From positions 640,001-704,000 of the forward strand of contig CBDDTI010000747.1 in assembly GCA_965233585.1 (NCBI GenBank): 64,000 bases of DNA, written 5' to 3'. This document shows, one piece after another, positions 1 through 64,000 of this stretch. How positions within the stretch are numbered: the stretch's first letter is position 1; the number at the start of each line of letters is the position of its first letter. The DNA comes from a bacterium. GTDB lineage: Bacteria; SAR324; NAC60-12. The notes below the pieces were generated by a model. That model did not search any database. It saw only the letters and a list, made by a program, of their open reading frames with translations, and was not told where the DNA came from. Both the position numbers and the translations under genes were made by a program.

Positions 1-1
1 G

Positions 2-115
2 CATGAGCTAGACCACCTCAATGGCATCTTGTTTATTGACCACCTACCTCCTTTGCGTCGTTCTATGGTCAAGAAAAAGCTCATCAAGTATGCGAAGCAA
101 AATAGTGCAGCGTAA
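2..115 (+). CDS. def: Peptide deformylase, 3' end (partial, starts before window)
   Basis: Frame 2 reads [37 protein letters not shown], containing the PDF metal motif HExDHLxG. Not in ORF track. Confidence 0.9.
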
Positions 116-551
116 ACTGCTTGTTCTTCTTGTCTTTTATGCGACGGCGTTGTTTGGGAAAGAACAGCATTTTAAGTATATTCATGCCCAAATCACGTCT
201 CCCAATGGTGAAGTCGTTCAAGTAGAAGTAGCAGACACTGAGGCAAAACGGACTCAAGGTTTAGGATTTAGAGAGGCATTGCCTGTTGGAAAGGGAATGT
301 TGTTTGTGTTTGACAAAAAAGCACGTTATGGATTTTGGATGAAAAATATGAAGATTGCCATTGACATCATTTGGTTGAATAATCATCAAGTGGTTGACGT
401 CTTGCACAATGTCCAGCCTCCAGAAACCCCTCAAACGACTCTCAAACCTTTTTATCCTAAAACAGATGCTAATTTTGTTCTTGAACTTTCTGCAGGAGAG
501 GCAAGGCGTCTTGGCTTCCAAACAGGCAGTGTGGTCGGTTATCAATTTTAG
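90..551 (+). CDS. DUF192 family exported protein
   Basis: Motifs VEVADT..RTQGL.FR, GMLFVF, FWMKNM..AIDII, VLEL.AG. Likely start ATG 90 (MRSKI) followed by a hydrophobic signal, overlapping the def end. Confidence 0.85.
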
Positions 552-583
552 ATTTTTAGACACTGGCTTTAGATTTTTAGACA
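547..583. repeat. 16-bp direct repeat TTTAGATTTTTAGACA x2 (21-bp period) abutting a TTGACA at 584
   Basis: Copies at 547-562 and 568-583, read directly. Confidence 0.7.
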
Positions 584-666
584 TTGACAAACCTTTGCAT
601 TCCAAATGGCACAGAATTTGACATGTCTCTGTTTATTTTTTAGATGTTATTTTTTCAAAGCTCATT

Positions 667-1479
667 ATGTCAGATGAACGCAGGAAGTATTTAAGAGTTT
701 TTTTTGAAGAGACCATTCAAGTTGAAGCACAAAGTTGGTCAGACCCGATGGCAACAGGTCTTGATATTTCTCTCAATGGTGTCAGATTCCATTGTGAACG
801 TTCTCTGGAAGTGGCTGAAGAAGTCGCCATCGTTTTTCCCCCAACGTTAAAACTGGTTGGTCAAGTGCGTTGGTGCTGGCCTATTGAATGGTATTATCAA
901 GCCGCTGTTGAATTTAACACTGCAGATGTGGATCAAAGCCTTTTTCGTCAGTACATTATGGACGCAACAGGTGAGCCATACCCCGAATATATTGATGAAG
1001 GAGATGATGAGTTTGAAGAGGAAAATCTTAGTGAGACAGAAGGCGATGTTTTTCTGCCAGAGGTAGAAAAGTTTGAGGAGTTACCTACTGAAAATCTGAG
1101 TCCTTTTTCATTCATTGATAAAAGAGTGCTTTTGATTGAACCGCATTATGCAAGACAAGACAAAATCCGTGAATACTTAACCGAACGTTGTCAATTTTTT
1201 GTAGAAGTTTGTGAAGATTATTCGGTGGGTTTAGACTCTTTCCATTTCTCCCCTCCCGATGCAGTGGTTTTAAGCTGGACAGACGAAAATGCCACCATTG
1301 CTCAAATCCAAAAATTCAAAGACTATGACCCAGAATCAAAGATTATTGTGTTAGCAGGATTAATTTCTTTGGAATCTCGTTTGCGGTTGCTCCATTTAGG
1401 GGCATCTGATGTCCTGACCTTCCCTTTGCAAATTGCCTCTGTTGCACAAAGCATACTGGTTCATCTTGATCGGACATAA
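667..1479 (+). CDS. PilZ domain + acidic linker + degenerate receiver domain protein
   Basis: RRKYLR (RxxxR) and DISLNG (DxSxxG) PilZ motifs. C-terminal VLLIE..DAVVLSW..IIVLAG..GASDVLTFP has a CheY-like pattern. Confidence 0.75.
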   Translation: MSDERRKYLRVFFEETIQVEAQSWSDPMATGLDISLNGVRFHCERSLEVAEEVAIVFPPTLKLVGQVRWCWPIEWYYQAAVEFNTADVDQSLFRQYIMDATGEPYPEYIDEGDDEFEEENLSETEGDVFLPEVEKFEELPTENLSPFSFIDKRVLLIEPHYARQDKIREYLTERCQFFVEVCEDYSVGLDSFHFSPPDAVVLSWTDENATIAQIQKFKDYDPESKIIVLAGLISLESRLRLLHLGASDVLTFPLQIASVAQSILVHLDRT

Positions 1480-1482
1480 ACC

Positions 1483-1812
1483 TTATTCTCGCCTGTCTCC
1501 AATCCTTTCATCAGGTCTTGTCACCTCACTAATACGAATGCCGTAACGTTCGTTGACAACCACAATTTCACCACGTGCCATGAGGCGGTCGCTGATGATG
1601 ACATCCATAGGCTCTCCCACAATCTTTGTGAAGGCAATGACAGAACCCTCTTTTAAATTCATCACGTCACGAATGGACATTTCTGTGCGACCAATTTCTA
1701 CACTCATCAGCATTGGTATATCTCCAAGAAACGTAATACTATGAAGGGCTTCATCTTCAACATCTTTGTTCAAAAAACGGATTTTTCCGCCTAATACATC
1801 AGTTTTTGCCAT
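1483..1812 (-). CDS. fliN: Flagellar motor switch protein FliN (SpoA domain)
   Basis: DIPMLMSVEIGRT..IRDVMNL.EGSVI..GEPMDV..ARGEIVVVNERYGIRISE is the FliN consensus. Confidence 0.9.
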   Translation of the reverse strand: MAKTDVLGGKIRFLNKDVEDEALHSITFLGDIPMLMSVEIGRTEMSIRDVMNLKEGSVIAFTKIVGEPMDVIISDRLMARGEIVVVNERYGIRISEVTRPDERIGDRRE

Positions 1813-1907
1813 TGTCTGACTCCATCTGTGAGTTGTTCAAAAAATAAAAGAGATTATAGGCAAAGTCTGTGATTGTCAAGAGCATCACACATTGTTTAAA
1901 TTAGAAT

Positions 1908-2423
1908 ATGCCTACTCACGCTTGTCAGTCGGTTGCTGTTTATCCTATCAGTGCGAACCCGCCAACATGGGGGCATGCAGAAATCATGCTTCGTGCCTCT
2001 ACTTTGTTTGACTGTGTGTATTGGGCAGCTGCCATCAATCCCAGTAAAGATTATCTTTTCACACCTACACAACGTGTTGCCATGATGCAAGAATATGTGA
2101 ATCATTATCAGCTCAGTCATGTCAAGGTGGAGTACTACACAGGCGGAACAATCCGCTATGCTCAATCTAAAGGGGCAAGGTGCATCATTAAAGGATTGAG
2201 AACTGTGTCAGACTTTCAAGAGGAGCTAGAACAATCTGTTGGAAATCGGGGCATTGACAGCTCCATTGAAACGATTTGCATGTTTGCACAACCTGCTTTG
2301 TCTGTCATCAGCTCAGGGTTGGTGAGGGAGCTTGCCATGCTCGGGGAGTCTATTGACCGCTATGTACTGGATTCTGTTGCAAAAATGGTCATTCGCAGCG
2401 TCAAAAATACTAAAACAGAATGA
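1908..2423 (+). CDS. coaD: Phosphopantetheine adenylyltransferase
   Basis: AVYP..NPPTWGH, KGLRTVSDF..E, ISSGLVRELA. Confidence 0.9.
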   Translation: MPTHACQSVAVYPISANPPTWGHAEIMLRASTLFDCVYWAAAINPSKDYLFTPTQRVAMMQEYVNHYQLSHVKVEYYTGGTIRYAQSKGARCIIKGLRTVSDFQEELEQSVGNRGIDSSIETICMFAQPALSVISSGLVRELAMLGESIDRYVLDSVAKMVIRSVKNTKTE

Positions 2424-2613
2424 AGGTGTTTAATGAAAATGTTTAATGAACAAGCCTCTTTCATTATTGCTGTCGCTTTTCAAGGGAACTGGAAAGACTC
2501 TAATTTTCATTTCGTTTTAAAAGTTGCTATGTTATTGTCCAGCGCTTGACCAAAAAGATTTTGAAAAATGTCAGCAGCCAACATTGTTTAACTATTATTT
2601 CTAGGAGTAAGTT

Positions 2614-2868
2614 ATGAAAGCAAAAATTTTAGCAGAAGATAAGAAGATAGAACTATCAGAGGAGTTAACCAACTATTTAGAATTTCACGCTAAACATCAA
2701 GGAATTAGTTTGAGTCATTTAATTTTAAATGCTCTTCAGGAAAAATTAGAAGATATGGAAGACGAAATTTTAGGACAACAGGCTTATGAGGAATACGAAT
2801 CCTCTAAAAAAGCGGGAACACTTGAATTAGTGAGTTGGGAGGAAGTCCAAAAAAGTATAAAAGACTAA
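2614..2868 (+). CDS. Antitoxin of type II TA pair (RelB/ribbon-helix-helix-like)
   Basis: 84 aa acidic protein, A..QGISLS.LI..AL.EKLED.ED pattern, directly upstream of a RelE-like gene. RBS AGGAG. Confidence 0.75.
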   Translation: MKAKILAEDKKIELSEELTNYLEFHAKHQGISLSHLILNALQEKLEDMEDEILGQQAYEEYESSKKAGTLELVSWEEVQKSIKD

Positions 2869-2878
2869 ATAACTTTTT

Positions 2879-3148
2879 ATGTATAAAATAAGTTTTACTA
2901 AACAGGCTCAAAAGCAATTTGAGAAATTAGACAATCAAATTAGAAATCAAATTGTGAAAGATGTAGAAGCAAAACTAATTCAAGATATAGAGACCTATTT
3001 ATTACCTTTGAAAGAAGTAGCTTTACATAAATTTAGGTCAGGAAATTATAGACTTATTTGTAAAAAACAAGATAAAGAATTGATAGTTTTAGTTGTAAAA
3101 GTGGGACATAGAAAGAATGTTTATGAGAATTTAAATAGACTTGTATGA
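2879..3148 (+). CDS. relE: RelE/ParE family toxin
   Basis: MYKISFTKQAQKQFEKLD...KFRSGNYRLIC....VLVVKVGHRKNVY. Confidence 0.85.
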   Translation: MYKISFTKQAQKQFEKLDNQIRNQIVKDVEAKLIQDIETYLLPLKEVALHKFRSGNYRLICKKQDKELIVLVVKVGHRKNVYENLNRLV

Positions 3149-3185
3149 AGACACAGGAGGTTTGAGAAGGTCCAAACAAGAAAGA

Positions 3186-3214
3186 TTTGTGATGACAAGT
3201 CAAGTCATCACAAA
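3186..3214. terminator. Hairpin TTTGTGATGAC-N7-GTCATCACAAA (copy 1 of 3)
   Basis: 11-bp perfect inverted repeat downstream of a lipoprotein gene. Confidence 0.6.
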
Positions 3215-3237
3215 AAAAAGATGAAGCAAGGAAAGGA

Positions 3238-3828
3238 TTATCTGGAGAAGTGGAGTTTTGTTGTGATTCCTGCCCGAGAGATCAGTCTAACATCATCTTC
3301 AAAATAGAGGATATCTGGGGTTGCTCCATTTTTAACTTCTACAAGGAAGCCATCATCAATGCCTTCGGTGATAATTTTGATTGACGCAAATTTTTGATGA
3401 GTAAACATATCAGCAAACCCCACAGGGCATTCTTCCCTCAGAAAAACCTTTGTCAGCTTTTTTACAAAGCCATTATCATTGATTCCTTGCCACTGAAATG
3501 CAGGATTGTTTGAATCACAGGACATTTTGTACGTGTCTCCATTGAAATCAACTGATCCTTTGCCTACATACTTGACGTTAAATGTAGAATCCAGTACCCA
3601 TTCCACTTCAACACCAAAAGTGCTACCTTCGTTCAACTCCAAAGTAACACTATTGCCCTCTATCTTGGTCAGTTTGAACGTTCCGTCCCCCAAGTCAAAG
3701 TCTCTGGTCTCCTCGTCATCTTCTTCTTTTGCACATGATGCAAGAGCAAGAGGAATAGCAATGAATCCAATCATGCAAGATTGCTTGAGCCATTTTTCAA
3801 CACCAAATTTTTTTAGCAAGTTTTTCAT
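3238..3828 (-). CDS. Lipoprotein, paralog 4 of tandem array (unknown family)
   Basis: Lipobox LASC, acidic tract, shared TRDFDLGDGTFKLTKIE motif. Confidence 0.85.
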   Translation of the reverse strand: MKNLLKKFGVEKWLKQSCMIGFIAIPLALASCAKEEDDEETRDFDLGDGTFKLTKIEGNSVTLELNEGSTFGVEVEWVLDSTFNVKYVGKGSVDFNGDTYKMSCDSNNPAFQWQGINDNGFVKKLTKVFLREECPVGFADMFTHQKFASIKIITEGIDDGFLVEVKNGATPDILYFEDDVRLISRAGITTKLHFSR

Positions 3829-3889
3829 TTATAACCTTTTTATGATAACAGTTTAAGATTCAGCACCAAACTAATGATGATGAATCAGG

Positions 3890-3918
3890 TTTGTGATGAC
3901 AAATCAAGTCATCACAAA
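3890..3918. terminator. Hairpin TTTGTGATGAC-N7-GTCATCACAAA (copy 2 of 3)
   Basis: Part of duplicated intergenic spacer. Confidence 0.6.
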
Positions 3919-3938
3919 AAGATGAAGCAAGGAAAGGA

Positions 3939-4538
3939 TTATCTAAAGAAGTGGAGTTTGATTGTGTCGTTTGCTGCAAAAGGTCGCAAAGTCCCATTCT
4001 CAAAATAGAGAACGTTTTGTTCTCCATCATTTTTGATTTCTACAAGGAATCCATCGTCAATGTCTTTGGTGATGATCTTGATTGATTCTTGTTTCTCAGG
4101 TCGGAACACATCAGCAGGACCCACAGGGCAATCTCGTAAGAAAAAAGTTTTTTCTGTAGCGGCTTCTTCTACGATGCCATCACTATTGATTTTTTTCCAC
4201 TGTAGCTTGCCAGTGACATCAGTGCTACAAGACATGGACAGAGTCGTGCCATTTGCAGCATTAAATCCTCCCTTGCCGACATACTTGAAGTTAAAGGCAG
4301 ATTCTGTTTCCCAATCTACCTCAATGCCAAAAGTGCTACCAGCGTTCATTTCAAAAGGACGACCACCGGTTTCTATCTTGGTGAGTTTGAACGTTCCATC
4401 TCCCAAGTCAAAGTCTCTGGTCTTCTCATCATCATCTGTGGCACATGCTGACAAAGCGAGAGGCATGGCGACAAAGCCAATCGTGCAGGATTGTTTGACC
4501 CATTTTTTCAACACCGAATTTCTCAAAAAATTTTTCAT
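3939..4538 (-). CDS. Lipoprotein, paralog 3 of tandem array
   Basis: Lipobox LSAC, same conserved motifs as neighbours. Confidence 0.85.
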   Translation of the reverse strand: MKNFLRNSVLKKWVKQSCTIGFVAMPLALSACATDDDEKTRDFDLGDGTFKLTKIETGGRPFEMNAGSTFGIEVDWETESAFNFKYVGKGGFNAANGTTLSMSCSTDVTGKLQWKKINSDGIVEEAATEKTFFLRDCPVGPADVFRPEKQESIKIITKDIDDGFLVEIKNDGEQNVLYFENGTLRPFAANDTIKLHFFR

Positions 4539-4595
4539 TGATGACCTTTTTATAATAATGGTTAAAGTTAAAACAAAGATTAATTAAAAAATTAA

Positions 4596-5213
4596 TTATG
4601 GACGCAAAAAGTAAAGCTTGGCAGAAGCATTTGGTTGAAAACCTTCACTATCTACCAGTGTTTGACCATTGACTCCCTTAAAAACAATCGTGTTCGCTAC
4701 TGCATTATTTTTAAGTTCCACATGGAAGCCATCTTCAATGTCTTTGGTGATAATCTTGATTGACGCAAAGTCTTCAAGGCTAAACATATCGGCAAACCCA
4801 ACAGGGCAGTCTGTAGCTAGAAAAGCATTTTCTCTTCCAATTTCTTCTACGATGCCATCACCATTGATTTTCTTCCACTGTAGCTTGCCAGTCTTGTCTG
4901 AATCACAAGACATTTTAAGTGTGTTACTACCGACGTTGATAGACCCTTCGCCAACATACTTGAAGTTAAATGCAGAATCTTTGACCCAATCCACTTCAAC
5001 GCCAAAAGTACTCCCCTCGTTCAATTCAAAAGTACTACTACTGCCCTCTATCTTGGTCAGTCTGAACGTTCCGTCTCCCAAGTCAAAGTCTCTAGTGTCG
5101 TCATCATCATCTGTTGCACATGCTGCTAGAGCGAGAGGCATAGCGACAAAGCCAACCGCACAGGATTGCTTGACCCATTTTTTCAACACCGAATTTTTTA
5201 GCAATTTTTTCAT
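4596..5213 (-). CDS. Lipoprotein, paralog 2 of tandem array
   Basis: Lipobox LAAC, same conserved motifs. Confidence 0.85.
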   Translation of the reverse strand: MKKLLKNSVLKKWVKQSCAVGFVAMPLALAACATDDDDDTRDFDLGDGTFRLTKIEGSSSTFELNEGSTFGVEVDWVKDSAFNFKYVGEGSINVGSNTLKMSCDSDKTGKLQWKKINGDGIVEEIGRENAFLATDCPVGFADMFSLEDFASIKIITKDIEDGFHVELKNNAVANTIVFKGVNGQTLVDSEGFQPNASAKLYFLRP

Positions 5214-5274
5214 TTATATCCTTTTTTATGATAATAGTTAAAGATTCAACACCAACTAATGATGATGAATCAGG

Positions 5275-5303
5275 TTTGTGATGACAAATCAAGTCATCAC
5301 AAA
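5275..5303. terminator. Hairpin TTTGTGATGAC-N7-GTCATCACAAA (copy 3 of 3)
   Basis: Part of duplicated intergenic spacer. Confidence 0.6.
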
Positions 5304-5324
5304 AAAGATGAGGCAAGGAAAGGG

Positions 5325-5924
5325 CTACCTAGAAAAGTAAAGCTTAGCAGAAGCATTTGGCTCAAAGGTACCTCTAACACCATTCTCAAAATAGGTTGTG
5401 TTTTGAACTGCATTATTTTTGAGTTCTACATGGAAGCCATCTTCAATGTCTTTGGTGATAATCTTGATTGACGCCAAGTCTTCAAGGCTAAACATATCAG
5501 CAATCCCCACAGGGCAGTCTGTAGCTAGAAAAGCATTTTCTCTTCCAATTTCTTCTACAATGCCATCACCATTGATTTTCTTCCACTGTAGCTTGCCAGT
5601 CTTGTCTGAATTACAAGACATTCCTACTACATTGCCGTTAATATCTATTGACCCTCTGCCGACATACTTGAAGTTAAAGGCAGACTCTGTTTCCCAATCT
5701 ATCTCAACACCAAAGTCACTGCCGCTGGTTAGTTCCACACTAACACCATCCGCTTCCACCTTGGTGAGTTTGAACGTTCCGTCTCCCAAGTCAAAGTCTC
5801 TGGTCTCCTCATCATCGTAATCTGAGGAACATGCTGCGAGAGCGAGAGGCATGGCAACGAAGCCGACCGTCCAAGATTGTTTGATCCATTTTTTCAAGAC
5901 CGAGTTTTTCAGTAATTTTTTCAT
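5325..5924 (-). CDS. Lipoprotein, paralog 1 of tandem array
   Basis: Lipobox LAAC, same conserved motifs. Confidence 0.85.
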   Translation of the reverse strand: MKKLLKNSVLKKWIKQSWTVGFVAMPLALAACSSDYDDEETRDFDLGDGTFKLTKVEADGVSVELTSGSDFGVEIDWETESAFNFKYVGRGSIDINGNVVGMSCNSDKTGKLQWKKINGDGIVEEIGRENAFLATDCPVGIADMFSLEDLASIKIITKDIEDGFHVELKNNAVQNTTYFENGVRGTFEPNASAKLYFSR

Positions 5925-6075
5925 TTATACCTTTTTTATGATAACATTTTAAGATTCAACACCGAGTCATCAAACAATTCTACCATGCCACAAAACATAT
6001 TCCAATCATACGAAACTTGGCGCAAAAAGTGTGGCGGATCCGTCGTCTTTCAAGACATAGTGCCAGCCACTAAGA

Positions 6076-6201
6076 TTATTTGTTTCCTTGAATGACTTTG
6101 TTTTTTCCTTTTTTTCTTTGGATTTCTTGCCATGCACCATAGCAAGTAATACTGACACCAATAATTGCAACGCTTGATACAAAAATGGTAGCTATTGTCA
6201 T
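6076..6201 (-). CDS. 41-aa single-TM microprotein with basic tail (MTIATIFVSSVAIIGVSITCYGAWQEIQRKKGKNKVIQGNK)
   Basis: Hand-translated. ATG overlaps the TGA of 6198..6383 (ATGA coupling). Not in ORF track. Confidence 0.55.
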   Translation of the reverse strand: MTIATIFVSSVAIIGVSITCYGAWQEIQRKKGKNKVIQGNK

Positions 6202-6383
6202 TGACTTTCTTTCTTTTCCAAGAGGTAATAAAAAGCGGTACATAGAATCATACTCACACCACCAATCATTAGCAAAATATATGCTTCATTCAAGAATTTA
6301 GATTTTTCAGAGGCAATGTAGTTCATTGATCCACCAGTTAAACCTGCCATGATTCCAATATAAACCAAGACTAAACTCTTCAT
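6198..6383 (-). CDS. 61-aa two-TM small membrane protein
   Basis: RBS GAGGA before ATG, two hydrophobic segments, paralogs nearby. Confidence 0.65.
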   Translation of the reverse strand: MKSLVLVYIGIMAGLTGGSMNYIASEKSKFLNEAYILLMIGGVSMILCTAFYYLLEKKESQ

Positions 6384-6501
6384 TTCCTCAAATCATTCAA
6401 CTTTAGTTCTTAACAGATCTCTTCCAAACAGTGTCAATGAATGTCTTTCTTTTTTTCTCTGGATTTCTTGCCGTTGGTTCAGAAAATCAAATCAGACGTT
6501 T

Positions 6502-6603
6502 CTAAGACTTAGGTTTTTGATTTTTCTTGTTTTCTATTCTTGCGGCTTGTATCACAAATCCAGCCATCAGTAATCCGATGCCTATGATGATGATGCTATT
6601 CAC
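6502..6603 (-). CDS. 33-aa single-TM microprotein with basic tail (MNSIIIIGIGLLMAGFVIQAARIENKKNQKPKS)
   Basis: Hand-translated. GTG start with GGAGAGGA RBS, overlapping the end of the upstream paralog. Confidence 0.55.
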   Translation of the reverse strand: MNSIIIIGIGLLMAGFVIQAARIENKKNQKPKS

Positions 6604-6774
6604 TTTCCTCTCCTTTTGTGTATGCAATGGTACAGATGGTATATGGGATGATTCCTACAATGAGCAATACCCATGCTTCATTGTAGAATCTATTTTTTCA
6701 GAAGCAACGTAGCTAATTGCTCCGCTGATCATTGCGAACGAAAACACGATGTGTGTCAGTATGAAAGTTCTCAA
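6596..6774 (-). pseudogene. Frameshifted paralog of the 61-aa two-TM protein
   Basis: ...ISYVASEK / NRFYNEAWVLLIVG..ICT..ESE* aligns to MNYIASEKSKFLNEAYILLMIG..LCT..ESQ if one A is added in the A6 run (T6 at 6693-6698). Confidence 0.65.
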
Positions 6775-6920
6775 AACAAAATCCCAAAAAAGAAAAAACC
6801 AAAGTTTTTGCATGTGTTATTAGTTTGTCAAGGGTGACATCTGTGTCACTCGTGTAACCTTGACAGCACTCATTACATGCTATCATTGATGGTTTTCCTT
6901 GTTTATAAGCGTAAACAAGA

Positions 6921-7010
6921 TTACTTGCTGGGCAAGTCTTTTTTCTTTGCCAACCAAAGGCAAGAAAACAGCAATATTGTCACTCCTATCGCACTAATTG
7001 TTAGTATCAT
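6921..7010 (-). CDS. 29-aa single-TM microprotein with basic tail (MILTISAIGVTILLFSCLWLAKKKDLPSK)
   Basis: Hand-translated. Overlaps the end of 6994..7185, in the same position as in the other units. Confidence 0.5.
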   Translation of the reverse strand: MILTISAIGVTILLFSCLWLAKKKDLPSK

Positions 7011-7185
7011 TTTTATACTCCAAAATAAAACAGACATTCACAACGACAAAGTTAATTGCACAGAAAACTAATGCGACAAAACCATGTTCAACAAATCTTC
7101 CATCAGGATTAGAAATAATCCAGCCCAGTATTGCTCCAAAGGCTGAACCCAGCATGCCAATCCAAAGTAATAACCATGCTTTCAC
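6994..7185 (-). CDS. 63-aa two-TM small membrane protein
   Basis: MKAWLLLWIGMLG..G...WIIS has the same architecture as 6198..6383. Confidence 0.55.
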   Translation of the reverse strand: MKAWLLLWIGMLGSAFGAILGWIISNPDGRFVEHGFVALVFCAINFVVVNVCFILEYKNDTNN

Positions 7186-7330
7186 AAATGCAACATTCTA
7201 AACCTTAACATAAAACAAGACTAAACTCTTCATCTCCTCAAATCACTCACCGCCAGTCTCTTCTTAACAGGGCTTCTTCAAAGGCACAAAAAACTAAAGC
7301 AAAGCCATTCTAGCAGTTAAAAAAGTCTTG

Positions 7331-10300
7331 TCAAGTCCAATTTTCAAGGTTTTTCAGATGCCATGCAGTCTGAGTCTTAGTTTGTATTAATTCTTCAGGA
7401 GAGCCAGATGCGATGACCTGCCCCCCGAGTTCACCACCTTGGGGACCTAAATCAATGATGTAGTCTGAAATTTTCATCATGTCCAAATGATGTTCTACCA
7501 TAATCACAGTATGTCCTTGTTCTGTGAGTTTATGCAAAATCAAGACCAGCCTAGCGACATCGTCAATGTGCAGTCCTGTGGTAGGTTCGTCAAAAAGATA
7601 AAGAGAGCGTCCGTGAGTTTTTTTAGAAAGTTCTACTGCCAGTTTAAGCCGTTGGGCTTCACCCCCTGAAAGAGTGTTGCCGGGCTGTCCTAATTTAAGA
7701 TACCCAAGACCCACATCACACAATGCTTGAAACGACTTTTGAAGCTGGGGGTGTTTGTCAAAAATTTTTAATGCTTGTTGAACTTCCAGTTTGAGGACAT
7801 CAGCAATGGTATAACCACGATAAGACACGGCAAGAGTTTCCCTATTGTACCGAAGACCTTGACATGTTTGACACTCCACAGTTACATCAGAAAGAAAGTG
7901 CATCTCAATATTTTGGATTCCAAGTCCCTCGCAAGTCGGACATCTTCCAGAAATAGAATTAAAGGAGAAGCGGCTTTTGCTAAACCCCCTTTCTTTTGAG
8001 GCAGGCAAAGAAGCAAACACCTCCGCAACGAGCGGAAGCCCTTTTGTGTAGGTCAATGGAGTAGAGCGTGGAGTGTGTCCGATGGGGTCTTGGTTGACAA
8101 GCAAGAGCTTGCTGACATGTTCCATGCCCTGTATTTTGGGGGAGTTTTTAAGTCGCTTCTTTTTGGGAAGTCCAAGATTGTTCTGAATCAACTTGGCTAA
8201 GACATCAAACACCAATGTTGACTTCCCTGCTCCTGACACTCCTGTGACTGTGGTGATAGCACCAATAGGAAAGGACACAGAGATATTTTTTAAATTGTGT
8301 TCTGTGACATTTTGAAGAATGAGTTTGGGGGCGTCTTGCCAGCATTTTCTCACCTGAGGAATGTCTATTTTGAGCTTATTTGCTAAATACTTGCCAGTGA
8401 GGGATTGAGTATTTTTCATCACTTGTTTAGGCGTCCCTTGTGCCACGACTTCTCCGCCATACTGACCTGCACCCGGTCCGAAATCTACCAGATGGTCTGC
8501 ACCACGAATCATCTCCAAATCATGTTCAACAATGATGAGTGTGTTGCCTAAATCTCGTAAATGTGTGAGTGCTTCAAATAATTGTCCAGAATCTTTGGGG
8601 TGTAAACCGATAGTTGGTTCATCAAGCACGTACAACGCACCAGTCAAGCCTGCCCCGATTTGAGAGGCTAGCCTAATTCTTTGGGATTCTCCCCCTGAAA
8701 GTGTAGCAGATGGCTGGTTCAGCTTCAGGTAGCCTACTCCCATTTGTTCCAGAAAAAGGAGTCTGCTGCGGATTTCCTGTAAAGGTTGTTCAGCAATTTG
8801 TGCTTGATTGGCGGTAAACTTCCAACTCTTCACCTTGATTAACGCATCAGACACTGTTGCCTCACAAAACTCCATGATGTTTTGATGACCTATCTTAACG
8901 GCTAAGTATTCAGGCTTCAGCCTCTGCCCCAGACACTCTGGACAATCGCTGTTCCACTGACTCATCTTTCCCAATCCCTCACACTCTGGACATGCTCCAA
9001 CATGTGCATTGAAGGAAAACATGCGTGGGTTCAATGGTTCATGTTGTGCGTAATAACACTTGGGACAGGCGTATTTTTCAGAAAAATCTAGCTGTTTTTT
9101 GTCTTCATCAAGCCAGACTTGAGCCAACTGGTTGCCCTGTTGATAAGCCATTTCAAAAGCTTCTATGAGCCTTGAGCTTTCCTTTGGGTTTGGCACAAGT
9201 CGGTCAATGACAAGCCAGATTCCTTTTTTGCCAAGTGAGTTGAGATTTTTGGGAAGTTCTTCATCAAGCCTAAAATGTTGCTGATTCATGTAAATTCTGA
9301 TGAAGCCTTGTTCTTGTAAATGACTTTGCAATTTGAGCAGTTGCTCAGGTTTTTGCAAGACGCAACGTGAGAAGGCATGAGGCAAATAAAGTGGTGCAGC
9401 AATCACAATCCGTTGCGATGCTTGGGTCAGTAATGCCTGCGCGGCACGACTTGGAGAGTGTTGCTCAAGGGGGATTTTAGAATTTTGAGCCTTTTGACAG
9501 TGAGGACAATGAGCCTGACCAATCCTTGCATAAAGCAAACGAAGGTAGTCATAAACCTCTGTTGCAGTTGCCACATTAGAGCGTGGATTCCGACTTCCTG
9601 ATTTTTGAGTAATGGCAATGGCAGGGGCAAGTCCTTCAATAGACTCTGCTTGAATCTTCTCTGCCTTACCCAAAAAACGTCTGGCATAAGTAGAAAGGGA
9701 TTCTACGTAACGTGCTTGCCCTTGTGAAAAAATTGTTCCAATGGCAAGCGTGGATTTCCCTGAACCTGAAACACCAGTAAACACAGTGATTTTTCCATGC
9801 GGAATGGTCAGGTCAATATGTTTTAAATTGTTCTTGAATGCACCATGAATCACTAGATTTCTATTTTGAACTTTGGGCAGGCGTGTTGTTGTCTGGGGGA
9901 CTTGATAGGTTTGTTGCAGTGCATGAATCAAAAAACCCCCTGTCAGCGATTGCTTGTGTTGTGCCACTGCCTCTGGTGTTCCTTGTGCTACAATTTCTCC
10001 ACCATCATCGCCACCACCCGGACCCATCTCAAGCAAATAATCTACACTCTTGAGAACATCTAAATTATGCTCTACAACTAAAACACTATGCCCAAGCCCC
10101 ACCAGTTTTTGTAAAAGCTCAAGGAGCAATTTCACATCGTAAGCATGCAGTCCCGTCGTCGGTTCATCAAGCAAATAAAAAGTGTTTTGTTGGGATTGTT
10201 TACGAAACTCTGATGCCAGCTTCACCCGCTGCGCCTCACCCCCTGAAAGTGTTGTTGAGGGCTGACCAAGTTTGACATACCCCAAACCTACTTGACACAT

Positions 10301-12745
10301 TGCCCCTAAAATCCGCTCTAAATGAGGAGAGGATTTAAAAAAATGGTAGGCTTCCTCAACGCTCATGTCCAAAACATCAGCAATGCTTTTGCCACGATAC
10401 ACAATTTCTAATGTCTGTGCATTGAAACGTCTGCCATGACATGCCTCGCAAATGACTTGCACGTCACTAAAAAACTGCATTTCAATCGTTTTGACGCCTG
10501 CCCCTTGACACTCTTCACAACGTCCACCTTTGACGTTAAATGAAAAACGTCCCACTGCATAGCCTCTGGCACGTGACTCTGGCAATTTGGCAAACAAACT
10601 TCTGATTTCATCAAAGGCTTTGACGTAAGTGGCAGGGTTGCTTCTTGGCGTCCTACCAATCGGGGCTTGGTTAATTTCTACAACACGTTTGATGTTTTCA
10701 AATCCTTTGACTTTTTGGTAAGAAGGTTTGCCTGACTTCTTCCTTGCCACATGTTCTGAAAGTGCAGGTTTCAAAACTCCATCTAGTAAAGTTGATTTGC
10801 CTGACCCTGAAACACCTGCGACTCCTACAAACACACCCAGTGGAATTTGAAAGTCTATATTTTTCAGATTGTTCAAAGATGCTCCAAAAATTTCTAGCAT
10901 TCCAGACTGAAGAGGGCGTCTTGTTGTTGGAATGGGAATAGTCTCCTTTCCTGAAAGAAACTTTCCAGTCAGTGATTTTTGTGATTTCAAAAGTTGGCTG
11001 AGCTTGCCACTGACGACAATCTCACCGCCTTGTTCTCCTGCACCTACTCCCACATCAACCACGTAGTCTGCTGACAAGATGGTTTCTTCATCGTGTTCTA
11101 CGACCAAGACGGTGTTGCCTCTGTCCCTTAAAGTTTTTAATGCACCAATCAGCCTTTGATTGTCTCTTGGGTGTAATCCGATAGAAGGCTCATCTAAAAC
11201 ATAAAGCACGCCTTGCAGTCCTGACCCGATATGCGTGGCAAGCCTGATGCGTTGGGCTTCTCCCCCTGAAAGTGTGCCTGCAGACCGCTCAAGTGTCAGA
11301 TAACCGACTCCGACTTCATCAAGAAACTTGAGCCGTGAGTTGATTTCTTGAAAAATGGTATGACCCACCAGCTTTTCAAATTCTGAAAGGTTGAGACTCT
11401 GAAAAAATTGATAAGATTTGGAGATGGAAAGAGCTGTGAGAGATTGAATGTGATGCTGATGAAATTTGACAGCCAGAGCAGTTGGATTGAGCCTTGCCCC
11501 TTGACAAGCCCCGCAAATGATATGACGACCAAACTGTTCAATGATACGTTTGACAAACTTTGCAACAAATTTAAAAATTGGCTCAACTCCAACCCACTCC
11601 CCTTTTTCCAAAAGCTTTCTGAGCTGCTTGCCTCCGTGAAAGACACGGAAGCTATTCAAACCAATTTGGGCGTTGCCATGTAGAAAAATCTGACGAGCCT
11701 CATCAGAAAGGTCTTGCCATGAGGCTTGAGGTTTGATGTGAAGCAGTTTGAAAAGTAATTGAAAATGTTCTAATCCAATGGCGGTGTAGAGTATCTTGCC
11801 TTGTGGATTGACAAATCGCATGCCTCCATCTAGCAATGGCTTGCTTGCATCAAAAAGTTTAGTCTCATCAAGTTCATACAATTCACCAAGTCCCTGACAT
11901 TCTGGGCAAGCTCCTTGCGGTGAATTGAACGAAAAAAGTCGGGGTTCCATCTCTGGAATGGCAATTTGACAACGAGGGCATGCCATCAGACTGCTAAACA
12001 AATGTTCTTGCTCTGCATACAACGCAATCACTAAACCTTTGGAAAGATGAAGAGACCGCTCAATGCCTTCCGTAAAACGGCTTTTTTCATCAGGTGTTAA
12101 TTTAAGGCGGTCTATCACCAAATCAATAGAGTGCATCTCATATCGCTCAAGGACAATGTCTTCATCAAGCCTGCGGATCGCACCGTCAATTCTTGCTCTC
12201 ACAAACCCGTCTGCTTGCCATTGTTCAAGCTCTTTGCGGTATTCACCTTTTCGTTTTTGCACCATTGGGGCAAGGAGCATACAGTGTTCACCTGCACCTT
12301 CGGCAAAAACTTGGTCAGTGATTTGGTCAGGTGTTTGCCCCTGAATCGGTTCTTGGCACTGCGGGCAGTAAGGTGTTCCTAGTCTTGAAAAGAGCAAGCG
12401 GTAGTGGTCGTAAAGCTCGGTGATAGTTCCCACAGTGGAACGTGGATTACGGTTGACGGTTTTCTGGTCAACGCAAATCGTGGGGCTTAGCCCTTCTAAT
12501 GACTCTACATGAGGTCTTTCATGCACTCCGAGAAACTGCCTTGCATAAGGTGAAAGTGATTCAATAAAACGTCTTTGTCCTTCTTGAAAAATCGTGTCAA
12601 ATGCCAAAGACGATTTGCCTGAACCTGACACCCCACTCAATACAGAAAATTGGAGTTGTGGAATTTTAACATCAACATTTTTCAAGTTGTGTTCTGATGC
12701 CCCACGCACAACAATCCAGTCTTGCTTCACTTTCATATCAGCCAA
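7331..12745 (-). CDS. uvrA: Excinuclease ABC subunit A, double-length (two fused UvrA units)
   Basis: Four Walker A (GVSGS/AGKS), four LSGGE signatures, four DEP Walker B, CxxC zinc pairs. 1804 aa. Confidence 0.95.
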   Translation of the reverse strand: MADMKVKQDWIVVRGASEHNLKNVDVKIPQLQFSVLSGVSGSGKSSLAFDTIFQEGQRRFIESLSPYARQFLGVHERPHVESLEGLSPTICVDQKTVNRNPRSTVGTITELYDHYRLLFSRLGTPYCPQCQEPIQGQTPDQITDQVFAEGAGEHCMLLAPMVQKRKGEYRKELEQWQADGFVRARIDGAIRRLDEDIVLERYEMHSIDLVIDRLKLTPDEKSRFTEGIERSLHLSKGLVIALYAEQEHLFSSLMACPRCQIAIPEMEPRLFSFNSPQGACPECQGLGELYELDETKLFDASKPLLDGGMRFVNPQGKILYTAIGLEHFQLLFKLLHIKPQASWQDLSDEARQIFLHGNAQIGLNSFRVFHGGKQLRKLLEKGEWVGVEPIFKFVAKFVKRIIEQFGRHIICGACQGARLNPTALAVKFHQHHIQSLTALSISKSYQFFQSLNLSEFEKLVGHTIFQEINSRLKFLDEVGVGYLTLERSAGTLSGGEAQRIRLATHIGSGLQGVLYVLDEPSIGLHPRDNQRLIGALKTLRDRGNTVLVVEHDEETILSADYVVDVGVGAGEQGGEIVVSGKLSQLLKSQKSLTGKFLSGKETIPIPTTRRPLQSGMLEIFGASLNNLKNIDFQIPLGVFVGVAGVSGSGKSTLLDGVLKPALSEHVARKKSGKPSYQKVKGFENIKRVVEINQAPIGRTPRSNPATYVKAFDEIRSLFAKLPESRARGYAVGRFSFNVKGGRCEECQGAGVKTIEMQFFSDVQVICEACHGRRFNAQTLEIVYRGKSIADVLDMSVEEAYHFFKSSPHLERILGAMCQVGLGYVKLGQPSTTLSGGEAQRVKLASEFRKQSQQNTFYLLDEPTTGLHAYDVKLLLELLQKLVGLGHSVLVVEHNLDVLKSVDYLLEMGPGGGDDGGEIVAQGTPEAVAQHKQSLTGGFLIHALQQTYQVPQTTTRLPKVQNRNLVIHGAFKNNLKHIDLTIPHGKITVFTGVSGSGKSTLAIGTIFSQGQARYVESLSTYARRFLGKAEKIQAESIEGLAPAIAITQKSGSRNPRSNVATATEVYDYLRLLYARIGQAHCPHCQKAQNSKIPLEQHSPSRAAQALLTQASQRIVIAAPLYLPHAFSRCVLQKPEQLLKLQSHLQEQGFIRIYMNQQHFRLDEELPKNLNSLGKKGIWLVIDRLVPNPKESSRLIEAFEMAYQQGNQLAQVWLDEDKKQLDFSEKYACPKCYYAQHEPLNPRMFSFNAHVGACPECEGLGKMSQWNSDCPECLGQRLKPEYLAVKIGHQNIMEFCEATVSDALIKVKSWKFTANQAQIAEQPLQEIRSRLLFLEQMGVGYLKLNQPSATLSGGESQRIRLASQIGAGLTGALYVLDEPTIGLHPKDSGQLFEALTHLRDLGNTLIIVEHDLEMIRGADHLVDFGPGAGQYGGEVVAQGTPKQVMKNTQSLTGKYLANKLKIDIPQVRKCWQDAPKLILQNVTEHNLKNISVSFPIGAITTVTGVSGAGKSTLVFDVLAKLIQNNLGLPKKKRLKNSPKIQGMEHVSKLLLVNQDPIGHTPRSTPLTYTKGLPLVAEVFASLPASKERGFSKSRFSFNSISGRCPTCEGLGIQNIEMHFLSDVTVECQTCQGLRYNRETLAVSYRGYTIADVLKLEVQQALKIFDKHPQLQKSFQALCDVGLGYLKLGQPGNTLSGGEAQRLKLAVELSKKTHGRSLYLFDEPTTGLHIDDVARLVLILHKLTEQGHTVIMVEHHLDMMKISDYIIDLGPQGGELGGQVIASGSPEELIQTKTQTAWHLKNLENWT

Positions 12746-12781
12746 ATCAAAGAAATGATTTTGAATTTCAAACGGAAGGGG

Positions 12782-13261
12782 TTAGCCAAACAATTTGCCA
12801 AATTGCTGTTGTCTGAATTGGAAAATCTTTGTCAGTTCCTTTTGAATCAGGAGAGCATTGAGAGCAGGAGAAAACAAACTAAACACGGGCAAAAGATAGG
12901 TGATTTTGTCTTTCATCAAGACATGGTCGCCTTTTTCTTCAAGAGTGTGTTGATGATGCCAGAATTTGTAAGGACCAAAACGTTGTTCATCAGTAAATTG
13001 ACGATGTGGCTCAACTTGTTTGATTTCTGTGATCCAGTATTGTTTGCCAATCCACGGAATTTGGATGCGATATTTCAGCAAAAGCCCTGTGTAGATTTGT
13101 TCAGGCAGATTTTGAGAAAGGATTTCAAAGTTGAGAGAGGCAGGAGTGATTTGGTTCAAATTATTTGGATTGGAAATAAACGTCCAAAGGGTTTGAAGGT
13201 CGGCATTAAGAATTTGTTCTTGTGAAAGAGTGTGAATTGGACCATCTGATTGAAATTGCAT
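12782..13261 (-). CDS. SRPBCC family protein
   Basis: LW.F.SNP.NL..ITP, W.TEI, F.DEQ.FGPYKFWHHQH, MKD.I.Y, IF.FR. Confidence 0.85.
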   Translation of the reverse strand: MQFQSDGPIHTLSQEQILNADLQTLWTFISNPNNLNQITPASLNFEILSQNLPEQIYTGLLLKYRIQIPWIGKQYWITEIKQVEPHRQFTDEQRFGPYKFWHHQHTLEEKGDHVLMKDKITYLLPVFSLFSPALNALLIQKELTKIFQFRQQQFGKLFG

Positions 13262-13863
13262 AAAATGATAAATGGATGAGAATGAATAAGAATGAACGAC
13301 AAAAAGACAAATGTTAAATGAGACAAAGACTTGACCTGATGCTCAAAAAAGCCTGAACCTCTCCCCTCTATTCTAATGTGATGTCTCATAGTTTGTCTAT
13401 CTTTCAATCAAAGCATCGGCTATCCATTGGCTGTTCATCTAGTTGTTTGTCTTTTGAACAAATGGATTGAATACTTCCATTTGAACTGCCAACAACTTTG
13501 AAACCTTAAAAGTACTGAATGGAAATTTTCATGGAAAGTATTTTGCATGATTTTTGAACAATTTTTGTAAATTTTGTGTGATTTTGATGAAAGAATTGCT
13601 AGCATCAAAAATGAAATCACATCAAAAAAACATCATTTAGGTCTTGACATAAAATGACCCTATATTATAATTGACATCTAGCTTTATGACTTAGAGTTTT
13701 ATCCAGAGAAAATAGTTTGAATTGAAGGTTTTACCAGTTTAAAACGAGGATTTTCTGCGATAAAAATCTTTAAGATATAAAGTTATGTCTTCAGGTGTTT
13801 AGAATCGTTTTTGATTCTAACTATTTTAATCTATTTGAATTGTTTTATTTTATGGAGAATCTT

Positions 13864-14886
13864 ATGCAAATTGGACAAAGAATTTGGCTCAAGTCATTGA
13901 TGGCTTTGGGGCTGACAATCGTTGTAGCATCGTGTGGTGACCTTGAAATCATCACTTCTGATGACCAAAACACAGAGGCTACTTCAGACAAAAAATTGAT
14001 GGAGTTTGATTTGGCTTCTAGCGAAGAGGAGGAAGTCGTCAAGTCTTCATCAGTGAAAATCAGTGGAACTGATGTTGCTGTCACCTTCTCAAAAAACATA
14101 GCACTGACTAATCTTGTAGCTACTTTCAAACTTTCTGACAAAGCGATTGCTCAAGTTGGAGATGTCATTCAGGAAAGTGGAAAAACAGAAAATGACTTCA
14201 CTGAACCTGTGACCTATACCATCGTTGCAGAAGACAAAAGCCAGCAAAAGTACCAAATCACAGTAACCAGCGAGCCAGTATCTGAACAAGAACTTGACCC
14301 TGCTGCACCCTCTCAAGACGTTCAACCTTCATCTTCTCCTGACCAAGACGTTCAGCCATCTGCACCCTCTCAAAACGCTGGGATTTCAGATTCCTTTGTT
14401 GACCCAAGAGACGGCAAGGTCTATCCCATCGCGGAATTAGACGGCAAGATTTGGATGCTGAAAAATTTTGAATATGAACATGAAGACGGAGTGAAGTCAG
14501 TGAAGCCTGTGGTTCCTCGTATGGACTATGATGAAGGTGGAAATCTGGTCATTCTCAATGAAGAGCCTGCTGTTGGAAGAGCTTACACCTTTGAAGGGGC
14601 AGAAGAAGCGGCACCAGAGGGCTGGCGTTTGCCTTCAAGAGCAGAATGGGAGTCTCTCTTCAATCGTTACGGGCAGGATTTGCTTAAAAAAGATGGAGAG
14701 ACCAAATTCAATATCATTCATGGTCCTTTCGCAAGCTGTAATCAAGTCTGTACTGCTGGAGATGCGTTTTATTGGGCTGATGGTCAACACAACGTGGCAT
14801 TGACTAAAGACAGGCTCATTGCTGGGCGATTTCAATTATCTGATAATTGGTTTTTTGTAGTGCGTTATGTTCGGGATTCTTTGTAG
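13864..14886 (+). CDS. Lipoprotein with DUF5018-like Ig-type domain and Fibrobacter succinogenes major paralogous (FISUMP-like) domain
   Basis: RBS GGAG then ATG 13864. Lipobox VASC. DFTEPVTYTIVAED..Y.ITV, FVDPRDGKVY..GKIWM..N, PEGWRLPSRAEWE.L. Confidence 0.7.
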   Translation: MQIGQRIWLKSLMALGLTIVVASCGDLEIITSDDQNTEATSDKKLMEFDLASSEEEEVVKSSSVKISGTDVAVTFSKNIALTNLVATFKLSDKAIAQVGDVIQESGKTENDFTEPVTYTIVAEDKSQQKYQITVTSEPVSEQELDPAAPSQDVQPSSSPDQDVQPSAPSQNAGISDSFVDPRDGKVYPIAELDGKIWMLKNFEYEHEDGVKSVKPVVPRMDYDEGGNLVILNEEPAVGRAYTFEGAEEAAPEGWRLPSRAEWESLFNRYGQDLLKKDGETKFNIIHGPFASCNQVCTAGDAFYWADGQHNVALTKDRLIAGRFQLSDNWFFVVRYVRDSL

Positions 14887-14956
14887 GTCTTTCAAGTCAA
14901 CCCCGAATAAATTTGATGTTTTGCTGAATTAAAAAATTAACTTGATGAGGTCTCAA

Positions 14957-16738
14957 ATGAAAATCAAACAAAATCACTACTTTTGTTGTACCGTCTTGCT
15001 AGGGTTATTCCTCAATGCCTGTGGAATTGAGGGGGCTGGTGACTCTTCCGTTGCATCAAAGTCAGAGGAACAGCCGACTATTTCACCTGTGACTCCAGCA
15101 ACAACCAATAGTCCTGTTCAGCCTCCCGTTCAACTTCCAGCCCAGCAACAGCCGATTGTCCCATCTGTGACTCCTGCAACAACCAATAGTCCTACTCAAC
15201 CGGGAGTAGTGGCTAGTCTCAACATTCAAGACCCGCTTTACAAAGAGCAGTGGTATTTGAAGAATACAGGGCAGTCTGGGGGAACGGCTGGTATTGACAT
15301 TAACATTGAGCCTGTCTGGAGGCAAGGTTACACAGGAAAAGGTGTGAAAATTGGGGTTTTAGATGACCCCCTTCAAAGCAATCACCCTGATTTGAGAGTC
15401 TCATCAGTCAACATCACTGATTACTCTCCTGACGACCCCATTTGTGCTTCTGATCCTAATAAACGTAGGGGGCATGGAATGAATGTAGCGGGTTTGATTG
15501 CGGCAAGAGACAACAACATCGGCTTGCGTGGGGTGGCTTTCCGTTCCACGTTGTATGGCTATGGAGTGATTGACGGTGATAATATTCCAAATTTTCTTAA
15601 CAACGTCAGAGACGCTTTGAACAGAGCAGAACATCGGCAAATTGCTGTTTACAATGGAAGCATAGGAAATAAGGCATCTGAATATGATCCAATCACACCT
15701 GACATGTATCAAGCTGTTGAGAAAGTGACGCATCAAGGGTTTTATGGCAAAGGGTCTGTGTTAGTTTTTGCAGCAGGAAATGGCAGTGTGATAAGGCTGG
15801 GCAATTCTTCTTTAGAAGCCCTCTGGTCTAATCACTATGCCACAATCACAGTCAATACAGTCACTCGCGAAGGTTACTCTGTTGAAAACTTTGGAGGAAG
15901 TGGCGGGGTCAATCTATGGTTAGGTTCTCCTAGTCGTATGGGGTTTTCTGGAGGTAGAATGCCAACGACCAATGTCATTTGTTCAGGAGTGTCCCAATAT
16001 GATGAGATGAATGCGACTTCAGGTGCAACTCCGTTAGTTTCAGGAGTGGTGGCTTTGTTGCGTGAGGCGTATCCCCAACTCACGTGGCGTGATGTGAAGT
16101 TGATTTTGGCAGAAAGTGCCAGAAAAATCACAGATCAAGGTCAACAGTATCAAAAAACAGGTCAAATGTACTCTGACCCGACTCAAGACCAAAAGCATCA
16201 TCGTTACACAGGGTTTGGGTTGGTCAATGCTGGTGCGGCTTTGGAGTTAGCCAAAAGCTGGAAATCATTGCCCCCAATGAAAACTGCTGAGCAGAGCCAA
16301 AACACAAGTTTAGATGTGAGAACCCGCAACAGGTGGCATGAAAGCACCTTAAACTTCCGTAACATTCCACGAATCACTTTTATTGAATCAGTCACTTTGC
16401 AAATGGAGATGATGGCGGAAGAAGAGGTAGATGATGCTAACAATCGGGCATGTGTGGGTCAATGGGATTTAGAGCTGGTTTCGCCTGACCAAAAAAAGTC
16501 TGCCCTCTTTAAAGCCAATGGTGAGACAAAAATTTCTCATGCTTGGCAAGATGGGATTTGTTTGCAAGCAGGGGCAAATCAAGTGCGTTTCGTTTCTAAC
16601 TCCTTTTTAGGAAGTTCTTCTATCACAGGAGATTGGAAGTTAAGAATCAAACAAACTGATCCAGAACCTACAGCAGTTCATTATGCTGATTTGATGACTG
16701 AAATCAAAAACTGGAAAATCACTGTCAGAGGACATTAA
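14957..16738 (+). CDS. Subtilisin/kexin-like S8 serine peptidase lipoprotein with C-terminal P-domain-like region
   Basis: Lipobox LNAC. DPL..EQWYL.N, triad VLDD / HGM.VAG / ATSGATP, FAAGN, LTWRDVK, GFGLVNA, GDWKLRI. Confidence 0.9.
   Translation: MKIKQNHYFCCTVLLGLFLNACGIEGAGDSSVASKSEEQPTISPVTPATTNSPVQPPVQLPAQQQPIVPSVTPATTNSPTQPGVVASLNIQDPLYKEQWYLKNTGQSGGTAGIDINIEPVWRQGYTGKGVKIGVLDDPLQSNHPDLRVSSVNITDYSPDDPICASDPNKRRGHGMNVAGLIAARDNNIGLRGVAFRSTLYGYGVIDGDNIPNFLNNVRDALNRAEHRQIAVYNGSIGNKASEYDPITPDMYQAVEKVTHQGFYGKGSVLVFAAGNGSVIRLGNSSLEALWSNHYATITVNTVTREGYSVENFGGSGGVNLWLGSPSRMGFSGGRMPTTNVICSGVSQYDEMNATSGATPLVSGVVALLREAYPQLTWRDVKLILAESARKITDQGQQYQKTGQMYSDPTQDQKHHRYTGFGLVNAGAALELAKSWKSLPPMKTAEQSQNTSLDVRTRNRWHESTLNFRNIPRITFIESVTLQMEMMAEEEVDDANNRACVGQWDLELVSPDQKKSALFKANGETKISHAWQDGICLQAGANQVRFVSNSFLGSSSITGDWKLRIKQTDPEPTAVHYADLMTEIKNWKITVRGH
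15071..15201 (+). repeat. Intragenic imperfect tandem duplication (78-bp period) encoding QP..PVTPATTNSP linker
   Basis: CTGTGACTCCWGCAACAACCAATAGTCCT occurs twice. Confidence 0.8.
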
Positions 16739-16762
16739 ATTTTAAAAAAAACTTCAACAAAC

Positions 16763-17929
16763 TCACGTAGAGTATTCGGAGTTAATGCGGACGTATTCAG
16801 CAGTCAAATCACCTCCCCAGACAGTCTCTTGAAATGTCCCTTGACCAAGTGAGATTTCAATGTGAATCTCTGCTTGTTTCAAGGATTGTGCAATGCGTTC
16901 CAGAAACTCTGGTTGTTGTTGCACAATTTGGGCATTGATTGTCAAAGTTTTGTCAAATGTGATTTGAATGTGTTCTATTGGCACAACGTAGTCTGAAACA
17001 TTTCCTATTGCCATGATAAACCTACCCCAATTCGGGTCTGCACCATGAATGGCAGTTTGAACCAACGGTGAATTAATGATTTGATGAGCTGTCAAACGTG
17101 CTTGCCTTTGATCAACTGCACCCGAAACAACCAATTCCACAACCTTTGAAACACCCTCGCCATCTTTCACAAGTTCCTTAGACAGCCACCTAGACATCTC
17201 TAAAAATTTTTGTTCAAACTCTTCTTTTTTGACTCTTCCAGCAAGTCCATTAGATAAAATCACAGCAGTATCACTGGTTGAGGTGTCCCCATCAATGGAG
17301 ACACGATTCAACGTTTTTTCTACAACCTGATGAAGCATCGTTTTTAATTCTGCGGCAGAAAAATCAGCATCTGTTGCAAAATATGCCAACATCGTCGCCA
17401 TGTTTGGTGCAATCATTCCCGAACCTTTGACGACTCCAACAAGTGTTGCATCACCAATCTGACAAGAGGCAAATTTAGGTTGAGTATCGGTTGTCATAAT
17501 GGCACATGCAAAATTTTTAAAGGCTTGAGGTGTGCTTTGAAAATCTTTTTCAAGATTGACACAACCTTGCTTGATGCAGTCCATTGGCAGGAGTTTCCCG
17601 ATGATTCCAGTGGAAGAAGGCAAAACATCTTCAGGCTTGATACCAAGCTCTTTGGCAACCCACCTGCAAATCATCTGAGAATCTTCAATCCCCTTTGTTC
17701 CTGTTGCCACATTGGCATTTTTAGAGTTGACAATCACCGCTTGTAAAATGCCATTTTCAAGATGTTGACGCCCCACAACGACAGGCGCCCCGCATTGTGT
17801 GTTTTGTGTGAACATGCCAGAGGCTTGACAAGGAACTTGTGAGGCAATGCCTCCAAAATCAAGAGACTCATCTTTAATGCCAATGTTCTTACCAAACCAA
17901 GAAAAACCTTGAGGCAGTTTTATAACCAT
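16763..17929 (-). CDS. argJ: Glutamate N-acetyltransferase/ornithine acetyltransferase
   Basis: STGIIG, AIMTTDT, KGSGMIAPNMATML, DGDTSTSD, KDGEG, GADPNWGR. Start taken at MVIKLP. Confidence 0.95.
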   Translation of the reverse strand: MVIKLPQGFSWFGKNIGIKDESLDFGGIASQVPCQASGMFTQNTQCGAPVVVGRQHLENGILQAVIVNSKNANVATGTKGIEDSQMICRWVAKELGIKPEDVLPSSTGIIGKLLPMDCIKQGCVNLEKDFQSTPQAFKNFACAIMTTDTQPKFASCQIGDATLVGVVKGSGMIAPNMATMLAYFATDADFSAAELKTMLHQVVEKTLNRVSIDGDTSTSDTAVILSNGLAGRVKKEEFEQKFLEMSRWLSKELVKDGEGVSKVVELVVSGAVDQRQARLTAHQIINSPLVQTAIHGADPNWGRFIMAIGNVSDYVVPIEHIQITFDKTLTINAQIVQQQPEFLERIAQSLKQAEIHIEISLGQGTFQETVWGGDLTAEYVRINSEYST

Positions 17930-18037
17930 GACAAATTGAGTAATAGATGACGAGAGGGTGATGTTTGAAAGTTGGAAGGAGAAAAGACTTGATGACAAGT
18001 TTTGACAAAAAATCTTGATTTCTAAAAAGCAATATCT

Positions 18038-18065
18038 TGTTGATGCACCAAATTGTGCATCAACA
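18038..18065 (-). terminator. Hairpin downstream of pstS
   Basis: TGTTGATGCAC-N6-GTGCATCAACA perfect 11-bp stem. Confidence 0.6.
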
Positions 18066-18070
18066 GTAGC

Positions 18071-19114
18071 TTACTTCAATAAGCCTAGTTGTCTTTGTTG
18101 AAGTTTAGAGGGCAGAGGTAAGTAGCCATCTTTTTCAACAATCTTTTGTCCTTCTCGGGAGAGAATGAATGTTAAGAATTGTTTGACGACAGGAGAAAGC
18201 GGCTTGCCCGGTTCTTTGACAATATAAACTAACAGCATGCGAGAAAGGGGATATTTTTGGCTAACGACATTTTGATATGTCCCCTGATATGACGTCTGAC
18301 CATGTTTTTTAGAAAGAGGCACAACACGCACTCCTGACGTTTGATACCCCATTCCAGAATAACCAATGCCTCCTAAATCTTTAGCAATAGATTGCACCAC
18401 AGAAGCAGAACCCGGTTGCTCTTTCACAGAGTTTTTATAATCTCCTTTAAATAAGGCTTTGGACTTAAAATAACCATAAGTTCCAGAGGCAGAGTTTCTC
18501 CCATACAAACTGATTGCCCTATTTTTCCATGCTCCTTTCAGTCCAAGGTCTCCCCAAGTTTCAATGTTCTTGGAAAAGCCCCCCCTTCGTGTGCTGGAAA
18601 AGATGGCATCAATCTGAGGAAAGGACAGCTCTTGCAATGGATTGTCCTTGTGTACAAAAATGGCTAAGGCATCAAGGGCAACACCAATAGCAGTTGGGGG
18701 GAATCCATATTTTTTCTCAAAACTTTCCATCTCCTTTTTTTTCATAGGGCGGGACATCGGACCAAATTGTGCAGTCCCTTCAATCAAAGCAGGTGGTGCG
18801 GTGCTAGACCCCTTGCCTTCAATCTGGATTCGGACATTTGGATAAACTTTGCGAAAGGACTCGCTCCATAATGTCATCAAATTATTGAGAGTGTCTGACC
18901 CAATACTGTCAATCCGACCATCGGTTCCAGGAACCTTTTCATACTTTTTTATTTTGGGGTCAATGAAGGAAGTTTGTGCTGAAACCGCTGTCCCAACACC
19001 GACACAGAAAATCGTGCCTAACATTTTTTTTGTATAAAACATATATTTTAGTTTTAAATTTAAGATTAAGAACATAGCTAAACCAATTTGAAATAGCCGA
19101 TTTTTTCCATTCAT
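18071..19114 (-). CDS. pstS: Phosphate ABC transporter substrate-binding protein
   Basis: SIGSDTL, EGKGSSTAPPAL, GPMSR, GRNSASGTY, YPLSR. True start may be downstream. Confidence 0.93.
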   Translation of the reverse strand: MNGKNRLFQIGLAMFLILNLKLKYMFYTKKMLGTIFCVGVGTAVSAQTSFIDPKIKKYEKVPGTDGRIDSIGSDTLNNLMTLWSESFRKVYPNVRIQIEGKGSSTAPPALIEGTAQFGPMSRPMKKKEMESFEKKYGFPPTAIGVALDALAIFVHKDNPLQELSFPQIDAIFSSTRRGGFSKNIETWGDLGLKGAWKNRAISLYGRNSASGTYGYFKSKALFKGDYKNSVKEQPGSASVVQSIAKDLGGIGYSGMGYQTSGVRVVPLSKKHGQTSYQGTYQNVVSQKYPLSRMLLVYIVKEPGKPLSPVVKQFLTFILSREGQKIVEKDGYLPLPSKLQQRQLGLLK

Positions 19115-19555
19115 TCAAGAGAGGCTTGACAAAGTCTCGTGTCCTTTGATGAACAAGTGATTTTTTGCCGAATACTACAATGACAAGGAATTTTTCTACT
19201 ATCATTTTTTAAAGGATTTAGCTATGGACATATTTTTGTATGAGACCAATTTCGTGTCAAGTTTTTTTAAAAAAATAGTTATATCCCTTGATTATTGGTC
19301 TTTTGTCCCACCATTGAAGACTTTGAGTGTGAAGAATACTTTGAGAGACTGATTAGATGACGTTCATTGTAGAATGCTCACCAGATGGCAAGGCAGACTA
19401 TGAAGTAAGGCTATTTGAAGAGGTAGTGAATGTGCCATGAATCATTCACAGCACATCTTGAGGATTTTTCAAAAAAATTTGATGGAATTGAACAGAATTT
19501 GTGTTGCCAAGTTTGATAAAGTTTGACGTGGGAAAGGCACGATGCAGTTGACGCC

Positions 19556-20113
19556 TTAAAAGACGATTCCCAAACCAACTGAAACCAATGACCCTCCGAC
19601 TGACACTTTGTCAGAACCTATTTCTACTTTTGACTCCAGCAGTTGATGCACACCTACCCTGAATTGAACCAATGGAAAAATGGGAAGACCTAAATTTGCA
19701 AAAACACGTCCAGTGTTTTTTTTCTCTTCTTTACTGACGGAGCTAATACTTCTGGTTACTTTTGCTTCTCCAACACCAACGCCTAGTGAAAGTTTGACGA
19801 ATACATCAAGCGAATAAAACACATCAAACATGGTGGCTTCATATTTGGTTTCAACACCTGACACATTTTTGTCTTTAAATTTTTGCTGAATCTGGCTGAC
19901 ACCAAGCCCAAGTAAAAAAGGCAACTCTACATTTGCACTGCCCCCAGTCAAATTTCCATCAGTCTCAAGCTCCCTTTTTCCATCGTCATGTTCCAACTCT
20001 GCATCAAAACTTCCAGCGACAAAGGCATCAACTGCAACAGAACCGATTAGGTCTGCAAAAACGGCATGAGACGAACCCAAAACTAACGCACAAATGACAA
20101 GCAACTTTTTCAT
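19556..20113 (-). CDS. Small outer-membrane beta-barrel protein
   Basis: Signal peptide, alternating amphipathic strands, C-terminal GLGIVF. Confidence 0.7.
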   Translation of the reverse strand: MKKLLVICALVLGSSHAVFADLIGSVAVDAFVAGSFDAELEHDDGKRELETDGNLTGGSANVELPFLLGLGVSQIQQKFKDKNVSGVETKYEATMFDVFYSLDVFVKLSLGVGVGEAKVTRSISSVSKEEKKNTGRVFANLGLPIFPLVQFRVGVHQLLESKVEIGSDKVSVGGSLVSVGLGIVF

Positions 20114-20192
20114 CTGATTTTCCTTTGTTAAAATTGATTATTTATTATGAAGGTCATGCAACGAATAGTCCAAAATCAAGCCAAAACTCATA

Positions 20193-21785
20193 TTAAAATT
20201 GATAAACAATTCTTCCCACGCCTTGCACGATGACCTGAGGTGAAAGGTCTTTGGGAATTTCATTTTGTTCTGTTGTGAAGGCATCACCTGTATAAAACAA
20301 GTTGACGTCAACTTCACCCCTTAAATTTCTTGCCAAACTAAATGAAAGGGAGTTGTCCAACTCAGTTCCAATCTGTTTCACTTCCTCTTTTTCAATGTTG
20401 AGAACAGGTTTGTTGCGAGCTAAATGAAACAACCCTATGTCGTAATACAACCAATCATCTGGCGAGGCATAGCGATAGGCAAACCCGAGCATTGAGAGAT
20501 TTGACACAGAATGCCCCAGCCCTGTCCCAGAGCGAATGTCATTGCTCCGACCATTAAAATAAAGTTTTGTGCCTTGATAAGTCCCCGGCGTGATTTCATG
20601 GTATGCCTGAGAGGTTCGGAAAATATTCTTGCCCTCATTTTCTTCATCAGTTAACTGCTCATCTCCTGTGGCATATAAAGCATGAAATTTAAAAACAGAT
20701 GCCAAAGAAGCCACGTCCCATGTCCATTCTGTTTCTATTGCAAACCCGCTGACTCCTTCTTCAGGATTATTATCTGCGGCAAGTCGTTCTTCATGTTCTT
20801 CACCAAAGTCTGGAGTGACACGTGATTCAGTGTTGTCAGAATGATAAGCTCTTTTGCCCTGCAATGCTGTTGCATCTAAATCCAAAAGAAATAAGCCATA
20901 CTGCCACAGAATTTGAAAACCAAAATACTTTTGACGGTGGGCATTGTATTCTATGGGGTTTCCGTTCCTATCCGTGACTTGTCTTGAAGTTTTTTGAATG
21001 TTGTCTTCATCGTCCACTTCCTCACCGCTTCGGAGAAACTCTTTGACTTCTTCAATGCGTTGGTTGTTGCGAGTGGTTGCTGCGCCAGAAATGCCAAGCG
21101 GGATGTTTTTTTCGTTATAATCAATGCGGAACACTTCTATTGTGAAGGAATGAGACTTCCCCCCCCCTAAATCTGTCTCAAAAAAAGGATAACGAAGCGA
21201 GCCATAGTAAGTCCAGTCAGCAATACTATCAGCCATTTTCACTGCTCCCAGTGTGTAGCACCATGTGCCAAGCCGACACGAATGCGTTGCTCCTTTCAAA
21301 ATGCCTGAAAAGATTTTTCCTTTTCTTGCCCCAAGCTCCACCTCTTGCTTGCCTATCTTGACACTGTTGTTTGGATTTGTTCGGTATTCTAAAAAAACTT
21401 GTCTGGCAAGTAGTGTGTTGTTTTGTGATTCGGGGTCAGGTTCATTGCGTAAATTCTGGTCTTGTACATCTTGCTGGTCTATGCCAATCTCCAAATGTAA
21501 AAACACATCACGATTGACAATGGATTTAATATAAAGGCGTGGGTCGTGTTCAAACTTGGTATCTGCTGGGTGACGTTCATCGGAGTAACGTCTTTCAAAA
21601 TGACTGCCTTTTATTTGAGAAGCGTATGCGTTATATTGAAGGGAAAACTCTAGCCCCGGCGAGAATGCTAACTTTTCCTCTTGTTCTTCAATGTCATCAA
21701 CAGAAACAGGAACAAAGTTGGATTGAGCAAATAAGGCATTGGCAAAACAAATGGAAGCAAAGCAAAGAACTAGACGATTCATCAT
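20193..21785 (-). CDS. Outer-membrane beta-barrel protein (porin/alginate-export-like, uncertain)
   Basis: Signal peptide, YATGD, IGTELD, C-terminal IVYQF. Confidence 0.6.
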   Translation of the reverse strand: MMNRLVLCFASICFANALFAQSNFVPVSVDDIEEQEEKLAFSPGLEFSLQYNAYASQIKGSHFERRYSDERHPADTKFEHDPRLYIKSIVNRDVFLHLEIGIDQQDVQDQNLRNEPDPESQNNTLLARQVFLEYRTNPNNSVKIGKQEVELGARKGKIFSGILKGATHSCRLGTWCYTLGAVKMADSIADWTYYGSLRYPFFETDLGGGKSHSFTIEVFRIDYNEKNIPLGISGAATTRNNQRIEEVKEFLRSGEEVDDEDNIQKTSRQVTDRNGNPIEYNAHRQKYFGFQILWQYGLFLLDLDATALQGKRAYHSDNTESRVTPDFGEEHEERLAADNNPEEGVSGFAIETEWTWDVASLASVFKFHALYATGDEQLTDEENEGKNIFRTSQAYHEITPGTYQGTKLYFNGRSNDIRSGTGLGHSVSNLSMLGFAYRYASPDDWLYYDIGLFHLARNKPVLNIEKEEVKQIGTELDNSLSFSLARNLRGEVDVNLFYTGDAFTTEQNEIPKDLSPQVIVQGVGRIVYQF

Positions 21786-21869
21786 GTAGTTTTAAAAATT
21801 AAAAGTTAAAAATTGACCAAATCAACAAACTATGACCCTTTAATCTATTAAAAAATCAACCTTTTTTTC

Positions 21870-23579
21870 ATGTCTTTTCAAAAAAAATGGACACGACACC
21901 AAAAATTCCCAATCGTGGAACAAGCCTTAATCCATGAGTTCCAAATCCCTTGGCTAGCCGCTTCTTTCCTTGCTTCTTGTCATCATGGCAATTTAGAAAA
22001 AGCAAGACTCTTTCTCAATACAAGCCTGCACAATTTACACGAACCTTATTTGATGAAAGACATGGAAGAGGCAACTTTGCGTCTGACTGAAGCCATTGTC
22101 AAGGATGAGAACATTCTCATTGTTGGTGATTATGATGTTGATGGCATCACAGCTTCATCATGTCTGCTGATTTTCTTAGCAACGTGTCATTGTAGCAACT
22201 TTGAGGTCTTTATTCCAAATCGTTTTAAACATGGGTACGGATTAACCTCTGCAAGTGTGGAAGAAATTCTTTCAAAACAACCTCAACTTGTGGTGACTGT
22301 GGATCATGGAATCACTGCAGTTGACGAAATTGCAACACTCAAACGACATGGCATTGAGACCATTGTTACAGACCATCACCTGCCAAACTCTCAAAACTCC
22401 ATGCCCGATTGCTTGGTTGTCAATCCCAACCGAAAAGATTGTACTTATCCTTTCAAAGGTGTGACAGGTTGTGGCGTTGCCTTTAAATTACTGGTTGCAT
22501 TAAGAAGGCATTTAAGACAACAAGGTTTTTGGTCTTGCCAGAAGCCAGAACCTAACCTTAAAAATTATTTAGATTTGGTCGCTCTTGGGACACTCGCAGA
22601 CATGGCACCGCTGGTTGATGAAAACAGGGTGTTGGTGCATCATGGACTCAAGCAGATGAACCAGACAACACGTTGTGGATTGCAGGCGTTGTTGCAAAAA
22701 ATGAATGTTCAAAAAGTGGATACACAGGCGATTGCATTCAAGATCTGCCCCATGTTGAATGCCGCAGGAAGAATGGAAGATGCGACGCTCGCCGTGAATG
22801 TCTTGACTGAAGAAAATACAGAGCGTGCAAAGGAGCTTGTCGCTTCTTTGTATCGGCTGAATGAAAAGAGAAAACGCAAGGCAAGCCAAATGCTAAAAAT
22901 TGCAAATTTGGAGGCACAACGTCAACAAAAAGAATCTGCTTTTGTGATGAGTTCCCCTCAATTCCACGAAGGCATCATCGGCATCACAGCAGCACAGATT
23001 GTGGAAAAATACCAAAAACCGACAGTTGTATTTGCCCAAGCAGGTCAGTTTTTAAAGGGGTCAGGTCGTTCTGGGGGAATAGTGCATCTGCGAAGTGCTT
23101 TTGATGCGTGTTCAGAGTATTTGGAAAGGTTTGGAGGTCACCGTAATGCCGCAGGTTGTTCCCTACATCAGCAAAATTTTGCCAGCTTCAAATCTGCATT
23201 TTATGAAACTTGTCACCAAATGTCTGATTCACAAATGCAAGAACCTCTTAAAATTTTTGCTACTCTAAAACTTTCTCAACTTTCTGCATCGCTCATTGAA
23301 AGTTTCAACTTGCTTGAGCCTTTTGGGGTAGCAAACCCTGAACCAATCTTTGCCATTGAAAAACCATCTATGCCTCTTAAAAGTTTTGGGAAGCATCTTT
23401 GCTGGAAGTACAGAGACATCACCATCATTGGTTGGAACATGCTGGAGTTTCATTTGCAATCGGGGCTATATCAGCCTCACCAAATGCTTGCAGTTGTTCC
23501 CAAACGTTCCACTTCGTTTCAAAGCCTTATGGAGTTGAGAATCATTGGATATTTAGAGCCTTCTCCCATTCCACGCTAG
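21870..23579 (+). CDS. recJ: Single-stranded DNA exonuclease RecJ
   Basis: GDYDVDG, PNRF..GYG, TVDHG, TDHH, LGTLAD, NAAGRM, GSGRS, FGGH.NAAG, EPFG.ANP.P. Confidence 0.95.
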   Translation: MSFQKKWTRHQKFPIVEQALIHEFQIPWLAASFLASCHHGNLEKARLFLNTSLHNLHEPYLMKDMEEATLRLTEAIVKDENILIVGDYDVDGITASSCLLIFLATCHCSNFEVFIPNRFKHGYGLTSASVEEILSKQPQLVVTVDHGITAVDEIATLKRHGIETIVTDHHLPNSQNSMPDCLVVNPNRKDCTYPFKGVTGCGVAFKLLVALRRHLRQQGFWSCQKPEPNLKNYLDLVALGTLADMAPLVDENRVLVHHGLKQMNQTTRCGLQALLQKMNVQKVDTQAIAFKICPMLNAAGRMEDATLAVNVLTEENTERAKELVASLYRLNEKRKRKASQMLKIANLEAQRQQKESAFVMSSPQFHEGIIGITAAQIVEKYQKPTVVFAQAGQFLKGSGRSGGIVHLRSAFDACSEYLERFGGHRNAAGCSLHQQNFASFKSAFYETCHQMSDSQMQEPLKIFATLKLSQLSASLIESFNLLEPFGVANPEPIFAIEKPSMPLKSFGKHLCWKYRDITIIGWNMLEFHLQSGLYQPHQMLAVVPKRSTSFQSLMELRIIGYLEPSPIPR

Positions 23580-23614
23580 AACGTTGCCAAAACATTTAGC
23601 TTTTTTGAGACTGC

Positions 23615-24619
23615 CTAAATCTCTCCCTTAGCATCTTGAATCATTTGCCACAGAGCATAAATCAATTTGTCTTTTCCTAAACCTGTTGCACCCGAGATGA
23701 AAAAGGTTTTGGGGTCTCCAAAAGAGTCTTGAAGTTGAAACAAGTCATTTTCGCTGACTAAATCAACCTTATTGAATGCGATTAAATAAGGTTTTTTTGC
23801 TAATTTTGGTGCAAATGACTGTAATTCATTCATCAGAATTTGCAAGGCTTTGTCAGGTTGATAGTCGGCATGTTCAGAACAGTCAATGACAAACAAAAGA
23901 CAAGAGGCTCTTTCAATATGCCTCAAAAAGCGGTCTCCAAGACCTGCCCCTTGATGAGCATTTTCAATCAAGCCCGGTATGTCTGCCATCACAAACGATT
24001 GATAAGAATCAGGCACTTGCACGACACCCAGATTAGGAACAAGAGTTGTAAAAGGGTAATCTGCGACTTTAGGCTTGGCTCTTGAAACTTGGCGAATCCA
24101 TGTGGACTTTCCTGCATTAGGGAATCCAACCAACCCCACGTCAGCAATCAACTTCAATTCAAGCCTGACCCACATTTCAAAACCTTGTGTTCCATTCTGT
24201 GCAAAGTCTGGGCTTCTTCTCACAGAGCTTTTAAAACGTGCGTTCCCTTTGCCTCCTTTGCCTCCTTTTAGAAAAACATAGTCTTGAGTATCCAAAACTT
24301 CCAAATAACATTCACCCGTCTCTACATCTCGGATTTCTGAACCACAAGGCACATGAATCACCAAATCATCGGCACTTTTCCCCTGTTTGTGCTGACTGCC
24401 CCCTGCAGACCCAGAACCTGCGATGTGATGTTGCCGAAAAGACAAATCAAGCAAAGTTTGCAAGTTGCGGTCACCACGAAAGATAATGCTACCGCCATCT
24501 CCGCCATCTCCGCCATCGGGTCCACCTTTGGGAATACCACGCTCACGCCTGAAGGAGACACACCCCTTGCCTCCATCTCCTGAACGAACATAAATTTTGA
24601 CAGAGTCAATGAACTTCAT
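23615..24619 (-). CDS. obgE: GTPase ObgE/CgtA
   Basis: GGPDGGDGG, GFPNAGKST, ADYPFTTL, DIPGL, NKVD. Confidence 0.97.
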   Translation of the reverse strand: MKFIDSVKIYVRSGDGGKGCVSFRRERGIPKGGPDGGDGGDGGSIIFRGDRNLQTLLDLSFRQHHIAGSGSAGGSQHKQGKSADDLVIHVPCGSEIRDVETGECYLEVLDTQDYVFLKGGKGGKGNARFKSSVRRSPDFAQNGTQGFEMWVRLELKLIADVGLVGFPNAGKSTWIRQVSRAKPKVADYPFTTLVPNLGVVQVPDSYQSFVMADIPGLIENAHQGAGLGDRFLRHIERASCLLFVIDCSEHADYQPDKALQILMNELQSFAPKLAKKPYLIAFNKVDLVSENDLFQLQDSFGDPKTFFISGATGLGKDKLIYALWQMIQDAKGEI

Positions 24620-24819
24620 GGGAATCTTTCAAAAAGAGTTTTTCAGCAAATCGTTATAATGATACACTTTCGCTTAAAAAGTTTTGTTGATTGCTAGAGG
24701 GAAGAAAAAACAAGGAGACAAATGAGGGAATTAATGCAAGTTAGAAATTGCTGAAGATGAGACTGAAAGAGTCAATTTAAGGCAGTGTGAATTGAAGCAA
24801 GGTTTGAAAAAGGCTAGGT

Positions 24820-24862
24820 CGGACAAAAAACTTAATTTAAAAAAATTTAAGTTTGATGTCCG
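24820..24862. terminator. Imperfect hairpin downstream of PEBP gene
   Basis: CGGACA..AAACTTAA / TTAAGTTT..TGTCCG inverted repeat. Confidence 0.45.
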
Positions 24863-24878
24863 CAAGCGACAAGTGCCT

Positions 24879-25664
24879 TTAAGGTCTCTTGAAAGTGAAA
24901 GGAAGAACAGCTGTTCCCAGAATTTTAGCTTCTAAAAAACCTCTACCTTTTCCAGTTATATACTTTTCTATCTCAGTCTGATAATTCCCACTAGCGACCG
25001 CAATGACTCCTGATCCAAAAAAGGCTGCGACCACGTCTTCTGTTGTTTTGATTGCGTAAAGGCGAAATTCGTAATTATGAGCTTTACCTGTAGGAGGGTA
25101 AGGACCGTGATAATAAGGGTTAGAATTCCTTTCGGCATCTATCCTAATCTTTTGTCCTGTTGTCAAGGTGACCTCTGGGGTGGTTTTGACATCAAGACCT
25201 TCTGGGAGTGATTTCAAATCTTTAGGCATTGCAACGTACCAGTGCATTGTTGCTGGAGAGTCTTTGTCAAACAGAATGAGAATAAAATGAGTTGTGCCAG
25301 CAGGTGCATTGGTCCAACTCAAAGGAGGAGTGGTATTACTAGCGCCAGCAACGCCATCAGTTCTGCAACCAGTGCCATCCGTGGCTCTACTACAAGCATA
25401 TTTCAAGGGCAAAGCTCCCCCTGAAGCCACAGCAGAAGAAGTCAGAGTGAATTGAGGAGTTGCGGGTGCTTCGGGCTTGTCTTCTGGTTTAGAAGAGTCA
25501 TCGCTGTCGCTATCGCTGTTTTTCTTACCCTCACAAGAAGCAAAAACAACGCCCAACAAGAGTAAAAATAATCCAAATTTCAAGTTTTTGAAACGAAGCA
25601 TTTTTCTAGTCATAGATTTCATAACCATTACCTTATTAGAAGATTGAAAAAGTACGGTAGTCAT
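24879..25664 (-). CDS. YbhB/YbcL (PEBP) family lipoprotein
   Basis: Lipobox FASC. FTLTSSA, PPLSWTNAPAGT, D.D.P..HW, Y.GP.PP.G.AH.Y.F.LYA. Start probably downstream of the track start. Confidence 0.85.
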   Translation of the reverse strand: MTTVLFQSSNKVMVMKSMTRKMLRFKNLKFGLFLLLLGVVFASCEGKKNSDSDSDDSSKPEDKPEAPATPQFTLTSSAVASGGALPLKYACSRATDGTGCRTDGVAGASNTTPPLSWTNAPAGTTHFILILFDKDSPATMHWYVAMPKDLKSLPEGLDVKTTPEVTLTTGQKIRIDAERNSNPYYHGPYPPTGKAHNYEFRLYAIKTTEDVVAAFFGSGVIAVASGNYQTEIEKYITGKGRGFLEAKILGTAVLPFTFKRP

Positions 25665-25758
25665 TGTGATTTGAAACCAGTTTTATTGCAAATCTTTTTT
25701 TGCAAAAAATTATTTTTTAATTCCAAATTTCATCAAACTCACTGACTCTCAATTTGTT

Positions 25759-26484
25759 TCAAGAAGTTGTTTCAAAAAACTGATTTTTTCTGTGGGCAAC
25801 AAGTTTCTGTTTGGAAGTTCTTAAAAAGTAGTAGCCTATGATGATAGCAATCAGCATTGAAAATGCTAAATTGAGGTATGCTAATTTTTCATAGCCAAAT
25901 GAGATAAAGATGTCATACAAGGCATGAAGACAAGCCGCCATCAACCAGCCTAGCCACAAATAAAAAATTCTCCTCGTGTATCCTGAAGCATGAGGACGCA
26001 TTAAATGAACTTTCCCCAATGCCATAGCAATGGGCATGCTGACAAAAATATGCACAGGCACGGTCAACACACTGCGCAAGGCAAGCACTGCCTCGCCATA
26101 GCGTCCCCAATAGACTATGTTTTCTACAAATGAGAATCCTAATGCGATGAGCATTGTGTAAACTAGGGCGTCAAAAGGGTCTTGAAATTCGTTTTGTGGA
26201 TAGGCAAACCATAGCAAAATCAATAGCTTAGCAAATTCTTCATTCAAACCAACCATTGCCCAAAAGCCAATTTGTTCGTACAAGTTTGGGGATTCCATCC
26301 AAAATGCTGTGTATTTTTCAGTCCAATGATTGAGCAACAGTGCAATTCCTGCTGAGACACAACCTCCGATAAACAAACGAACCAACAATGAAACGCTGGT
26401 GATTTTGTACTTGCTGACGAAGTAAAAAATCCAAGTCCAAAAGCCAATGGGGACAAAAAGCATTAAGGCGACATTTAACGTCAA
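25759..26484 (-). CDS. PrsW family intramembrane metalloprotease
   Basis: GLNEEFAK, LGFSFVENI.Y, R...PVH, LHALYD. Confidence 0.88.
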   Translation of the reverse strand: MTLNVALMLFVPIGFWTWIFYFVSKYKITSVSLLVRLFIGGCVSAGIALLLNHWTEKYTAFWMESPNLYEQIGFWAMVGLNEEFAKLLILLWFAYPQNEFQDPFDALVYTMLIALGFSFVENIVYWGRYGEAVLALRSVLTVPVHIFVSMPIAMALGKVHLMRPHASGYTRRIFYLWLGWLMAACLHALYDIFISFGYEKLAYLNLAFSMLIAIIIGYYFLRTSKQKLVAHRKNQFFETTS

Positions 26485-26706
26485 AGTTTCCTCATCTAAT
26501 CAAAATGATTTTCAAAAAATATTTAAATTTACAGTAAAACCTTGCTGATGCCAATCAAAATCAAATTTACAAGATTGATTTTCATCATTGGAACTCCCTT
26601 TTATTATAAGTGGCAATCACACATATTAAAATCATTTTATTAAAACTTGTTTTTTTGATAGAATGATAGGCTTTTTTATTAATGAAGAATTTTAGAGGAA
26701 TTTTAA

Positions 26707-28245
26707 ATGAAAAAATGCTTTTTTCAATCATTTTTGGTTCACTTAGTTCAAATGACTTTGGGTGTAACATTACTTTGGGCAAAGCCTTCTGACAGTGTTG
26801 AGGAGCTTTTAGAAAATTTGGCAGAACCTTCTTTTAAAAGTGTTGTAGAGCTTTTGGAAGATTATGTTCCCAAGATGTGGTCGCGTACAGGAGAAATCTG
26901 GCAAGGAACAGACTGGAGTCATCACGTTTTCATTATCACTGACCATCAGAAAGCATACGCCATTAGCACTTCAGGCAAAAAGGAGATTAATCTTTCGTTC
27001 ATTCCTGAAAGAATGGTCACGAATGCAAAGAATGGATTTGGGAGTTTTGAAAAGATTGAATTTGAGGGGAACAATGCCATCGTTGTTGACTATGTTCCAC
27101 CTCCTCAAATCACAAAAGAACAGCTCAAAGAAAGTTTTCCTGATTTAGATGAAGAACAGTTGAAAGAAATGCTTGCGACTGCATTGCCCCAACAAATTGA
27201 TGCTTTAGACCGTTATGCCAGCTTTGGAAGCCATGAATTGTTTCATCTGCTAGAACAAGAGGTCAACACGGCTTCAAAGGCGGAACAAAGTAGTAGAGCC
27301 ACCCTTTATCCTCCCCAGACTCAACCCAGAGTTTTAAGACGAATTTTGTTTGATACCTTAATGCAAGCGTATCAGTCTCCTGAACAACGTGAGCAACATT
27401 TGGCAACTGCCAAATCCCTTTTGAACCAATGGAAAAATCTCTATCCTGATGAATACAGGCAAACACGTCTGAATGAGAACATAGAAGGTGTTGCAAGTTA
27501 TTTTGAGCTATCACTTGCCGTACTTTATGAAACGCAAAGCCCTCTTCAATCCCAAAAGTTTCGTCAAGGTGTGGTCAAACGACTCAATTCAAAAAACTGG
27601 CAGTATCTGATTGGGGCAGAACTTTATCCCATCGGCACGATTGCGACATTTTTACTTCGTGAGGAATCCCAGAACTGGCAGGACTTGTTAACAAATTTAG
27701 ATAGCCCCTTAGATCTCTTATTGCAAAATGTTCAACCAACTCCTGAACCTGAAAAAACGAGAAACTATGACAACTATTCTGCACAAATGGAGGAAAGCTT
27801 TGCACCTTTTAAAGCAGAATTAGAAGACACGTGGGACACCTTGAAAAACAAAGAAGACTTTGTCAAAGTGTTTCTGCCTCCGAACAACCTGATGTCAATG
27901 AGTGGAGTCTTTAAAATCAAAGGCTATGAAGATTTGGAAGTCTTGTTGTATTACTCAGGGAGTGGAACTTCGGGTCAAAATTCTTTTGAAATCACAAACA
28001 AAACGGTGTTTGCTACCAAACAACTGACTTGTGGAATGCAAGGAGCAATCCCCGTTAATTTATTCCTCTATGTCCCTAAAAATCAAATCCAAAAAAAGGA
28101 CAACCAGCTCACTATTCATTGGCAAAATAGCTACTCTTACCATGACCCGAATCAAGGATTTTGGACTCCAGAGAACTTTTTAGCCAAAATTCAATATGAG
28201 ATTGGTCAAGAAGGAGATGATTGGATTTGCCCAAATGTGAATTGA
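26707..28245 (+). CDS. Secreted protein, putative gluzincin metallopeptidase
   Basis: Signal peptide, HELFH (HExxH) and downstream E.IEGVASYFE. Confidence 0.6.
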   Translation: MKKCFFQSFLVHLVQMTLGVTLLWAKPSDSVEELLENLAEPSFKSVVELLEDYVPKMWSRTGEIWQGTDWSHHVFIITDHQKAYAISTSGKKEINLSFIPERMVTNAKNGFGSFEKIEFEGNNAIVVDYVPPPQITKEQLKESFPDLDEEQLKEMLATALPQQIDALDRYASFGSHELFHLLEQEVNTASKAEQSSRATLYPPQTQPRVLRRILFDTLMQAYQSPEQREQHLATAKSLLNQWKNLYPDEYRQTRLNENIEGVASYFELSLAVLYETQSPLQSQKFRQGVVKRLNSKNWQYLIGAELYPIGTIATFLLREESQNWQDLLTNLDSPLDLLLQNVQPTPEPEKTRNYDNYSAQMEESFAPFKAELEDTWDTLKNKEDFVKVFLPPNNLMSMSGVFKIKGYEDLEVLLYYSGSGTSGQNSFEITNKTVFATKQLTCGMQGAIPVNLFLYVPKNQIQKKDNQLTIHWQNSYSYHDPNQGFWTPENFLAKIQYEIGQEGDDWICPNVN

Positions 28246-28424
28246 CCACGTTCAAAGTTTTTAGCCTTTAGACGTTGTCATTCAGCTATAACTGCTTTGT
28301 GAACATTCTGGCTGTTTCAACTCATTCTTGATACACTACTGGGCATGGCATGTCTCTAATTCTACTCTTTGTCTTCCTTATTCTTATTTTTTAATCAGTT
28401 TCACTCTTTCTTTAATTCATAACC

Positions 28425-30500
28425 ATGAAATCTCTCTACATTGTTCCAACAGAACCACGTAGCGGCAAATCTGTTGTCGCTTTAGGTATGATGGAACTGC
28501 TTTTGCGAAATTACAAACGTGTCTGTTGTTTCCGCCCCATTGTCAAAAGTGCCAGCGATGACAATGATTTTAATCTCATCAACACCTATTTTAAATTAGA
28601 ACAAGCGAGGCAAGATAGTTATGCTTACACACTGGAGGAGGCTTGGGATTTGATCAATCTGGGTCAACACGATGCCTTGCTTGAGGGGATTTTCAACAAG
28701 TTCAAACGAATTGAATCAGAATATGATTTTGTGCTTTGTTTAGGAACAGATTTTGAGGATTTAATTCAATCGTTTGAGGTAGATCTGAATGCGGACATTG
28801 CCAAATTTATTGGCGTCTCTTTGATGATTGTCTCCAATGGTAAAAATAAAAATTTACATGAAGCCACTAATTCAGCATTGATGTCACTGGAGTCTTTGCA
28901 AGAAAAAGACACAGATGTTTTTGCTTTGATTGTGAACCAATTTGCTGGAGATGACCCACGTGCATTGGTCTATGAAATCAAGAAAAAAGTCGCAGACCAA
29001 ACGCTTTTGGTTTATTGCTTACCTGACGCACCTGAATTGGGACTGCCAACTATCAGTGATGTTGTGGAATGTCTTGATGCCCAGCTTCTTTATGGTCAGT
29101 CCAAAATTGACCGCCACGTCAAAAACTACATCATTGCTGCTATGCAACTCCCCGGCGTTTTAAAGTACATGGACGAAGGCACGTTGATTATTACACCAAG
29201 CGACCGTCCTGATGTTTTAATTGGGGGGCTGTTGACTTCTGTCTCCAATTCATACCCTCACATTGCAGGAATTTTGCTGACAGGTAGTGAACCACTTGAT
29301 GAGAGAGTTGCCACGTTGATTGAAGGCTGGAGTAACACACCTGCACCAGTCCTTTGGAAAAAAGACTCTACTTCAAAGGTTGCAGAAGAGTTTCAACAGA
29401 TATACGTCAGAATCCGACCCGATGACCGACGTAAAATCTCCTCTGCCTTCAAACTCTTTGATGATTCTATTGATATTCCTGAAGTCAGAGAAGGCTTGCG
29501 TGCAGAAGTACAAGAAACTGTTACCCCAAAAATGTTTGAATATCGTTTAATCCAAAATGCCAAAAATCATAAACAGCATATTGTCTTGCCAGAAGGAGAA
29601 GATGAACGAATTTTAAAGGCGACAGATATTTTGGTCAGGCGAGATGTGGTCAAGATTACACTTTTGGGAGTGAGGGAACAAATCCAAAAATGTGCAACAC
29701 GTCTGGGAATCTCGCTGAACAATGTGTCTATCATTGAGCCAAGTCAGTCAGAACGTTTTGAAGAATACGCAGAAACCTATGCCAAGTTAAGACAACACAA
29801 AGGGATTGGCATTGACCAAGCAAGGGACATCATGCAAGACGTCAACTATTTTGGTTCTATGATGGTTTATTTAGGTCATGCAGACGGCATGGTTTCAGGG
29901 GCGATTCATACCACACAACACACCATTAGACCTGCATTTGAGATCATTAAAACACAAGAGCAATGTTCGTTAGTGTCCAGTGTCTTCTTTATGTGCCTGC
30001 AAGACAAAGTGTTGGTTTATGGAGATTGTGCCATCAATCCAGACCCTGATTCACAAGCATTGGCAGAAATTGCCATCCAGTCTGCAGAGACTGCCTCTAC
30101 TTTTGGGATTGTTCCCCGTGTGGCGATGCTTTCCTATTCTACTGGCACATCAGGTCAAGGAGAAGAAGTGGAAAAAGTCAGGCAAGCCACCCAAATTGCC
30201 AAAGACAAACGACCAGACCTTGCCATTGAGGGACCTATCCAATACGATGCCGCCATTGACCCAGATGTTGCAAAACTCAAAATGCCAAATTCCCCCGTTG
30301 CAGGGCAAGCCACCGTGTTCATCTTTCCAGACCTCAACACAGGCAACAACACTTACAAAGCTGTCCAACGAAGCGCTCATGCTGTGGCTGTCGGACCTGT
30401 CTTGCAAGGACTTCGTAAACCAGTCAATGATTTAAGTCGTGGCTGTGAAGTCCCAGACATTGTTAACACCGTTGCCATCACTGCATTGCAAGCTCAGTGA
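28425..30500 (+). CDS. pta: Phosphate acetyltransferase (long form, with N-terminal AAA_26/DRTGG domains)
   Basis: IVLPEGEDERIL, DGMVSGA, GDCAINPDP, EGPIQYDAA, FPDLNTGN, QGLRKPVNDLSRG. Confidence 0.96.
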   Translation: MKSLYIVPTEPRSGKSVVALGMMELLLRNYKRVCCFRPIVKSASDDNDFNLINTYFKLEQARQDSYAYTLEEAWDLINLGQHDALLEGIFNKFKRIESEYDFVLCLGTDFEDLIQSFEVDLNADIAKFIGVSLMIVSNGKNKNLHEATNSALMSLESLQEKDTDVFALIVNQFAGDDPRALVYEIKKKVADQTLLVYCLPDAPELGLPTISDVVECLDAQLLYGQSKIDRHVKNYIIAAMQLPGVLKYMDEGTLIITPSDRPDVLIGGLLTSVSNSYPHIAGILLTGSEPLDERVATLIEGWSNTPAPVLWKKDSTSKVAEEFQQIYVRIRPDDRRKISSAFKLFDDSIDIPEVREGLRAEVQETVTPKMFEYRLIQNAKNHKQHIVLPEGEDERILKATDILVRRDVVKITLLGVREQIQKCATRLGISLNNVSIIEPSQSERFEEYAETYAKLRQHKGIGIDQARDIMQDVNYFGSMMVYLGHADGMVSGAIHTTQHTIRPAFEIIKTQEQCSLVSSVFFMCLQDKVLVYGDCAINPDPDSQALAEIAIQSAETASTFGIVPRVAMLSYSTGTSGQGEEVEKVRQATQIAKDKRPDLAIEGPIQYDAAIDPDVAKLKMPNSPVAGQATVFIFPDLNTGNNTYKAVQRSAHAVAVGPVLQGLRKPVNDLSRGCEVPDIVNTVAITALQAQ

Positions 30501-31294
30501 ATGAGTTTGAAAAAGTTTCTTTGAGACCTATGAACTTACAGCAGGCGGACGCAACCAACCTCCAGTTATTTGAGGCTCCTTTTATTGACTTAACAGTGAC
30601 GTCTCCCCCCTACAATGTGGGTATGTCATATCACTCCAACAATGATGAATTAGCTTATGAGGACTATCTGGATTTTACTAAAAAGTGGCTAGCCAATCTT
30701 TTTCATTGGACAAAAGACTCTGGAAGGTTGTGCTTGAACATTCCATTAGATAAAAACAAGGGTGGACAGCAAAGCGTTGGTGCAGACATCACAACTCTTG
30801 CCAAACAAATAGGCTGGCAATATCACAGCACAATCATTTGGAATGAACAAAACATCAGCCGCAGGACAGCATGGGGAAGTTGGCTTTCTGCTTCTGCTCC
30901 CTATGTAATTGCTCCTGTAGAATTGATTTTAGTTTTGTACAAAAAACAATGGAAAAAAATGTACAAAGGGGAAAGTGATGTGACCAAAAATGATTTTATT
31001 ACATGGACAAATGGCGTGTGGACTTTCAACGGTGAAAGTGCCAAGCGAATCGGACACCCTGCTCCCTTTCCTGAAGAACTTCCACATCGTTGTATCAAAT
31101 TGTTTTCATATTTGGGCGATATGGTTTTTGACCCTTTTCTCGGGAGTGGCACGACAGGTTTAGTGGCGCAAGCTCTGCATCGTCAATTCACCGGCATTGA
31201 AATTGATGCAGACTACCTTGAACTGGCTAAAAAACGTATTGACCATGCTAGAAGCCTCTTTCAACAAAATTCATTTGTACAAGCAACACTGTGA
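30497..31294 (+). CDS. Beta-class amino DNA methyltransferase (SPPY, probably m4C)
   Basis: TSPPY before HPAPFP and DPFLGSGTT. Confidence 0.9.
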   Translation: MNEFEKVSLRPMNLQQADATNLQLFEAPFIDLTVTSPPYNVGMSYHSNNDELAYEDYLDFTKKWLANLFHWTKDSGRLCLNIPLDKNKGGQQSVGADITTLAKQIGWQYHSTIIWNEQNISRRTAWGSWLSASAPYVIAPVELILVLYKKQWKKMYKGESDVTKNDFITWTNGVWTFNGESAKRIGHPAPFPEELPHRCIKLFSYLGDMVFDPFLGSGTTGLVAQALHRQFTGIEIDADYLELAKKRIDHARSLFQQNSFVQATL

Positions 31295-31878
31295 AGTCCC
31301 CCCAAATCACGCAACAGGCTTTAATTCAGGAATTTTTTGAGGCAAATCCTCATCGTGATATATCGCATGCAGAGGCTGTGGATTGGCTTGTCGCAGAATA
31401 TAAAAAAAGAGCAAACAAGGTTTTTAGAGACCCAGATAGAGGAATCAGAAAACTTGCACAAATTGGTTTTCTCATCAAAGTTAAAAAGGGTGTTTATAGA
31501 TACGACCCTCATCTTACACATCAGAGAAGTTTAGAAGATTTTACAGAATCTCAAAAAGAACAAATTAAAAAGAGAGATGAATATAGATGCGTCATTTGTG
31601 GAGCAGGTGAAAAAGATGGAATAGAGTTACATGTTGATCATATCAAGCCCAAAGAATTAGGAGGCGAAGCAACAATAGAAAATGGGCAAGTTCTTTGTGC
31701 CAAGCATAACTTTCAAAAGAAAACATTCAAGCAGACTGAAACCGGTAAAAAGATGTTCATTCGTTTGTATGAATTGGCAAAAGTATCTGGAGATCATCAG
31801 TTGCTTCAATTCTGCAAAGATATTTTAGAATTATTTGAAAAACATGGCATCAATGGACATATCAAATGGGAAAAATAA
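31291..31878 (+). CDS. HNH endonuclease, likely cognate restriction enzyme
   Basis: RD.YRC.ICG..LHVDHIKP...GG.....NGQVLC.KHN. GTGA overlap with the MTase. Confidence 0.85.
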   Translation: MKSPQITQQALIQEFFEANPHRDISHAEAVDWLVAEYKKRANKVFRDPDRGIRKLAQIGFLIKVKKGVYRYDPHLTHQRSLEDFTESQKEQIKKRDEYRCVICGAGEKDGIELHVDHIKPKELGGEATIENGQVLCAKHNFQKKTFKQTETGKKMFIRLYELAKVSGDHQLLQFCKDILELFEKHGINGHIKWEK

Positions 31879-31928
31879 AAATGATTTTTGGCAATTTTTA
31901 AAAAACTACACCAATCAAACAACAGACA

Positions 31929-32681
31929 ATGACAACAGAAGCAGAAGGAATTAGGATTCAAAAAGTGCTGGCTCAGCAAGGGGTTGGCTCAAGGCGTGAG
32001 ATAGAAAAAATGATTGTTGAGCAACATATCATGGTCAATGGAGAACCTGCCAAACTGGGACAACGGGTGAGACCGGGACAAGATAGAATCTTGGTAGAGG
32101 GACAAGGTGTGAGAATTGACAAGCCTGTCAAACGAAAAGTGTATGCCTTTTATAAACCCAAAAATTGTGTGACCACTTTGCATGACCCTGAAGGACGATT
32201 GACTGTGAAAGCATTTTTTCCAAAGACCAAAGAACGTCTTTTTCCTGTCGGGAGGCTTGACTATGATGCAGAAGGATTGTTGCTGCTGACCAATGATGGT
32301 GCATTTGCTGACCGCATCATTCACCCAAGAAATAAGTTGTGGAAGACCTATTTTGTCAAACTGCAATCTGTCTTGAGTCAAGCAGACTTTCATAAAATCC
32401 GAATGGGAATGTATATTGGAAGAGATGAATACACACAGCCTACCAAAGTGAAGTTCTTGCATACCGTGAACGATAAAAGTTGGGTGGAACTCGCCATGAG
32501 GGAGGGGAAGAATCGCCAAATTAAACGAATGATGGAAAAACTTGGCACTCGCGTGCTTAAAATCAAAAGATTCAGCATCGGCAGCATCACACTTGGACCT
32601 TTACAAAAAGGCGAATCACGACTCTTAACACCCCAAGAATTGCAAGAGTTAGAAAAGCTCATTTCAAAGAAAAGCTCCTAA
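31929..32681 (+). CDS. rluB: rRNA pseudouridine synthase (RluB/RsuA family) with S4 domain
   Basis: RIQKVLA..G.GSRR, YKPK, PVGRLDYD.EGLLLLTNDG, EGKNRQIKRM. Confidence 0.9.
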   Translation: MTTEAEGIRIQKVLAQQGVGSRREIEKMIVEQHIMVNGEPAKLGQRVRPGQDRILVEGQGVRIDKPVKRKVYAFYKPKNCVTTLHDPEGRLTVKAFFPKTKERLFPVGRLDYDAEGLLLLTNDGAFADRIIHPRNKLWKTYFVKLQSVLSQADFHKIRMGMYIGRDEYTQPTKVKFLHTVNDKSWVELAMREGKNRQIKRMMEKLGTRVLKIKRFSIGSITLGPLQKGESRLLTPQELQELEKLISKKSS

Positions 32682-32733
32682 CAAGGCACTCCAGCCGACA
32701 GCTAAAGCTACCGCTGAGTTTTTAACGTTAACA
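32676..32733 (+). mobile_element. Integron attC recombination site (58 bp)
   Basis: R'' TCCTAAC, 5 nt, L'' ACTCCAGC, central AGCT-AA-AGCT hairpin, L' GCTGAGT, 7 nt, R' GTTAACA. L''/L' are complementary with one extrahelical base. Confidence 0.8.
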
Positions 32734-32736
32734 CTT

Positions 32737-33504
32737 ATGGGGAAACCAAACATGTCAGATAAAAGTTGGCAAAAAATATTTTTGGACTATCAAATTCTAC
32801 AGCATGATTTTAGTCAGTCGCCATTTATCCTAACTTCCGAAATGATAAAAACGTCCTGTCAAAATTTCACCAAAACGGGGGAGAAAGAAGTACGTATTTT
32901 GTGCAAGCAAGATCATAGAGAAAAAGTACCGACCATTATGGCTGAAAATGGTTTGTTTTTATTACCGGTCAAAAATGGCAAGTATGTGATTGTTAAAGGC
33001 GAAGGATATTTTGATATTCCAGAAATTACCACTAAGGCAAAATTCTATCAATCTAAAATATCCTTTGAATTGGAAACCTCACAAGTTGGCAATTCTGAAA
33101 TGCAACATTTGGATTTTGCCTATGCCACAAGCATCATTAGAACCTTTTTTAACGATGATAGTTTGGTTCTTACCATACGAGGCAGAAAATACACGCCAGA
33201 GTTTTCTTTCTATGTTGGCAATCAAAAAATCACCACAAAAAGCGTTCAAACAGAAGTTGACGCAGGCTATGAGGGTAAAGACAAAATTATCTTGGTAGAG
33301 GCAAAAAATTCAAAAACCCAAAACACTGTCATCAGGCAACTGTTTTACCCATTTAGACAGTGGAGTGAATATACTCAAAAACAAATATGCTTAGTATTCT
33401 TTGAAAAAAGGGACTCTGAGTATATGCTGTGGCAATACAAATTCAAAAACAAAGACGATTATAATAGCATTGAGTTAGTTAATAGTTGTAAATACTATCT
33501 ATGA
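32737..33504 (+). CDS. PD-(D/E)XK type II restriction endonuclease-like protein
   Basis: EVDAGYEG....LVEAK motif, AT-rich, ATGA-coupled to an MTase. Confidence 0.75.
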   Translation: MGKPNMSDKSWQKIFLDYQILQHDFSQSPFILTSEMIKTSCQNFTKTGEKEVRILCKQDHREKVPTIMAENGLFLLPVKNGKYVIVKGEGYFDIPEITTKAKFYQSKISFELETSQVGNSEMQHLDFAYATSIIRTFFNDDSLVLTIRGRKYTPEFSFYVGNQKITTKSVQTEVDAGYEGKDKIILVEAKNSKTQNTVIRQLFYPFRQWSEYTQKQICLVFFEKRDSEYMLWQYKFKNKDDYNSIELVNSCKYYL

Positions 33505-34310
33505 AAGATTACTTTTTTTATCAGTCTGAAAAATCAGTTCTGCTGTATGGAGACAGTTTGTTATTATTGGATAAATTAGCATCCAGTAATAGTCGTTTTG
33601 ATTTGATTTTTGCTGATCCGCCTTATTTTCTTTCTAATGGGGGTATGAGTGTACATGCTGGCAAGCGTGTAAAAGTAGATAAAGGAACTTGGGATAAATC
33701 CAATGGCTTTGATGCTGATTATGAATTTACTTATCAGTGGATTAGTAGATGTAGAGAATTATTAATTGACAATGGTACTATTTGGATTAGTGGTACATTG
33801 CACAATATTTACCTAGTAGGTTTTATACTGCAAAAATTGGGTTTTACTATTTTAAATGACATTGAATGGTTTAAGCCAAACGCCCCTCCTCATCTAGCAT
33901 GTCGTTACTTTGCCCATGCTCATGAAACGCTTTTATGGTCAAAAAAATCTAAAAAATCCAAGCATACTTTTCACTATGAGCAAATGAAAAAATGGCAAGG
34001 TGGCAAAGACATTATCAAAAATGAAAACAAGCAAATGCGCAGTGTGTGGGCAATACCACTTACACCAAAAAGTGAGAAAAAATTTGGCAAACATCCTACA
34101 CAAAAACCTGAAGAACTTTTAAGAAGAGTCATTCTATCTTCCAGTAATGCAGGTGATACTATCCTAGATCCTTTTTGTGGCAGTGGTACAACTGGAGTTG
34201 TATCTGTTCAGTATGGTAGGAATTTTATTGGTATAGATCATAACAGCGATTTCTTAGAGATTGCAAAGCAGAGAATAGAAGAAAAAAGCAATATATTGTC
34301 ATTGTTTTAG
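33501..34310 (+). CDS. Beta-class m6A DNA methyltransferase (DpnA-like)
   Basis: FADPPYFLSNGG..VDKG.WDK, HPTQKP, DPFCGSGTTG. Confidence 0.9.
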   Translation: MKDYFFYQSEKSVLLYGDSLLLLDKLASSNSRFDLIFADPPYFLSNGGMSVHAGKRVKVDKGTWDKSNGFDADYEFTYQWISRCRELLIDNGTIWISGTLHNIYLVGFILQKLGFTILNDIEWFKPNAPPHLACRYFAHAHETLLWSKKSKKSKHTFHYEQMKKWQGGKDIIKNENKQMRSVWAIPLTPKSEKKFGKHPTQKPEELLRRVILSSSNAGDTILDPFCGSGTTGVVSVQYGRNFIGIDHNSDFLEIAKQRIEEKSNILSLF

Positions 34311-34544
34311 TGCTAATAAATCATTACAACTGCAATCCAAATTTTTTAATTTTTTGCAAAAATGTCTTGCCAAGTTGGATTAAGAGTTGCCCACCATTCC
34401 TTGAGATTTTGTGACATCGTTTTTTCCTTAAATTAAAAATTGGGTTTTAAAAAGTTGATGATGATACTTGAGTTTTGAGATGATGAACAAGTTTTTTCTT
34501 TTCACAAGAGGCATCTGATAGGCAAACATGCTGACTAAAGAGGT

Positions 34545-35171
34545 TCAAAAGAAAAGACGACTTAACTCTGAATAGGAAATAAAAAAAGCAAAGCACAAGA
34601 TGACTAGGGCAAACAATTTGTCAATCATGGCTTGATACTTTTGGAAGATGCGTTTGATGTGTCCCTGATTCAGCAACGTGGCAACCAACACAAACCAAAT
34701 CAAAGTCCAAATCGTGATGACGAAAGCAAGGGCAAAAAAAGACCACCCTGACCAACCTTGTTGCACAAGAGGAGACATGACATTGACAAAGAAAATCCAT
34801 GCCTTCGGGTTCAGTAAATTGGTCAAATAGCCGTTTTTCAGGGCGTTCCAATGGCTTGAAAAACTTAAAGGCTGCAAAGCAGTCCAACTTTCAGACTTGG
34901 CAAATAATCCAGAAAGAGCCATTTTGAACAGCCACAGCCCACCCAAAATGACAATCATGCTGTACATCCATTTGGATTGACTGATGAGTGCGGACAGACC
35001 AAAATAGGTCAATAAAAGATGTGTTGCTACTCCACTTGCAATGCCCAAGCAACAAGTCATCGTCTCACTTTGCTTGCCTGAAAGACTACACCTTGCCACC
35101 AGAAAAAAATCAGGACCAGGACTTACTACTGCCATCACATGCACCCCAAATAACACTAAAAAAGTACTCAT
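34545..35171 (-). CDS. LysE/RhtB family translocator
   Basis: SPGPDFFLV, G.LTNLLNPKA. Confidence 0.9.
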   Translation of the reverse strand: MSTFLVLFGVHVMAVVSPGPDFFLVARCSLSGKQSETMTCCLGIASGVATHLLLTYFGLSALISQSKWMYSMIVILGGLWLFKMALSGLFAKSESWTALQPLSFSSHWNALKNGYLTNLLNPKAWIFFVNVMSPLVQQGWSGWSFFALAFVITIWTLIWFVLVATLLNQGHIKRIFQKYQAMIDKLFALVILCFAFFISYSELSRLFF

Positions 35172-35219
35172 GTCTATCCAACCCTAAACGTTTGAATCCT
35201 AGTTTATTCCATTTTCAAA

Positions 35220-36782
35220 ATGTCAAACAACCCTTTTGAATTTAAAATAGAACATCAACAAGTTTTCCTTCGGTTTCTCAAACCCTGCTCAGTTTCTAAA
35301 ATTCTTGAACCCCTGCAATATGAACTCTTCCAGTATGAGGTTGAGTATCTGCCAGACAGACTTTTGAAGCTGTCCCAAAATCAAAGTCAAACGTGGCAAT
35401 ATCTTTGCGAGTTTGGCAGCCGTCTTTATCAATACGAAGTCCGTCTTTCTCAAGGACACCATGAAGCCTATTTGACAATCGTCCCGCCCTTTCACGATGA
35501 CATTGAACCCCCAACTTTTGAGGAATTGCACCAAGTGTTAAAGCATCATGGGGTCTTGTCAGGCATTTTGGAATCAGAATGCCAAAAGATGCTACAAGAT
35601 GAAATTTTTTATGAACCTTGTCTTGTGGCAAAGTCTTCTCCTGCGGTGCAAGGGAACAATGGCAAACTTCAAATCATTTATCCTGCTGACAAACACTTCC
35701 ATCATTTACAGCAAATCAATTATCGTGAAAAAGGGACGTTGAGAACGGTTGTGCAAGGTGAATGGATTGCACGATTGATTCCCCCCACTACTGGGCAAGA
35801 TGGTTGGCTAGTCAATGGTCAAATTCTTTCTGCCAAAGCAGGCAAACCTTGTAGAGTGTATGCAGGAAAAGGGGTCACTTACAACCAAGACACTCATCAA
35901 TTTCATACAGAATCTGCAGGCTTTTTGCTTTTTGACAACAAACGATTGTCTGTGGAAAACATTTTGCGTGTGCCTTGTGTCAATCCAGAAATTGGCAATC
36001 TTAACTTTGATGGCAAGCTCTACATTGAAGGAGACGTGGAAGATGGCTATGAAGTCCGTGCCACTCAAGGCATTGAAGTCAAAGGAGTCGTTGGAAAGTC
36101 GTTGTTGGAAACCGATGGTTCTCTTTATATTCATGGGGGCGTCTGGGGTGCAACACTCCGTGCCAAGCAAATCATTTTTTTCCGTTTTGCATGTGATGCT
36201 AAAGTGCAACATGCCAGACACATCTACATTCAGCATTATGCCACGCACTGCGATTTGGAGGCTGAGGTGTCAGTCAAGGTGAAGGCACAAGATGGCTTCA
36301 TTTATGGTGGAAAAACAAGGGCAGGGCTTTTGATTTCTCTACCAAATGCAGGGTCTGAAAAGTGGGAAGTGACCAGCATCTTTCAAACAGGACTTTCTGC
36401 AAAAGAGGCTCAAACGTTGGCTTCTACTAAACAACAAGCTAAGCAACTTGAAGAATTTAAACGTCTGCGACACCAGTACATCAAACACCGTCAAAACATC
36501 AATCCCAAGCCCTTTCAAACGCTTTGTAACAACCTTCATGCACAAGCACGACTTCAACATCGTTTCAAGGAAACAGGGCATTCGTTCCAAGATGGAGTCA
36601 TTTTGGTCAATAATCACATCTTTCAAGGCAGTCAAATTCAAATAGGGCAGGCAGGCTATCTTGTCCAAACAGCACTCAAACATGTTGCTTTTATTGCACC
36701 CAAGTCCAAAGTCACCCCAACAGACATAGATGACCTAGACCTTCAAAAATTTCTCATTGCCAAATCACATCATGCAAATTGA
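35220..36782 (+). CDS. FapA / DUF342 family protein
   Basis: L...GV..GI, P.QG.NG, PPT.G.DG..V.G, GNL.FDG..I.GDVEDG.EV.A..GI.V.G, C-terminal I.QG.QIQIG. Confidence 0.8.
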   Translation: MSNNPFEFKIEHQQVFLRFLKPCSVSKILEPLQYELFQYEVEYLPDRLLKLSQNQSQTWQYLCEFGSRLYQYEVRLSQGHHEAYLTIVPPFHDDIEPPTFEELHQVLKHHGVLSGILESECQKMLQDEIFYEPCLVAKSSPAVQGNNGKLQIIYPADKHFHHLQQINYREKGTLRTVVQGEWIARLIPPTTGQDGWLVNGQILSAKAGKPCRVYAGKGVTYNQDTHQFHTESAGFLLFDNKRLSVENILRVPCVNPEIGNLNFDGKLYIEGDVEDGYEVRATQGIEVKGVVGKSLLETDGSLYIHGGVWGATLRAKQIIFFRFACDAKVQHARHIYIQHYATHCDLEAEVSVKVKAQDGFIYGGKTRAGLLISLPNAGSEKWEVTSIFQTGLSAKEAQTLASTKQQAKQLEEFKRLRHQYIKHRQNINPKPFQTLCNNLHAQARLQHRFKETGHSFQDGVILVNNHIFQGSQIQIGQAGYLVQTALKHVAFIAPKSKVTPTDIDDLDLQKFLIAKSHHAN

Positions 36783-36808
36783 ATGTTCTTAAAGCAATTT
36801 ACTGTTTT

Positions 36809-37762
36809 TCAATGCCTCCAAAGCTCTAATTTTGTCAAAATGGCTTTCTGAACGTGCAAGCGGTTTTCTGCTTGGTCCCAGACCACAGATTGCTTGCCTT
36901 CTAAAACATCATGTGTGATTTCACGACCTTTTTCTGCTGGTAAGCAGTGCATCACGATTGCATCAGGGCTGGCACATTTCAGCAAGTCTTGATTCACTTG
37001 AAAGGGTTGTAATTTTTGTAGTCGCTCTTCAAGCATTTCTTTTTCTCCCATACTTGCCCAAACATCTGTATAAATCACTTCTGCTTGCGAGACAGCTTCT
37101 TTGGCATCATGGAGAATTTGAATTTTAGAAGATTTGTTCTGACTTGCAATTTTTAGTATTTGGGGGTCTGGCATGGTGTCAGGAGACGTTGCGATGGTGA
37201 ACTCTATTGGAATCCTTGCCGCAAGGGCGAGCCATGAATGAACAATGTTGTTGCCATCTCCAAGATAAGTGATTTTTTTGTTTTCCAGTGAACCAAGACG
37301 TTCAATGATGGTGAAGGCATCAGCAAAGATTTGGCAAGGGTGGCTCCAGTCTGTCAGCATATTGACCACAGGCACAGAGGCATATTTTGCCAACTCTTCC
37401 ACGTCTTCATGTGCAAAAGTACGAATCAAAATGCCATCAACATAGCGCGAGATGACACGTGCAACATCTGCAACAGATTCACGTTTGCCTATCTCAAAAT
37501 CTGCTTGTGTCAAATGAATACATGTTCCCCCTAGTTGTGTGATGCCTGCCTCAAATGAAACACGAGTTCTCAATGAATTTTTGTGAAAGAACATTGCATA
37601 AATTTTATTGAGCAACGTTTTGGGACATTCCCCTTGTTTCTGTAAACTTTTGAGCTTTTTGGCAAACTCTAGTGTTTCAAGAATGTCTTCAGGCGTCCAG
37701 TCTAGGAATGTTAACAAATTTTTTTTAGTTTGCATGTGGACAGTTTCATTCATGTTCAACAA
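36809..37762 (-). CDS. argF: Ornithine carbamoyltransferase
   Basis: NSLRTRVSFE, HPCQ, GDGNN, TDVWASMG, HCLP, QAENR. Confidence 0.95.
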   Translation of the reverse strand: MLNMNETVHMQTKKNLLTFLDWTPEDILETLEFAKKLKSLQKQGECPKTLLNKIYAMFFHKNSLRTRVSFEAGITQLGGTCIHLTQADFEIGKRESVADVARVISRYVDGILIRTFAHEDVEELAKYASVPVVNMLTDWSHPCQIFADAFTIIERLGSLENKKITYLGDGNNIVHSWLALAARIPIEFTIATSPDTMPDPQILKIASQNKSSKIQILHDAKEAVSQAEVIYTDVWASMGEKEMLEERLQKLQPFQVNQDLLKCASPDAIVMHCLPAEKGREITHDVLEGKQSVVWDQAENRLHVQKAILTKLELWRH

Positions 37763-38981
37763 ATGTCATAACATCACGAATAGATTGAGAGTTGACGAGG
37801 ATCATCAGCAGTCGCTCAATTCCAAGAGCCATACCTGCGGCTGGGGGCATGCCTTCTTGGAGACTATTGAGAAACAGTTCATCAAGTGGGACGTGGGGCA
37901 TTTGATGCTGTTGTCGCTTTTCAAGTTCTTGTTCAAAACGTTCTCTGGCTTGACAGGCATCAGTGAGTTCCCCAAATCCATTAGCCAACTCTTGTCCTTT
38001 GATGTAGAGTTCTACACGTTCTGAAAGGCGGAGGTTGTCTTGACGAGCTTGTGCCAGACTGGCAAGGGGCAGGGGCCAATCGTAAACGAAAGTGGGAGCA
38101 TCATCACCAATCTCTTGCTCAAAAGCACCCCACAGATATGAAAAGATTTCTTGATAAGACTCCCCTGCACTGTCTGCAATCCAGTGACCAAGACCTGCTT
38201 GTTTGGCTAGCCTTGCTAGCTCTTCTCCAGTTTCTACATGCTGAATCTTTAAATTAAGATGCTTTTCAAAAATTTCAAACACAGAGTAACGTTGCCATGT
38301 TTTTGAGGTTTCTTGCCCTAACGTTTTAGGAAAGATGTCCCCCAATCTTTGTAGAAACGATTGTAAATCTTTGACGACGTCTTCCAGCCTTGCAAAAGCA
38401 CGGTACCACTCAAGCAAAGTAAATTCAGGATTATGTTTGTTACCAATTTCGTCACCACGGAAGCAGGGGGCAATCTGATAAATTTTTTCAAATCCCCCAA
38501 CAAGCATGCGTTTCATGTGAAACTCAGGAGAGGTTTGCAAAAACGCCTTTTCAGAAGATACAGGGCAAAAGACTGCTTCAGGGTTGGGGGCATCTACACG
38601 CACAGGTGTTTGCACCTCCAAAAAATTTTGATAGTCAAAATAATCACGTATTCTTTTTAAAACCTGATGTCTTTTGTGGAGGTTTTCCATACGTTTATTA
38701 CTTTGGCTAAAGTTACGCCATCTGTAAACATCACCTTGTAGGCTGGGTTGAGTGTCTGCAGAAAATAACTTTTCAACCTTTGTCAAGGTGGCAATCTTTA
38801 CAGAAAAAACAATAATATCACCCACTGCTAACTTCGTCCCTAAAGGACACGAACGTTGTACAATCTTGTGTTCTTGTGCAATCCAGACCAAGAGCATGTT
38901 CTTGCATTGACGCAAAGCCACGATTCGCCCTGCGAATTGGTCTTTTGCAACAATCGGAGTCGTACGGCTTTGTAAATTCAT
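37746..38981 (-). CDS. epmA: EF-P lysine aminoacylase EpmA with N-terminal extension
   Basis: LQTSPEFHMKRML, FR.DE.G.KHNPEFTLLEWY, ELANGF.EL.D, G.ALG.ERL. Coupled to efp. Confidence 0.9.
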   Translation of the reverse strand: MNLQSRTTPIVAKDQFAGRIVALRQCKNMLLVWIAQEHKIVQRSCPLGTKLAVGDIIVFSVKIATLTKVEKLFSADTQPSLQGDVYRWRNFSQSNKRMENLHKRHQVLKRIRDYFDYQNFLEVQTPVRVDAPNPEAVFCPVSSEKAFLQTSPEFHMKRMLVGGFEKIYQIAPCFRGDEIGNKHNPEFTLLEWYRAFARLEDVVKDLQSFLQRLGDIFPKTLGQETSKTWQRYSVFEIFEKHLNLKIQHVETGEELARLAKQAGLGHWIADSAGESYQEIFSYLWGAFEQEIGDDAPTFVYDWPLPLASLAQARQDNLRLSERVELYIKGQELANGFGELTDACQARERFEQELEKRQQHQMPHVPLDELFLNSLQEGMPPAAGMALGIERLLMILVNSQSIRDVMTFVEHE

Positions 38982-39541
38982 ACTTTCACCCTCTCAATGT
39001 ATTCACCTGTTCTCGTGTCAATCCGCAAATGGTCTCCTTCATTGATGAATAAAGGCACATTGACCTCGTACTTGGTAGAAAGGGTTGCAGGTTTGGTGGC
39101 TCCTGTGACCGTGTTTCCTTTTTCACCGGGTGTGGTCTCAATCACTTCTAACAAGACAAAATTGGGCAGGGTGATTCCAATGGGTTTAGAGTTAAAAAAA
39201 GCGATGGCAACTGTCGTGTTTTCTTGCAAATAACGGGACGCTTCACCGATGAAATCACTACCTAACTCTATCTGCTCATAAGTTGATTGACTCATAAAAT
39301 GGTAGGTTTGCCCCTCTTGGTAAAGGAATGCCATTTCATGCTCTTCTACATCAGCAGGTTTTAACTTTTCCCCTGTTTTGAAGGTCTTATCCAAAACATT
39401 GAGATTGATCATGTTGCGTATTTTTGTACGGGTAAACGCATTACCTTTTCCGGGCTTGACAAATTGAAAATCTATGACTTGGTAAGGAGTCCCGTCTATT
39501 TCAATACGTAACCCTTTCCTAATGTCTGAAACTTCGTACAT
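38978..39541 (-). CDS. efp: Elongation factor P
   Basis: VKPGKG.AF, KPATL, VPLFI..G...IDTR.GEY.ER. Confidence 0.97.
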   Translation of the reverse strand: MYEVSDIRKGLRIEIDGTPYQVIDFQFVKPGKGNAFTRTKIRNMINLNVLDKTFKTGEKLKPADVEEHEMAFLYQEGQTYHFMSQSTYEQIELGSDFIGEASRYLQENTTVAIAFFNSKPIGITLPNFVLLEVIETTPGEKGNTVTGATKPATLSTKYEVNVPLFINEGDHLRIDTRTGEYIERVKV

Positions 39542-39677
39542 GAGGCGATTTTATCCTAATAATAGAGAATTGAAAAAGACGAAAATTATCACTTAAGATA
39601 GTGATGATGTCAAGGGTAAGAGAGATGTTCGCATCATTTTTAAAGAAATGATAGGTTGAGGAGGGTTTTTTTTAAGT

Positions 39678-40697
39678 TTAAGGAGCAGTCAAAACTTCAC
39701 TTTCTGTCTCACGTTCATTGATAAATTGATTAAATTCATTGGCTCTTTCTGTGACAGAATTATCTCCAACGCCTTGATTGATATAAGATGATTCTCTTGA
39801 GCGATTTTTGATGAACTCTTCAAACTTTGCTTGTTCCTGTGGGTTTCGTGTTTTGAAGTATTGAACGCCTGCTTTTTGTAAATCTTTTTGACGTTGTTTA
39901 ATGAAGTTTTGATACAAAACGCCTTTGCCTTGGTTTTTATTGACCGCCTTTTGACCGCCTTGATGTTTGACCTGAACTTTTTGATGATTGGCGACAAACT
40001 CGTCATATTTTTCTGCAACAGAATAATTCATTTTCTGCACATCTTCACGGTAAGAAACTGCCTCTTCGTTTCGTGTGGCGACAAACTTTTCGTAACGTTC
40101 CCGTAAATCAGTGCTTTTTTTAGAGGCAGGTCCTGTGAATGAAGTTTGCTTTTCTTGTTGATATTGTTGGTGTCTTGCTTGTCTGTCAAGCAATTCATTG
40201 AATCTTTTCAACTGGGTGTCAGTCTTGAAAGAAGACCCTTGAGCAGTGTTTTTGTCTAAATATTTTTGCGTCTCTTCTGCTTTCCTCATAAATTTTTGGA
40301 AGGCATCACGTCTTGTTTTTTGTTGAAACTGTCCATCAGGCACACGATTCTTATAAAAAGCCACAGACCTTTCGTGTTGTTCCTGAAACTTTCCCCAATC
40401 TTCTCGTTTGGAATCTTTAGTTAGCATCTGATTCCTCTTTCTCAATTCTTCTAGCTTTTGTTGATAAATCTCTTGCGCTCGTTCTTGTTGTTGCAAAAAT
40501 TGAGTAGAACGTTGAGACAATGACTCTGACTTGAGGTCGCGTTGTCGTTGATTTTCGTTGTTCAGCTTTTGTTCAGTTTGCCTAAGCCTTCGCAAATAAA
40601 TTCGGTCACTTGGGAACTCTTGCGTTGGCAATTCTGCCTGCCCATACACTATGAAAAGGACTGCGAACAAAAAAGCGGCTTTCAAAAATGGGTTCAT
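39678..40697 (-). CDS. Exported helical Q/K/E-rich repeat protein, unknown function
   Basis: N-terminal hydrophobic signal, recurring [YF]xxF[IV]xxR motif. Confidence 0.7.
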   Translation of the reverse strand: MNPFLKAAFLFAVLFIVYGQAELPTQEFPSDRIYLRRLRQTEQKLNNENQRQRDLKSESLSQRSTQFLQQQERAQEIYQQKLEELRKRNQMLTKDSKREDWGKFQEQHERSVAFYKNRVPDGQFQQKTRRDAFQKFMRKAEETQKYLDKNTAQGSSFKTDTQLKRFNELLDRQARHQQYQQEKQTSFTGPASKKSTDLRERYEKFVATRNEEAVSYREDVQKMNYSVAEKYDEFVANHQKVQVKHQGGQKAVNKNQGKGVLYQNFIKQRQKDLQKAGVQYFKTRNPQEQAKFEEFIKNRSRESSYINQGVGDNSVTERANEFNQFINERETESEVLTAP

Positions 40698-41026
40698 TGT
40701 GTTCTAAAAAAAACTCTTGAATCAAAGACATCTTGCTTGCTTATCGGCATTTCCCCAAAGAACATGAGCTTTTCAAACTATTCTGTCCAAACTCTTCTTT
40801 TGTTTATTTTGTTGAATAAATTAGCCTCTGATTGAAATCAAACTTGCTACTTCATTTCCCTCTACCTCACTCCCCTCAAAAAAAAATTCAAAAAATAATA
40901 AATATAGGCTTGCGTTTTTTTTTTGTACTTGCATAATCTCGTTTTGTTGTTTTTCTCAAACTCTAATTTTGGATTTAACTAGAGGAGTTAGAGTTATTTT
41001 TTTAATCATTTAACCAAATAAATGTA

Positions 41027-41713
41027 ATGATGATTCCTGCAATTCAATTCGTCAAAAATTATCTTTCACTTCCTTTCAAAGGATTGCCCCAAGCATGTAG
41101 TTCGGCCTACTTAGAAATTTCTGAATTTCTTCTTGATGTCCCTCTTCATCTTATCAAAAGGCTGATACGGCTGACGCTTTTATTCCTTGTTGTTACTTTT
41201 TCTTGGATTCCAAACAGTTTTGGAGAACCCGCAGTTACTGGAATTGGATTAGGTACGACCTACGGTGGTACCTATGGAATTTTGGTGGCGGGTCCTTTGG
41301 GCAATTTAGAAGGACAGATTGTAGGTTTTGGTTTGGGACGGGTTGAATACCCAACAAAAGTTGAAGGAGAAGATAGCTCAGGTGAATTTGGATTAAGTGG
41401 GATGTGGGGTAAGTATTTTGAAGGACTTCCCAAATCTTACTATGGAGTTTCCGTGGGACCTGTTGCGTCTTATGCAGAAAATAAATGTACAAGATCTAGT
41501 AGCAGGTATAAGTGTAAGGGAAAGGGAGGTGTTTTATATGGTCTTAATTTAATCGTAGGAGGTTCCATCTGGGAGGATTTAAAAGGGTTTTACAGTGACC
41601 TTGGCGTTACAATCTGGTCTCAATCAGTTGAGTTTGAGATTTTTGGAAAGAAGTATAAGCGTGATGCTGTTGGTCGTTTAGTCTTTAGCATTGGATGGAA
41701 CTTAGAGAATTAA
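41027..41713 (+). CDS. Putative small outer-membrane beta-barrel protein
   Basis: Gly/aromatic-rich amphipathic strands, C-terminal FSIGWNL. Start uncertain. Confidence 0.55.
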   Translation: MMIPAIQFVKNYLSLPFKGLPQACSSAYLEISEFLLDVPLHLIKRLIRLTLLFLVVTFSWIPNSFGEPAVTGIGLGTTYGGTYGILVAGPLGNLEGQIVGFGLGRVEYPTKVEGEDSSGEFGLSGMWGKYFEGLPKSYYGVSVGPVASYAENKCTRSSSRYKCKGKGGVLYGLNLIVGGSIWEDLKGFYSDLGVTIWSQSVEFEIFGKKYKRDAVGRLVFSIGWNLEN

Positions 41714-41838
41714 GTCACATATGTAGGTAAAAGTCTCATTGAAAAAAAGGAGGTGTCTCATGGTCTGAATTTACTCGTAAATGACTCATATCTCATAAAT
41801 TTAAATATTTTTAACTCTAAACTTAAAATAGGTTCACA

Positions 41839-42375
41839 ATGAAAATTTTAACATACATTAAAAATAACGCTGAGAGTTTAATGAACTCTTTTGGATTGTT
41901 TGGCTTCTTCCAAGGTTTTTTGAAAGGAACAAAAAAACTTGTTAGATCATTTTTGACCTTAGCTTTAGGAATGACCCTTATCTTTGTTCTAGCTGGGTGC
42001 GCTAAAGATGATGATGATTCTTCTGGTAGTGATGATGATGATCCTCATTTCAATGATCCTTATTTCAATAATCATTATGATGATGATAGTGATAGCCAAG
42101 TAACAATTTTAACCTTAAAAAATGAAACTAGTCAGCCCTTTGGTAAATTTTATATTTCTCCTAGCAGTTCTGATGATTGGGGAGACGATATGCTTCCAAA
42201 GACTTTGTGGCCAGGAGAGAAGTATAAATTTACTATTTCTGATTGTAATAAGGAATACGATTATAAATCAGTAGATTTTAAAGGTCGGGTGAGCATTATG
42301 AGAAGAGATTACGTGAAATGTGGTGAAGATTTTATTTTAAGAGTCCTTAGATTCAGAGACCGAGATGAATCTTAA
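41839..42375 (+). CDS. Lipoprotein with Asp-rich linker
   Basis: Lipobox LAGC, poly-D tract, N.T......YISPSS.DDWG.D.L...L.PGE...C.YD domain. Confidence 0.75.
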   Translation: MKILTYIKNNAESLMNSFGLFGFFQGFLKGTKKLVRSFLTLALGMTLIFVLAGCAKDDDDSSGSDDDDPHFNDPYFNNHYDDDSDSQVTILTLKNETSQPFGKFYISPSSSDDWGDDMLPKTLWPGEKYKFTISDCNKEYDYKSVDFKGRVSIMRRDYVKCGEDFILRVLRFRDRDES

Positions 42376-42516
42376 TCTCCTTAGATCTTTTAGTAATTAG
42401 ACTTCTTTAAGCTCTACAAAAATAAACACTCATTTAGGTAGATGATTTTTTTTGGAGTCACTGATTAGGGTTTTATCTAAACCCCCCAGCTTATCCAAGT
42501 AGTTTCCATCAAAGCA

Positions 42517-42568
42517 ACCTGACTGACACGCCCCCACAAAGAATGAACCACTTTCTGGTCAGTCAGGT
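42517..42568. repeat. 11-bp inverted repeat ACCTGACTGAC / GTCAGTCAGGT
   Basis: Arms at 42517-42527 and 42558-42568. Confidence 0.7.
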
Positions 42569-42930
42569 CTATCCCAATAGCCCTCTTTCAATTTCTAAAT
42601 CTCTTTTCTTTTTCTACTTTCCCATTTTTTTAAAATGGAGAAGTTCATCAAATGCCTTAATGACTAAAGGTTGATGATTCTATTCTGTTTGAAGACAGAT
42701 ATTAGCTTCATCTGTAAAGCCCTTTGTCCTTTCAAAAATTTTCTTTCTTTATTTTATTGATTGAATGCAGAATCTTCACAACGCAGGTGGTCTCTGAGCA
42801 GTTTTGACGTTCTTTGGCAATTTTTTAAAAAAGAGACTGCTTGAGTTAGGACTAGTTGATTCAGAAAGTGGTATGTTCTTTGCAAAAGGTATCGTGTCAG
42901 TCAGAACGATGTTAAAATAGGATTGAATCT

Positions 42931-44022
42931 ATGAAAAGGCAATTTTTAGTTATTGGTTTACTTGTTTGGTCAACGATTCTCTTTGCTCAGGAGCAAGAAG
43001 AGGTCATTCCTGACTCAGAGACAGAGAACTCTTCAGAAGAAGGTTGGAAGAGCAAGTGGAATGACCCCCGTATGAGACAACTTGAAGAGATTTCAGGAAA
43101 GCTGGAGACTTTAATGAACAAGCAAGTCAATGTGTCTTCTGCCGCAGTTTACGAGGTGCGTTTTTCCCCACAGATTGACAAGAATTTTAGGCAAGCGGCA
43201 TTGAGCAAGATGTATCAAGTCTTTAGCCGTGTTCCAGATTTTTATGCCGCACGTTGTGATGAATGCTTTCAAATCCGTACTAAAGTGTCAGGTAACACTT
43301 TGCGTGTAAGTCGTGGGATTGCAGACCCTGAACATCGGCGTAAAATTGCAAGACGTATGAACACAGAAGGATTTATGAAGATCATCATCTCCCAAGTAGA
43401 TCAACAACTTTCTGTTGCCATTGAAATTTACGGGGCAAAGAATGGACAGCTTCTTTTTAGTGAAGTGGTGGCAGGAACGCCTCCCATTCCTGAACCCAAT
43501 GCCTTTGATTTGTATGTAGGTCAAATGAGGTTTGACGTTGCCTTTGAGTCTGAGTCTGCAGATTTTTCCGAAACACAAACCTATCAGCTACCAACTTTGA
43601 CGTTTGGAAAGTCTTATCAAATTCTGGAACATTGGTATTTTACAGGAGACATTAGCATTTTGGCGGATATAAGTCAGAAAGAAGAAGATGCACCGGAGGT
43701 CACTGGGGGCTTTTCAGGACTTGCCTTTTATGGAAGAAGTATTTACGACTTTATCAATATTGGTGTCAATGACAATGTCAGTTTTGGACTCATTACAGGG
43801 ATTGGGCAATGGCTTTCTCCACAGCTCAAATTCCCTGTTTTGTATGCTGTGGGGTTGCGTATGATGATGGGCAGGACTTTCTTGTTTAACTTTGAATACA
43901 TTTCTACTGAAATTAAAGAGGTTCAAGCCACATACACCGACCCAGAAACAGAAGAAGAAGTGGAAGACATGAAAGCATCTGTCAATTCCGCAACCAGTGT
44001 CTCTTTAGGAATCCGTTTTTAG
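42931..44022 (+). CDS. Exported protein, alpha/beta N-domain (CxxC) plus beta-barrel-like C-domain; first gene of motor-like operon
   Basis: Signal peptide, CDEC, C-terminal amphipathic strands ending SLGIRF. Confidence 0.7.
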   Translation: MKRQFLVIGLLVWSTILFAQEQEEVIPDSETENSSEEGWKSKWNDPRMRQLEEISGKLETLMNKQVNVSSAAVYEVRFSPQIDKNFRQAALSKMYQVFSRVPDFYAARCDECFQIRTKVSGNTLRVSRGIADPEHRRKIARRMNTEGFMKIIISQVDQQLSVAIEIYGAKNGQLLFSEVVAGTPPIPEPNAFDLYVGQMRFDVAFESESADFSETQTYQLPTLTFGKSYQILEHWYFTGDISILADISQKEEDAPEVTGGFSGLAFYGRSIYDFINIGVNDNVSFGLITGIGQWLSPQLKFPVLYAVGLRMMMGRTFLFNFEYISTEIKEVQATYTDPETEEEVEDMKASVNSATSVSLGIRF

Positions 44023-44025
44023 GAA

Positions 44026-45636
44026 ATGATCATGAACTTACAAACTCAATTTTCAGTTGCTCTTTTGACTAGCCTTGCACTTGGGGCGTGTTCTTCAAAA
44101 AGTGATATTGAAGTAGAACAGAATCCAAATACTTCTCGTGTGATCTATACGCATACAAGAAAAAATGAAGTGGTTACAGTGACGGAAGAAAAAACCAAAG
44201 ATGAACATTTGATTCGTGTCAATATAGAACGTGATGGTGAGGTTTCAGAGGCAGTGCATCAAATCCAAGAGCATAATTTTGTCTTTGAAGTGCCACTGAG
44301 AGAAGCCCCTGCTGGAGTATTGGCAAGGAAAGTTGCAGACTATGAAGCCTACATTCAAAAAATCTTTTATGAAGAGATTGCCCAGCACATCTCCACTCAA
44401 CGTTTCACAACGACTGTCAGGGTGTCATGGGATGCGGGTCAGCTAGATACGTTGGATTCTAACTATGACGACCTCAAAACGGACACCTCACAAGTAGATG
44501 TCAGACTAGGCAGTGCCATTTCAAAACTTGATGTGTCAGTCTTGATAGATCAAGGGTTGCCCTCTCGCTATGATGAATTTGTCAAACAACTGATTTTGGC
44601 ACAATATTTTTTCCGTCCTACCAGAGGAGATGCTTTTGAAGTCAGACGTGCCGTGTTTCCTGCCCAAGACTTTTTAGGCAATGACTTTCAATCACGGCTT
44701 TTGACTTATGAATCAGAGGTTCGTCAAAGGTTTGACCAAACTTTAAATCAACACATTGACCCAGAAAATTTTGAAGTTTCATCAAGAATTTTTTGGAATC
44801 AACAAAAACTAGAAGACCTCAAGTTCCAATATCAAAAAGACTCTGGACAACGTCAATCTTCGCAAGATGTTCAATTTGTGACGGCTGTTGACAAACTGCA
44901 AGTAGCAGTCTTATTGGATAGGAATTTATCCAAAGAAAATGATGAATTTGTCAAGTCTCTTGTCTCTGCGCAAGCAGATTTTCAGCAGGACAGAGGAGAT
45001 GAGGTCAAGGTGCAACGAATCATCTTTCCTGCCAAAGGTTCTGTTGGTGTGACGCATAGTGAGAAGTTGGAGAAAACCTTGCGAGACCTCTTGACCAGCT
45101 ACATTGCACCTAAAAACTTTTTTGTTAAAGTTCAACTCTTACCCCCGAAAGAAGCAGACCAAGCAGGCAGGGCGCCTATCCATGTTGGAGTGGTTTTGAA
45201 TGACTTGCTTGACCCAAAAATTGATGACTTTGTCAGGCAAATCATTCCTTTTACTTTGAATACTGATGAAGAATACGGAGACGTCATAGAGGTGACTCGC
45301 AAACGATTCCCCGAAAATCCTGAAATCTCTCAACAAACCGCAGTTTCCAGCCCTAGCACCAATGACGTTGCTCAAACCCAAGAGGTTCAAGACATCTTTG
45401 AACAAATCAGGATTTATTATGAACAAATGGATTATGACAATGCTTTGGAATTGACTCAAAGGGCATTGATTATCGCATCTGACCGTGAGCAAAAAGTGAA
45501 ACTGCTCAAGATGAAGGGGTCTTTGCATTACTTGTTGCAAGAGCCTGAAAATGCACGCAGGGCGTGGAATGAAGTGTTACGGATTGAACCCAGCGATGAG
45601 GAAGCTAAACAATCTTTAAACATGATTGACTCATGA
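44026..45636 (+). CDS. Lipoprotein with three tandem FliF-C-like ring domains and C-terminal TPR
   Basis: Lipobox LGAC. Three repeats ending RGDAFEV..VFP / RGDEVKV..IFP / YGDVIEV..RFP. TPR ending A..AW..VL.IEP...EA. Confidence 0.7.
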   Translation: MIMNLQTQFSVALLTSLALGACSSKSDIEVEQNPNTSRVIYTHTRKNEVVTVTEEKTKDEHLIRVNIERDGEVSEAVHQIQEHNFVFEVPLREAPAGVLARKVADYEAYIQKIFYEEIAQHISTQRFTTTVRVSWDAGQLDTLDSNYDDLKTDTSQVDVRLGSAISKLDVSVLIDQGLPSRYDEFVKQLILAQYFFRPTRGDAFEVRRAVFPAQDFLGNDFQSRLLTYESEVRQRFDQTLNQHIDPENFEVSSRIFWNQQKLEDLKFQYQKDSGQRQSSQDVQFVTAVDKLQVAVLLDRNLSKENDEFVKSLVSAQADFQQDRGDEVKVQRIIFPAKGSVGVTHSEKLEKTLRDLLTSYIAPKNFFVKVQLLPPKEADQAGRAPIHVGVVLNDLLDPKIDDFVRQIIPFTLNTDEEYGDVIEVTRKRFPENPEISQQTAVSSPSTNDVAQTQEVQDIFEQIRIYYEQMDYDNALELTQRALIIASDREQKVKLLKMKGSLHYLLQEPENARRAWNEVLRIEPSDEEAKQSLNMIDS

Positions 45637-46703
45637 AATATCTGATTTTTATTATTCTTTTACTGACTGCACCAGTCATGCTTTTGGCTCAACAAGAAGT
45701 CAGAGACCAAGCTGATGACATCTTTCAGCAACTGATGGGACAAGATGCTCCATCAAGAGAAGAAGGAGAGGCTGAACCGACTCAAACGGCTGAAGCACCA
45801 CAGGTGGAAGCAGAAGCAGAGCCTGAAAACTCTCAACAACCTGCTAACTCTGAAAATGAAGTCACACAAGAGCAAGACTCTATCACGCCTTTGCAACTGC
45901 AAGAGATGTTGCGAGCATCTATCAAACAAGAAATCAAAATTCCTGATGAGGCTCAACGTCAGTTTAATGACAAACAGCTTAGTCAAAAAGTGAAAGAGTT
46001 CTTAAAACTTTCATTGTCTGAAAGACTCATAGATGTCGTGGTGGACACTCGTTACATTGTGCAGTTAGTTCCCATTGTGAAAAAAAGTAGTCAACTTCAA
46101 AAAATCAAATTGCCCGGTTTTGAAAACTACGTTTGGACTCCTGCATTTAAAAATCATAACTTATCGTTTTCTTATCAAACCAGACCTTACCGTACTTATT
46201 TTATTCTTCTCAATGGTCCAAAGACCCTTGTCAACTACGATTTGGTTCAAAAACGCATTGTTGAAATAGACCCTACTACCGATTGGGAAAATCGGGATTT
46301 GCTGAGAGTGATCAATGTTTCTTACGAGACACCTGAATCTTCCCCTTTGCAGATTGCTCAACAAAAACAGACTCAACAAGAAGAAATTCCCCAAATAGAA
46401 CCCAAAGAGGCAGTGCCAGCACCCCTTTCTTTGGAAGAACAGTTGGAACAGGAGAAGCAGTTTAGTAAACACTTGCTTTCTGCAAGAGATGAGTTTTTTA
46501 AGGACAATTTAGATGCGGCATTGGATAACCTGATTGAAGCCATCAAGTTTAATCCTAAATCTGCTCAAGCCTACGAGATGCTTGGCTCTGTTTACTATCG
46601 TTTGGATTGGAAGGAGAAGGCATTGCATTACTGGGGAAAGTCATTGGAACTTTACCCAGATAATAAGACTTTACAAAGATATTATGACAATTTGAGACAA
46701 TGA
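45633..46703 (+). CDS. Exported protein with degenerate FliF-like domain and C-terminal TPRs
   Basis: Signal peptide. LPGF and RDLLRV..VSY segments parallel the next gene. AYEMLGSVYYRL..A..YW..SLELYP.N TPR. Confidence 0.65.
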   Translation: MKYLIFIILLLTAPVMLLAQQEVRDQADDIFQQLMGQDAPSREEGEAEPTQTAEAPQVEAEAEPENSQQPANSENEVTQEQDSITPLQLQEMLRASIKQEIKIPDEAQRQFNDKQLSQKVKEFLKLSLSERLIDVVVDTRYIVQLVPIVKKSSQLQKIKLPGFENYVWTPAFKNHNLSFSYQTRPYRTYFILLNGPKTLVNYDLVQKRIVEIDPTTDWENRDLLRVINVSYETPESSPLQIAQQKQTQQEEIPQIEPKEAVPAPLSLEEQLEQEKQFSKHLLSARDEFFKDNLDAALDNLIEAIKFNPKSAQAYEMLGSVYYRLDWKEKALHYWGKSLELYPDNKTLQRYYDNLRQ

Positions 46704-48499
46704 AATGGTCAGCTATGAAACTGTGGCAACTTCTGCTTGCATTTTTGTTGGCATCGTCTGTTTTTGCACAAGAACGAGTGCCTTCTTTGCAACAGTATGA
46801 ATTAGGGCTTGAAAGTAAGATTCGCAGAAATTTAGAACACTACTTACAACCTAAAGACTATGTGTTGCGTGTGTCAGCACTAGGCAGTCCTTATGTTGCC
46901 CAAGAGATTTCTCCAACAACTCAAGTTGCTCAACCTGTTGAAAGTTTGCCCGGATTTTCTGCAGACCCTCCAGAAACACCAGTTGTTCAACAGATTCCTA
47001 AATCAAACACTCCAACACTTTGGGAGGTCTCCAGAGTTCAAATAGACCTTATCATGCACAAAGAGATTTCCTCTTCTTTGCAAGAATATCTGTTAAGGTC
47101 TGTTCCTTTGATTGCTGGATTGATTCCAGAGCGAGGCGATGCTTTTAATTTCCTACCAATCACCCCCAATGAAGTCATTAAACTTGAACCAGAAGAAGAA
47201 GCACCTGTTGAACCCTTAGAAAATTTGGAAGAAGAGCCACTTGTTGAACCTTTGACATGGTATGAACAACTTCATCAACAATATGGCATTTGGACTTGGG
47301 TTGCTTTGGGTGTAGTCGTATTCTTGTTTTTATTGCTTCTCATTTTATTGTTCAGACGTCCTAAAAAAATGGTTGAACAACCTGTGCAACAAGCAACACC
47401 TGATTTGAAACAACAGTTTGAACAAGAAAAACAAGAGGTTGAAAAGGAACGCACCAAAAAGATGCAAGACTTCTTTGCCCAAGAAGAACAAACCAAACTT
47501 GTTCAAGAGATTGTCAAAGAATTGATAGGACATGAAGATTGGAAAACAGAGCTTGTCCATGAATGGAGTAAAGGACGTAAAGACAAACTTCCTTTGCTGA
47601 TTTGTGCTTTGGGAACATTCACCTCAAGAAGTCTCTTTGCTAAGGTTCTGGGGTCATCTGTGTATGGAAAACTGGAACGAACCGCCAACGATTTGTCTCC
47701 TCAAGATTCAGAAATCGCTGACATTCTCAAAGAATCCTATGACTTCATCAAAGCCAAAAGTATTGACACCCCTCAAAAATATCAAAATGACCCGTTCCGT
47801 TTTTTAGATGAGTTAAGTCCTTCACAAGTCAGTTTTTTGGTGAAAGATGAACCCATCAGAATCAAAGCGATTGTGTTAAGCCGTCTGAACAGTGAGGGTG
47901 TCTCGCAGATTCTCAAAAAAATGCCTCCAGATGAACAATCGCAAGTTTTGATTACGATAGGCAATTTACATGAATTGCCCCTTGACCTGATTGAAGGGGT
48001 GGCAATGGAGTTAACCTCTAAATTGCCTGACTTGCCTGACGAAAACACAGCCTCTTTTGATGGGGTGGACATGTTGGCAGACCTCATCACTTTTGCTGAC
48101 AATCAAACAAGAAGGGACATTTTGAAACAGCTTAAACTCAATGACCAAAAGCTAAGTCTGAAAGTAGAAGAGCGAAGTTTTGTTTTTGAATCTATCCCTT
48201 TGATTCCCAAAGAAGTTTTAACAGAAGCGGTAAGACGCATGAACTCTGATGATGTTTTGACAGCATTTGTTGGGGCAGATCGTGAAATCCAGAAAGCAGT
48301 CATCTTGTGTTTTAATGAGACAGTGCGTGGCAATATGGTCTCTCAACTCAAAGCCAAGTCTCCAACTGCTGGTGAGATTGATGATAAGAAACGATTGTTT
48401 GTGGCACAAATCAGACAACTAGCAGACGAAGGAAAGATTGCCCTCAAAGACCTTTATCTGAACTGGCAAAAACGAAGCAGAAAAGCAAGAGTCGCCTGA
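46700..48499 (+). CDS. FliF-like periplasmic domain + TM helix + FliG middle/C-terminal domain fusion
   Basis: Signal, LPGF, ERGDAF, TM WVALGVVVFLFLLLLILLFRR, then DPFRFLDEL..Q...LVKDEP...AIVLSRL and SFVFESI..IRQLADEGKI.L matching the FliG-M/FliG-C pattern. Confidence 0.8.
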   Translation: MKWSAMKLWQLLLAFLLASSVFAQERVPSLQQYELGLESKIRRNLEHYLQPKDYVLRVSALGSPYVAQEISPTTQVAQPVESLPGFSADPPETPVVQQIPKSNTPTLWEVSRVQIDLIMHKEISSSLQEYLLRSVPLIAGLIPERGDAFNFLPITPNEVIKLEPEEEAPVEPLENLEEEPLVEPLTWYEQLHQQYGIWTWVALGVVVFLFLLLLILLFRRPKKMVEQPVQQATPDLKQQFEQEKQEVEKERTKKMQDFFAQEEQTKLVQEIVKELIGHEDWKTELVHEWSKGRKDKLPLLICALGTFTSRSLFAKVLGSSVYGKLERTANDLSPQDSEIADILKESYDFIKAKSIDTPQKYQNDPFRFLDELSPSQVSFLVKDEPIRIKAIVLSRLNSEGVSQILKKMPPDEQSQVLITIGNLHELPLDLIEGVAMELTSKLPDLPDENTASFDGVDMLADLITFADNQTRRDILKQLKLNDQKLSLKVEERSFVFESIPLIPKEVLTEAVRRMNSDDVLTAFVGADREIQKAVILCFNETVRGNMVSQLKAKSPTAGEIDDKKRLFVAQIRQLADEGKIALKDLYLNWQKRSRKARVA

Positions 48500-49470
48500 T
48501 GCTAGAAAGAATCATCACCTTCTTTGGAATTATCATAGGAATTGGATTAATTGGCTTTGGGATTGTTTGGCCTGATAAATATTCTAATGCCTATCTTTAC
48601 AACATTGCACTGATGGAAGCAGACATCAAAGCGATGCAAGAGGCACGGACTCCTTTTGCACAAGTGCAGGCTAAAAGGAGGGAATTGGAAACCTACCGCG
48701 AATCTATTCCTGCCAATGTGGCTCGCTTTCTTGATTTGAAATCTTTTGTCATTGTGTTTGGTGGGTCTTTTGCCGCCTTGCTCATTGCTTTCCCTGCCAG
48801 AAAATCACTGCGGGCATTTTTGTTCATCTCCTCTGCTTTTTTTGGCAAAGACAAGCAAGGGTCAGAATTTGCAGAATACTACAGCACCTTTGTCAAATTT
48901 TCTGAAAAACTCTCTGCACGGGAACTCATCACCGACGAAGACTTTGCATCAATTGAAGACAAAAGACTTCGGGAATGGTTAGAGTACTTCACTGCATCAG
49001 ATTCTGTGCCTGAGGAGATGATTCAAGAAATTATTCGCTCTGAAATTGCCGCCGTAGAACGTACATCAGAAGAAGAGGCAGAACTCCTTGACTTTATGTC
49101 TAAGGTTGCACCTGCATTTGGCATGATTGGAACGGTCATTGGTTTGATTTTGATGCTCGGCAATGTGAATGCAGATGACATTGATATTTTTAAAATCATT
49201 GGTGCAATGGGAGTCGCTATGATTACAACACTTTATGGGGTGGCAGTAGCAAATCTTATCTTCACTCCGATTGCTACCAAACGAAGAAGCCTGATGTATT
49301 CAGAATTGTATCTGATGGAAATGGCAAGAGAGGGAATCCTTTATCTCAAAAACAAACAAACTCCAGAACTTGTCTCAAGAGACCTTATTATTTATTTGCC
49401 AGATAGGATTAGACAACGAATTGAGCAAGAGAAGTTAGAAAAACTCAAATCAGGTGATTTAGGTCTATGA
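48499..49470 (+). CDS. motA: MotA/PomA-like stator A subunit
   Basis: S.VIVFGGS.AALLIAFP, APAFGMIGTVIGLI.ML, MGVAMITTLYG..ANL.F.PIA.K, EGIL. Confidence 0.88.
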   Translation: MLERIITFFGIIIGIGLIGFGIVWPDKYSNAYLYNIALMEADIKAMQEARTPFAQVQAKRRELETYRESIPANVARFLDLKSFVIVFGGSFAALLIAFPARKSLRAFLFISSAFFGKDKQGSEFAEYYSTFVKFSEKLSARELITDEDFASIEDKRLREWLEYFTASDSVPEEMIQEIIRSEIAAVERTSEEEAELLDFMSKVAPAFGMIGTVIGLILMLGNVNADDIDIFKIIGAMGVAMITTLYGVAVANLIFTPIATKRRSLMYSELYLMEMAREGILYLKNKQTPELVSRDLIIYLPDRIRQRIEQEKLEKLKSGDLGL

Positions 49471-50102
49471 GAAAGAATGTAGGAGAATCAACATGGATGG
49501 TCACTTATGCAGACATGGTCACCTTGCTGTTTATCTTCTTCATCTTGTTGACTGCCATCTCTGCACGTCCCAAAAACTGTAAAAATATCAGTGATTACAT
49601 GGCATCTAATCCACAGAATTTTGCCAACTACGAGCTTCGTGCTACCAAATTACAATGTATCATTTCTCTCCCTCAGGATTTTTTGTTTTCTTCAGGCGAG
49701 GCAAAGCTGAAAGAAGGGGCATTGCGTGAGTTATCCCCTTTTTTTCAAATGATCAAAAACCTTCCTGAACACCAAGAAGATTTAGTCGTGGTAGAAGGAC
49801 ACACTGACAATGTACCAATCCGCACCAAAGAGTTCCCAAGCAACTGGGAGTTAAGTTCGGCTCGTTCTCTTTCTGTGGCAAGGTTTCTGGTGGACCGTCT
49901 TGGATATGCCCAAGAGACAGTGTCAGTCAAAGCCTTTGCAGACACCCGCCCCAAAGTCCCCTATCAAGACCCCTACAATCGCCCACTCCAAGGAAATGAG
50001 CTTAAAAATGCAAGAAAAGCGAACAGACGCATTGAAGTCCTCATCATAGACCAACCCCGCTCCAGAGAAGATGCCAGCATCCTCTTTCAAACTGTCCAAT
50101 AA
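49467..50102 (+). CDS. motB: MotB/PomB-like stator B subunit with OmpA domain
   Basis: WMVTYADMVTLL..FFILL, LFSSG.A.L, VEGHTDNVP, NWELSSARS, NRRIE. Confidence 0.9.
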   Translation: MRKNVGESTWMVTYADMVTLLFIFFILLTAISARPKNCKNISDYMASNPQNFANYELRATKLQCIISLPQDFLFSSGEAKLKEGALRELSPFFQMIKNLPEHQEDLVVVEGHTDNVPIRTKEFPSNWELSSARSLSVARFLVDRLGYAQETVSVKAFADTRPKVPYQDPYNRPLQGNELKNARKANRRIEVLIIDQPRSREDASILFQTVQ

Positions 50103-50148
50103 GCCTACCTTTTAGTGAAGTCAAACAATGACTAGCACCTCAAACGTT

Positions 50149-52050
50149 CTATGGAAGGATTGGTAAGGATTCTGCCAAAGTAGATTTGAAAAAAATGACT
50201 TGCGGTGCAAACAACAGTGTTTGTTCTTGTTGCAAATAGGAGTCACTTTGAAAACTTGCAGAATTGAGAGAGTGCAGTTGTTTTAGATGAAAGAGTGCAT
50301 CATCATTTCGTTGTGTTTGGGCATAGATGAGGCTTAATCGTTGTAAAAAGATGTCATGTTGCAAAGTGGATTGTCGTCTTTGAAGGAAAGAGACAAGCAG
50401 TTGTTCTGCTTCTTGAAGCATTCCCATCTTGACGTAAAGCAGGCTTAAATCGTCAATCAAAGAGACTTGTTCAGGGAACAACTGATACCCTTGCTCGTAA
50501 ATCTTTTGTGCTTCTTTGTCTTGTTTAAGATATTGCAACGCCCGACCTGCTTGTAAATGCAACAAACCTGCTCCTTTTTTTGCGTTGAGAAAGGGCTGCA
50601 AATAAGTCAAAGTGTTGTCATAGCGTCCCATTTGATTGAGAATGCTGGCGTGAAGATAAGCAATGTCTTCACTGGATTGTTTTGACAAATTTTGGGTCAT
50701 AGCAAAGGCTTGCTGATAACGTTTTTGAAAGTAAAGCAGTCTTGCCAAAGTAAATCTGACTTTGGGAGTGTCTTGAAGTTCTTGCAGTTGCAAGGTCAAT
50801 TTTTCTGCAAGTTCATACTGACCACGCAAGATGTAAAGGTCTATTTGCAAATGCAATAATTGTGGGTCAAGTGAAGATTCTGCTTGCATTTCATTGAGTG
50901 CATTTTCCACACGGTTCCAGTTTTGGGTTTGCATGTCTCTTTGAATTTTAAGCATCTGATAACGTTGGTTGCTAAAATCCAACTCCAATGCTCTAGCAAG
51001 CTCATTGTCTCCTTGTAAAGTGTTGCCTTCCTTGAACAAAACCAGTGCCAGTAAATATCTTGCTTCTGCCTGCATTTCATCTATTTCCACAGAACGTCTC
51101 AACCAGATTTTTGCCTCTTCAAATTGGTCTTGATACAGAAAGACTGATGCCAATAACACCATGCTTTTTGCATCAAGTGGAACGTCTTCTAAAAGATTTT
51201 GCAAAGTTTGTTGTGCAAGAAGCCACTTCTTTTGTTTGATGGCAATGCGGGCAAGAATTTGTCTTTCTAAGACACTATAAGGTTCTTGGGTTTGTGCAAG
51301 AATCGCTTTGTCGTTTCCTTGTAAAAAGAGAATTTTCAGTAAATATTCCTTCGCTTTGGCAAGGGTTGGTTCGTCTGCCAATAATTGTTGAACTAAGACT
51401 TTGGCATGGTAATAATTCCCTTGTAGCATCTGAATTTGCACCTCTAAAAGCCGATATTCTGGATTGCTTGGTTCAAAGAGTAGGACATTTTTCAAATGAT
51501 TTTCTGCCACTTCAAAGTCACGTTGTTTGATGTTGAGTCTTGTCAGATAGGCTTGAATTTCTAAGGTAGGTCCTGAACGTTGCAATGCCACTTCCAATGC
51601 GCCAATAGCACGTTCGTTGTCTCCAATCCTCTCATAAGTCATTGCCAGTTTGAGGTAGGCAGAGATGAGGTCACGGTCTAACTTAATGGCTGTGTTCAGG
51701 GAGTCAATAGCACGGCTATACTTCTTATTTTGATACGCAATGCTTCCTAATAGCTCAAAGTAAATTCCAACGATGGGAGAAAGGCTTAACGCTCTTTGAA
51801 TGTTCAGTTCCGCTTGTTCTAAATTTTGTTGTTCAAAATAAGCCAACGCTAGCTGATAGTATGCAACGGCGTCATTCTTGTTATTCTGAATGCGGGTTTG
51901 TTGTTCAGTAATAAACTGTTCTTTCTGTAATGCGTCCATTCTCTCAAACTGTTCAAGCGTCGTTGGAGAGGTGCAAGCAAGGCTTAAGAAGCACAAAAGA
52001 CTAAGGACGTGTGATGGTATAGGTTTGAGAAGGCGAGCTTTCATTGCCAT
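50149..52050 (-). CDS. TPR-repeat lipoprotein
   Basis: Lipobox SLAC, many TPRs (AYYQLALAYFEQ, AYLKLAMTYERIG). Start uncertain. Confidence 0.8.
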   Translation of the reverse strand: MAMKARLLKPIPSHVLSLLCFLSLACTSPTTLEQFERMDALQKEQFITEQQTRIQNNKNDAVAYYQLALAYFEQQNLEQAELNIQRALSLSPIVGIYFELLGSIAYQNKKYSRAIDSLNTAIKLDRDLISAYLKLAMTYERIGDNERAIGALEVALQRSGPTLEIQAYLTRLNIKQRDFEVAENHLKNVLLFEPSNPEYRLLEVQIQMLQGNYYHAKVLVQQLLADEPTLAKAKEYLLKILFLQGNDKAILAQTQEPYSVLERQILARIAIKQKKWLLAQQTLQNLLEDVPLDAKSMVLLASVFLYQDQFEEAKIWLRRSVEIDEMQAEARYLLALVLFKEGNTLQGDNELARALELDFSNQRYQMLKIQRDMQTQNWNRVENALNEMQAESSLDPQLLHLQIDLYILRGQYELAEKLTLQLQELQDTPKVRFTLARLLYFQKRYQQAFAMTQNLSKQSSEDIAYLHASILNQMGRYDNTLTYLQPFLNAKKGAGLLHLQAGRALQYLKQDKEAQKIYEQGYQLFPEQVSLIDDLSLLYVKMGMLQEAEQLLVSFLQRRQSTLQHDIFLQRLSLIYAQTQRNDDALFHLKQLHSLNSASFQSDSYLQQEQTLLFAPQVIFFKSTLAESLPILP

Positions 52051-52738
52051 AAGAATCTACTAATCTGAATTGATAAAGTGCTGTTTGCATGATTTCTTGG
52101 TCTAGGAAAAATTCGTCAGAAATCGGTTGATTGTGAATGGGTTGTCGTGTCCACTTGTCAGAGGGGGCTTTGCGATAAATATTCATCTGATAATAAACAT
52201 TTTCTGGCTGGTCTGTGCCTAGTTTGAAAAGCATTTTTTCTAATGGAGCTTGCCATCTCATCAGCACAGCAGATGAGGAGTTTAGGACAAGTTTGACTTC
52301 AGGTAAGCTAGGAAATTCGCTAAAATGTTGCAAACGTGTCAGGACTGTGGCAAACGTCCTTGTTTTATTGATGTCTTGGTGTTTGAGTTCAAATAGATAA
52401 CTTGAAAGAGTCTTGGGAAGGTCAAGCATTAAGAACGCACGGGATTCTTCTATGATGAGATGATGGCTTGGTAATGGCACTTGTACACTTGAAATGAGGG
52501 TGGCATCGCATTTGATGCAGTATCTGGCAAATTCAAAAGTTTTGATGACAATGAAACCTTGTGTTGGGACGTCTTGTGAAAAATTCCAAGTTAATAGAAT
52601 TTTCTCCCCTTGCTGACGGGCTTGAAATTGTTCAATGGAGCTAGATTTTTCAGGAGGTGAAGGGGCTGTTTTATAACCGCATGCTAACAGAGTCAGTTGC
52701 ACGAAGCAAAGCCAAATGGCGATGTCTTGCCGTTTCAT
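52001..52738 (-). CDS. Lipoprotein, fibronectin-III-like
   Basis: Start MKRQDI at 52738, lipobox LLAC-GYK.AP.PP, C-terminal Y..R.VD.YGNES.PS. Confidence 0.7.
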   Translation of the reverse strand: MKRQDIAIWLCFVQLTLLACGYKTAPSPPEKSSSIEQFQARQQGEKILLTWNFSQDVPTQGFIVIKTFEFARYCIKCDATLISSVQVPLPSHHLIIEESRAFLMLDLPKTLSSYLFELKHQDINKTRTFATVLTRLQHFSEFPSLPEVKLVLNSSSAVLMRWQAPLEKMLFKLGTDQPENVYYQMNIYRKAPSDKWTRQPIHNQPISDEFFLDQEIMQTALYQFRLVDSYGNESSPSQTYTITRP

Positions 52739-53172
52739 CTGCTTATTTGTTGTTGGAAATTTCTCAAAATCCTCTGTATCTGCTTTAAATCTGTTTGTGT
52801 ATAGTGGCTTTGCAAGATGTCTATTTTTTGGTTCATAAAGCACCATTGCTTTTGTGCAGGCTCATTTATCATGGGAATTTGTAAACAATGAAGTTGCTGA
52901 GAGGCTGTGTTCCAATAAAAAGCGTAATCAGCATCTTGTTCTATTTGTAACCTTAAATTGCCCCCCCATTGTTCCAACTGATAGATTCCCTTATCAACCA
53001 AATGTCCTGCACCATACGAAACTGACCAATCTGCATTGGCAATTTTAAACTCATAACAGCCTGCGTTAAATTTGACAGAACAAAATAAAATCTTGGGTCT
53101 CACAGTTTGGAAACAAAATGGTTGTTGCGCTTGCCAGTTTTGTAAAGAACTCCTAAAAAACCATTCTTGCAT
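52735..53172 (-). CDS. Small protein resembling a pullulanase/amylase-associated carbohydrate-binding domain
   Basis: G.YEFKIANADW..SYG, GGNL...Y.F.W pattern. Confidence 0.5.
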   Translation of the reverse strand: MQEWFFRSSLQNWQAQQPFCFQTVRPKILFCSVKFNAGCYEFKIANADWSVSYGAGHLVDKGIYQLEQWGGNLRLQIEQDADYAFYWNTASQQLHCLQIPMINEPAQKQWCFMNQKIDILQSHYTQTDLKQIQRILRNFQQQISR

Positions 53173-53236
53173 GAGGGACTTTCATCAAGGTTTTGAGCCG
53201 AAAATAATCGTTGCTTGTTGTGCTGAATCTTTGAAT

Positions 53237-54562
53237 CTACTGAACTAAAGATAGCGTCATCCAGATCTGGATTGTGTTTTTTTGTGAGTGGTCTTGACCT
53301 GTAAAATGAGGGAAGACCGCAACTATTTTGTCATCAAGGCAAAGACAAGGCAAATGGTCTCTTTGGGGCAAAGGGATTTTTTGCTCATATAAAAATTTGT
53401 TGAGCTTGAACAGCTTCTTTTTTTCTACAGAATAAAAGCTATCTCCATTTTTTCTAAAACGAAGCCTTAAAATAGAATTTTTTTGAACAGACAAAGCAAA
53501 TGCTTGTTGTGAATGACAATGATTAGCAATCTCAATCTTCCAACGTTCTGCAATGTCATTGTAGCAAACGAAGTCATGGAGTGTGATTTTTTGGGTGAGA
53601 TGAGGTGTTTGAATCCATGCAAAAGCCTCTTGCTTACAAAAAAAATATGATTTTGCCACCTCTTCTTTCATTTTCAAATGAGGATTAGCACATGCGTTCC
53701 TAAACTTTGCAATCTGCTGTGAACACAATATTAAACCATGTTTCTCAAATTCGTGATGTAAAATTGCCTCTTGCTGGAGAGTAGAAAGTTGTAGCAAGTT
53801 TGTAAGGTCTAGCAAACCATAGGCATCAAGGGCTGGTTTTTGTTGTAAAAATTGTTCCAAATCTTGTTGCAGTTGAGCTGATTGTTGATGAAGCCATTTG
53901 AGCCGTTGATTGAGTGTTCCATTGGCAAGTTCATTCATCAAAGGGAGCAATTCATGTCTCACACGATTTCTTAAATACTTTGGGGATTGATTAGACTCAT
54001 CTTCAACCCATGTTTGATGATGGTCTTTGAGATACTGGACGAGGTCAGATTTTGGAATGTTAAGTAACGGTCTGATGTATGGCAAAGTTTTCCATCGCAT
54101 ACCTTGTAAGTGGGATAAATGAACTCCTCTTAATAGTTTGAGTAAAATGGTTTCATTTTGGTCATCAAGATGATGTGCTAATACAATTTTAGACGAATTT
54201 CTTTGTGCAAATTCTTCTGATGTTTTTCTTCTCCATAGACGAAAATTTTCTTGAAGATTTTTAGAATTTTGAACTGTATTTTGTGCAGTTTCTAAATAAA
54301 ATTTAAGATTCATAGATTGACAAATTTTTCTAACAAATTGAGCATCAGTATTGGAATTTTGACGAAGTTGATGGTCAAAATGTAAGACAGAGATTTTCTC
54401 AAAATGACCTTGATAAATTTCACAAAGAAGGAACAATAATGCAACAGAATCTGAACCTCCACTCACCAAAATAAGAATGGGTTCATATTCAAAAAGCAGG
54501 TCATGTTTTTTGAAGTTTTCTAAAACTTTCTTTGCCAAAAAAGATAATACATTTTTTTTCAT
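53237..54562 (-). CDS. tilS: tRNA(Ile)-lysidine synthetase
   Basis: VSGGSDS, H.DH.LR, AHHLDDQ.ET, IRPLL, ED.SN...YLRNRVRH. Confidence 0.93.
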   Translation of the reverse strand: MKKNVLSFLAKKVLENFKKHDLLFEYEPILILVSGGSDSVALLFLLCEIYQGHFEKISVLHFDHQLRQNSNTDAQFVRKICQSMNLKFYLETAQNTVQNSKNLQENFRLWRRKTSEEFAQRNSSKIVLAHHLDDQNETILLKLLRGVHLSHLQGMRWKTLPYIRPLLNIPKSDLVQYLKDHHQTWVEDESNQSPKYLRNRVRHELLPLMNELANGTLNQRLKWLHQQSAQLQQDLEQFLQQKPALDAYGLLDLTNLLQLSTLQQEAILHHEFEKHGLILCSQQIAKFRNACANPHLKMKEEVAKSYFFCKQEAFAWIQTPHLTQKITLHDFVCYNDIAERWKIEIANHCHSQQAFALSVQKNSILRLRFRKNGDSFYSVEKKKLFKLNKFLYEQKIPLPQRDHLPCLCLDDKIVAVFPHFTGQDHSQKNTIQIWMTLSLVQ

Positions 54563-54645
54563 TATTTCAATCTTTTATTTGGTCAAAGATACTACAATTT
54601 GATTCCATAGGTTTTATAGTGTCAAGAATTTTTTAAATAAAATCC

Positions 54646-54710
54646 TTGACTTTCAAAGACTCATTATGTTTTAATGAATGACTTGGTTCATTTTTATTGA
54701 ATGAACTTAA
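54646..54710 (+). promoter_or_regulatory. Putative sigma70 promoter of proVWX overlapped by an imperfect palindrome
   Basis: TTGACT (54646) and TG-n-TTTAAT (54670). AATGAA-N9-TTCATT at 54673-54692 and a second TGAATGA. Confidence 0.4.
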
Positions 54711-54883
54711 AGAAAATTGCCCCTTTTTGTCTTCCTTTCATTCTGCTTTGAGAGTGTTTTGAAATCGTCTCTTGAGCAGTACTTTCTTAAGGCATTTAAC
54801 TGCAAGCGACTTTGTAGTGACTCTGCCTCATTTGACTAAAATAATCAATCAGGGTTTGCAATGTCAATCAAACATAAAGTCTT

Positions 54884-55936
54884 ATGGAGTATAAAGTTGA
54901 GTGCCGTTCTTTGTGGAAAATTTTTGGAGAACGTTCTGATGAGGTCTGGAAGATTTTGCAGAAAGATCAGTCTGCCATCTCCAAAGAAGAAGCATTGGAC
55001 AAGTATGGTGCAGTGATTGGTGTCTCAGACGTTTCCCTTCAGGTCAAGACAGGCGAGATTCTTTGTATCATGGGGCTTTCAGGGTCTGGCAAATCAACTC
55101 TTGTGCGTCACATCAACAGGCTGATTCAACCAACTTCAGGGGAGGTTTTGATAGACGGTGAGGACGTTGCTAAAGTCTCTGACAAGAGGTTGCGTCAGAT
55201 CCGTTCCCAAAAAATTGGCATGGTGTTCCAAAACATGGCATTGCTTCCTCATTTTTCTGTTTGGGAAAATGTTGCTCTTGGTTTGGAGTTGCAGAAAGTC
55301 AAGAAGAAAGAAAGGCGTCTTCGTGCAGAAGAAGCATTGGAGATGATGGAACTTTCGGGTTGGGAAGATGAAGAGACAGACACTCTTTCAGGAGGTATGC
55401 AACAACGTGTTGGTCTTGCCCGTGCGATTGCTTCTGATCCAGATATTTTGCTCATGGACGAACCCTTCAGTGCCTTAGACCCTCTCATTCGCTCTCAACT
55501 TCAAGAACAATTTCTCAGCCTTTCTTCTAAAATGGAAAAGACGACCATCTTCATCACGCACGATCTTGATGAGGCGTTTTTTCTGGGTGACAGAGTTGCC
55601 ATCATGCGAGATGGTCAAATTGTGCAGATTGGAGACTCAGAAGAAATTATCTCAAATCCTGCTGATGATTACGTCAGGGAGTTTGTTCAAAATGTCTCTC
55701 CTTTGCGATTTGTGGTCGCTGCTCAGATCATGAGCGGGTTAGAGGAATGGAAGCAAAAGAACCCTGCCACTGCACATCTCACCCAAACTTTTCCTAAAGC
55801 AACGCCCCAGACAATACTTGGTGAGTTAGTAGATTTGACAGTGGAAACAGGTCACCCAACCTTGATTGAAGATAATGCCCAAATCGTTGGCATTGTCTCC
55901 CCTAGAGATTTATTAAAAGGAATTGTCAGACCATAA
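54884..55936 (+). CDS. proV: Glycine betaine/proline ABC transporter ATPase
   Basis: MGLSGSGKST, LSGGMQQRVGLARA, LMDEPFSALDPLIR, PADDYV. Confidence 0.93.
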   Translation: MEYKVECRSLWKIFGERSDEVWKILQKDQSAISKEEALDKYGAVIGVSDVSLQVKTGEILCIMGLSGSGKSTLVRHINRLIQPTSGEVLIDGEDVAKVSDKRLRQIRSQKIGMVFQNMALLPHFSVWENVALGLELQKVKKKERRLRAEEALEMMELSGWEDEETDTLSGGMQQRVGLARAIASDPDILLMDEPFSALDPLIRSQLQEQFLSLSSKMEKTTIFITHDLDEAFFLGDRVAIMRDGQIVQIGDSEEIISNPADDYVREFVQNVSPLRFVVAAQIMSGLEEWKQKNPATAHLTQTFPKATPQTILGELVDLTVETGHPTLIEDNAQIVGIVSPRDLLKGIVRP

Positions 55937-57135
55937 TGTCGTATTCTATTTTAGGAACTTTTTTGACATCGGGAATTTGGGCAGGCTGGAAGAGAAGTTG
56001 GGGATTTTTTTGGTTTGCATTCGCAGTAGATTGTATTTGTCTAGCCTACATTGCATCAACCTACATTGAAGGTCAGAGTTGGCAACATGCGACGTTGACT
56101 TTGTTGTTTTCTCGCTTGTTTCTGGCTGTCATTGTCAGTGACCAAGCTAGGGCATTGCTACGCAAGGTTGGTTGTCATATTCAATTTGCTAAAAAAGGCT
56201 CTTTTGTGAGTCTGGCTGCTGGAGTCCTCGTTAGCAGTGTTGGGTATTATCTCACCATCACACGTTTCTTGTTGGAAGACAAAGACTCCGTTTTACAAAA
56301 ATTCCCTAATAGCAGCGAACTTTTATTTGTGATTAGTAATTCCATTGACAATGGAATTGAGTGGTTGACTATCAATTTTGAAGGTTTTTTTGATTCTTTC
56401 ACTTTTGGTATGAATGCCATACTGCGAACGATTGAGTGGGTATTGGTCAATTCGCCTTGGCCAATCATTGCTGTCTTTCTACTTTGGGCAGCATGGAAGT
56501 CTGGCGGTAGTCGCTTCACTTTATTCGTTCTTTTTGCAATCACTTACATTGGTGTCTTTGGTTTTTGGGAAAAAACGATGAGTACCTTGTCACTGGTGAT
56601 TGTGTCAACGTTCCTTTGTGTTTTGTTGGGCTTGCCTCTTGGTATTTGCTCTGTCAAAAATCGCTATGTCTCACTGATTATGAAGCCGATTCTTGACATG
56701 ATGCAGACCATGCCAAGTTTTGTCTATCTCATTCCTGCAATCGCATTCTTTTCTATTGGAAAGACTCCAGCTGTCATTGCTACCGTGATTTTTGCTCTGC
56801 CCCCTTGCATTCGCTTAACTGCATTGGGAATTGAGCAAGTGCCTGAAGAGGTCAAGGAGGCAGTACTTGCTTATGGAGCGACTCCGTTACAACTTCTTTT
56901 GAAAGCTGAACTTCCGTTGGCAACTCCCTCCATTATGGCGGGGGTGAACCAGAGTATTATGATGTCGCTTTCAATGGTAGTGATTTCTGCACTGATTGGT
57001 GCAGGTGGCTTGGGTTATGATGTGTTGTTTTCTTTGCAACAGGTGGAGGCAGGCACAGGACTTTTAAGTGGCATGAGCATTGTTTTTTGTGCTGTGATTC
57101 TTGACCGCCTTGTGCAAGGAGTCCGTAAACACTAG
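55936..57135 (+). CDS. proW: Glycine betaine/proline ABC transporter permease
   Basis: PILDMMQTMPSFVYLIP, RLTALGI.QV, ELPLA.PSIMAGVNQ. Confidence 0.92.
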   Translation: MSYSILGTFLTSGIWAGWKRSWGFFWFAFAVDCICLAYIASTYIEGQSWQHATLTLLFSRLFLAVIVSDQARALLRKVGCHIQFAKKGSFVSLAAGVLVSSVGYYLTITRFLLEDKDSVLQKFPNSSELLFVISNSIDNGIEWLTINFEGFFDSFTFGMNAILRTIEWVLVNSPWPIIAVFLLWAAWKSGGSRFTLFVLFAITYIGVFGFWEKTMSTLSLVIVSTFLCVLLGLPLGICSVKNRYVSLIMKPILDMMQTMPSFVYLIPAIAFFSIGKTPAVIATVIFALPPCIRLTALGIEQVPEEVKEAVLAYGATPLQLLLKAELPLATPSIMAGVNQSIMMSLSMVVISALIGAGGLGYDVLFSLQQVEAGTGLLSGMSIVFCAVILDRLVQGVRKH

Positions 57136-57202
57136 CCTTTTTTGTGCCAAGTGGATTAGGTAGAAACCTACTTGGTGTTTAACTTTTTACTATTTTGAAA
57201 TT

Positions 57203-58174
57203 ATGAAATACATAAAATCTACTTTCTTTCATCTTGCTAGTTCTCTGATTGTTTTGGCTAGCATGGGGTTTTCTTCTGCTTTCGCAAAAGAAACTGTTGT
57301 CATTGGGCAACTCAACTGGACGGCATCTCTTGCAATCCAAGACGTGTTGAAACAAATTTTGGAAAAGCAATTTGATGTCAATGTGAAATATATGGCATTA
57401 GACCCTTCCGTCCTATACAAAGCGATGGACGAAGGCAGTGTGGACATTCACCCTGACCTATGGTTGCCAAATAATCAAAACCTTTATGACACTTATGCTA
57501 AAAGAGGCACAATCATACTCGGCAAACAGCACTACGTTGGTAAAAATGCGTTTTTTATTCCCGGTTACATTCAGGATAAACATAAAATCTATTCCGTCAA
57601 AGATCTGAAGGACAAAGAGACTTCCAGATTGTTTGATGTTGATGGAGATGGCAAAGGTGATTACTGGGCAGGTGCGCCTGGGTGGAACATCACCGCAGAA
57701 AATCAAGTTCGTTGGAAGGACTACGGCTTGAGTGACCATTATCAAGTCGTATCTGTTTCTGATGCGGCAATTAAAGGGCTACTCAAATCGCGTTACAAGC
57801 GAAAAAAAGGAATCATCTTTTACTACTGGAGTCCGGAGTGGTTACATGCCAAGTATGATTTAAGACAACTGGAAGAGCCTGCATATTATGAGGGATGTAG
57901 CCAAATGAAAGACCCTAAGAAGGACCCAAATTGGTTGAAAAATAGCTCAATTAACTGTGCCGCTCAAGATGCTAAGGTTTATATTGCCTATTCCAGCCAT
58001 CTTCAAAAAAGACTACCTGACGTTGTCAAGTTCATTAACAATGTCAAATTAAAGCCAGAAATGATCAATGAGTGGGTTCTTAAGGTTGATTTTGAAAGAC
58101 GATCTGTACAATCCGTTGTTGAGCAATGGATTCAGGATAACCAAAGTACTGTCAATCAGTGGTTAGAAAACTGA
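57203..58174 (+). CDS. proX: Glycine betaine-type ABC substrate-binding protein
   Basis: NWTAS, DIHPDLWLP, GAPGW, FYYWSP.W. Confidence 0.88.
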   Translation: MKYIKSTFFHLASSLIVLASMGFSSAFAKETVVIGQLNWTASLAIQDVLKQILEKQFDVNVKYMALDPSVLYKAMDEGSVDIHPDLWLPNNQNLYDTYAKRGTIILGKQHYVGKNAFFIPGYIQDKHKIYSVKDLKDKETSRLFDVDGDGKGDYWAGAPGWNITAENQVRWKDYGLSDHYQVVSVSDAAIKGLLKSRYKRKKGIIFYYWSPEWLHAKYDLRQLEEPAYYEGCSQMKDPKKDPNWLKNSSINCAAQDAKVYIAYSSHLQKRLPDVVKFINNVKLKPEMINEWVLKVDFERRSVQSVVEQWIQDNQSTVNQWLEN

Positions 58175-58180
58175 TCTTGT

Positions 58181-58213
58181 AAGTTCTGAAGTGCCATTTG
58201 TGCTTCAGAACTT
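58181..58213. terminator. Hairpin between convergent proX and HEPN genes
   Basis: AAGTTCTGAAG-N11-CTTCAGAACTT perfect 11-bp stem. Confidence 0.65.
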
Positions 58214-58236
58214 GTCTTGTCAAACTTCCTTTTTCA

Positions 58237-58710
58237 TCAATCCACAGTAAGAGAGTCCCAGTAATTTTCGTGAGTTTTCCAAAACTTGCCAATAGTCGTC
58301 TGCACTTTTTTTGTTGCACGAAGGAGCGACTTGGCAAAGTCTGGCGTAAAGGTGGGTAATGTCTTTTTGATTCCAAAAGCATCACGTTCAATGCACTCAT
58401 CAAGAAGATAACAAACCGCTCGTAGCTCTTCTAATGTGGACGGCTTGCCTGATTGTTCAAGTAACTTGGTTTCGTATTCAATGCAAGCGTTCAACAATTC
58501 AACAGCTGAGAATGTAGGGAGCTGAAAACCTCCGCTGGCTTCTAAAATGGAAGCTAAAGCATTTACTGCTGATTGAGAACTCAACATGGCGCTTTTGGCA
58601 ATTTGAGATTTGACGCATTCTTTTGCCATTTTATAGTCTTCTTGCGATTGAAGCCACGATGTTTTGGCTCTTTGTAATGTTCGTTTAGAGATGCTTGAGA
58701 GGTTTGACAT
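58237..58710 (-). CDS. HEPN domain protein (stand-alone)
   Basis: W..QS.EDY..A....A..LSSQSA..AL.SIL pattern. TAATG overlap with pyrE. Confidence 0.65.
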   Translation of the reverse strand: MSNLSSISKRTLQRAKTSWLQSQEDYKMAKECVKSQIAKSAMLSSQSAVNALASILEASGGFQLPTFSAVELLNACIEYETKLLEQSGKPSTLEELRAVCYLLDECIERDAFGIKKTLPTFTPDFAKSLLRATKKVQTTIGKFWKTHENYWDSLTVD

Positions 58711-59372
58711 TATTGATGAGATAAATATTGAAAAATTTGGTCAGATTTGTCTTGAGTTAAGTAAACTTTGCCATTGATTTTGTGATTTGTCAAAATTTTC
58801 AAAGCCTCTTTGATTGTCAAAATAGAATACACAGGAGTTTGCGTCGCTTGCTCAAATGCAACACTAAACTGAATCCCTTCTGCATTAATTTCCATACGAT
58901 CTAATGCAACTAAAACACCAAGAATCTTTGCATTGAGTGTGCATTGAATCAGCTCAATCGTCTCCGTCTTCGTTGCCCCATTGGTCATCACATCATCAAC
59001 AATCACTAGCTTTTCTTCATTTTGAGGCGTGAATCCCACAAACAAACCTTGATCCCCATGAGGTTTGGCTTCTTTACGATTGAAACAGTATTTGACAGGT
59101 TCATGTTTGAGTGACTCTAATTGCATGGCTGTTGAAATGGCTAGAGGAATGCCTTTGTATGCAGGACCGAATATAAGCTCACAGTTAGGAAAGTATTCTG
59201 TCATGGCTTGGGCATAAAACATTCCAAGACGCTTTAAAAATGATGATTGATTGAAGCATGCCGAATTAAAGAAATACGGAGATTGCTTGCCACTTTTGAG
59301 CGTAAAATCCCCAAATTGCAATGCCTCTGCCTCTACTAGAAAATGGGCAAACTCTTGTTTGTATTGTTTCAT
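58710..59372 (-). CDS. pyrE: Orotate phosphoribosyltransferase
   Basis: FGDFTLKSG..SPYFFN, FGPAYKGIP, NRKEAK.HG, VDDVMT.G. Confidence 0.96.
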   Translation of the reverse strand: MKQYKQEFAHFLVEAEALQFGDFTLKSGKQSPYFFNSACFNQSSFLKRLGMFYAQAMTEYFPNCELIFGPAYKGIPLAISTAMQLESLKHEPVKYCFNRKEAKPHGDQGLFVGFTPQNEEKLVIVDDVMTNGATKTETIELIQCTLNAKILGVLVALDRMEINAEGIQFSVAFEQATQTPVYSILTIKEALKILTNHKINGKVYLTQDKSDQIFQYLSHQ

Positions 59373-59397
59373 AAGGATTTAAAAATTTTTCTGAAGC

Positions 59398-59955
59398 CTA
59401 ACATGGTTGGTCAGCAGATTTTGTTGGGTGTGGAAGTTTGACAGGCAGACCACCGAGACCTTTTATTTTTTCAAAATAAACAAAGATGTGTTGTTGCTGA
59501 ATGTCAAGGTAAATGATTAGGTCTGCTTGTTTGAGCTTGACCTGCAAATCGGGAAACTGCTTTTGCACCGCATGTCCTACTTTTGCCTCAATCTCAGGAG
59601 AAGTTAAGTGGAAAAATTTGTCCTTGCGTCTGGATTCAATACAGAACGAATTGATTGACTTTTGTTTGGCAAGAGAGGTCAATTTTTCACAAACAAACTG
59701 GCATAAGACGTCAAGCTCACGTGGTAAAACAAAAACAGGCAAGATGTAGGCAATGCCCGATATGCTCTTCAACAGTTCTAAGACTTGCTCCCTTTGACCT
59801 TCAAAATCAATACGAATCTGGTCAAACTCCACATGTAACTGCACCAAAAACGGCTTCAAAGACCTACGAATATTGGAGGCAAGCAGTCCGATTAAGTATT
59901 GACGACTCCGACTTTTAATTCCAATTTCAGAGTATCTGATTAACAAGACACTCAT
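59398..59955 (-). CDS. THUMP-domain protein: ThiI N-terminal half only
   Basis: IRYSEIGIKS, R.DK.F..TS, V.L...D, ends G.GGLPV + 13 aa. No PP-loop domain. Confidence 0.8.
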   Translation of the reverse strand: MSVLLIRYSEIGIKSRSRQYLIGLLASNIRRSLKPFLVQLHVEFDQIRIDFEGQREQVLELLKSISGIAYILPVFVLPRELDVLCQFVCEKLTSLAKQKSINSFCIESRRKDKFFHLTSPEIEAKVGHAVQKQFPDLQVKLKQADLIIYLDIQQQHIFVYFEKIKGLGGLPVKLPHPTKSADQPC

Positions 59956-59973
59956 AAGCCACTGAGATTCAAA

Positions 59974-60141
59974 TTATGCGGAGGGTGTTTTAGAAGTTTT
60001 GAGAAGACCGAAATCATAAAGATAGTTAAGCACTTGCCCAAAAATCCCCGAAAATAGGAAGGTCAAAACCACTGCAGGAACACTTGCAATGACCATCATC
60101 CAAGGAATGACAAAGAAGTAAAAAATCCATTCAGGAGCCAT
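59974..60141 (-). CDS. 55-aa membrane microprotein (MAPEWIFYFFVIPWMMVIASVPAVVLTFLFSGIFGQVLNYLYDFGLLKTSKTPSA)
   Basis: Hand-translated. AGGA RBS, fills the gap before the THUMP gene. Below ORF track cutoff. Confidence 0.55.
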   Translation of the reverse strand: MAPEWIFYFFVIPWMMVIASVPAVVLTFLFSGIFGQVLNYLYDFGLLKTSKTPSA

Positions 60142-60299
60142 CGTTTTCCTTAATTATAGGTGTGAATCATAAAAAACAGGTAGAATCTCATAAATTTTTT
60201 TAAATGGCAAGTTGCAAATATGCTGATGTTCATTTGAATCAACTCATTTGAAACTTGATGAGGGTTGGGGAAGAGTCCAATGAAGTCAAAACGATTTTT

Positions 60300-61413
60300 T
60301 CAAAAAATAGAAAGGTAGGCTTTTTTAGAAAGGGCAACTTTGATGAAGCTGTCAAGCTCTCCACCTAAAACTGCAGAGGTATTGCCTGTTTCATGGTTGG
60401 TGCGATGGTCTTTGACCATCTGGTAAGGGTGCAGTACATAGCTGCGGATTTGACTACCCCACGCATTTTCTTGTTTTTCTGCATGAAGTTTGTCTTTTTC
60501 TTTGTTGGCTTCTTGAAGTTCACGTTCATAAAGGCGAGCTTTGAGAACTTTCATAGCAGTTGCACGATTTTTATGCTGAGACCTCTCATTTTGACATTGC
60601 ACAACAATTCCTGTTGGTAGATGTGTGATTCTGACTGCAGAATCAGTGGTATTGACATGCTGACCTCCTGCACCACTTGCACGATAAGTATCTACTTGAA
60701 GTTCGTCAGGTTTGATTTCAAGGTCAATCTCTTGTTCAATGTCAGCATAAACAAAGACTGATGCAAAAGAGGTATGACGTCGTTTATTGGAGTCAAAAGG
60801 AGAAATCCGCACCAAACGATGCACGCCATGTTCGGTTTTTAGCTTGCCGTAAGCGTACATGCCTCCAACTGCAAAAGACACAGATTTGATGCCAGCTTCG
60901 TCTCCTGCAAGAAAATTTAACTCTTCTACTTTGTAGCCACAACGAGTTGCCCATTTAAGATACATGTCATAAAGCATGGCTGCCCAATCACTTGACTCTG
61001 TACCTCCTGCCCCTGGGTGAATTTCAACAATCGCATTGCCTTCATCATGTTGCTGTGAAAACAAATGCACAATTTCTAATTCCTCACTTTGACTTTCTGC
61101 ATGCTCTAAATTTTGGGCAACCTCTGACAGAAAATCAGCATCTTCACTTTCTTGATAAAGTTCTATGGCGATTTGAATTTCTTCACAAAGCGAGGCAAGT
61201 TTATCATACTGACTGATGATATGAGCAAGATTGGAGGCTTGTTTAAGAACTTTGGCACGTGCGTCAGGTTCTAATTGCCAAAAAGTGTCTTGCGAGGTCT
61301 CATTTTGAAGTGTTTCAAGTTGGGTCTTTTTTGAGGCAATGTCAAAGATACCCCCGCAAACTGATTAAACGAGTAGCAATGACTTCACAACGAGCTTGAT
61401 AGTCTTCAATCAT
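60300..61413 (-). CDS. prfB: Peptide chain release factor 2 with programmed +1 frameshift (about 370 aa)
   Basis: ATG 61413, 23 codons to GGGGG TAT CTT TGA C (61341-61355). The +1 frame continues to SPF and GGQ motifs. Confidence 0.96.
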
Positions 61414-61434
61414 TTTTTGAGTAAGAAGAGAAGG

Positions 61435-62199
61435 TTAGGAATGAGAATTGTGCCAGTGTTCAAAAAGTCGCATATAGTCTTGGATGACTTTTTCTGGGGG
61501 TAATTCCAGACTTTTGGAATAACTTTGTAAGAATCCTTTGACATAGACTGCGGCAGAAGGTAAAGACTTAAAATTCTCATCTTCAATCGCTTGCAAATAG
61601 ACCAGTCGGACACAAATATCTTTGGCAATTTCTGAAAGGTCAATTTGTTTGATTTCACGGACTGTCCGCAAGGCTTCTCCATTGAAACAAGCAATAGATG
61701 CAATGAAGTTATCAGCCTGTTCTTGGGAGACGCGGTTTTTATAATTAAGTAACTTTCGTTGCCTTAAACGATCGGAAGAATATTTGCGGGTCTCTCCGTT
61801 GGTAAACACTTTGACAGCAGGTGTATTTTTAATGATTAAAGGAGATTCCATATCTTCTTCTTCCACAACTTCTGGGGTGGAATTGTTCTCTACAAGGAAC
61901 AAAGTAGGGGCTTTTTTAGGGGTGGCTTGGTTTTGGAGTTTGTAATCATAATTTTTCCGAGAAATAGGGTCGCTCAAAATCATGTAGGCTTCCGTAATTC
62001 TTCTTAAAATTCCATCTGACTCTTCTGCAGAAAACAGGGAATAAGAAGCAAGAGAGTTCTGCTCAAACGTCTGTATAGCGATCTCGTATGCCTCTCTAAT
62101 GGCTTTTTCACTGGCATCAGAACACAAGCCTAACAATTCATAATAATTCTCTTTGTTTTTATTTTGCTGCTTGTGCTTGTTTAAAACATTGAATTGCAT
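61435..62199 (-). CDS. J-domain-like + RodZ-type HTH protein
   Basis: NYYELLGL...AS...IREAY..I.EAY.ILSDP..RK.YD, and GEALR..RE...I.L.EIA...YLQAIE.E.F..LP..VYVKGFL..Y...L.L. Confidence 0.8.
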   Translation of the reverse strand: MQFNVLNKHKQQNKNKENYYELLGLCSDASEKAIREAYEIAIQTFEQNSLASYSLFSAEESDGILRRITEAYMILSDPISRKNYDYKLQNQATPKKAPTLFLVENNSTPEVVEEEDMESPLIIKNTPAVKVFTNGETRKYSSDRLRQRKLLNYKNRVSQEQADNFIASIACFNGEALRTVREIKQIDLSEIAKDICVRLVYLQAIEDENFKSLPSAAVYVKGFLQSYSKSLELPPEKVIQDYMRLFEHWHNSHS

Positions 62200-62200
62200 A

Positions 62201-63130
62201 CTATAAAAAGTGATCTGGTTTGAGATAGTTGTTACGGATCAAATTATCGCAAATCTGATGGAGTCCTTCTTGGATTGGTGAGTCTGTCTGTTGCATCATC
62301 AAAGGCTTTCGCTGCACAATAGACTTCCAAACCATTGTGCTGTGTTCCACATATCCTGCAAAATCAAAACGGATTCCGAAGTATTTATGACAGGCTTGTT
62401 GCATAGCGAATCCAATTCTACGGTCATGTTCATTACGAATTTGATTTAACACAAGTTTAGGGCAAAATTGTGCCACTTGTTCCTTTGTAAAATCAGAATA
62501 ACCATGGTCTGATAGGTAGTTTAATAGCTCATTAGGGGTTCTCACGCCTGAAATGTTGTCGCGATACATGACAGTGTAGAGAATCTCTTTGATGTTTTTA
62601 TCGTGGGCGTTGTATCGGATTTGACGATAAAATCCACTCTTGATAAAACGATACGCATTTTCAACGGCTGTTGGTTCAGGAATGACTACAAGAATTTGCA
62701 CATCTGCCAACAAGAAGAAGTCCAGTGTATTGAAGTTAGAACCTGCACCTAAATCTAAGATGACATAATCGGCATCTAAGTTTTTGATAGCCTTGAGGAT
62801 TCTTATTTTTTGGGCGTGACGCAAGTTCGTAATTCCGACAGCATCATGTGCGCCACTAATTAGCTTCAAGTTTCTTACAGGAGTTGGACATGCAACATTT
62901 GCTAATTCTTTCACTTCATGGTTAAGGAAGTGTGAAAGTCCTTTCTGTGGATTGGCAACACCAAGGCAGGTATGCAGATTTGCCCCCCCTAGATCACCAT
63001 CAAACAAAACAACATTAAAGCCTTTGTGAGTTAATGCGATAGCAAGGTTACTGCTGATAAAACTTTTACCAACACCCCCTTTGCCTCCTCCAATTGCCCA
63101 AATCTGTGGTTGTGTCATATCATGCGTCAT
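62201..63130 (-). CDS. MinD/FlhG-like ParA family ATPase
   Basis: GGKGGVGKS, D.DLGGANL, LDLGAG, PEPTA.ENAY. Confidence 0.88.
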   Translation of the reverse strand: MTHDMTQPQIWAIGGGKGGVGKSFISSNLAIALTHKGFNVVLFDGDLGGANLHTCLGVANPQKGLSHFLNHEVKELANVACPTPVRNLKLISGAHDAVGITNLRHAQKIRILKAIKNLDADYVILDLGAGSNFNTLDFFLLADVQILVVIPEPTAVENAYRFIKSGFYRQIRYNAHDKNIKEILYTVMYRDNISGVRTPNELLNYLSDHGYSDFTKEQVAQFCPKLVLNQIRNEHDRRIGFAMQQACHKYFGIRFDFAGYVEHSTMVWKSIVQRKPLMMQQTDSPIQEGLHQICDNLIRNNYLKPDHFL

Positions 63131-63264
63131 TCAAATAGGTTGACAGGCTTTCCGAATGGGACTCTAGCAATTTATTGACCATTTTTAAAGAAGGCGTCCA
63201 TTTTTTATGAAAAGTCAGTCAAGACTATCTGGGAAATCAAGAAGAGGACAATGAGAAAAAGGAG

Positions 63265-63981
63265 TTAATCCGTTGACATCTGACTCAATGCCTCTCCAAG
63301 TGCTTGTTCTAATTTTTGAGTGTGCTGCGAGGATTCAGTGTATCGGAGGTACCTCAAGCCTTTATTGAAAAGAGGGGACATGCGTGAACGATGATACCCT
63401 GTTGGCAAATAAGGTTGAAAAATCTCAAAGGAGTAGAAATGCCTTAAAATATAATTGCAGTAGTCTATTGTCATGGCATTGCGGATTTTAGTATTAGAAT
63501 TGGGAACTGATAACTTGGACATGCAAGCACTAGAAAACGACAGCCATTCTCCAAAAATGGAAAAAATAGTTTTAAGGCACTCCTCCTTTAATCGGTTTGG
63601 TGCATTTTTAAATTCTTCTAGTAACATTAAGTATTCACCTCCTAATAATTGAGACCTTGCAAAAGTACTCATTGGCACCTGAATATGATAGACAACTTCC
63701 CAATTTTGCATCCTCTCCAAAATATTGTATGCCAACGGGTAAAGAAGTGGTAGGTGTCGCAGTACCTGGATCAAGGAATAGGTGGATTGTTGAATACGAT
63801 GAATCTCTTGTTCATCAAGTTTTTTGGTTTGGTGTTCAAGGGAGTCAAATGCTGACAAATTAAGTAGTATCTCTGTTTTCAGTAAATTCCCTTGCTCTAG
63901 TGCAAGCCTCTGACTCATTGACTTCAGATACTTCATATTGCCAATGTTGGACTCAAGCAAGGTAATCTGCTCTAAGATCAT
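63265..63981 (-). CDS. Hypothetical helical protein (may start beyond window end)
   Basis: Long ORF with no recognised motif. Confidence 0.6.
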   Translation of the reverse strand: MILEQITLLESNIGNMKYLKSMSQRLALEQGNLLKTEILLNLSAFDSLEHQTKKLDEQEIHRIQQSTYSLIQVLRHLPLLYPLAYNILERMQNWEVVYHIQVPMSTFARSQLLGGEYLMLLEEFKNAPNRLKEECLKTIFSIFGEWLSFSSACMSKLSVPNSNTKIRNAMTIDYCNYILRHFYSFEIFQPYLPTGYHRSRMSPLFNKGLRYLRYTESSQHTQKLEQALGEALSQMSTD

Positions 63982-64000
63982 TTCTGTTTGCTGATAGTAA

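Follow-up and report, generated by a model that had tools for sequence, protein, structure and literature searches.

A cluster of six genes in a SAR324 bacterium appears to encode a flagellum-independent, MotAB-driven machine of the cell envelope that is probably rotary (we infer the assembly of the ring and its rotation), a reading that we give somewhat better than an even chance. The independence from the flagellum is suggested by the presence of related cassettes in bacteria that lack one. We found no description of such a cassette in the literature; if the interpretation is correct, this would be an undescribed ion-driven envelope machine made of flagellar motor parts.

Table 1. Features of the cassette in the 64,000-nucleotide stretch of DNA analysed here (the window)
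Feature	Position	Strand	Length	Description
Cassette, p1 to p6	42931..50102	+		six co-oriented genes
Sigma-54-type promoter-like element, TGGTATGTTCTTTGCA	42869..42884	+		62 bp upstream of the p1 start codon; consensus match
p1	42931..44022	+	363 aa	exported outer-membrane protein: LpoB/TolB-N-like periplasmic domain and C-terminal 8-stranded barrel
p2	44026..45636	+	536 aa	lipoprotein: three FliF C-terminal-type (RBM-like) repeats and C-terminal TPR
p3	45633..46703	+	356 aa	exported; relative of the p4 periplasmic domain, with invariant KLPGF, followed by C-terminal TPR
p4	46700..48499	+	599 aa	signal peptide, RBM-like periplasmic domain, TM helix, cytoplasmic linker, FliG middle and C-terminal domains
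p5	48499..49470	+	323 aa	MotA/PomA-type stator A subunit, four TM helices
p6	49467..50102	+	211 aa	MotB-type stator B subunit: TM helix, plug region, OmpA-like peptidoglycan-binding domain

The genes, taken from the ORF list of the window, are tightly packed, with a 3-bp gap between p1 and p2 followed by ATGA, ATGA, TGATG and ATGA overlaps, in that order; all coordinates and junctions given in an earlier, sequence-only reading of this DNA were borne out. The six genes probably form one operon, which is predicted to be sigma-54-dependent. The promoter-like element is the sole strict match to TGGYAY-N5-TTGCW in the window, and a TGG-N9-TGCW element is found near the first cassette gene (p1 or motA) in 12 of 13 orthologous loci. 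Genome-wide, there are few other unique strict sigma-54-type sites, two of which lie upstream of flagellar rod genes; that the cassette shares its promoter class with two rod operons weighs against independence from the flagellum. The 31 other window ORFs of at least 200 aa and a 178-aa ORF beside the cassette showed no match to FliM or to any family of flagellar export, rod, hook or filament proteins. The claim that the window contains no such genes holds for ORFs of at least 200 aa, a size above that of small genes such as fliQ.

In p4, the TM helix (residues 200-218) and the linker (approximately 222-355) are followed by the FliG middle and C-terminal domains (approximately 356-582), which were recognized both by Pfam (FliG_M, 4.2e-11; FliG_C, 3.9e-12) and by a PDB search (FliG 1lkv, 4.7e-21), with the engineered FliF-FliG fusion 8z4d among the matches of the latter. 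The alignment with the canonical FliG of the same genome (hhalign, 95.7%) covers the M and C domains only, and no separate FliG_N was found by this comparison. The periplasmic domain, with its invariant LPGF and RGD motifs, showed no similarity to FliF by Pfam and no match to FliF or solved ring proteins in the PDB profile search; it does match a p2 repeat at the profile level (97.2%, E 3.9e-11). Thus, in the proposed FliF-like/TM/FliG fusion, the TM helix and the FliG part stand, whereas the link to FliF is transitive only, through the p2 repeat.

The description of p2 as a lipoprotein with three FliF-like domains and a TPR region agrees with its LGAC lipobox, its C-terminal TPR_1/TPR_2 matches in Pfam and the three repeats (residues approximately 100-215, 222-338 and 340-432), the first two of which share 38% identity (E 5e-24), with a more distant match between the second and third (E 7e-6). 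Pfam YscJ_FliF_C matches repeat 2 only (residues 276-334, E 2.1e-8, over the cut-off), and p2 orthologs in the same family have two repeats only. The p3 protein has the predicted signal peptide and TPR (TPR_11/TPR_2 in Pfam); its FliF-like part comes to light only when its profile is set against that of the p4 periplasmic domain (hhalign, 88%, E 3.1e-6; 38.9% against whole p4), so that here, too, the connection to FliF is transitive.

No Pfam family matched p1. An AF2 model (pLDDT 89, pTM 0.71) consists of an alpha/beta domain and 8 strands, for which Foldseek retrieved OmpA/NspA/Ail/OmpW and LpoB, and VIA gave Z of 14-15 against the OmpA/OprF/NspA barrels and 10.2 against LpoB over residues 49-184, which turns the barrel-like exported protein of the sequence-only reading into an 8-stranded outer-membrane barrel. 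The LpoB/TolB-N-like domain spans approximately residues 46-181 and contains a conserved CxxC (C109/C112); the barrel occupies residues 190-362, with Phe at the end. Among 1.84 billion representatives, 158 relatives were found at E<=1e-3. No FlgO model matched p1 itself, but distant relatives of its N-terminal domain match FlgO, LpoB and CsgG, which weighs against flagellum independence.

The identification of p5 and p6 as MotA and MotB was upheld by Pfam matches to MotA_ExbB (5.4e-23) for p5 and to MotB_plug (6.9e-13) and OmpA (1.1e-13) for p6. The p5 protein also matches MotA 6ysf in the PDB (1.2e-28) and, among NCBIfam models, MotP (1.7e-41, below the cut-off), ExbB (1.7e-3) and TolQ (2e-4); p6 matches NCBIfam MotD (5.5e-33, likewise below the cut-off). 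In p5, a periplasmic insertion of about 50 residues separates TM1 from TM2, and the C-terminal tail, GDLGL, is conserved. The channel Asp of p6 (D16, in the TM helix) and the plug motif (PKNC; PK(N/D)C) are retained in 10 of 10 orthologs. Judging from the conserved residues, the stator-rotor interface departs from the canonical one: all 15 family members have a p4 torque helix with conserved R543 and K/R551 and no acidic residue, unlike canonical FliG, and in cassette MotA the position of the canonical arginine is not occupied by Arg, while an acidic D-E patch is retained.

The cassette is maintained as a unit, as examination of synteny, suggested in the sequence-only reading, made clear. Relatives provided 14 loci, and the p1-p4 genes occur together in all of them; motAB lies next to these genes in 9, is unlinked in 4 and falls past a contig end in one. 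One family has the order p1-p2-p3-p4-motAB, the other motAB-p1-TPR-p2-p3-p4, and a cassette-type MotA was found elsewhere in 4 of 5 tested genomes with non-adjacent motAB. Across the phylum, 44 of the 88 SAR324 genomes encode p4 and 42 a full-length cassette-type MotA; the latter was detected in 39 of the 44 p4 carriers (plus one fragment) and in only 3 of the 44 non-carriers, each 72% complete or less. In genera g33 and g37, the two genes are jointly present or jointly absent. Thus, p4 is co-inherited with a dedicated MotA, and the cassette is co-inherited across four families despite the changes in gene order.

The case that would have undermined the proposal, namely that these are the only fliF, fliG and motAB genes of the genome, does not apply: elsewhere, the genome encodes a complete, separate canonical set (FliF, FliG, two FliM, FlhA and rod genes) along with two additional MotA genes. 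As to whether carriers in general possess such a set or none, all 44 SAR324 carriers look flagellated, with FlhA in 42 and canonical FliG (G069) or FliP (G058) in the other two, an observation that weighs against flagellum independence and, within SAR324 alone, leaves room for a flagellar link. None of the other 9 FlhA-negative SAR324 genomes carries the cassette. However, it is also absent from 35 of the 77 FlhA-positive genomes, including congeners of carriers, which implies that the flagellum does not need it, and no flagellar neighbours were detected among 30 flanking ORFs scanned from 14 loci.

In another phylum, the one to which a Bacteroidales record belongs, long p4-like frames were identified in 29 of 401 genomes, 18 of which lack FlhA. 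All 7 loci examined there contain p4-like, p1-like, TPR, MotA and MotB genes, and 5 of these belong to closed genomes of 3.4-3.9 Mb without FlhA, FliP (0/5) or flagellin (0/5). The p4 profile match between the phyla spans the periplasmic domain, the TM helix and FliG, and p1 is homologous as well; in the MotA tree, by contrast, the cassette stators from the two phyla do not group together, so that a single origin for the cassette as a whole is unsupported. The SAR324 cassette is a phylum-specific, enlarged version of a wider cassette of FliF-end/FliG, outer-membrane barrel, TPR-lipoprotein, MotA and MotB proteins: compared with the five-gene form, it adds p2 and p3 (RBM and TPR), its MotA carries the periplasmic insertion and the GDLGL tail, its p4 torque helix is basic-only, and it always occurs alongside a flagellum. 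The claim of self-containment draws support from the non-flagellated genomes of the other phylum; within SAR324, where carriers look flagellated and the promoter class is shared, independence from the flagellum is putative.

Like the flagellar motor's core (FliF MS-ring, FliG, MotA5B2/PomA5B2), the cassette includes FliG middle and C-terminal domains, a four-TM MotA, a MotB that combines a plug, the channel Asp and an OmpA-like domain, and, in p4, a FliF-end-related periplasmic domain directly before the TM helix. Unlike that motor, it lacks the export gate, rod, hook, filament, FliM and FliN, as well as the YscJ_FliF region (found in the genome in canonical FliF only) and a detectable FliG_N in p4; the charge pattern of the torque helix and MotA is changed, and p1, p2 and p3 are new partners. 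Engineered Vibrio/Salmonella FliF-FliG fusions, which are reported still to form rings (PMC10941966), resemble p4 in joining a FliF-type membrane part and FliG in one chain; those, however, are laboratory constructs with full-length FliF operating inside the flagellum, whereas p4 is natural and has one short periplasmic domain, one TM helix and a cleavable signal peptide.

In the machine that we favour, p4 would oligomerise through its RBM-like domain into an inner-membrane ring with FliG M/C on the cytoplasmic face. The p5/p6 proteins would form MotA5B2-type units that the p6 OmpA-like domain fixes to peptidoglycan; ions may pass the invariant p6 Asp, and the acidic cytoplasmic patch of MotA would push the basic torque helix of p4, turning the ring. 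The p3 protein and lipoprotein p2, with ring-type domains and TPRs, might assemble above it into periplasmic rings or a stator scaffold, and p1 would link the assembly to the outer membrane. Most likely, the machine would supply force or rotation to a process at the outer membrane or the cell surface, such as surface movement, transport or envelope maintenance.

Elaborate flagellar motors, in which TPR proteins are typical stator scaffolds, suggest another, unlikely interpretation, namely that the SAR324 cassette provides an extra periplasmic/outer-membrane scaffold and an additional stator set around the canonical motor, possibly with a second outer rotor ring, like the Vibrio H/T-rings (FlgO/FlgP/FlgT and MotX/MotY) or the Campylobacter PflA/PflB/FlgP disks. 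The flagellar genes in every SAR324 carrier, the promoter class common with the rod operons, the LpoB/CsgG/FlgO fold class of the p1 N-domain and the TPR proteins and lipoprotein beside stator genes, parts typical of such scaffolds, are consistent with this role. These scaffolds, however, need a flagellum and lack FliG and MotAB of their own (we know of no motor scaffold that has both), whereas the cassette has its own, with a non-canonical interface; homologous cassettes reside in closed genomes devoid of FlhA, FliP and flagellin; many flagellated SAR324 genomes do without it; and it adjoins flagellar genes in 0 of 14 loci.

Quite unlikely, too, is a non-rotary transducer without a p4 ring, in which MotAB would pull or twist single p4 molecules via the FliG-like domain, and the force would travel by way of p3, p2 and p1 to a process at the outer membrane, as in ExbBD-TonB or TolQR-TolA-Pal. 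According to a survey of these systems along with AglRQS-Glt and GldLM-T9SS (PMC9389320), an inner-membrane ion-driven 5:2 unit likewise powers a non-flagellar, envelope-spanning apparatus terminating at outer-membrane proteins and lipoproteins, and the partner driven in all other non-flagellar 5:2 motors is a periplasm-spanning one, not a large rotor ring; p1 and p2 resemble Pal or TonB-dependent partners in being anchored at the outer membrane, and the p4 periplasmic domain lacks a direct match to solved ring proteins. Nevertheless, those units are, in the same account, of the ExbB/TolQ/GldL type and come without FliG, whereas the MotP and TolQ scores given above assign the cassette stator to the flagellar MotA/PomA type, the partner of this stator contains FliG M/C, the ring-working element in flagella, the periplasmic domains of the cassette are relatives of the part of FliF that forms rings, its end, and no TonB- or TolA-like protein is encoded in the cassette. 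A functionless remnant, left by the decay of a duplicated set of flagellar genes, would account for the flagellar derivation of the parts and the loss of the canonical torque-helix charges but is highly improbable, given the six intact, translationally coupled frames, the residues that stay invariant across approximately 30% identity and the co-inheritance of the set in four families through rearrangements of gene order.

The six open reading frames of the cassette were recovered on the forward strand where the sequence-only reading had placed them, and its descriptions of the FliG, MotA, MotB, TPR, lipoprotein and barrel components are borne out by Pfam, PDB and AlphaFold2/Foldseek matches. 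The genes are joined by a 3-bp gap between p1 and p2 followed by overlaps of ATGA, ATGA, TGATG and ATGA, as expected of a single operon with translational coupling, and tblastn detects a single copy of the cassette in the source genome. As that reading had also stated, family searches detected no genes for the flagellar export gate, rod, hook, filament or FliM in the cassette, in the window's 31 other ORFs of at least 200 aa or in one 178-aa ORF beside the cassette, and neither these nor FliN were detected among the scanned flanking ORFs of the 14 loci from relatives. The neighboring genes in the window, encoding a TPR protein (50149-52050) and other ORFs (52001-52846, 41839-42375 and 41027-41713), were considered as cassette members and rejected; they have no homologs beside cassettes in 22 loci and hence lie outside the unit.

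Coordinates of the cassette genes (positions in the window) and of a divergent FliG-MotAB-like module in locus L033 (G008:C11:86000-104000; positions in the locus)
Feature	Position	Strand	Type or match
p1	42931-44022	+	ORF
p2	44026-45636	+	ORF
p3	45633-46703	+	ORF
p4	46700-48499	+	ORF
p5	48499-49470	+	ORF
p6	49467-50102	+	ORF
p1 homolog	L033 7151-8173		hhalign 100%, E 3e-41
715-aa protein	L033 8201-10345		no family match
746-aa FliG-like membrane protein	L033 10384-12621		98.8%
MotA	L033 12674-13630		
Long MotB, 449 aa	L033 13661-15007		

The p4 protein is a fusion: its signal peptide is followed by a periplasmic domain bearing invariant LPGF and RGD motifs, then by a TM helix (residues 200-218), a linker (residues 222-355) and the middle (M) and C-terminal (C) domains of FliG (Pfam FliG_M 4.2e-11, FliG_C 3.9e-12; PDB FliG 1lkv 4.7e-21). 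The alignment with the canonical FliG of the same genome extends over M and C only (hhalign, 95.7%), and a Pfam FliG_N match (2.4e-5) overlaps the M domain. FliF-like domains had been assigned from sequence alone to p2, p3 and p4. The assignment is direct for p2, the second repeat of which matches the FliF C-terminal family PF08345 (E 2.1e-8; 35.2 bits vs a cut-off of 23.8); for p4 and p3, it is transitive, via hhalign, with no direct Pfam match. Specifically, the p4 periplasmic domain aligns with the p2 repeat (97.2%, E 4e-11), and the middle domain of p3, an exported protein with a C-terminal TPR region and an invariant KLPGF motif in this domain, aligns with the profile of the p4 periplasmic domain (88%, E 3e-6). 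On its own, the p4 domain has no Pfam match and a best E of 0.54 in a PDB profile search, and the p3 domain gives no Pfam match to the FliF family and no usable match in the ESM Atlas. The N-terminal YscJ_FliF region (PF01514) was not detected in the cassette, and a genome-wide search for it yields only the canonical FliF, at C747:256005 on the contig that carries the window. The p4 family is small, with 47 clusters among 5.8 billion proteins (the same 47 with an alignment as with a single sequence as the query), and the source names of its members are SAR324, Lambdaproteobacteria or "Proteobacteria".

The lipoprotein p2 has an LGAC lipobox, three internal repeats and, after these, a TPR region, which dominates the matches in a PDB profile search. 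Repeats 1 and 2 share 38% identity (E 5e-24), and repeats 2 and 3 are also recognizably similar (E 7e-6); among 11 other p2-like proteins, one exceeds the PF08345 cut-off and two more have E<0.01. Six orthologs of the same family contain two repeats vs three in the window copy, which, together with the identity between repeats 1 and 2 (44323-45039), points to a recent, lineage-specific tandem domain duplication. The p1 protein has no match among Pfam or NCBIfam models. Its AlphaFold2 model, built from 38 relatives (pLDDT 89, pTM 0.71), combines an alpha/beta domain (roughly residues 46-181) with a set of eight long strands (190-362), the latter matching outer-membrane barrels of the 8-stranded type (OprF N-domain, Z 14.9; NspA, Z 14.6; OmpA, Z 14.5), and the N-terminal domain (residues 49-184) matches LpoB (Z 10.2). 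The protein also has a signal peptide, a terminal Phe and an invariant CxxC motif (C109/C112, window 43255-43266; 13/13 sequences). A further conserved Cys is found in p6, in a PK(N/D)C motif directly after the TM helix (10/10; PKNC in the window copy, 49467-50102); the periplasmic cysteines of p1 and p6 may reflect disulfide formation or redox chemistry within the assembly.

The putative stator consists of p5, a MotA/PomA-type protein with four TM helices (MotA_ExbB 5e-23; PDB MotA 1.2e-28), and p6, a MotB-like protein that combines a plug and an OmpA-like domain with a channel Asp that is invariant in 10/10 orthologs. The best NCBIfam match of p5 is MotP (1.7e-41; 142 bits, below the cut-off of 394), with TolQ at 2e-4 and ExbB at 1.7e-3, and p6 scores 114.7 bits with MotD, below the cut-off of 283; neither protein reaches the respective NCBIfam equivalog cut-offs (MotA/PomA/MotP and MotB/MotS/MotD). 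Cassette MotAs are further distinguished by an insertion of about 50 residues in the periplasmic segment between TM1 and TM2 and by a C-terminal GDLGL tail, present in 10/10 cassette MotAs vs 0/12 other MotAs.

Compared with the flagellar motor, the cassette shares the FliG M and C domains, the four-TM MotA and the MotB architecture (plug, channel Asp, OmpA-like domain) but differs in the charges of the torque helix. In E. coli FliG, these are R281, D288 and D289, with MotA R90 and E98 as partners (numbering as in PMC12505986). The p4 torque helix lacks acidic residues and carries conserved R543 and K/R551 in 15/15 family members, as opposed to an Arg and two acidic residues in canonical FliG, from which the Arg is displaced by 1-2 positions. 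In cassette MotAs, the canonical Arg position is occupied by S, V, N, Y or F, never by Arg, and the Glu position by E in 7/10 (D, Q or A in the rest), with an invariant preceding Asp (10/10). The predicted p4/cassette-MotA interface is thus charge-complementary yet unlike that of the canonical pair in the same genome, so that the two motors would be expected to stay apart.

The cassette is maintained as a unit, as the proposal of the earlier reading required: p1-p4 occur together in 14/14 loci from relatives, and MotA tracks p4. In these 14 loci, motAB is adjacent in nine, unlinked in four and beyond the contig end in one, and the gene order is p1-p2-p3-p4-motAB in one family and motAB-p1-TPR lipoprotein-p2-p3-p4 in the other; a full-length cassette-type MotA is encoded elsewhere in four of five genomes tested in which motAB is not adjacent. 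Of the 88 genomes of the phylum, 44 encode p4 and 42 a full-length MotA of the cassette type. Cassette MotA was found in 39 of the 44 p4 carriers, along with one contig-end fragment, the four carriers that lack it being 59-89% complete, and in only three of the 44 non-carriers (51-72% complete). Two genera include species with both p4 and cassette MotA as well as species with neither. The flanks of the cassette vary among loci, with no flagellar genes among the 30 flanking genes scanned.

Far from being the only fliF, fliG and motAB of its genome, a possibility that the earlier reading had raised against its own proposal, the cassette coexists with a separate and full canonical set. The canonical FliG (343-aa frame) and FlhA are encoded on contig C746, the canonical FliF on C747, about 430 kb from the cassette, and two FliM, rod genes and two further MotA genes elsewhere in the genome; the cassette is therefore not the only rotor and stator of the flagellum. 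FlhA was identified in 42 of the 44 carriers, and the other two have canonical FliG or FliP; judging by gene content, all SAR324 carriers (44/44) look flagellated. The cassette is found in none of the other nine FlhA-negative genomes of the phylum and is lacking in 35 of the 77 FlhA-positive ones, counts that are not independent because these genomes are related.

A consensus match to a sigma-54-type element, TGGTATGTTCTTTGCA, is located 62 bp before p1, and 12 of 13 other loci have a similar element ahead of their leading cassette gene, irrespective of which gene that is. The strict pattern (TGGYAY-N5-TTGCW) has 63 matches in 12 Mb, including two unique ones just upstream of flagellar rod genes, a distribution compatible with possible co-regulation of the cassette with flagellar genes. 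A quarter of all strict matches in this genome belong to a repeated element containing the 16-mer TGGTATTGTCATTGCA, which lies 16 bp ahead of a 62-aa ORF and is present in 16 copies on the four largest contigs (e.g. C747:621, C747:177277, C745:222430 and C746:298808). A simple scan of the window for sigma-70 promoters and terminators gave no signal above shuffles, and no Rfam families were detected in the window.

Relatives of the cassette were identified in a second phylum, the label of which rests on the title of one record (Bacteroidales bacterium, G088). The p4 profile matches in 74 of 401 genomes of this phylum, 29 of which have frames of 590-706 aa; 18 of these 29 carriers lack FlhA, with completeness not established for most genomes of the phylum. 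The match spans the periplasmic domain, the TM helix and FliG, with periplasmic LPG and RGD motifs common to both phyla, and each of the seven loci examined encodes a p4-like protein and a p1-like protein of full length, together with a TPR protein, MotA and MotB. Five of the seven come from single-contig genomes of 3.4-3.9 Mb that encode neither FliP (0/5) nor flagellin (0/5). The presence of cassettes in genomes without FlhA, FliP and flagellin indicates that the wider family works without a flagellum, and the SAR324 cassette belongs to this five-gene family as an enlarged form. A MotA tree of 22 rows, with long branches, does not group the SAR324 cassette stators with those of the second phylum, so the tree lends no support to a single origin of the whole set.

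Some loci of the SAR324 phylum show further variation. A second, divergent module (see the table), adjoining a phage-sheath-like gene, is present in L033 and also in L032 (G011:C11), and FliG-like frames of about 580 aa beside MotA paralogs in genomes G011, G023, G014 and G004 may be of the same type. In G007, two large CarboxypepD_reg proteins are encoded after motB on the same strand (L012 3954-6320 and 1715-3793, both on the minus strand), the first overlapping the end of motB, and in the G008 variant, a CarboxypepD_reg protein of 1410 aa is encoded upstream (L033 2903-7132, plus strand); these proteins are candidate cargo for the surface or outer membrane, although they are not conserved across the other loci.

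Taken together, these observations suggest that the cassette probably encodes a flagellum-independent, MotAB-driven envelope machine. In this machine, p4 would assemble, via its RBM-like domain, into a ring in the inner membrane that exposes FliG M and C to peptidoglycan-anchored MotA5B2-type units, through which ion flow would turn the ring; p3 and p2 would contribute either rings or a TPR scaffold in the periplasm, with p1 as the anchor of the assembly in the outer membrane. More tentatively, with the odds somewhat against so specific a reading, the cassette could represent a new class of rotary envelope machine in which a p4 ring spun by a dedicated MotAB is coupled to a barrel in the outer membrane by ring proteins stacked in the periplasm, without an axial secretion system or filament, and which in SAR324 operates beside the flagellum, insulated by the re-charged interface.

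The alternatives appear less plausible. The sigma-54-type elements are compatible with a flagellar accessory in SAR324, and the SAR324 form is accompanied by flagellar genes in 44/44 carriers, whereas the five-gene cassette of the second phylum is also found in flagellum-less genomes; we regard the accessory role as unlikely. Slightly more doubtful still is a non-rotary transducer akin to Ton/Tol: the Ton, Tol, Gld and Agl 5:2 systems combine an ExbB/TolQ/GldL-type A subunit with a TonB/TolA/GldM-type partner, but the cassette has neither, and no TonB, TolA or GldM family was detected among its proteins. That the cassette is a decaying relic seems highly improbable, given the intact, translationally coupled frames and the joint inheritance of the set through changes in gene order.

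To our knowledge, MotAB-driven FliG has been described only at the core of the flagellum, and full-text literature searches found no published description of a natural non-flagellar FliG-MotAB cassette. The only fusions of this kind found in these searches are engineered FliF-FliG fusions, which form rings (PMC10941966). A survey of MotAB relatives makes no mention, in the passages covered here, of a FliG-linked non-flagellar set (PMC12505986). A review of 5:2 motors covers the MotAB, ExbBD, TolQR, AglRQS and GldLM systems, and the non-flagellar ion motors among them use partners other than FliG (PMC9389320). It has also been remarked that rotor proteins in non-motile species might serve another function (PMC12199754). 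If the proposed machine exists, it would add to the ion-driven rotary machines of bacteria one in which a conserved FliG-MotAB module, found in non-flagellated bacteria and operating in parallel with the flagellum in SAR324, is connected to proteins of the outer membrane. The family would then represent either the re-use of the flagellar torque core in a role at the outer membrane or surface or a living model of a rotor that preceded the flagellum. Such a machine would provide a handle on the origin or re-use of the flagellar torque generator, on how one cell keeps two stator-rotor pairs apart and on which envelope process in abundant ocean bacteria requires mechanical power.

Several other features of the window and the assembly deserve mention. 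The source assembly consists of 747 contigs, four of which exceed 200 kb and total 2.78 Mb. ORFs of at least 100 aa cover 0.89-0.92 of the large contigs (three of four measured) and 0.21-0.80 of the small ones (12 sampled of 743, which total 9.2 Mb at a comparable GC content of about 0.40). Either a composite bin or an abundance of non-coding or foreign DNA may underlie this 12-Mb "genome". In the window, a FapA-family protein (FapA 4e-41, FapA_N 7e-30) is encoded 6 kb upstream of the cassette (35220-36782, plus strand) and a PilZ-domain protein at the window start (667-1479, plus strand); both families have frequent ties to flagellar control. Finally, two N6/N4 DNA methylase genes surround genes for a pseudouridine synthase and a DUF6996/DUF6997 protein (30497-34310, plus strand), an arrangement that may represent a restriction-modification-like or defense islet.

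Follow-up and report, generated by a model that had tools for sequence, protein, structure and literature searches.

Results

Organization of the locus

The 64-kb stretch of DNA analyzed here (the window) harbors a run of six genes, here termed A, B, C, D, motA and motB, which present the following features.

42931..44022, + strand: gene A, 363 aa; signal peptide, periplasmic alpha/beta domain and small C-terminal beta-barrel ending in Phe
44026..45636, + strand: gene B, 536 aa; lipoprotein (LALGAC), three RBM-like repeats, C-terminal TPR
45633..46703, + strand: gene C, 356 aa; signal peptide, one RBM-like domain, C-terminal TPR (Pfam)
46700..48499, + strand: gene D, 599 aa, ATG start; RBM3-like domain, one TM helix and FliG in a single chain
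46700..46768, + strand: signal peptide of D, aa 1-23, junction VFA/QE; hydrophobic at 5-23, judged by eye
46784..47167, + strand: periplasmic ring-building domain of D, aa 29-156; from AF2 secondary structure and Foldseek
47288..47353, + strand: TM helix of D, aa ~197-218; RRPKK follows on the cytoplasmic side
47399..47779, + strand: long cytoplasmic helix (aa 234-276) and FliG-N-like helical region (aa 277-360) of D; from Foldseek and conservation
47789..48031, + strand: FliG-M domain of D, aa 364-444; EHPQ site KDEPIRIK at nt 47843-47866
48128..48445, + strand: FliG-C domain of D, aa 477-582; torque-helix equivalent CFNETVRGNMVSQLKA at nt 48308-48355
48499..49470, + strand: MotA-type stator A subunit, 323 aa, four TM helices
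49467..50102, + strand: MotB-type stator B subunit, 211 aa; one TM helix (15-33), plug and OmpA-like peptidoglycan-binding domain

The six genes are co-directional, with a gap of 3 nt between A and B and overlaps of 4, 4, 1 and 4 nt at the four remaining junctions, the coding region of C sharing 4 nt with B and 4 nt with D. No type III export apparatus genes are found in this operon. The A-B-C-D order is present in 19 of 29 related loci, which are all 19 that are complete upstream and all of which carry gene A upstream of B; because the contig of each of the other 10 breaks off within the cluster or a short way upstream, there is no counter-example to this order.

The N-terminal half of D

The original prediction described D as a FliF-like/FliG fusion, and this description is borne out, the N-terminal part resembling FliF RBM3 and the C-terminal part matching the M and C domains of FliG. 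The signal peptide it had proposed is likewise apparent, and its AQ(E/D) junction is kept across the family alignment. In the AF2 model, residues 29-156 adopt an alpha-beta-beta-alpha-beta fold with a low-confidence insertion (69-103), and the two motifs claimed for this domain are present: LPGF at residues 83-86 (nt 46946-46957) and ERGDAF at residues 144-149 (nt 47129-47146, with RGD at nt 47132-47140), the latter where it had been placed. LPG is invariant in the superfamily alignment (39/39) and RGD is present in 37 of the 39 members. The TM helix, predicted at 47291-47355 and found at nt ~47288-47353, contains the sole strong TM segment of D (aa 200-218, Kyte-Doolittle mean 3.19; AF2 helix 188-218). 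D is hence a type I membrane protein of 599 aa, as opposed to the soluble FliG of ~330 aa that is bound non-covalently to the FliF C-terminus.

Structural resemblance of the N-terminal part to FliF RBM3/S-ring chains is modest (Foldseek E 0.017-0.2, target TM-score 0.44-0.51, in a model of whole-chain pTM 0.30), the chain 8z4g_1 giving E 0.017 and a target TM-score of 0.51 over 159 columns. A profile of the N-terminal 235 aa, searched against a library of 1.84 billion entries, reaches four true FliFs at their RBM3-TM2 part, with E values of 2e-4 to 6e-4. The Pfam family YscJ_FliF, which covers the SctJ-like RBM1-RBM2 region, has no match in D at E <= 0.01; YscJ_FliF_C is not matched in D itself and is matched in 10 of 36 FliG-bearing relatives. 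Compared with FliF, D is missing RBM1 and RBM2, and an apparent cleavable signal peptide takes the place of the first TM helix.

The FliG half of D and its motifs

Pfam FliG_M (aa 374-444, E 4.2e-11, 43.3 bits against a cutoff of 25) and FliG_C (aa 477-582, E 3.9e-12, 46.8 bits against 23.3) are both matched in D, and the fliG profile TIGR00207 spans residues 361-582, corresponding to positions 106-328 of 338. As an equivalog, however, TIGR00207 scores 76.5 bits, below its cutoff of 226.7, and NF004260 scores 23.9 bits, below 550. The best solved relative is FliG-MC of T. maritima (1lkv, E 5.4e-14). By fold, the 13 Foldseek matches that reach E <= 0.001 all belong to FliG and span its full length. 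Against full-length FliG the match reaches E 4.8e-9, with 320 columns aligned to the Salmonella chain 8umx_B (328 aa) and 334 to 3hjl. The M and C domains are thus recognized by sequence and the FliG-N-like region of D from its fold only; residues G277, R278, D280, W281, G305, R310 and E326 of this region are conserved in the family, and Pfam FliG_N lies directly ahead of FliG_M in two distant relatives (P0092 and P0147). An MgtE-N identity for the C-terminal part was considered and rejected, since MgtE_N scores 18.2 bits, below its cutoff of 25.9, and all 13 Foldseek matches are to FliG.

The EHPQ motif of FliG-M binds FliM, and the original prediction held it to be missing from D. In pairwise alignment the EHPQ of 1lkv falls on E-P-I-R, the family profile alignment moves the equivalent by one residue to D-E-P-I, and T419 stands opposite the Arg of the extended motif, EHPQR. 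Hence D has no recognizable FliM site. EHPQ is found in none of the 39 aligned superfamily members (0/39); in its place stands the motif DEPxKIKA, of which E384, P385 and K389 are invariant in the D family. The substitutions claimed for MFVF, which reads SFVF (493-496), and for the GG hinge, which reads DG (454-455), are also confirmed by alignment.

In the alignment of D to Salmonella FliG (8umd_B, numbering 219-323), K264 becomes V524, R281 becomes T541, D288 becomes S548, D289 becomes Q549 and R297 falls in a gap, so that the D of the window keeps none of the five canonical torque charges (0/5). In the flagellum, R281 and D288/D289 of FliG are described in the available text of PMC12505986 as pairing with E98 and R90 of MotA, respectively. 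The torque helix has the family consensus CFPEKxRxxLVSSLK, in which R543 is an invariant basic residue two positions past the canonical Arg site, and the R281 site itself holds K or R in 29 of 39 superfamily members and T in the window. The loss of torque charges originally claimed is therefore correct for the window copy and too strong for the superfamily. Likewise, the stator interface, held to have diverged, looks remodelled rather than abolished, because K/R at the R281 site, R543 and D146 of MotA are kept. The FliG-N-like region, the family, R543 and the operon's RBM paralogues and outer-membrane barrel all go beyond the original prediction.

A conserved family of fusion proteins

The SAR324-type D family is conserved over 29 loci and sits within a broader group of RBM-TM-FliG fusions, whose MAGs of origin bear the labels of several phyla. 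Some look-alike clusters have Bacteroidota or Elusimicrobiota as their commonest recorded phylum, and the MAG that yielded one relative is labelled Bacteroidota, such phylum labels being weak evidence. Relatives seem to be present across several phyla, some groups with cultured members among them. Chance similarity is excluded by the FliG E-values together with the family invariance of LPGF, R145/G146/D147, E384, P385 and K389.

The loss of canonical motifs and the long branch of the window copy (1.08, where the other seven rows in its clade have 0.33-0.47) could point to a functionless, decaying remnant of a flagellar fliF-fliG region, perhaps analogous to the orphan flagellar genes of Chlamydiae. 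The reading frame of D is nevertheless intact; LPGF, RGD, DEPxKIKA and CFPE..R show little or no variation over 23-39 sequences, the multi-gene order is kept in every locus complete upstream, and relatives are spread over MAGs labelled as several phyla. We regard decay as highly implausible and close to refuted.

The closest precedent for D is the shorter FliF-FliG of Chlamydiaceae, which the available sections of Bergeron 2016 (PeerJ, PMC4768692) present as another natural fusion, with a shortened FliF periplasmic region and TM leading to a FliG-like cytosolic domain in organisms without a complete flagellum. It is described there as a protein of ~330 aa with two TM helices, an RBM2-like domain plus a second RBM and only the FliG-M-like region, for which the injectisome protein SctQ is the proposed partner. 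D differs in its 599 aa, in its one RBM3-like domain, in its full FliG and in having MotAB alongside. Engineered Salmonella/Vibrio FliF-FliG chains (8z4d/8z4g) are also covalent and still form rings and, as far as the available text of PMC11481574 describes them, join full-length FliF to FliG (945 aa) with canonical motifs, whereas D is natural, much shorter and motif-divergent; 8z4d_1 matches D at E 5.1e-12 by sequence and by fold at the S-ring part.

Genes A, B and C

Profile comparisons assign B and C as periplasmic paralogues of the ring domain of D that carry TPRs in addition. Each RBM-like repeat of B ends in RGD..V.V..FP, and the protein matches Pfam YscJ_FliF_C at aa 276-334 (E 2.1e-8), a TPR, the N-terminal domain of D (hhalign probability 96.8%, E 2.2e-10) and, as a profile, FliF 12dr_A (E 0.002). 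C carries an invariant KLPGF (aa 159-163) in its RBM-like domain and matches the N-terminal domain of D with an hhalign probability of 82% (E 1.1e-5). The product of gene A has no sequence match in Pfam, NCBIfam or PDB, and its AF2 model (pLDDT 83, pTM 0.59) suggests that it is likely an outer-membrane protein. Foldseek likens the barrel of this model to OmpA-TM, Ail, OmpX and OmpW (target TM-score 0.5-0.57) and gives LpoB-C and TolB-N as look-alikes of its N-domain; the Atlas look-alike clusters of A are LpoB, TolB_N and OMP_b-brl.

The MotA/MotB stator pair

MotA matches Pfam MotA_ExbB above cutoff (E 5.4e-23, 81.6 bits), and among solved chains it matches MotA 6ysf (E 1.2e-28) and PomA 8bri (E 3e-19), these alignments starting at residue 72-83; scores against TolQ (E 2e-4) and ExbB (E 1.7e-3) are weak. 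The best equivalog, MotP, reaches 142 bits, below its cutoff of 394. Judged by these matches MotA is of the flagellar PomA/MotP type, and its conserved ~58-aa periplasmic insertion between TM1 and TM2 and conserved C-terminal SGDLGL tail mark a distinct long subfamily. Among the best 120 of 520 matches, lengths are 264-323 aa, with 117 at 318-323 aa and four named as SAR324, a group in which the long subfamily is, by this sequence survey, abundant. On our reading of the alignments to solved MotA, D146 occupies the E98-equivalent site and is invariant (7/7 orthologues), and an Arg equivalent to R90 (eight residues before the Asp) is present in six of seven, the window having L138. With T541 in D and L138 in MotA, the window pair is the most degenerate.

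MotB matches Pfam MotB_plug (E 6.9e-13, 48.4 bits) and OmpA (E 1.1e-13, 51.7 bits), both above cutoff, and its TM Asp16 sits in YADMVT. NCBIfam matches to MotD, MotB and MotS are all below cutoff, the best being MotD with 114.7 bits against 283. Membership in the Zorya defence system, in which MotAB homologues also operate outside the flagellum, was rejected: ZorA gives 21.7 bits over TM3-4, ZorB matches through the OmpA/MotB part only, and PADLOC detects no ZorC, ZorD or ZorE and no ZorA tail and leaves A, B and C without any match. Zorya is set apart by the long cytoplasmic tail of ZorA and by ZorC/ZorD or ZorE, which are absent from the D operon.

Taken with the genes upstream, the stator pair allows a reading in which nothing rotates and the stator, as in Tol-Pal or TonB, tugs at a static D/C/B scaffold, or deforms it in cycles, on behalf of an outer-membrane process, FliG serving as a stator-docking module only. 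Tethering, division-site constriction and lipoprotein or peptidoglycan control are candidate processes. The LpoB- and TolB-like domain of A and its Atlas look-alikes agree with such a transducer, as do the TPRs, which suggest static protein-protein scaffolding, and the unbroken chain from the inner to the outer membrane formed with lipoprotein B and the modelled barrel of A, which would be hard to spin. Closed rings, on the other hand, are what RBM3-type domains build (FliF, SpoIIIAG); the MotB plug is flagellar and not of TolR/ExbD architecture, the TolQ and ExbB scores are only those given above, and to our knowledge FliG-C and flagellar-type MotA occur solely as a rotor-stator pair. We hold a non-rotating transducer to be quite improbable.

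Surrounding genes

Within the 64-kb window no flagellar structural or export genes are found, the sole flagellum-named match being a FapA-family protein at 35220-36782, and the 53 neighbours of eight loci include no flagellar genes except FliP in one of them. On that locus, a marine SAR324 contig (L003), fliP (Pfam FliP, E 5.5e-82) and fliQ (Bac_export_3, E 2.3e-24) lie ~5 kb upstream of A-D, with Lon, uridine kinase and an opposite-strand ankyrin gene in between. At least some hosts thus possess flagellar genes, which makes a flagellar role for D conceivable. MotAB is next to A-D in the window and at 6 of the 29 loci, flanking the cluster now on one side and now on the other. It was not found within the examined flanks of the 13 complete marine-type loci, so that D may use a stator shared with, or identical to, the flagellar one.

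These observations bear on the main rival reading, a flagellar accessory module in which additional rings or a scaffold made of D, B and C would surround a genuine flagellar motor, with MotAB as the flagellar stator recruited, held or geared by D. TPR and lipoprotein scaffolds are known on the flagellar motors of Campylobacterota, Vibrio and spirochaetes, and the TPRs of B and C would suit this role. The fliP and fliQ of L003, the FapA-family gene and the flagellar-type MotA and MotB, with its plug and OmpA domain, point the same way; moreover, the R90 and E98 equivalents kept in most or all MotA orthologues mean that this MotA could serve a canonical FliG too. Against it, A-D lie outside any flagellar gene cluster in the window and in the eight neighbour-scanned loci, and the fliPQ pair of L003 is itself set apart from A-D by the intervening genes. 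We know of no precedent for a second, membrane-tethered full FliG ring, and look-alikes are labelled, if weakly, as Bacteroidota, which are rarely flagellated, or Elusimicrobiota. An accessory role seems to us unlikely.

Discussion

A putative rotary machine

The evidence leads us to favour, over the alternatives above, a reading in which D forms a switchless ring rotor, independent of secretion and powered by a dedicated stator, a proposal for and against which we see the case as evenly balanced. More tentatively, and as something possible rather than probable, A-D and MotAB might constitute a free-standing rotary organelle, in which a ring of the FliF-RBM3/FliG fusion is spun by a dedicated flagellar-type stator, without type III secretion core, rod, hook, filament or switch, and is coupled through paralogous periplasmic rings to an outer-membrane barrel. 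In the favoured reading, D would be the rotor subunit in the inner membrane, and the six genes together would encode a machine that spans the envelope and is made from flagellar motor parts. Its ring would assemble through the RBM domain and the stacking of FliG domains, and MotA5B2 units would be fixed to the wall by MotB, ion flow turning the MotA pentamer against the FliG-C domain of D. The contact would be remodelled, with a pair of the type MotA D146 with R543/K541 of D kept and that of the type R90-D288/D289 lost; the ring would therefore turn in the membrane, in one direction unless regulated otherwise than by CheY-FliM. Torque in the periplasm would pass to, or against, the B and C rings and then to A in the outer membrane. 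Surface movement or remodelling ranks first among the conceivable outputs. No description of such a system was found in a full-text search of the literature.

The nearest functional comparison is with the flagellar MS-ring/C-ring and its MotA5B2 or PomA5B2 stators, which share with the D system a TM helix, FliG, a MotA of flagellar type and a MotB that has the channel Asp, the plug and an OmpA-like domain, together with a periplasmic ring domain that in D is RBM3-like. The flagellum, however, has FliF and FliG as two polypeptides where D is one, and its FliG bears the EHPQ(R) and torque charges that the window copy of D lacks. The D operon also differs in having no export-gate, rod, hook or switch genes and in adding its own RBM+TPR paralogues, a barrel protein and the 58-aa periplasmic insertion of MotA. 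As outlined in the available parts of PMC13104615 and PMC12505986, Agl-Glt gliding, GldLM/T9SS, Tol-Pal and Ton follow a similar logic of an ion-driven 5:2 motor in the inner membrane, periplasmic TPR or lipoprotein links and an outer-membrane barrel, but with TolQR, ExbBD or GldLM-type motors and no FliG/FliF parts, whereas here a flagellar-type motor would drive FliG. FliG and FliF go unmentioned in the available portion of the 2026 gliding review (PMC13104615).

If the free-standing organelle is real, it would add a further class of ion-driven envelope machine to flagella, Tol/Ton, Agl-Glt and GldLM-T9SS, and would be living evidence that the flagellar rotor-stator module works, and may once have evolved, without an export apparatus. 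This touches on the debate over flagellar origins, which turns on whether the rotor, the stator and the secretion core each existed separately beforehand. With a FliF/FliG-derived ring and a flagellar-type stator encoded side by side, the conserved, export-gene-free operon offers an expressible test of a secretion-free rotor. D, a natural FliG without FliM site or classical charges and with invariant motifs of its own, also provides a probe of the minimal requirements for torque. D-type proteins carry the public label 'flagellar motor switch protein FliG', and motility surveys based on fliG HMMs, such as the pipeline outlined in the available text of PMC10359470, could miscount them.

Domain architecture of the fusion protein D

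The fusion protein under study, here termed D, is encoded downstream of three genes (A, B and C) of the same operon and upstream of a MotA/MotB stator pair.

46700-48499, + strand: protein D, a single ORF of 599 aa

The N-terminus of D is hydrophobic at residues 5-23 and continues with VFA/QE, which, read by eye, points to a putative signal peptide. In an AF2 model built with a 23-sequence alignment of the family, the periplasmic domain is arranged as alpha(30-45)-beta(54-65)-low-confidence stretch (69-103)-beta(107-119)-alpha(125-139)-beta(148-153), and harbors the motifs LPGF (83-86) and RGD (145-147). Residues 200-218 make up the single strong TM segment, which is directly followed by RRPKK and leads to a long helix (234-276) and then to an all-helical region that extends to the C-terminus. 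There, FliG_M (374-444) and FliG_C (477-582) each score above the Pfam gathering cutoff, and positions 106-328 of the 338 in the TIGR00207 (fliG) profile align to residues 361-582, although this match, at 76.5 bits, stays below the cutoff of 226.7. When the model of D was compared to the PDB with Foldseek, all 13 matches with E <= 0.001 were FliG, and because full-length FliG chains align over 309-334 columns (320 columns for 8umx_B, a chain of 328 aa), D contains by fold, besides the M and C domains, an N-like FliG region at residues ~277-360. The second group of Foldseek matches consists of FliF RBM3/S-ring chains (8z4g_1, with E 0.017 and target TM-score 0.51; 6sd1, 7bk0, 8t8p and others), RBM being the ring-building domain of FliF type. 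A low whole-model pTM (only 0.30) is to be expected of a beads-on-string layout, and we rely hence on local matches.

The domain make-up proposed in the original prediction, a fusion of a FliF-like N-terminal half and a FliG C-terminal half, is thus established by Foldseek and by the recovery of FliF proteins with an N-terminal profile for the former, and by Pfam and Foldseek for the latter, with ERGDAF (about 47129), the TM helix (about 47291-47355) and the FliG part (about 47789-48440) all lying where they had been placed. An MgtE-N identity of the C-terminal part was rejected, since MgtE_N reaches 18.2 bits, below its cutoff of 25.9.

FliG functional sites and the associated stator

Pairwise alignment with Thermotoga maritima FliG (1lkv, E 5.4e-14) places EPIR of D at the EHPQ site, DG at GG and SFVF at MFVF. 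The family profile alignment moves the EHPQ site by one residue, so that D reads DEPI, and EHPQ occurs in neither alignment; the extended-motif Arg of FliG-M corresponds to T419. The predicted replacement of EHPQ, MFxF and GG is therefore borne out, and D has been shown, at the level of its sequence, to lack the FliM-site motif. The torque helix of D aligns free of gaps to that of Salmonella FliG (8umd_B, numbered 219-323), with K264 replaced by V524, R281 by T541, D288 by S548 and D289 by Q549, and with R297 falling in a gap; K264 and R297 are residues that we take to belong to the canonical torque-charge set. The anticipated loss of torque charges holds for these canonical sites in D but is too sweeping for the wider superfamily of RBM-TM-FliG fusions, where 29 of 39 members have K or R at the R281 site and the acidic pair is not conserved; D itself keeps R543. 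The available text of PMC12505986 describes R281 and D288/D289 as important in FliG, with E98 and R90 as their MotA partners.

The MotA encoded in the window (48499-49470; 323 aa) has four TM helices and aligns to solved MotA and PomA structures only from residue 72-83 onward, none of them aligning to its first 71 residues. Residues 24-81 form a conserved periplasmic insertion of ~58 aa between TM1 and TM2, in the region of which P25, D26, S29, N30, Y32, S69, F77, D79, K81 and S82 are invariant, and residues 318-323 form a conserved C-terminal tail (SGDLGL). In the orthologue alignment D146 is invariant at the E98-equivalent position; the R90-equivalent Arg is found in six of seven orthologues, the window MotA carrying L138. 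Seven pairs, too few to judge by, gave no sign of covariation linking the torque helix of D to MotA. MotA proteins of this long subfamily abound in marine SAR324, with 520 matches at E <= 1e-20; the best 120 of these span 264-323 aa (318-323 aa in 117 of them), show 45-49% identity except for the four closest and 93-100% coverage except for one 264-aa fragment, and include four with SAR324 names. In MotB (211 aa), Asp16 lies in the only TM helix, and the protein further contains a plug and an OmpA-like domain.

Operon partners and conservation of the locus

The operon comprises six co-directional genes (42931 to 50102), four junctions of which overlap by 1-4 nt, with a gap of 3 nt between A and B. 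A scan of 42300-50300 for promoters and terminators yielded counts at shuffle expectation (10 vs 12.7 and 7 vs 6.8) and is thus uninformative. Protein A (363 aa) has no sequence match in Pfam, NCBIfam or the PDB, and its confident model (pLDDT 83) consists of an N-terminal alpha/beta domain, similar by Foldseek to LpoB-C and TolB-N, and a C-terminal beta-barrel with a terminal Phe, similar to OmpA-TM, Ail, OmpX and OmpW. Protein B (536 aa) combines a lipobox, YscJ_FliF_C (E 2.1e-8), three repeats ending in RGD..V.V..FP and TPR, and protein C (356 aa) combines TPR with an invariant KLPGF. Profile-profile comparison demonstrates that the RBM of D is paralogous to the domains of B (probability 96.8%, E 2e-10) and to that of C (probability 82%, E 1e-5). 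The three RBM-like repeats of the window B (44026-45636) compare with two in most orthologues, and an inserted block of ~100 columns in the alignment of these proteins (A3) is unique to it.

A contig scan identified 29 loci, all in SAR324, 'Deltaproteobacteria' or unclassified records and 28 of them marked as MAGs, the exception being L001 (strain TL4). Conservation of the operon is clear: the order A-B-C-D is found in 19 loci, and at the other 10 the contig breaks off inside the cluster or shortly ahead of it. MotAB adjoins the cluster in the window and in six of the 29 loci. In the window and L001 it follows D, whereas in L016, L021, L024, L026 and L028 it precedes A; it was not seen in the examined flanks of the other 13 complete loci. 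In three loci with MotAB upstream of A, a small TPR protein (214-231 aa) is encoded between A and B (L016:7043-7687, L024:7055-7720 and L028:7029-7724), a gene that is not present in the window operon. In L001 the operon seems to run on past MotB, the stop of which overlaps the next start, with two genes (11296-13665 and 13823-15904) for large proteins (789 and 693 aa) that carry CarboxypepD_reg and Calx-beta domains and may act as partners at the surface or in the periplasm; the window has nothing comparable after MotB.

The 53 neighbours scanned with Pfam in eight loci are housekeeping genes, among which no additional partner is conserved, except in L003, where two flagellar export genes share a marine SAR324 contig with A-D:

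L003:359-1189: fliP (Pfam FliP, E 5.5e-82)
L003:1214-1486: fliQ (Bac_export_3, E 2.3e-24)

They precede A by ~5 kb, with Lon, uridine kinase and an opposite-strand ankyrin-repeat gene in between. This linkage and the flagellar type of the stator favor an interpretation of the D cluster as a ring accessory to a genuine flagellum, which we nonetheless consider unlikely. Within the 64-kb window no flagellar structural or export genes were found, and the sole flagellum-named match is a FapA-family protein (35220-36782, + strand; FapA_N and beta-solenoid) which, together with a PilZ-domain protein (667-1479, + strand), represents the only other motility- or c-di-GMP-flavoured gene there.

Distribution of the family

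A first homology search with D returned 47 proteins of ~600 aa, with source names that include SAR324 cluster and Lambdaproteobacteria. In the 23-sequence alignment LPGF, R145, D147, E384, P385, K389, P446, D447, G455, F494, F496 and F538 are invariant, and conservation reaches at least 90% at G146, C537, P539, E540, R543 and K551. D is a member of a family and no accident, and its origin as a product of gene decay seems very improbable. Two apparent short homologues (P0045 and P0046) proved to be family members truncated at contig ends rather than split forms, and P0047 looks like them in the homology listing. In a SAR324 MAG the D orthologue is divided into two ORFs (L013:9929-10636 and L013:10868-11857), which may reflect a frameshift, an error of sequencing or a genuine break in the gene. 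A search with residues 361-599 of D, aimed at canonical SAR324 FliG, recovered only five family members among 1725 candidates.

A profile restricted to the N-terminal 235 aa (A6) was searched against 1.84 billion representatives, yielding 107 proteins at E <= 0.001, 50 of which were scanned with Pfam. FliG_M and/or FliG_C were present at the C-terminus of 36 of these, with a query free of FliG sequence, and in 10 of the 36 YscJ_FliF_C is found as well, near residues 100-190 (230-287 in the LysM-bearing P0131). Four are true short FliFs (YscJ_FliF and YscJ_FliF_C), in which the match falls on the RBM3-TM2 part; five have YscJ_FliF_C without FliG, P0070, P0075, P0080 and P0087 looking B-like, and the remaining five have no relevant Pfam domain. 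Across the 39-sequence superfamily alignment LPG is invariant, RGD occurs in 37 sequences and EHPQ in none. In the tree of all 39 rows, midpoint-rooted for drawing only, the SAR324-type (LPGF) group forms a single nested clade with 100/100 support, and the window D sits on a long branch.

Among 10 distant clusters looked up, named members bear MAG labels, which are weak, of Bacteroidota, Pseudomonadota, Deltaproteobacteria and Elusimicrobia, and public names such as hypothetical, 'FliG C-terminal domain-containing' and 'FliG'. As a lead only, look-alike clusters in the Atlas comprise FliG_C/FliG_M proteins of 500-720 aa, for which the commonest recorded phyla (weak labels) are Balneolota, Bdellovibrionota, Pseudomonadota, Bacteroidota and Elusimicrobiota. 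Some sources name D-family members 'flagellar motor switch protein FliG', and metagenome surveys that score motility by the number of fliG HMM hits could overestimate it on account of proteins so named.

Relationship to known systems and proposed working

D departs from the FliG equivalog in score, EHPQ, charges and solubility and lacks RBM1-2 of FliF; hence, it represents a new variant built from the FliG and FliF families that belongs to neither. Among natural proteins, the FliF-FliG fusion of Chlamydiaceae comes closest to it; as described in PMC4768692, this fusion is shorter than D, keeps RBM2, has FliG-M only and has no linked stator. Engineered FliF-FliG fusions (8z4d), which assembled rings, are its laboratory counterpart. 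A Zorya reading of the cluster was ruled out. Full-text searches of the literature outside subscription returned no account of a FliG that is anchored in the membrane and accompanied by MotAB, and FliG and FliF go unmentioned in the accessible part of a 2026 review on gliding motors (PMC13104615).

The best reading of the cluster, to which we would give an even chance, is a stator-driven membrane ring of D with a remodelled contact and no CheY reversal. In FliF, which assembles rings by itself, the closed rings are built by RBM3-type domains, and for this reason D would be expected to form a ring in the membrane. Wall-anchored MotA5B2 units would turn against its FliG-C through a putatively remodelled contact, to which MotA would bring the invariant D146 and, in six of seven orthologues, the R90-equivalent Arg, and the D family R543 and, usually, K/R541, but no acidic pair; in the absence of a FliM site, CheY-driven reversal would not take place. 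The D complex might instead act as a non-rotating transducer of the Tol/Ton kind, which strikes us as quite improbable. For the stator-driven ring, the outer-membrane barrel and the periplasmic TPR/RBM proteins hint that its output lies at the cell surface.

Other genes in the window

Four tandem paralogues of ~196-205 aa (3238-5924, - strand) are 55-58% identical to the first copy, and each presents a lipobox-like LALAAC and no Pfam match. A UvrA-like double ABC protein of unusual length, a giant of 1804 aa, is encoded at 7331-12745 (- strand); it contains UvrA interaction domains and ABC ATPase domains and also matches a DnaJ-type zinc finger. A run of genes at 30497-34310 (+ strand), in which a pseudouridine synthase is interspersed among two N6/N4 DNA methylases, an HNH endonuclease and a DUF6996/DUF6997 protein, looks like a restriction-modification or defence islet. 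Finally, the listed ORF of the release factor 2 gene (60300-61347, - strand) is devoid of its N-terminus and has CTTTGAC upstream (61341-61347, - strand), a layout consistent with the usual programmed +1 frameshift.
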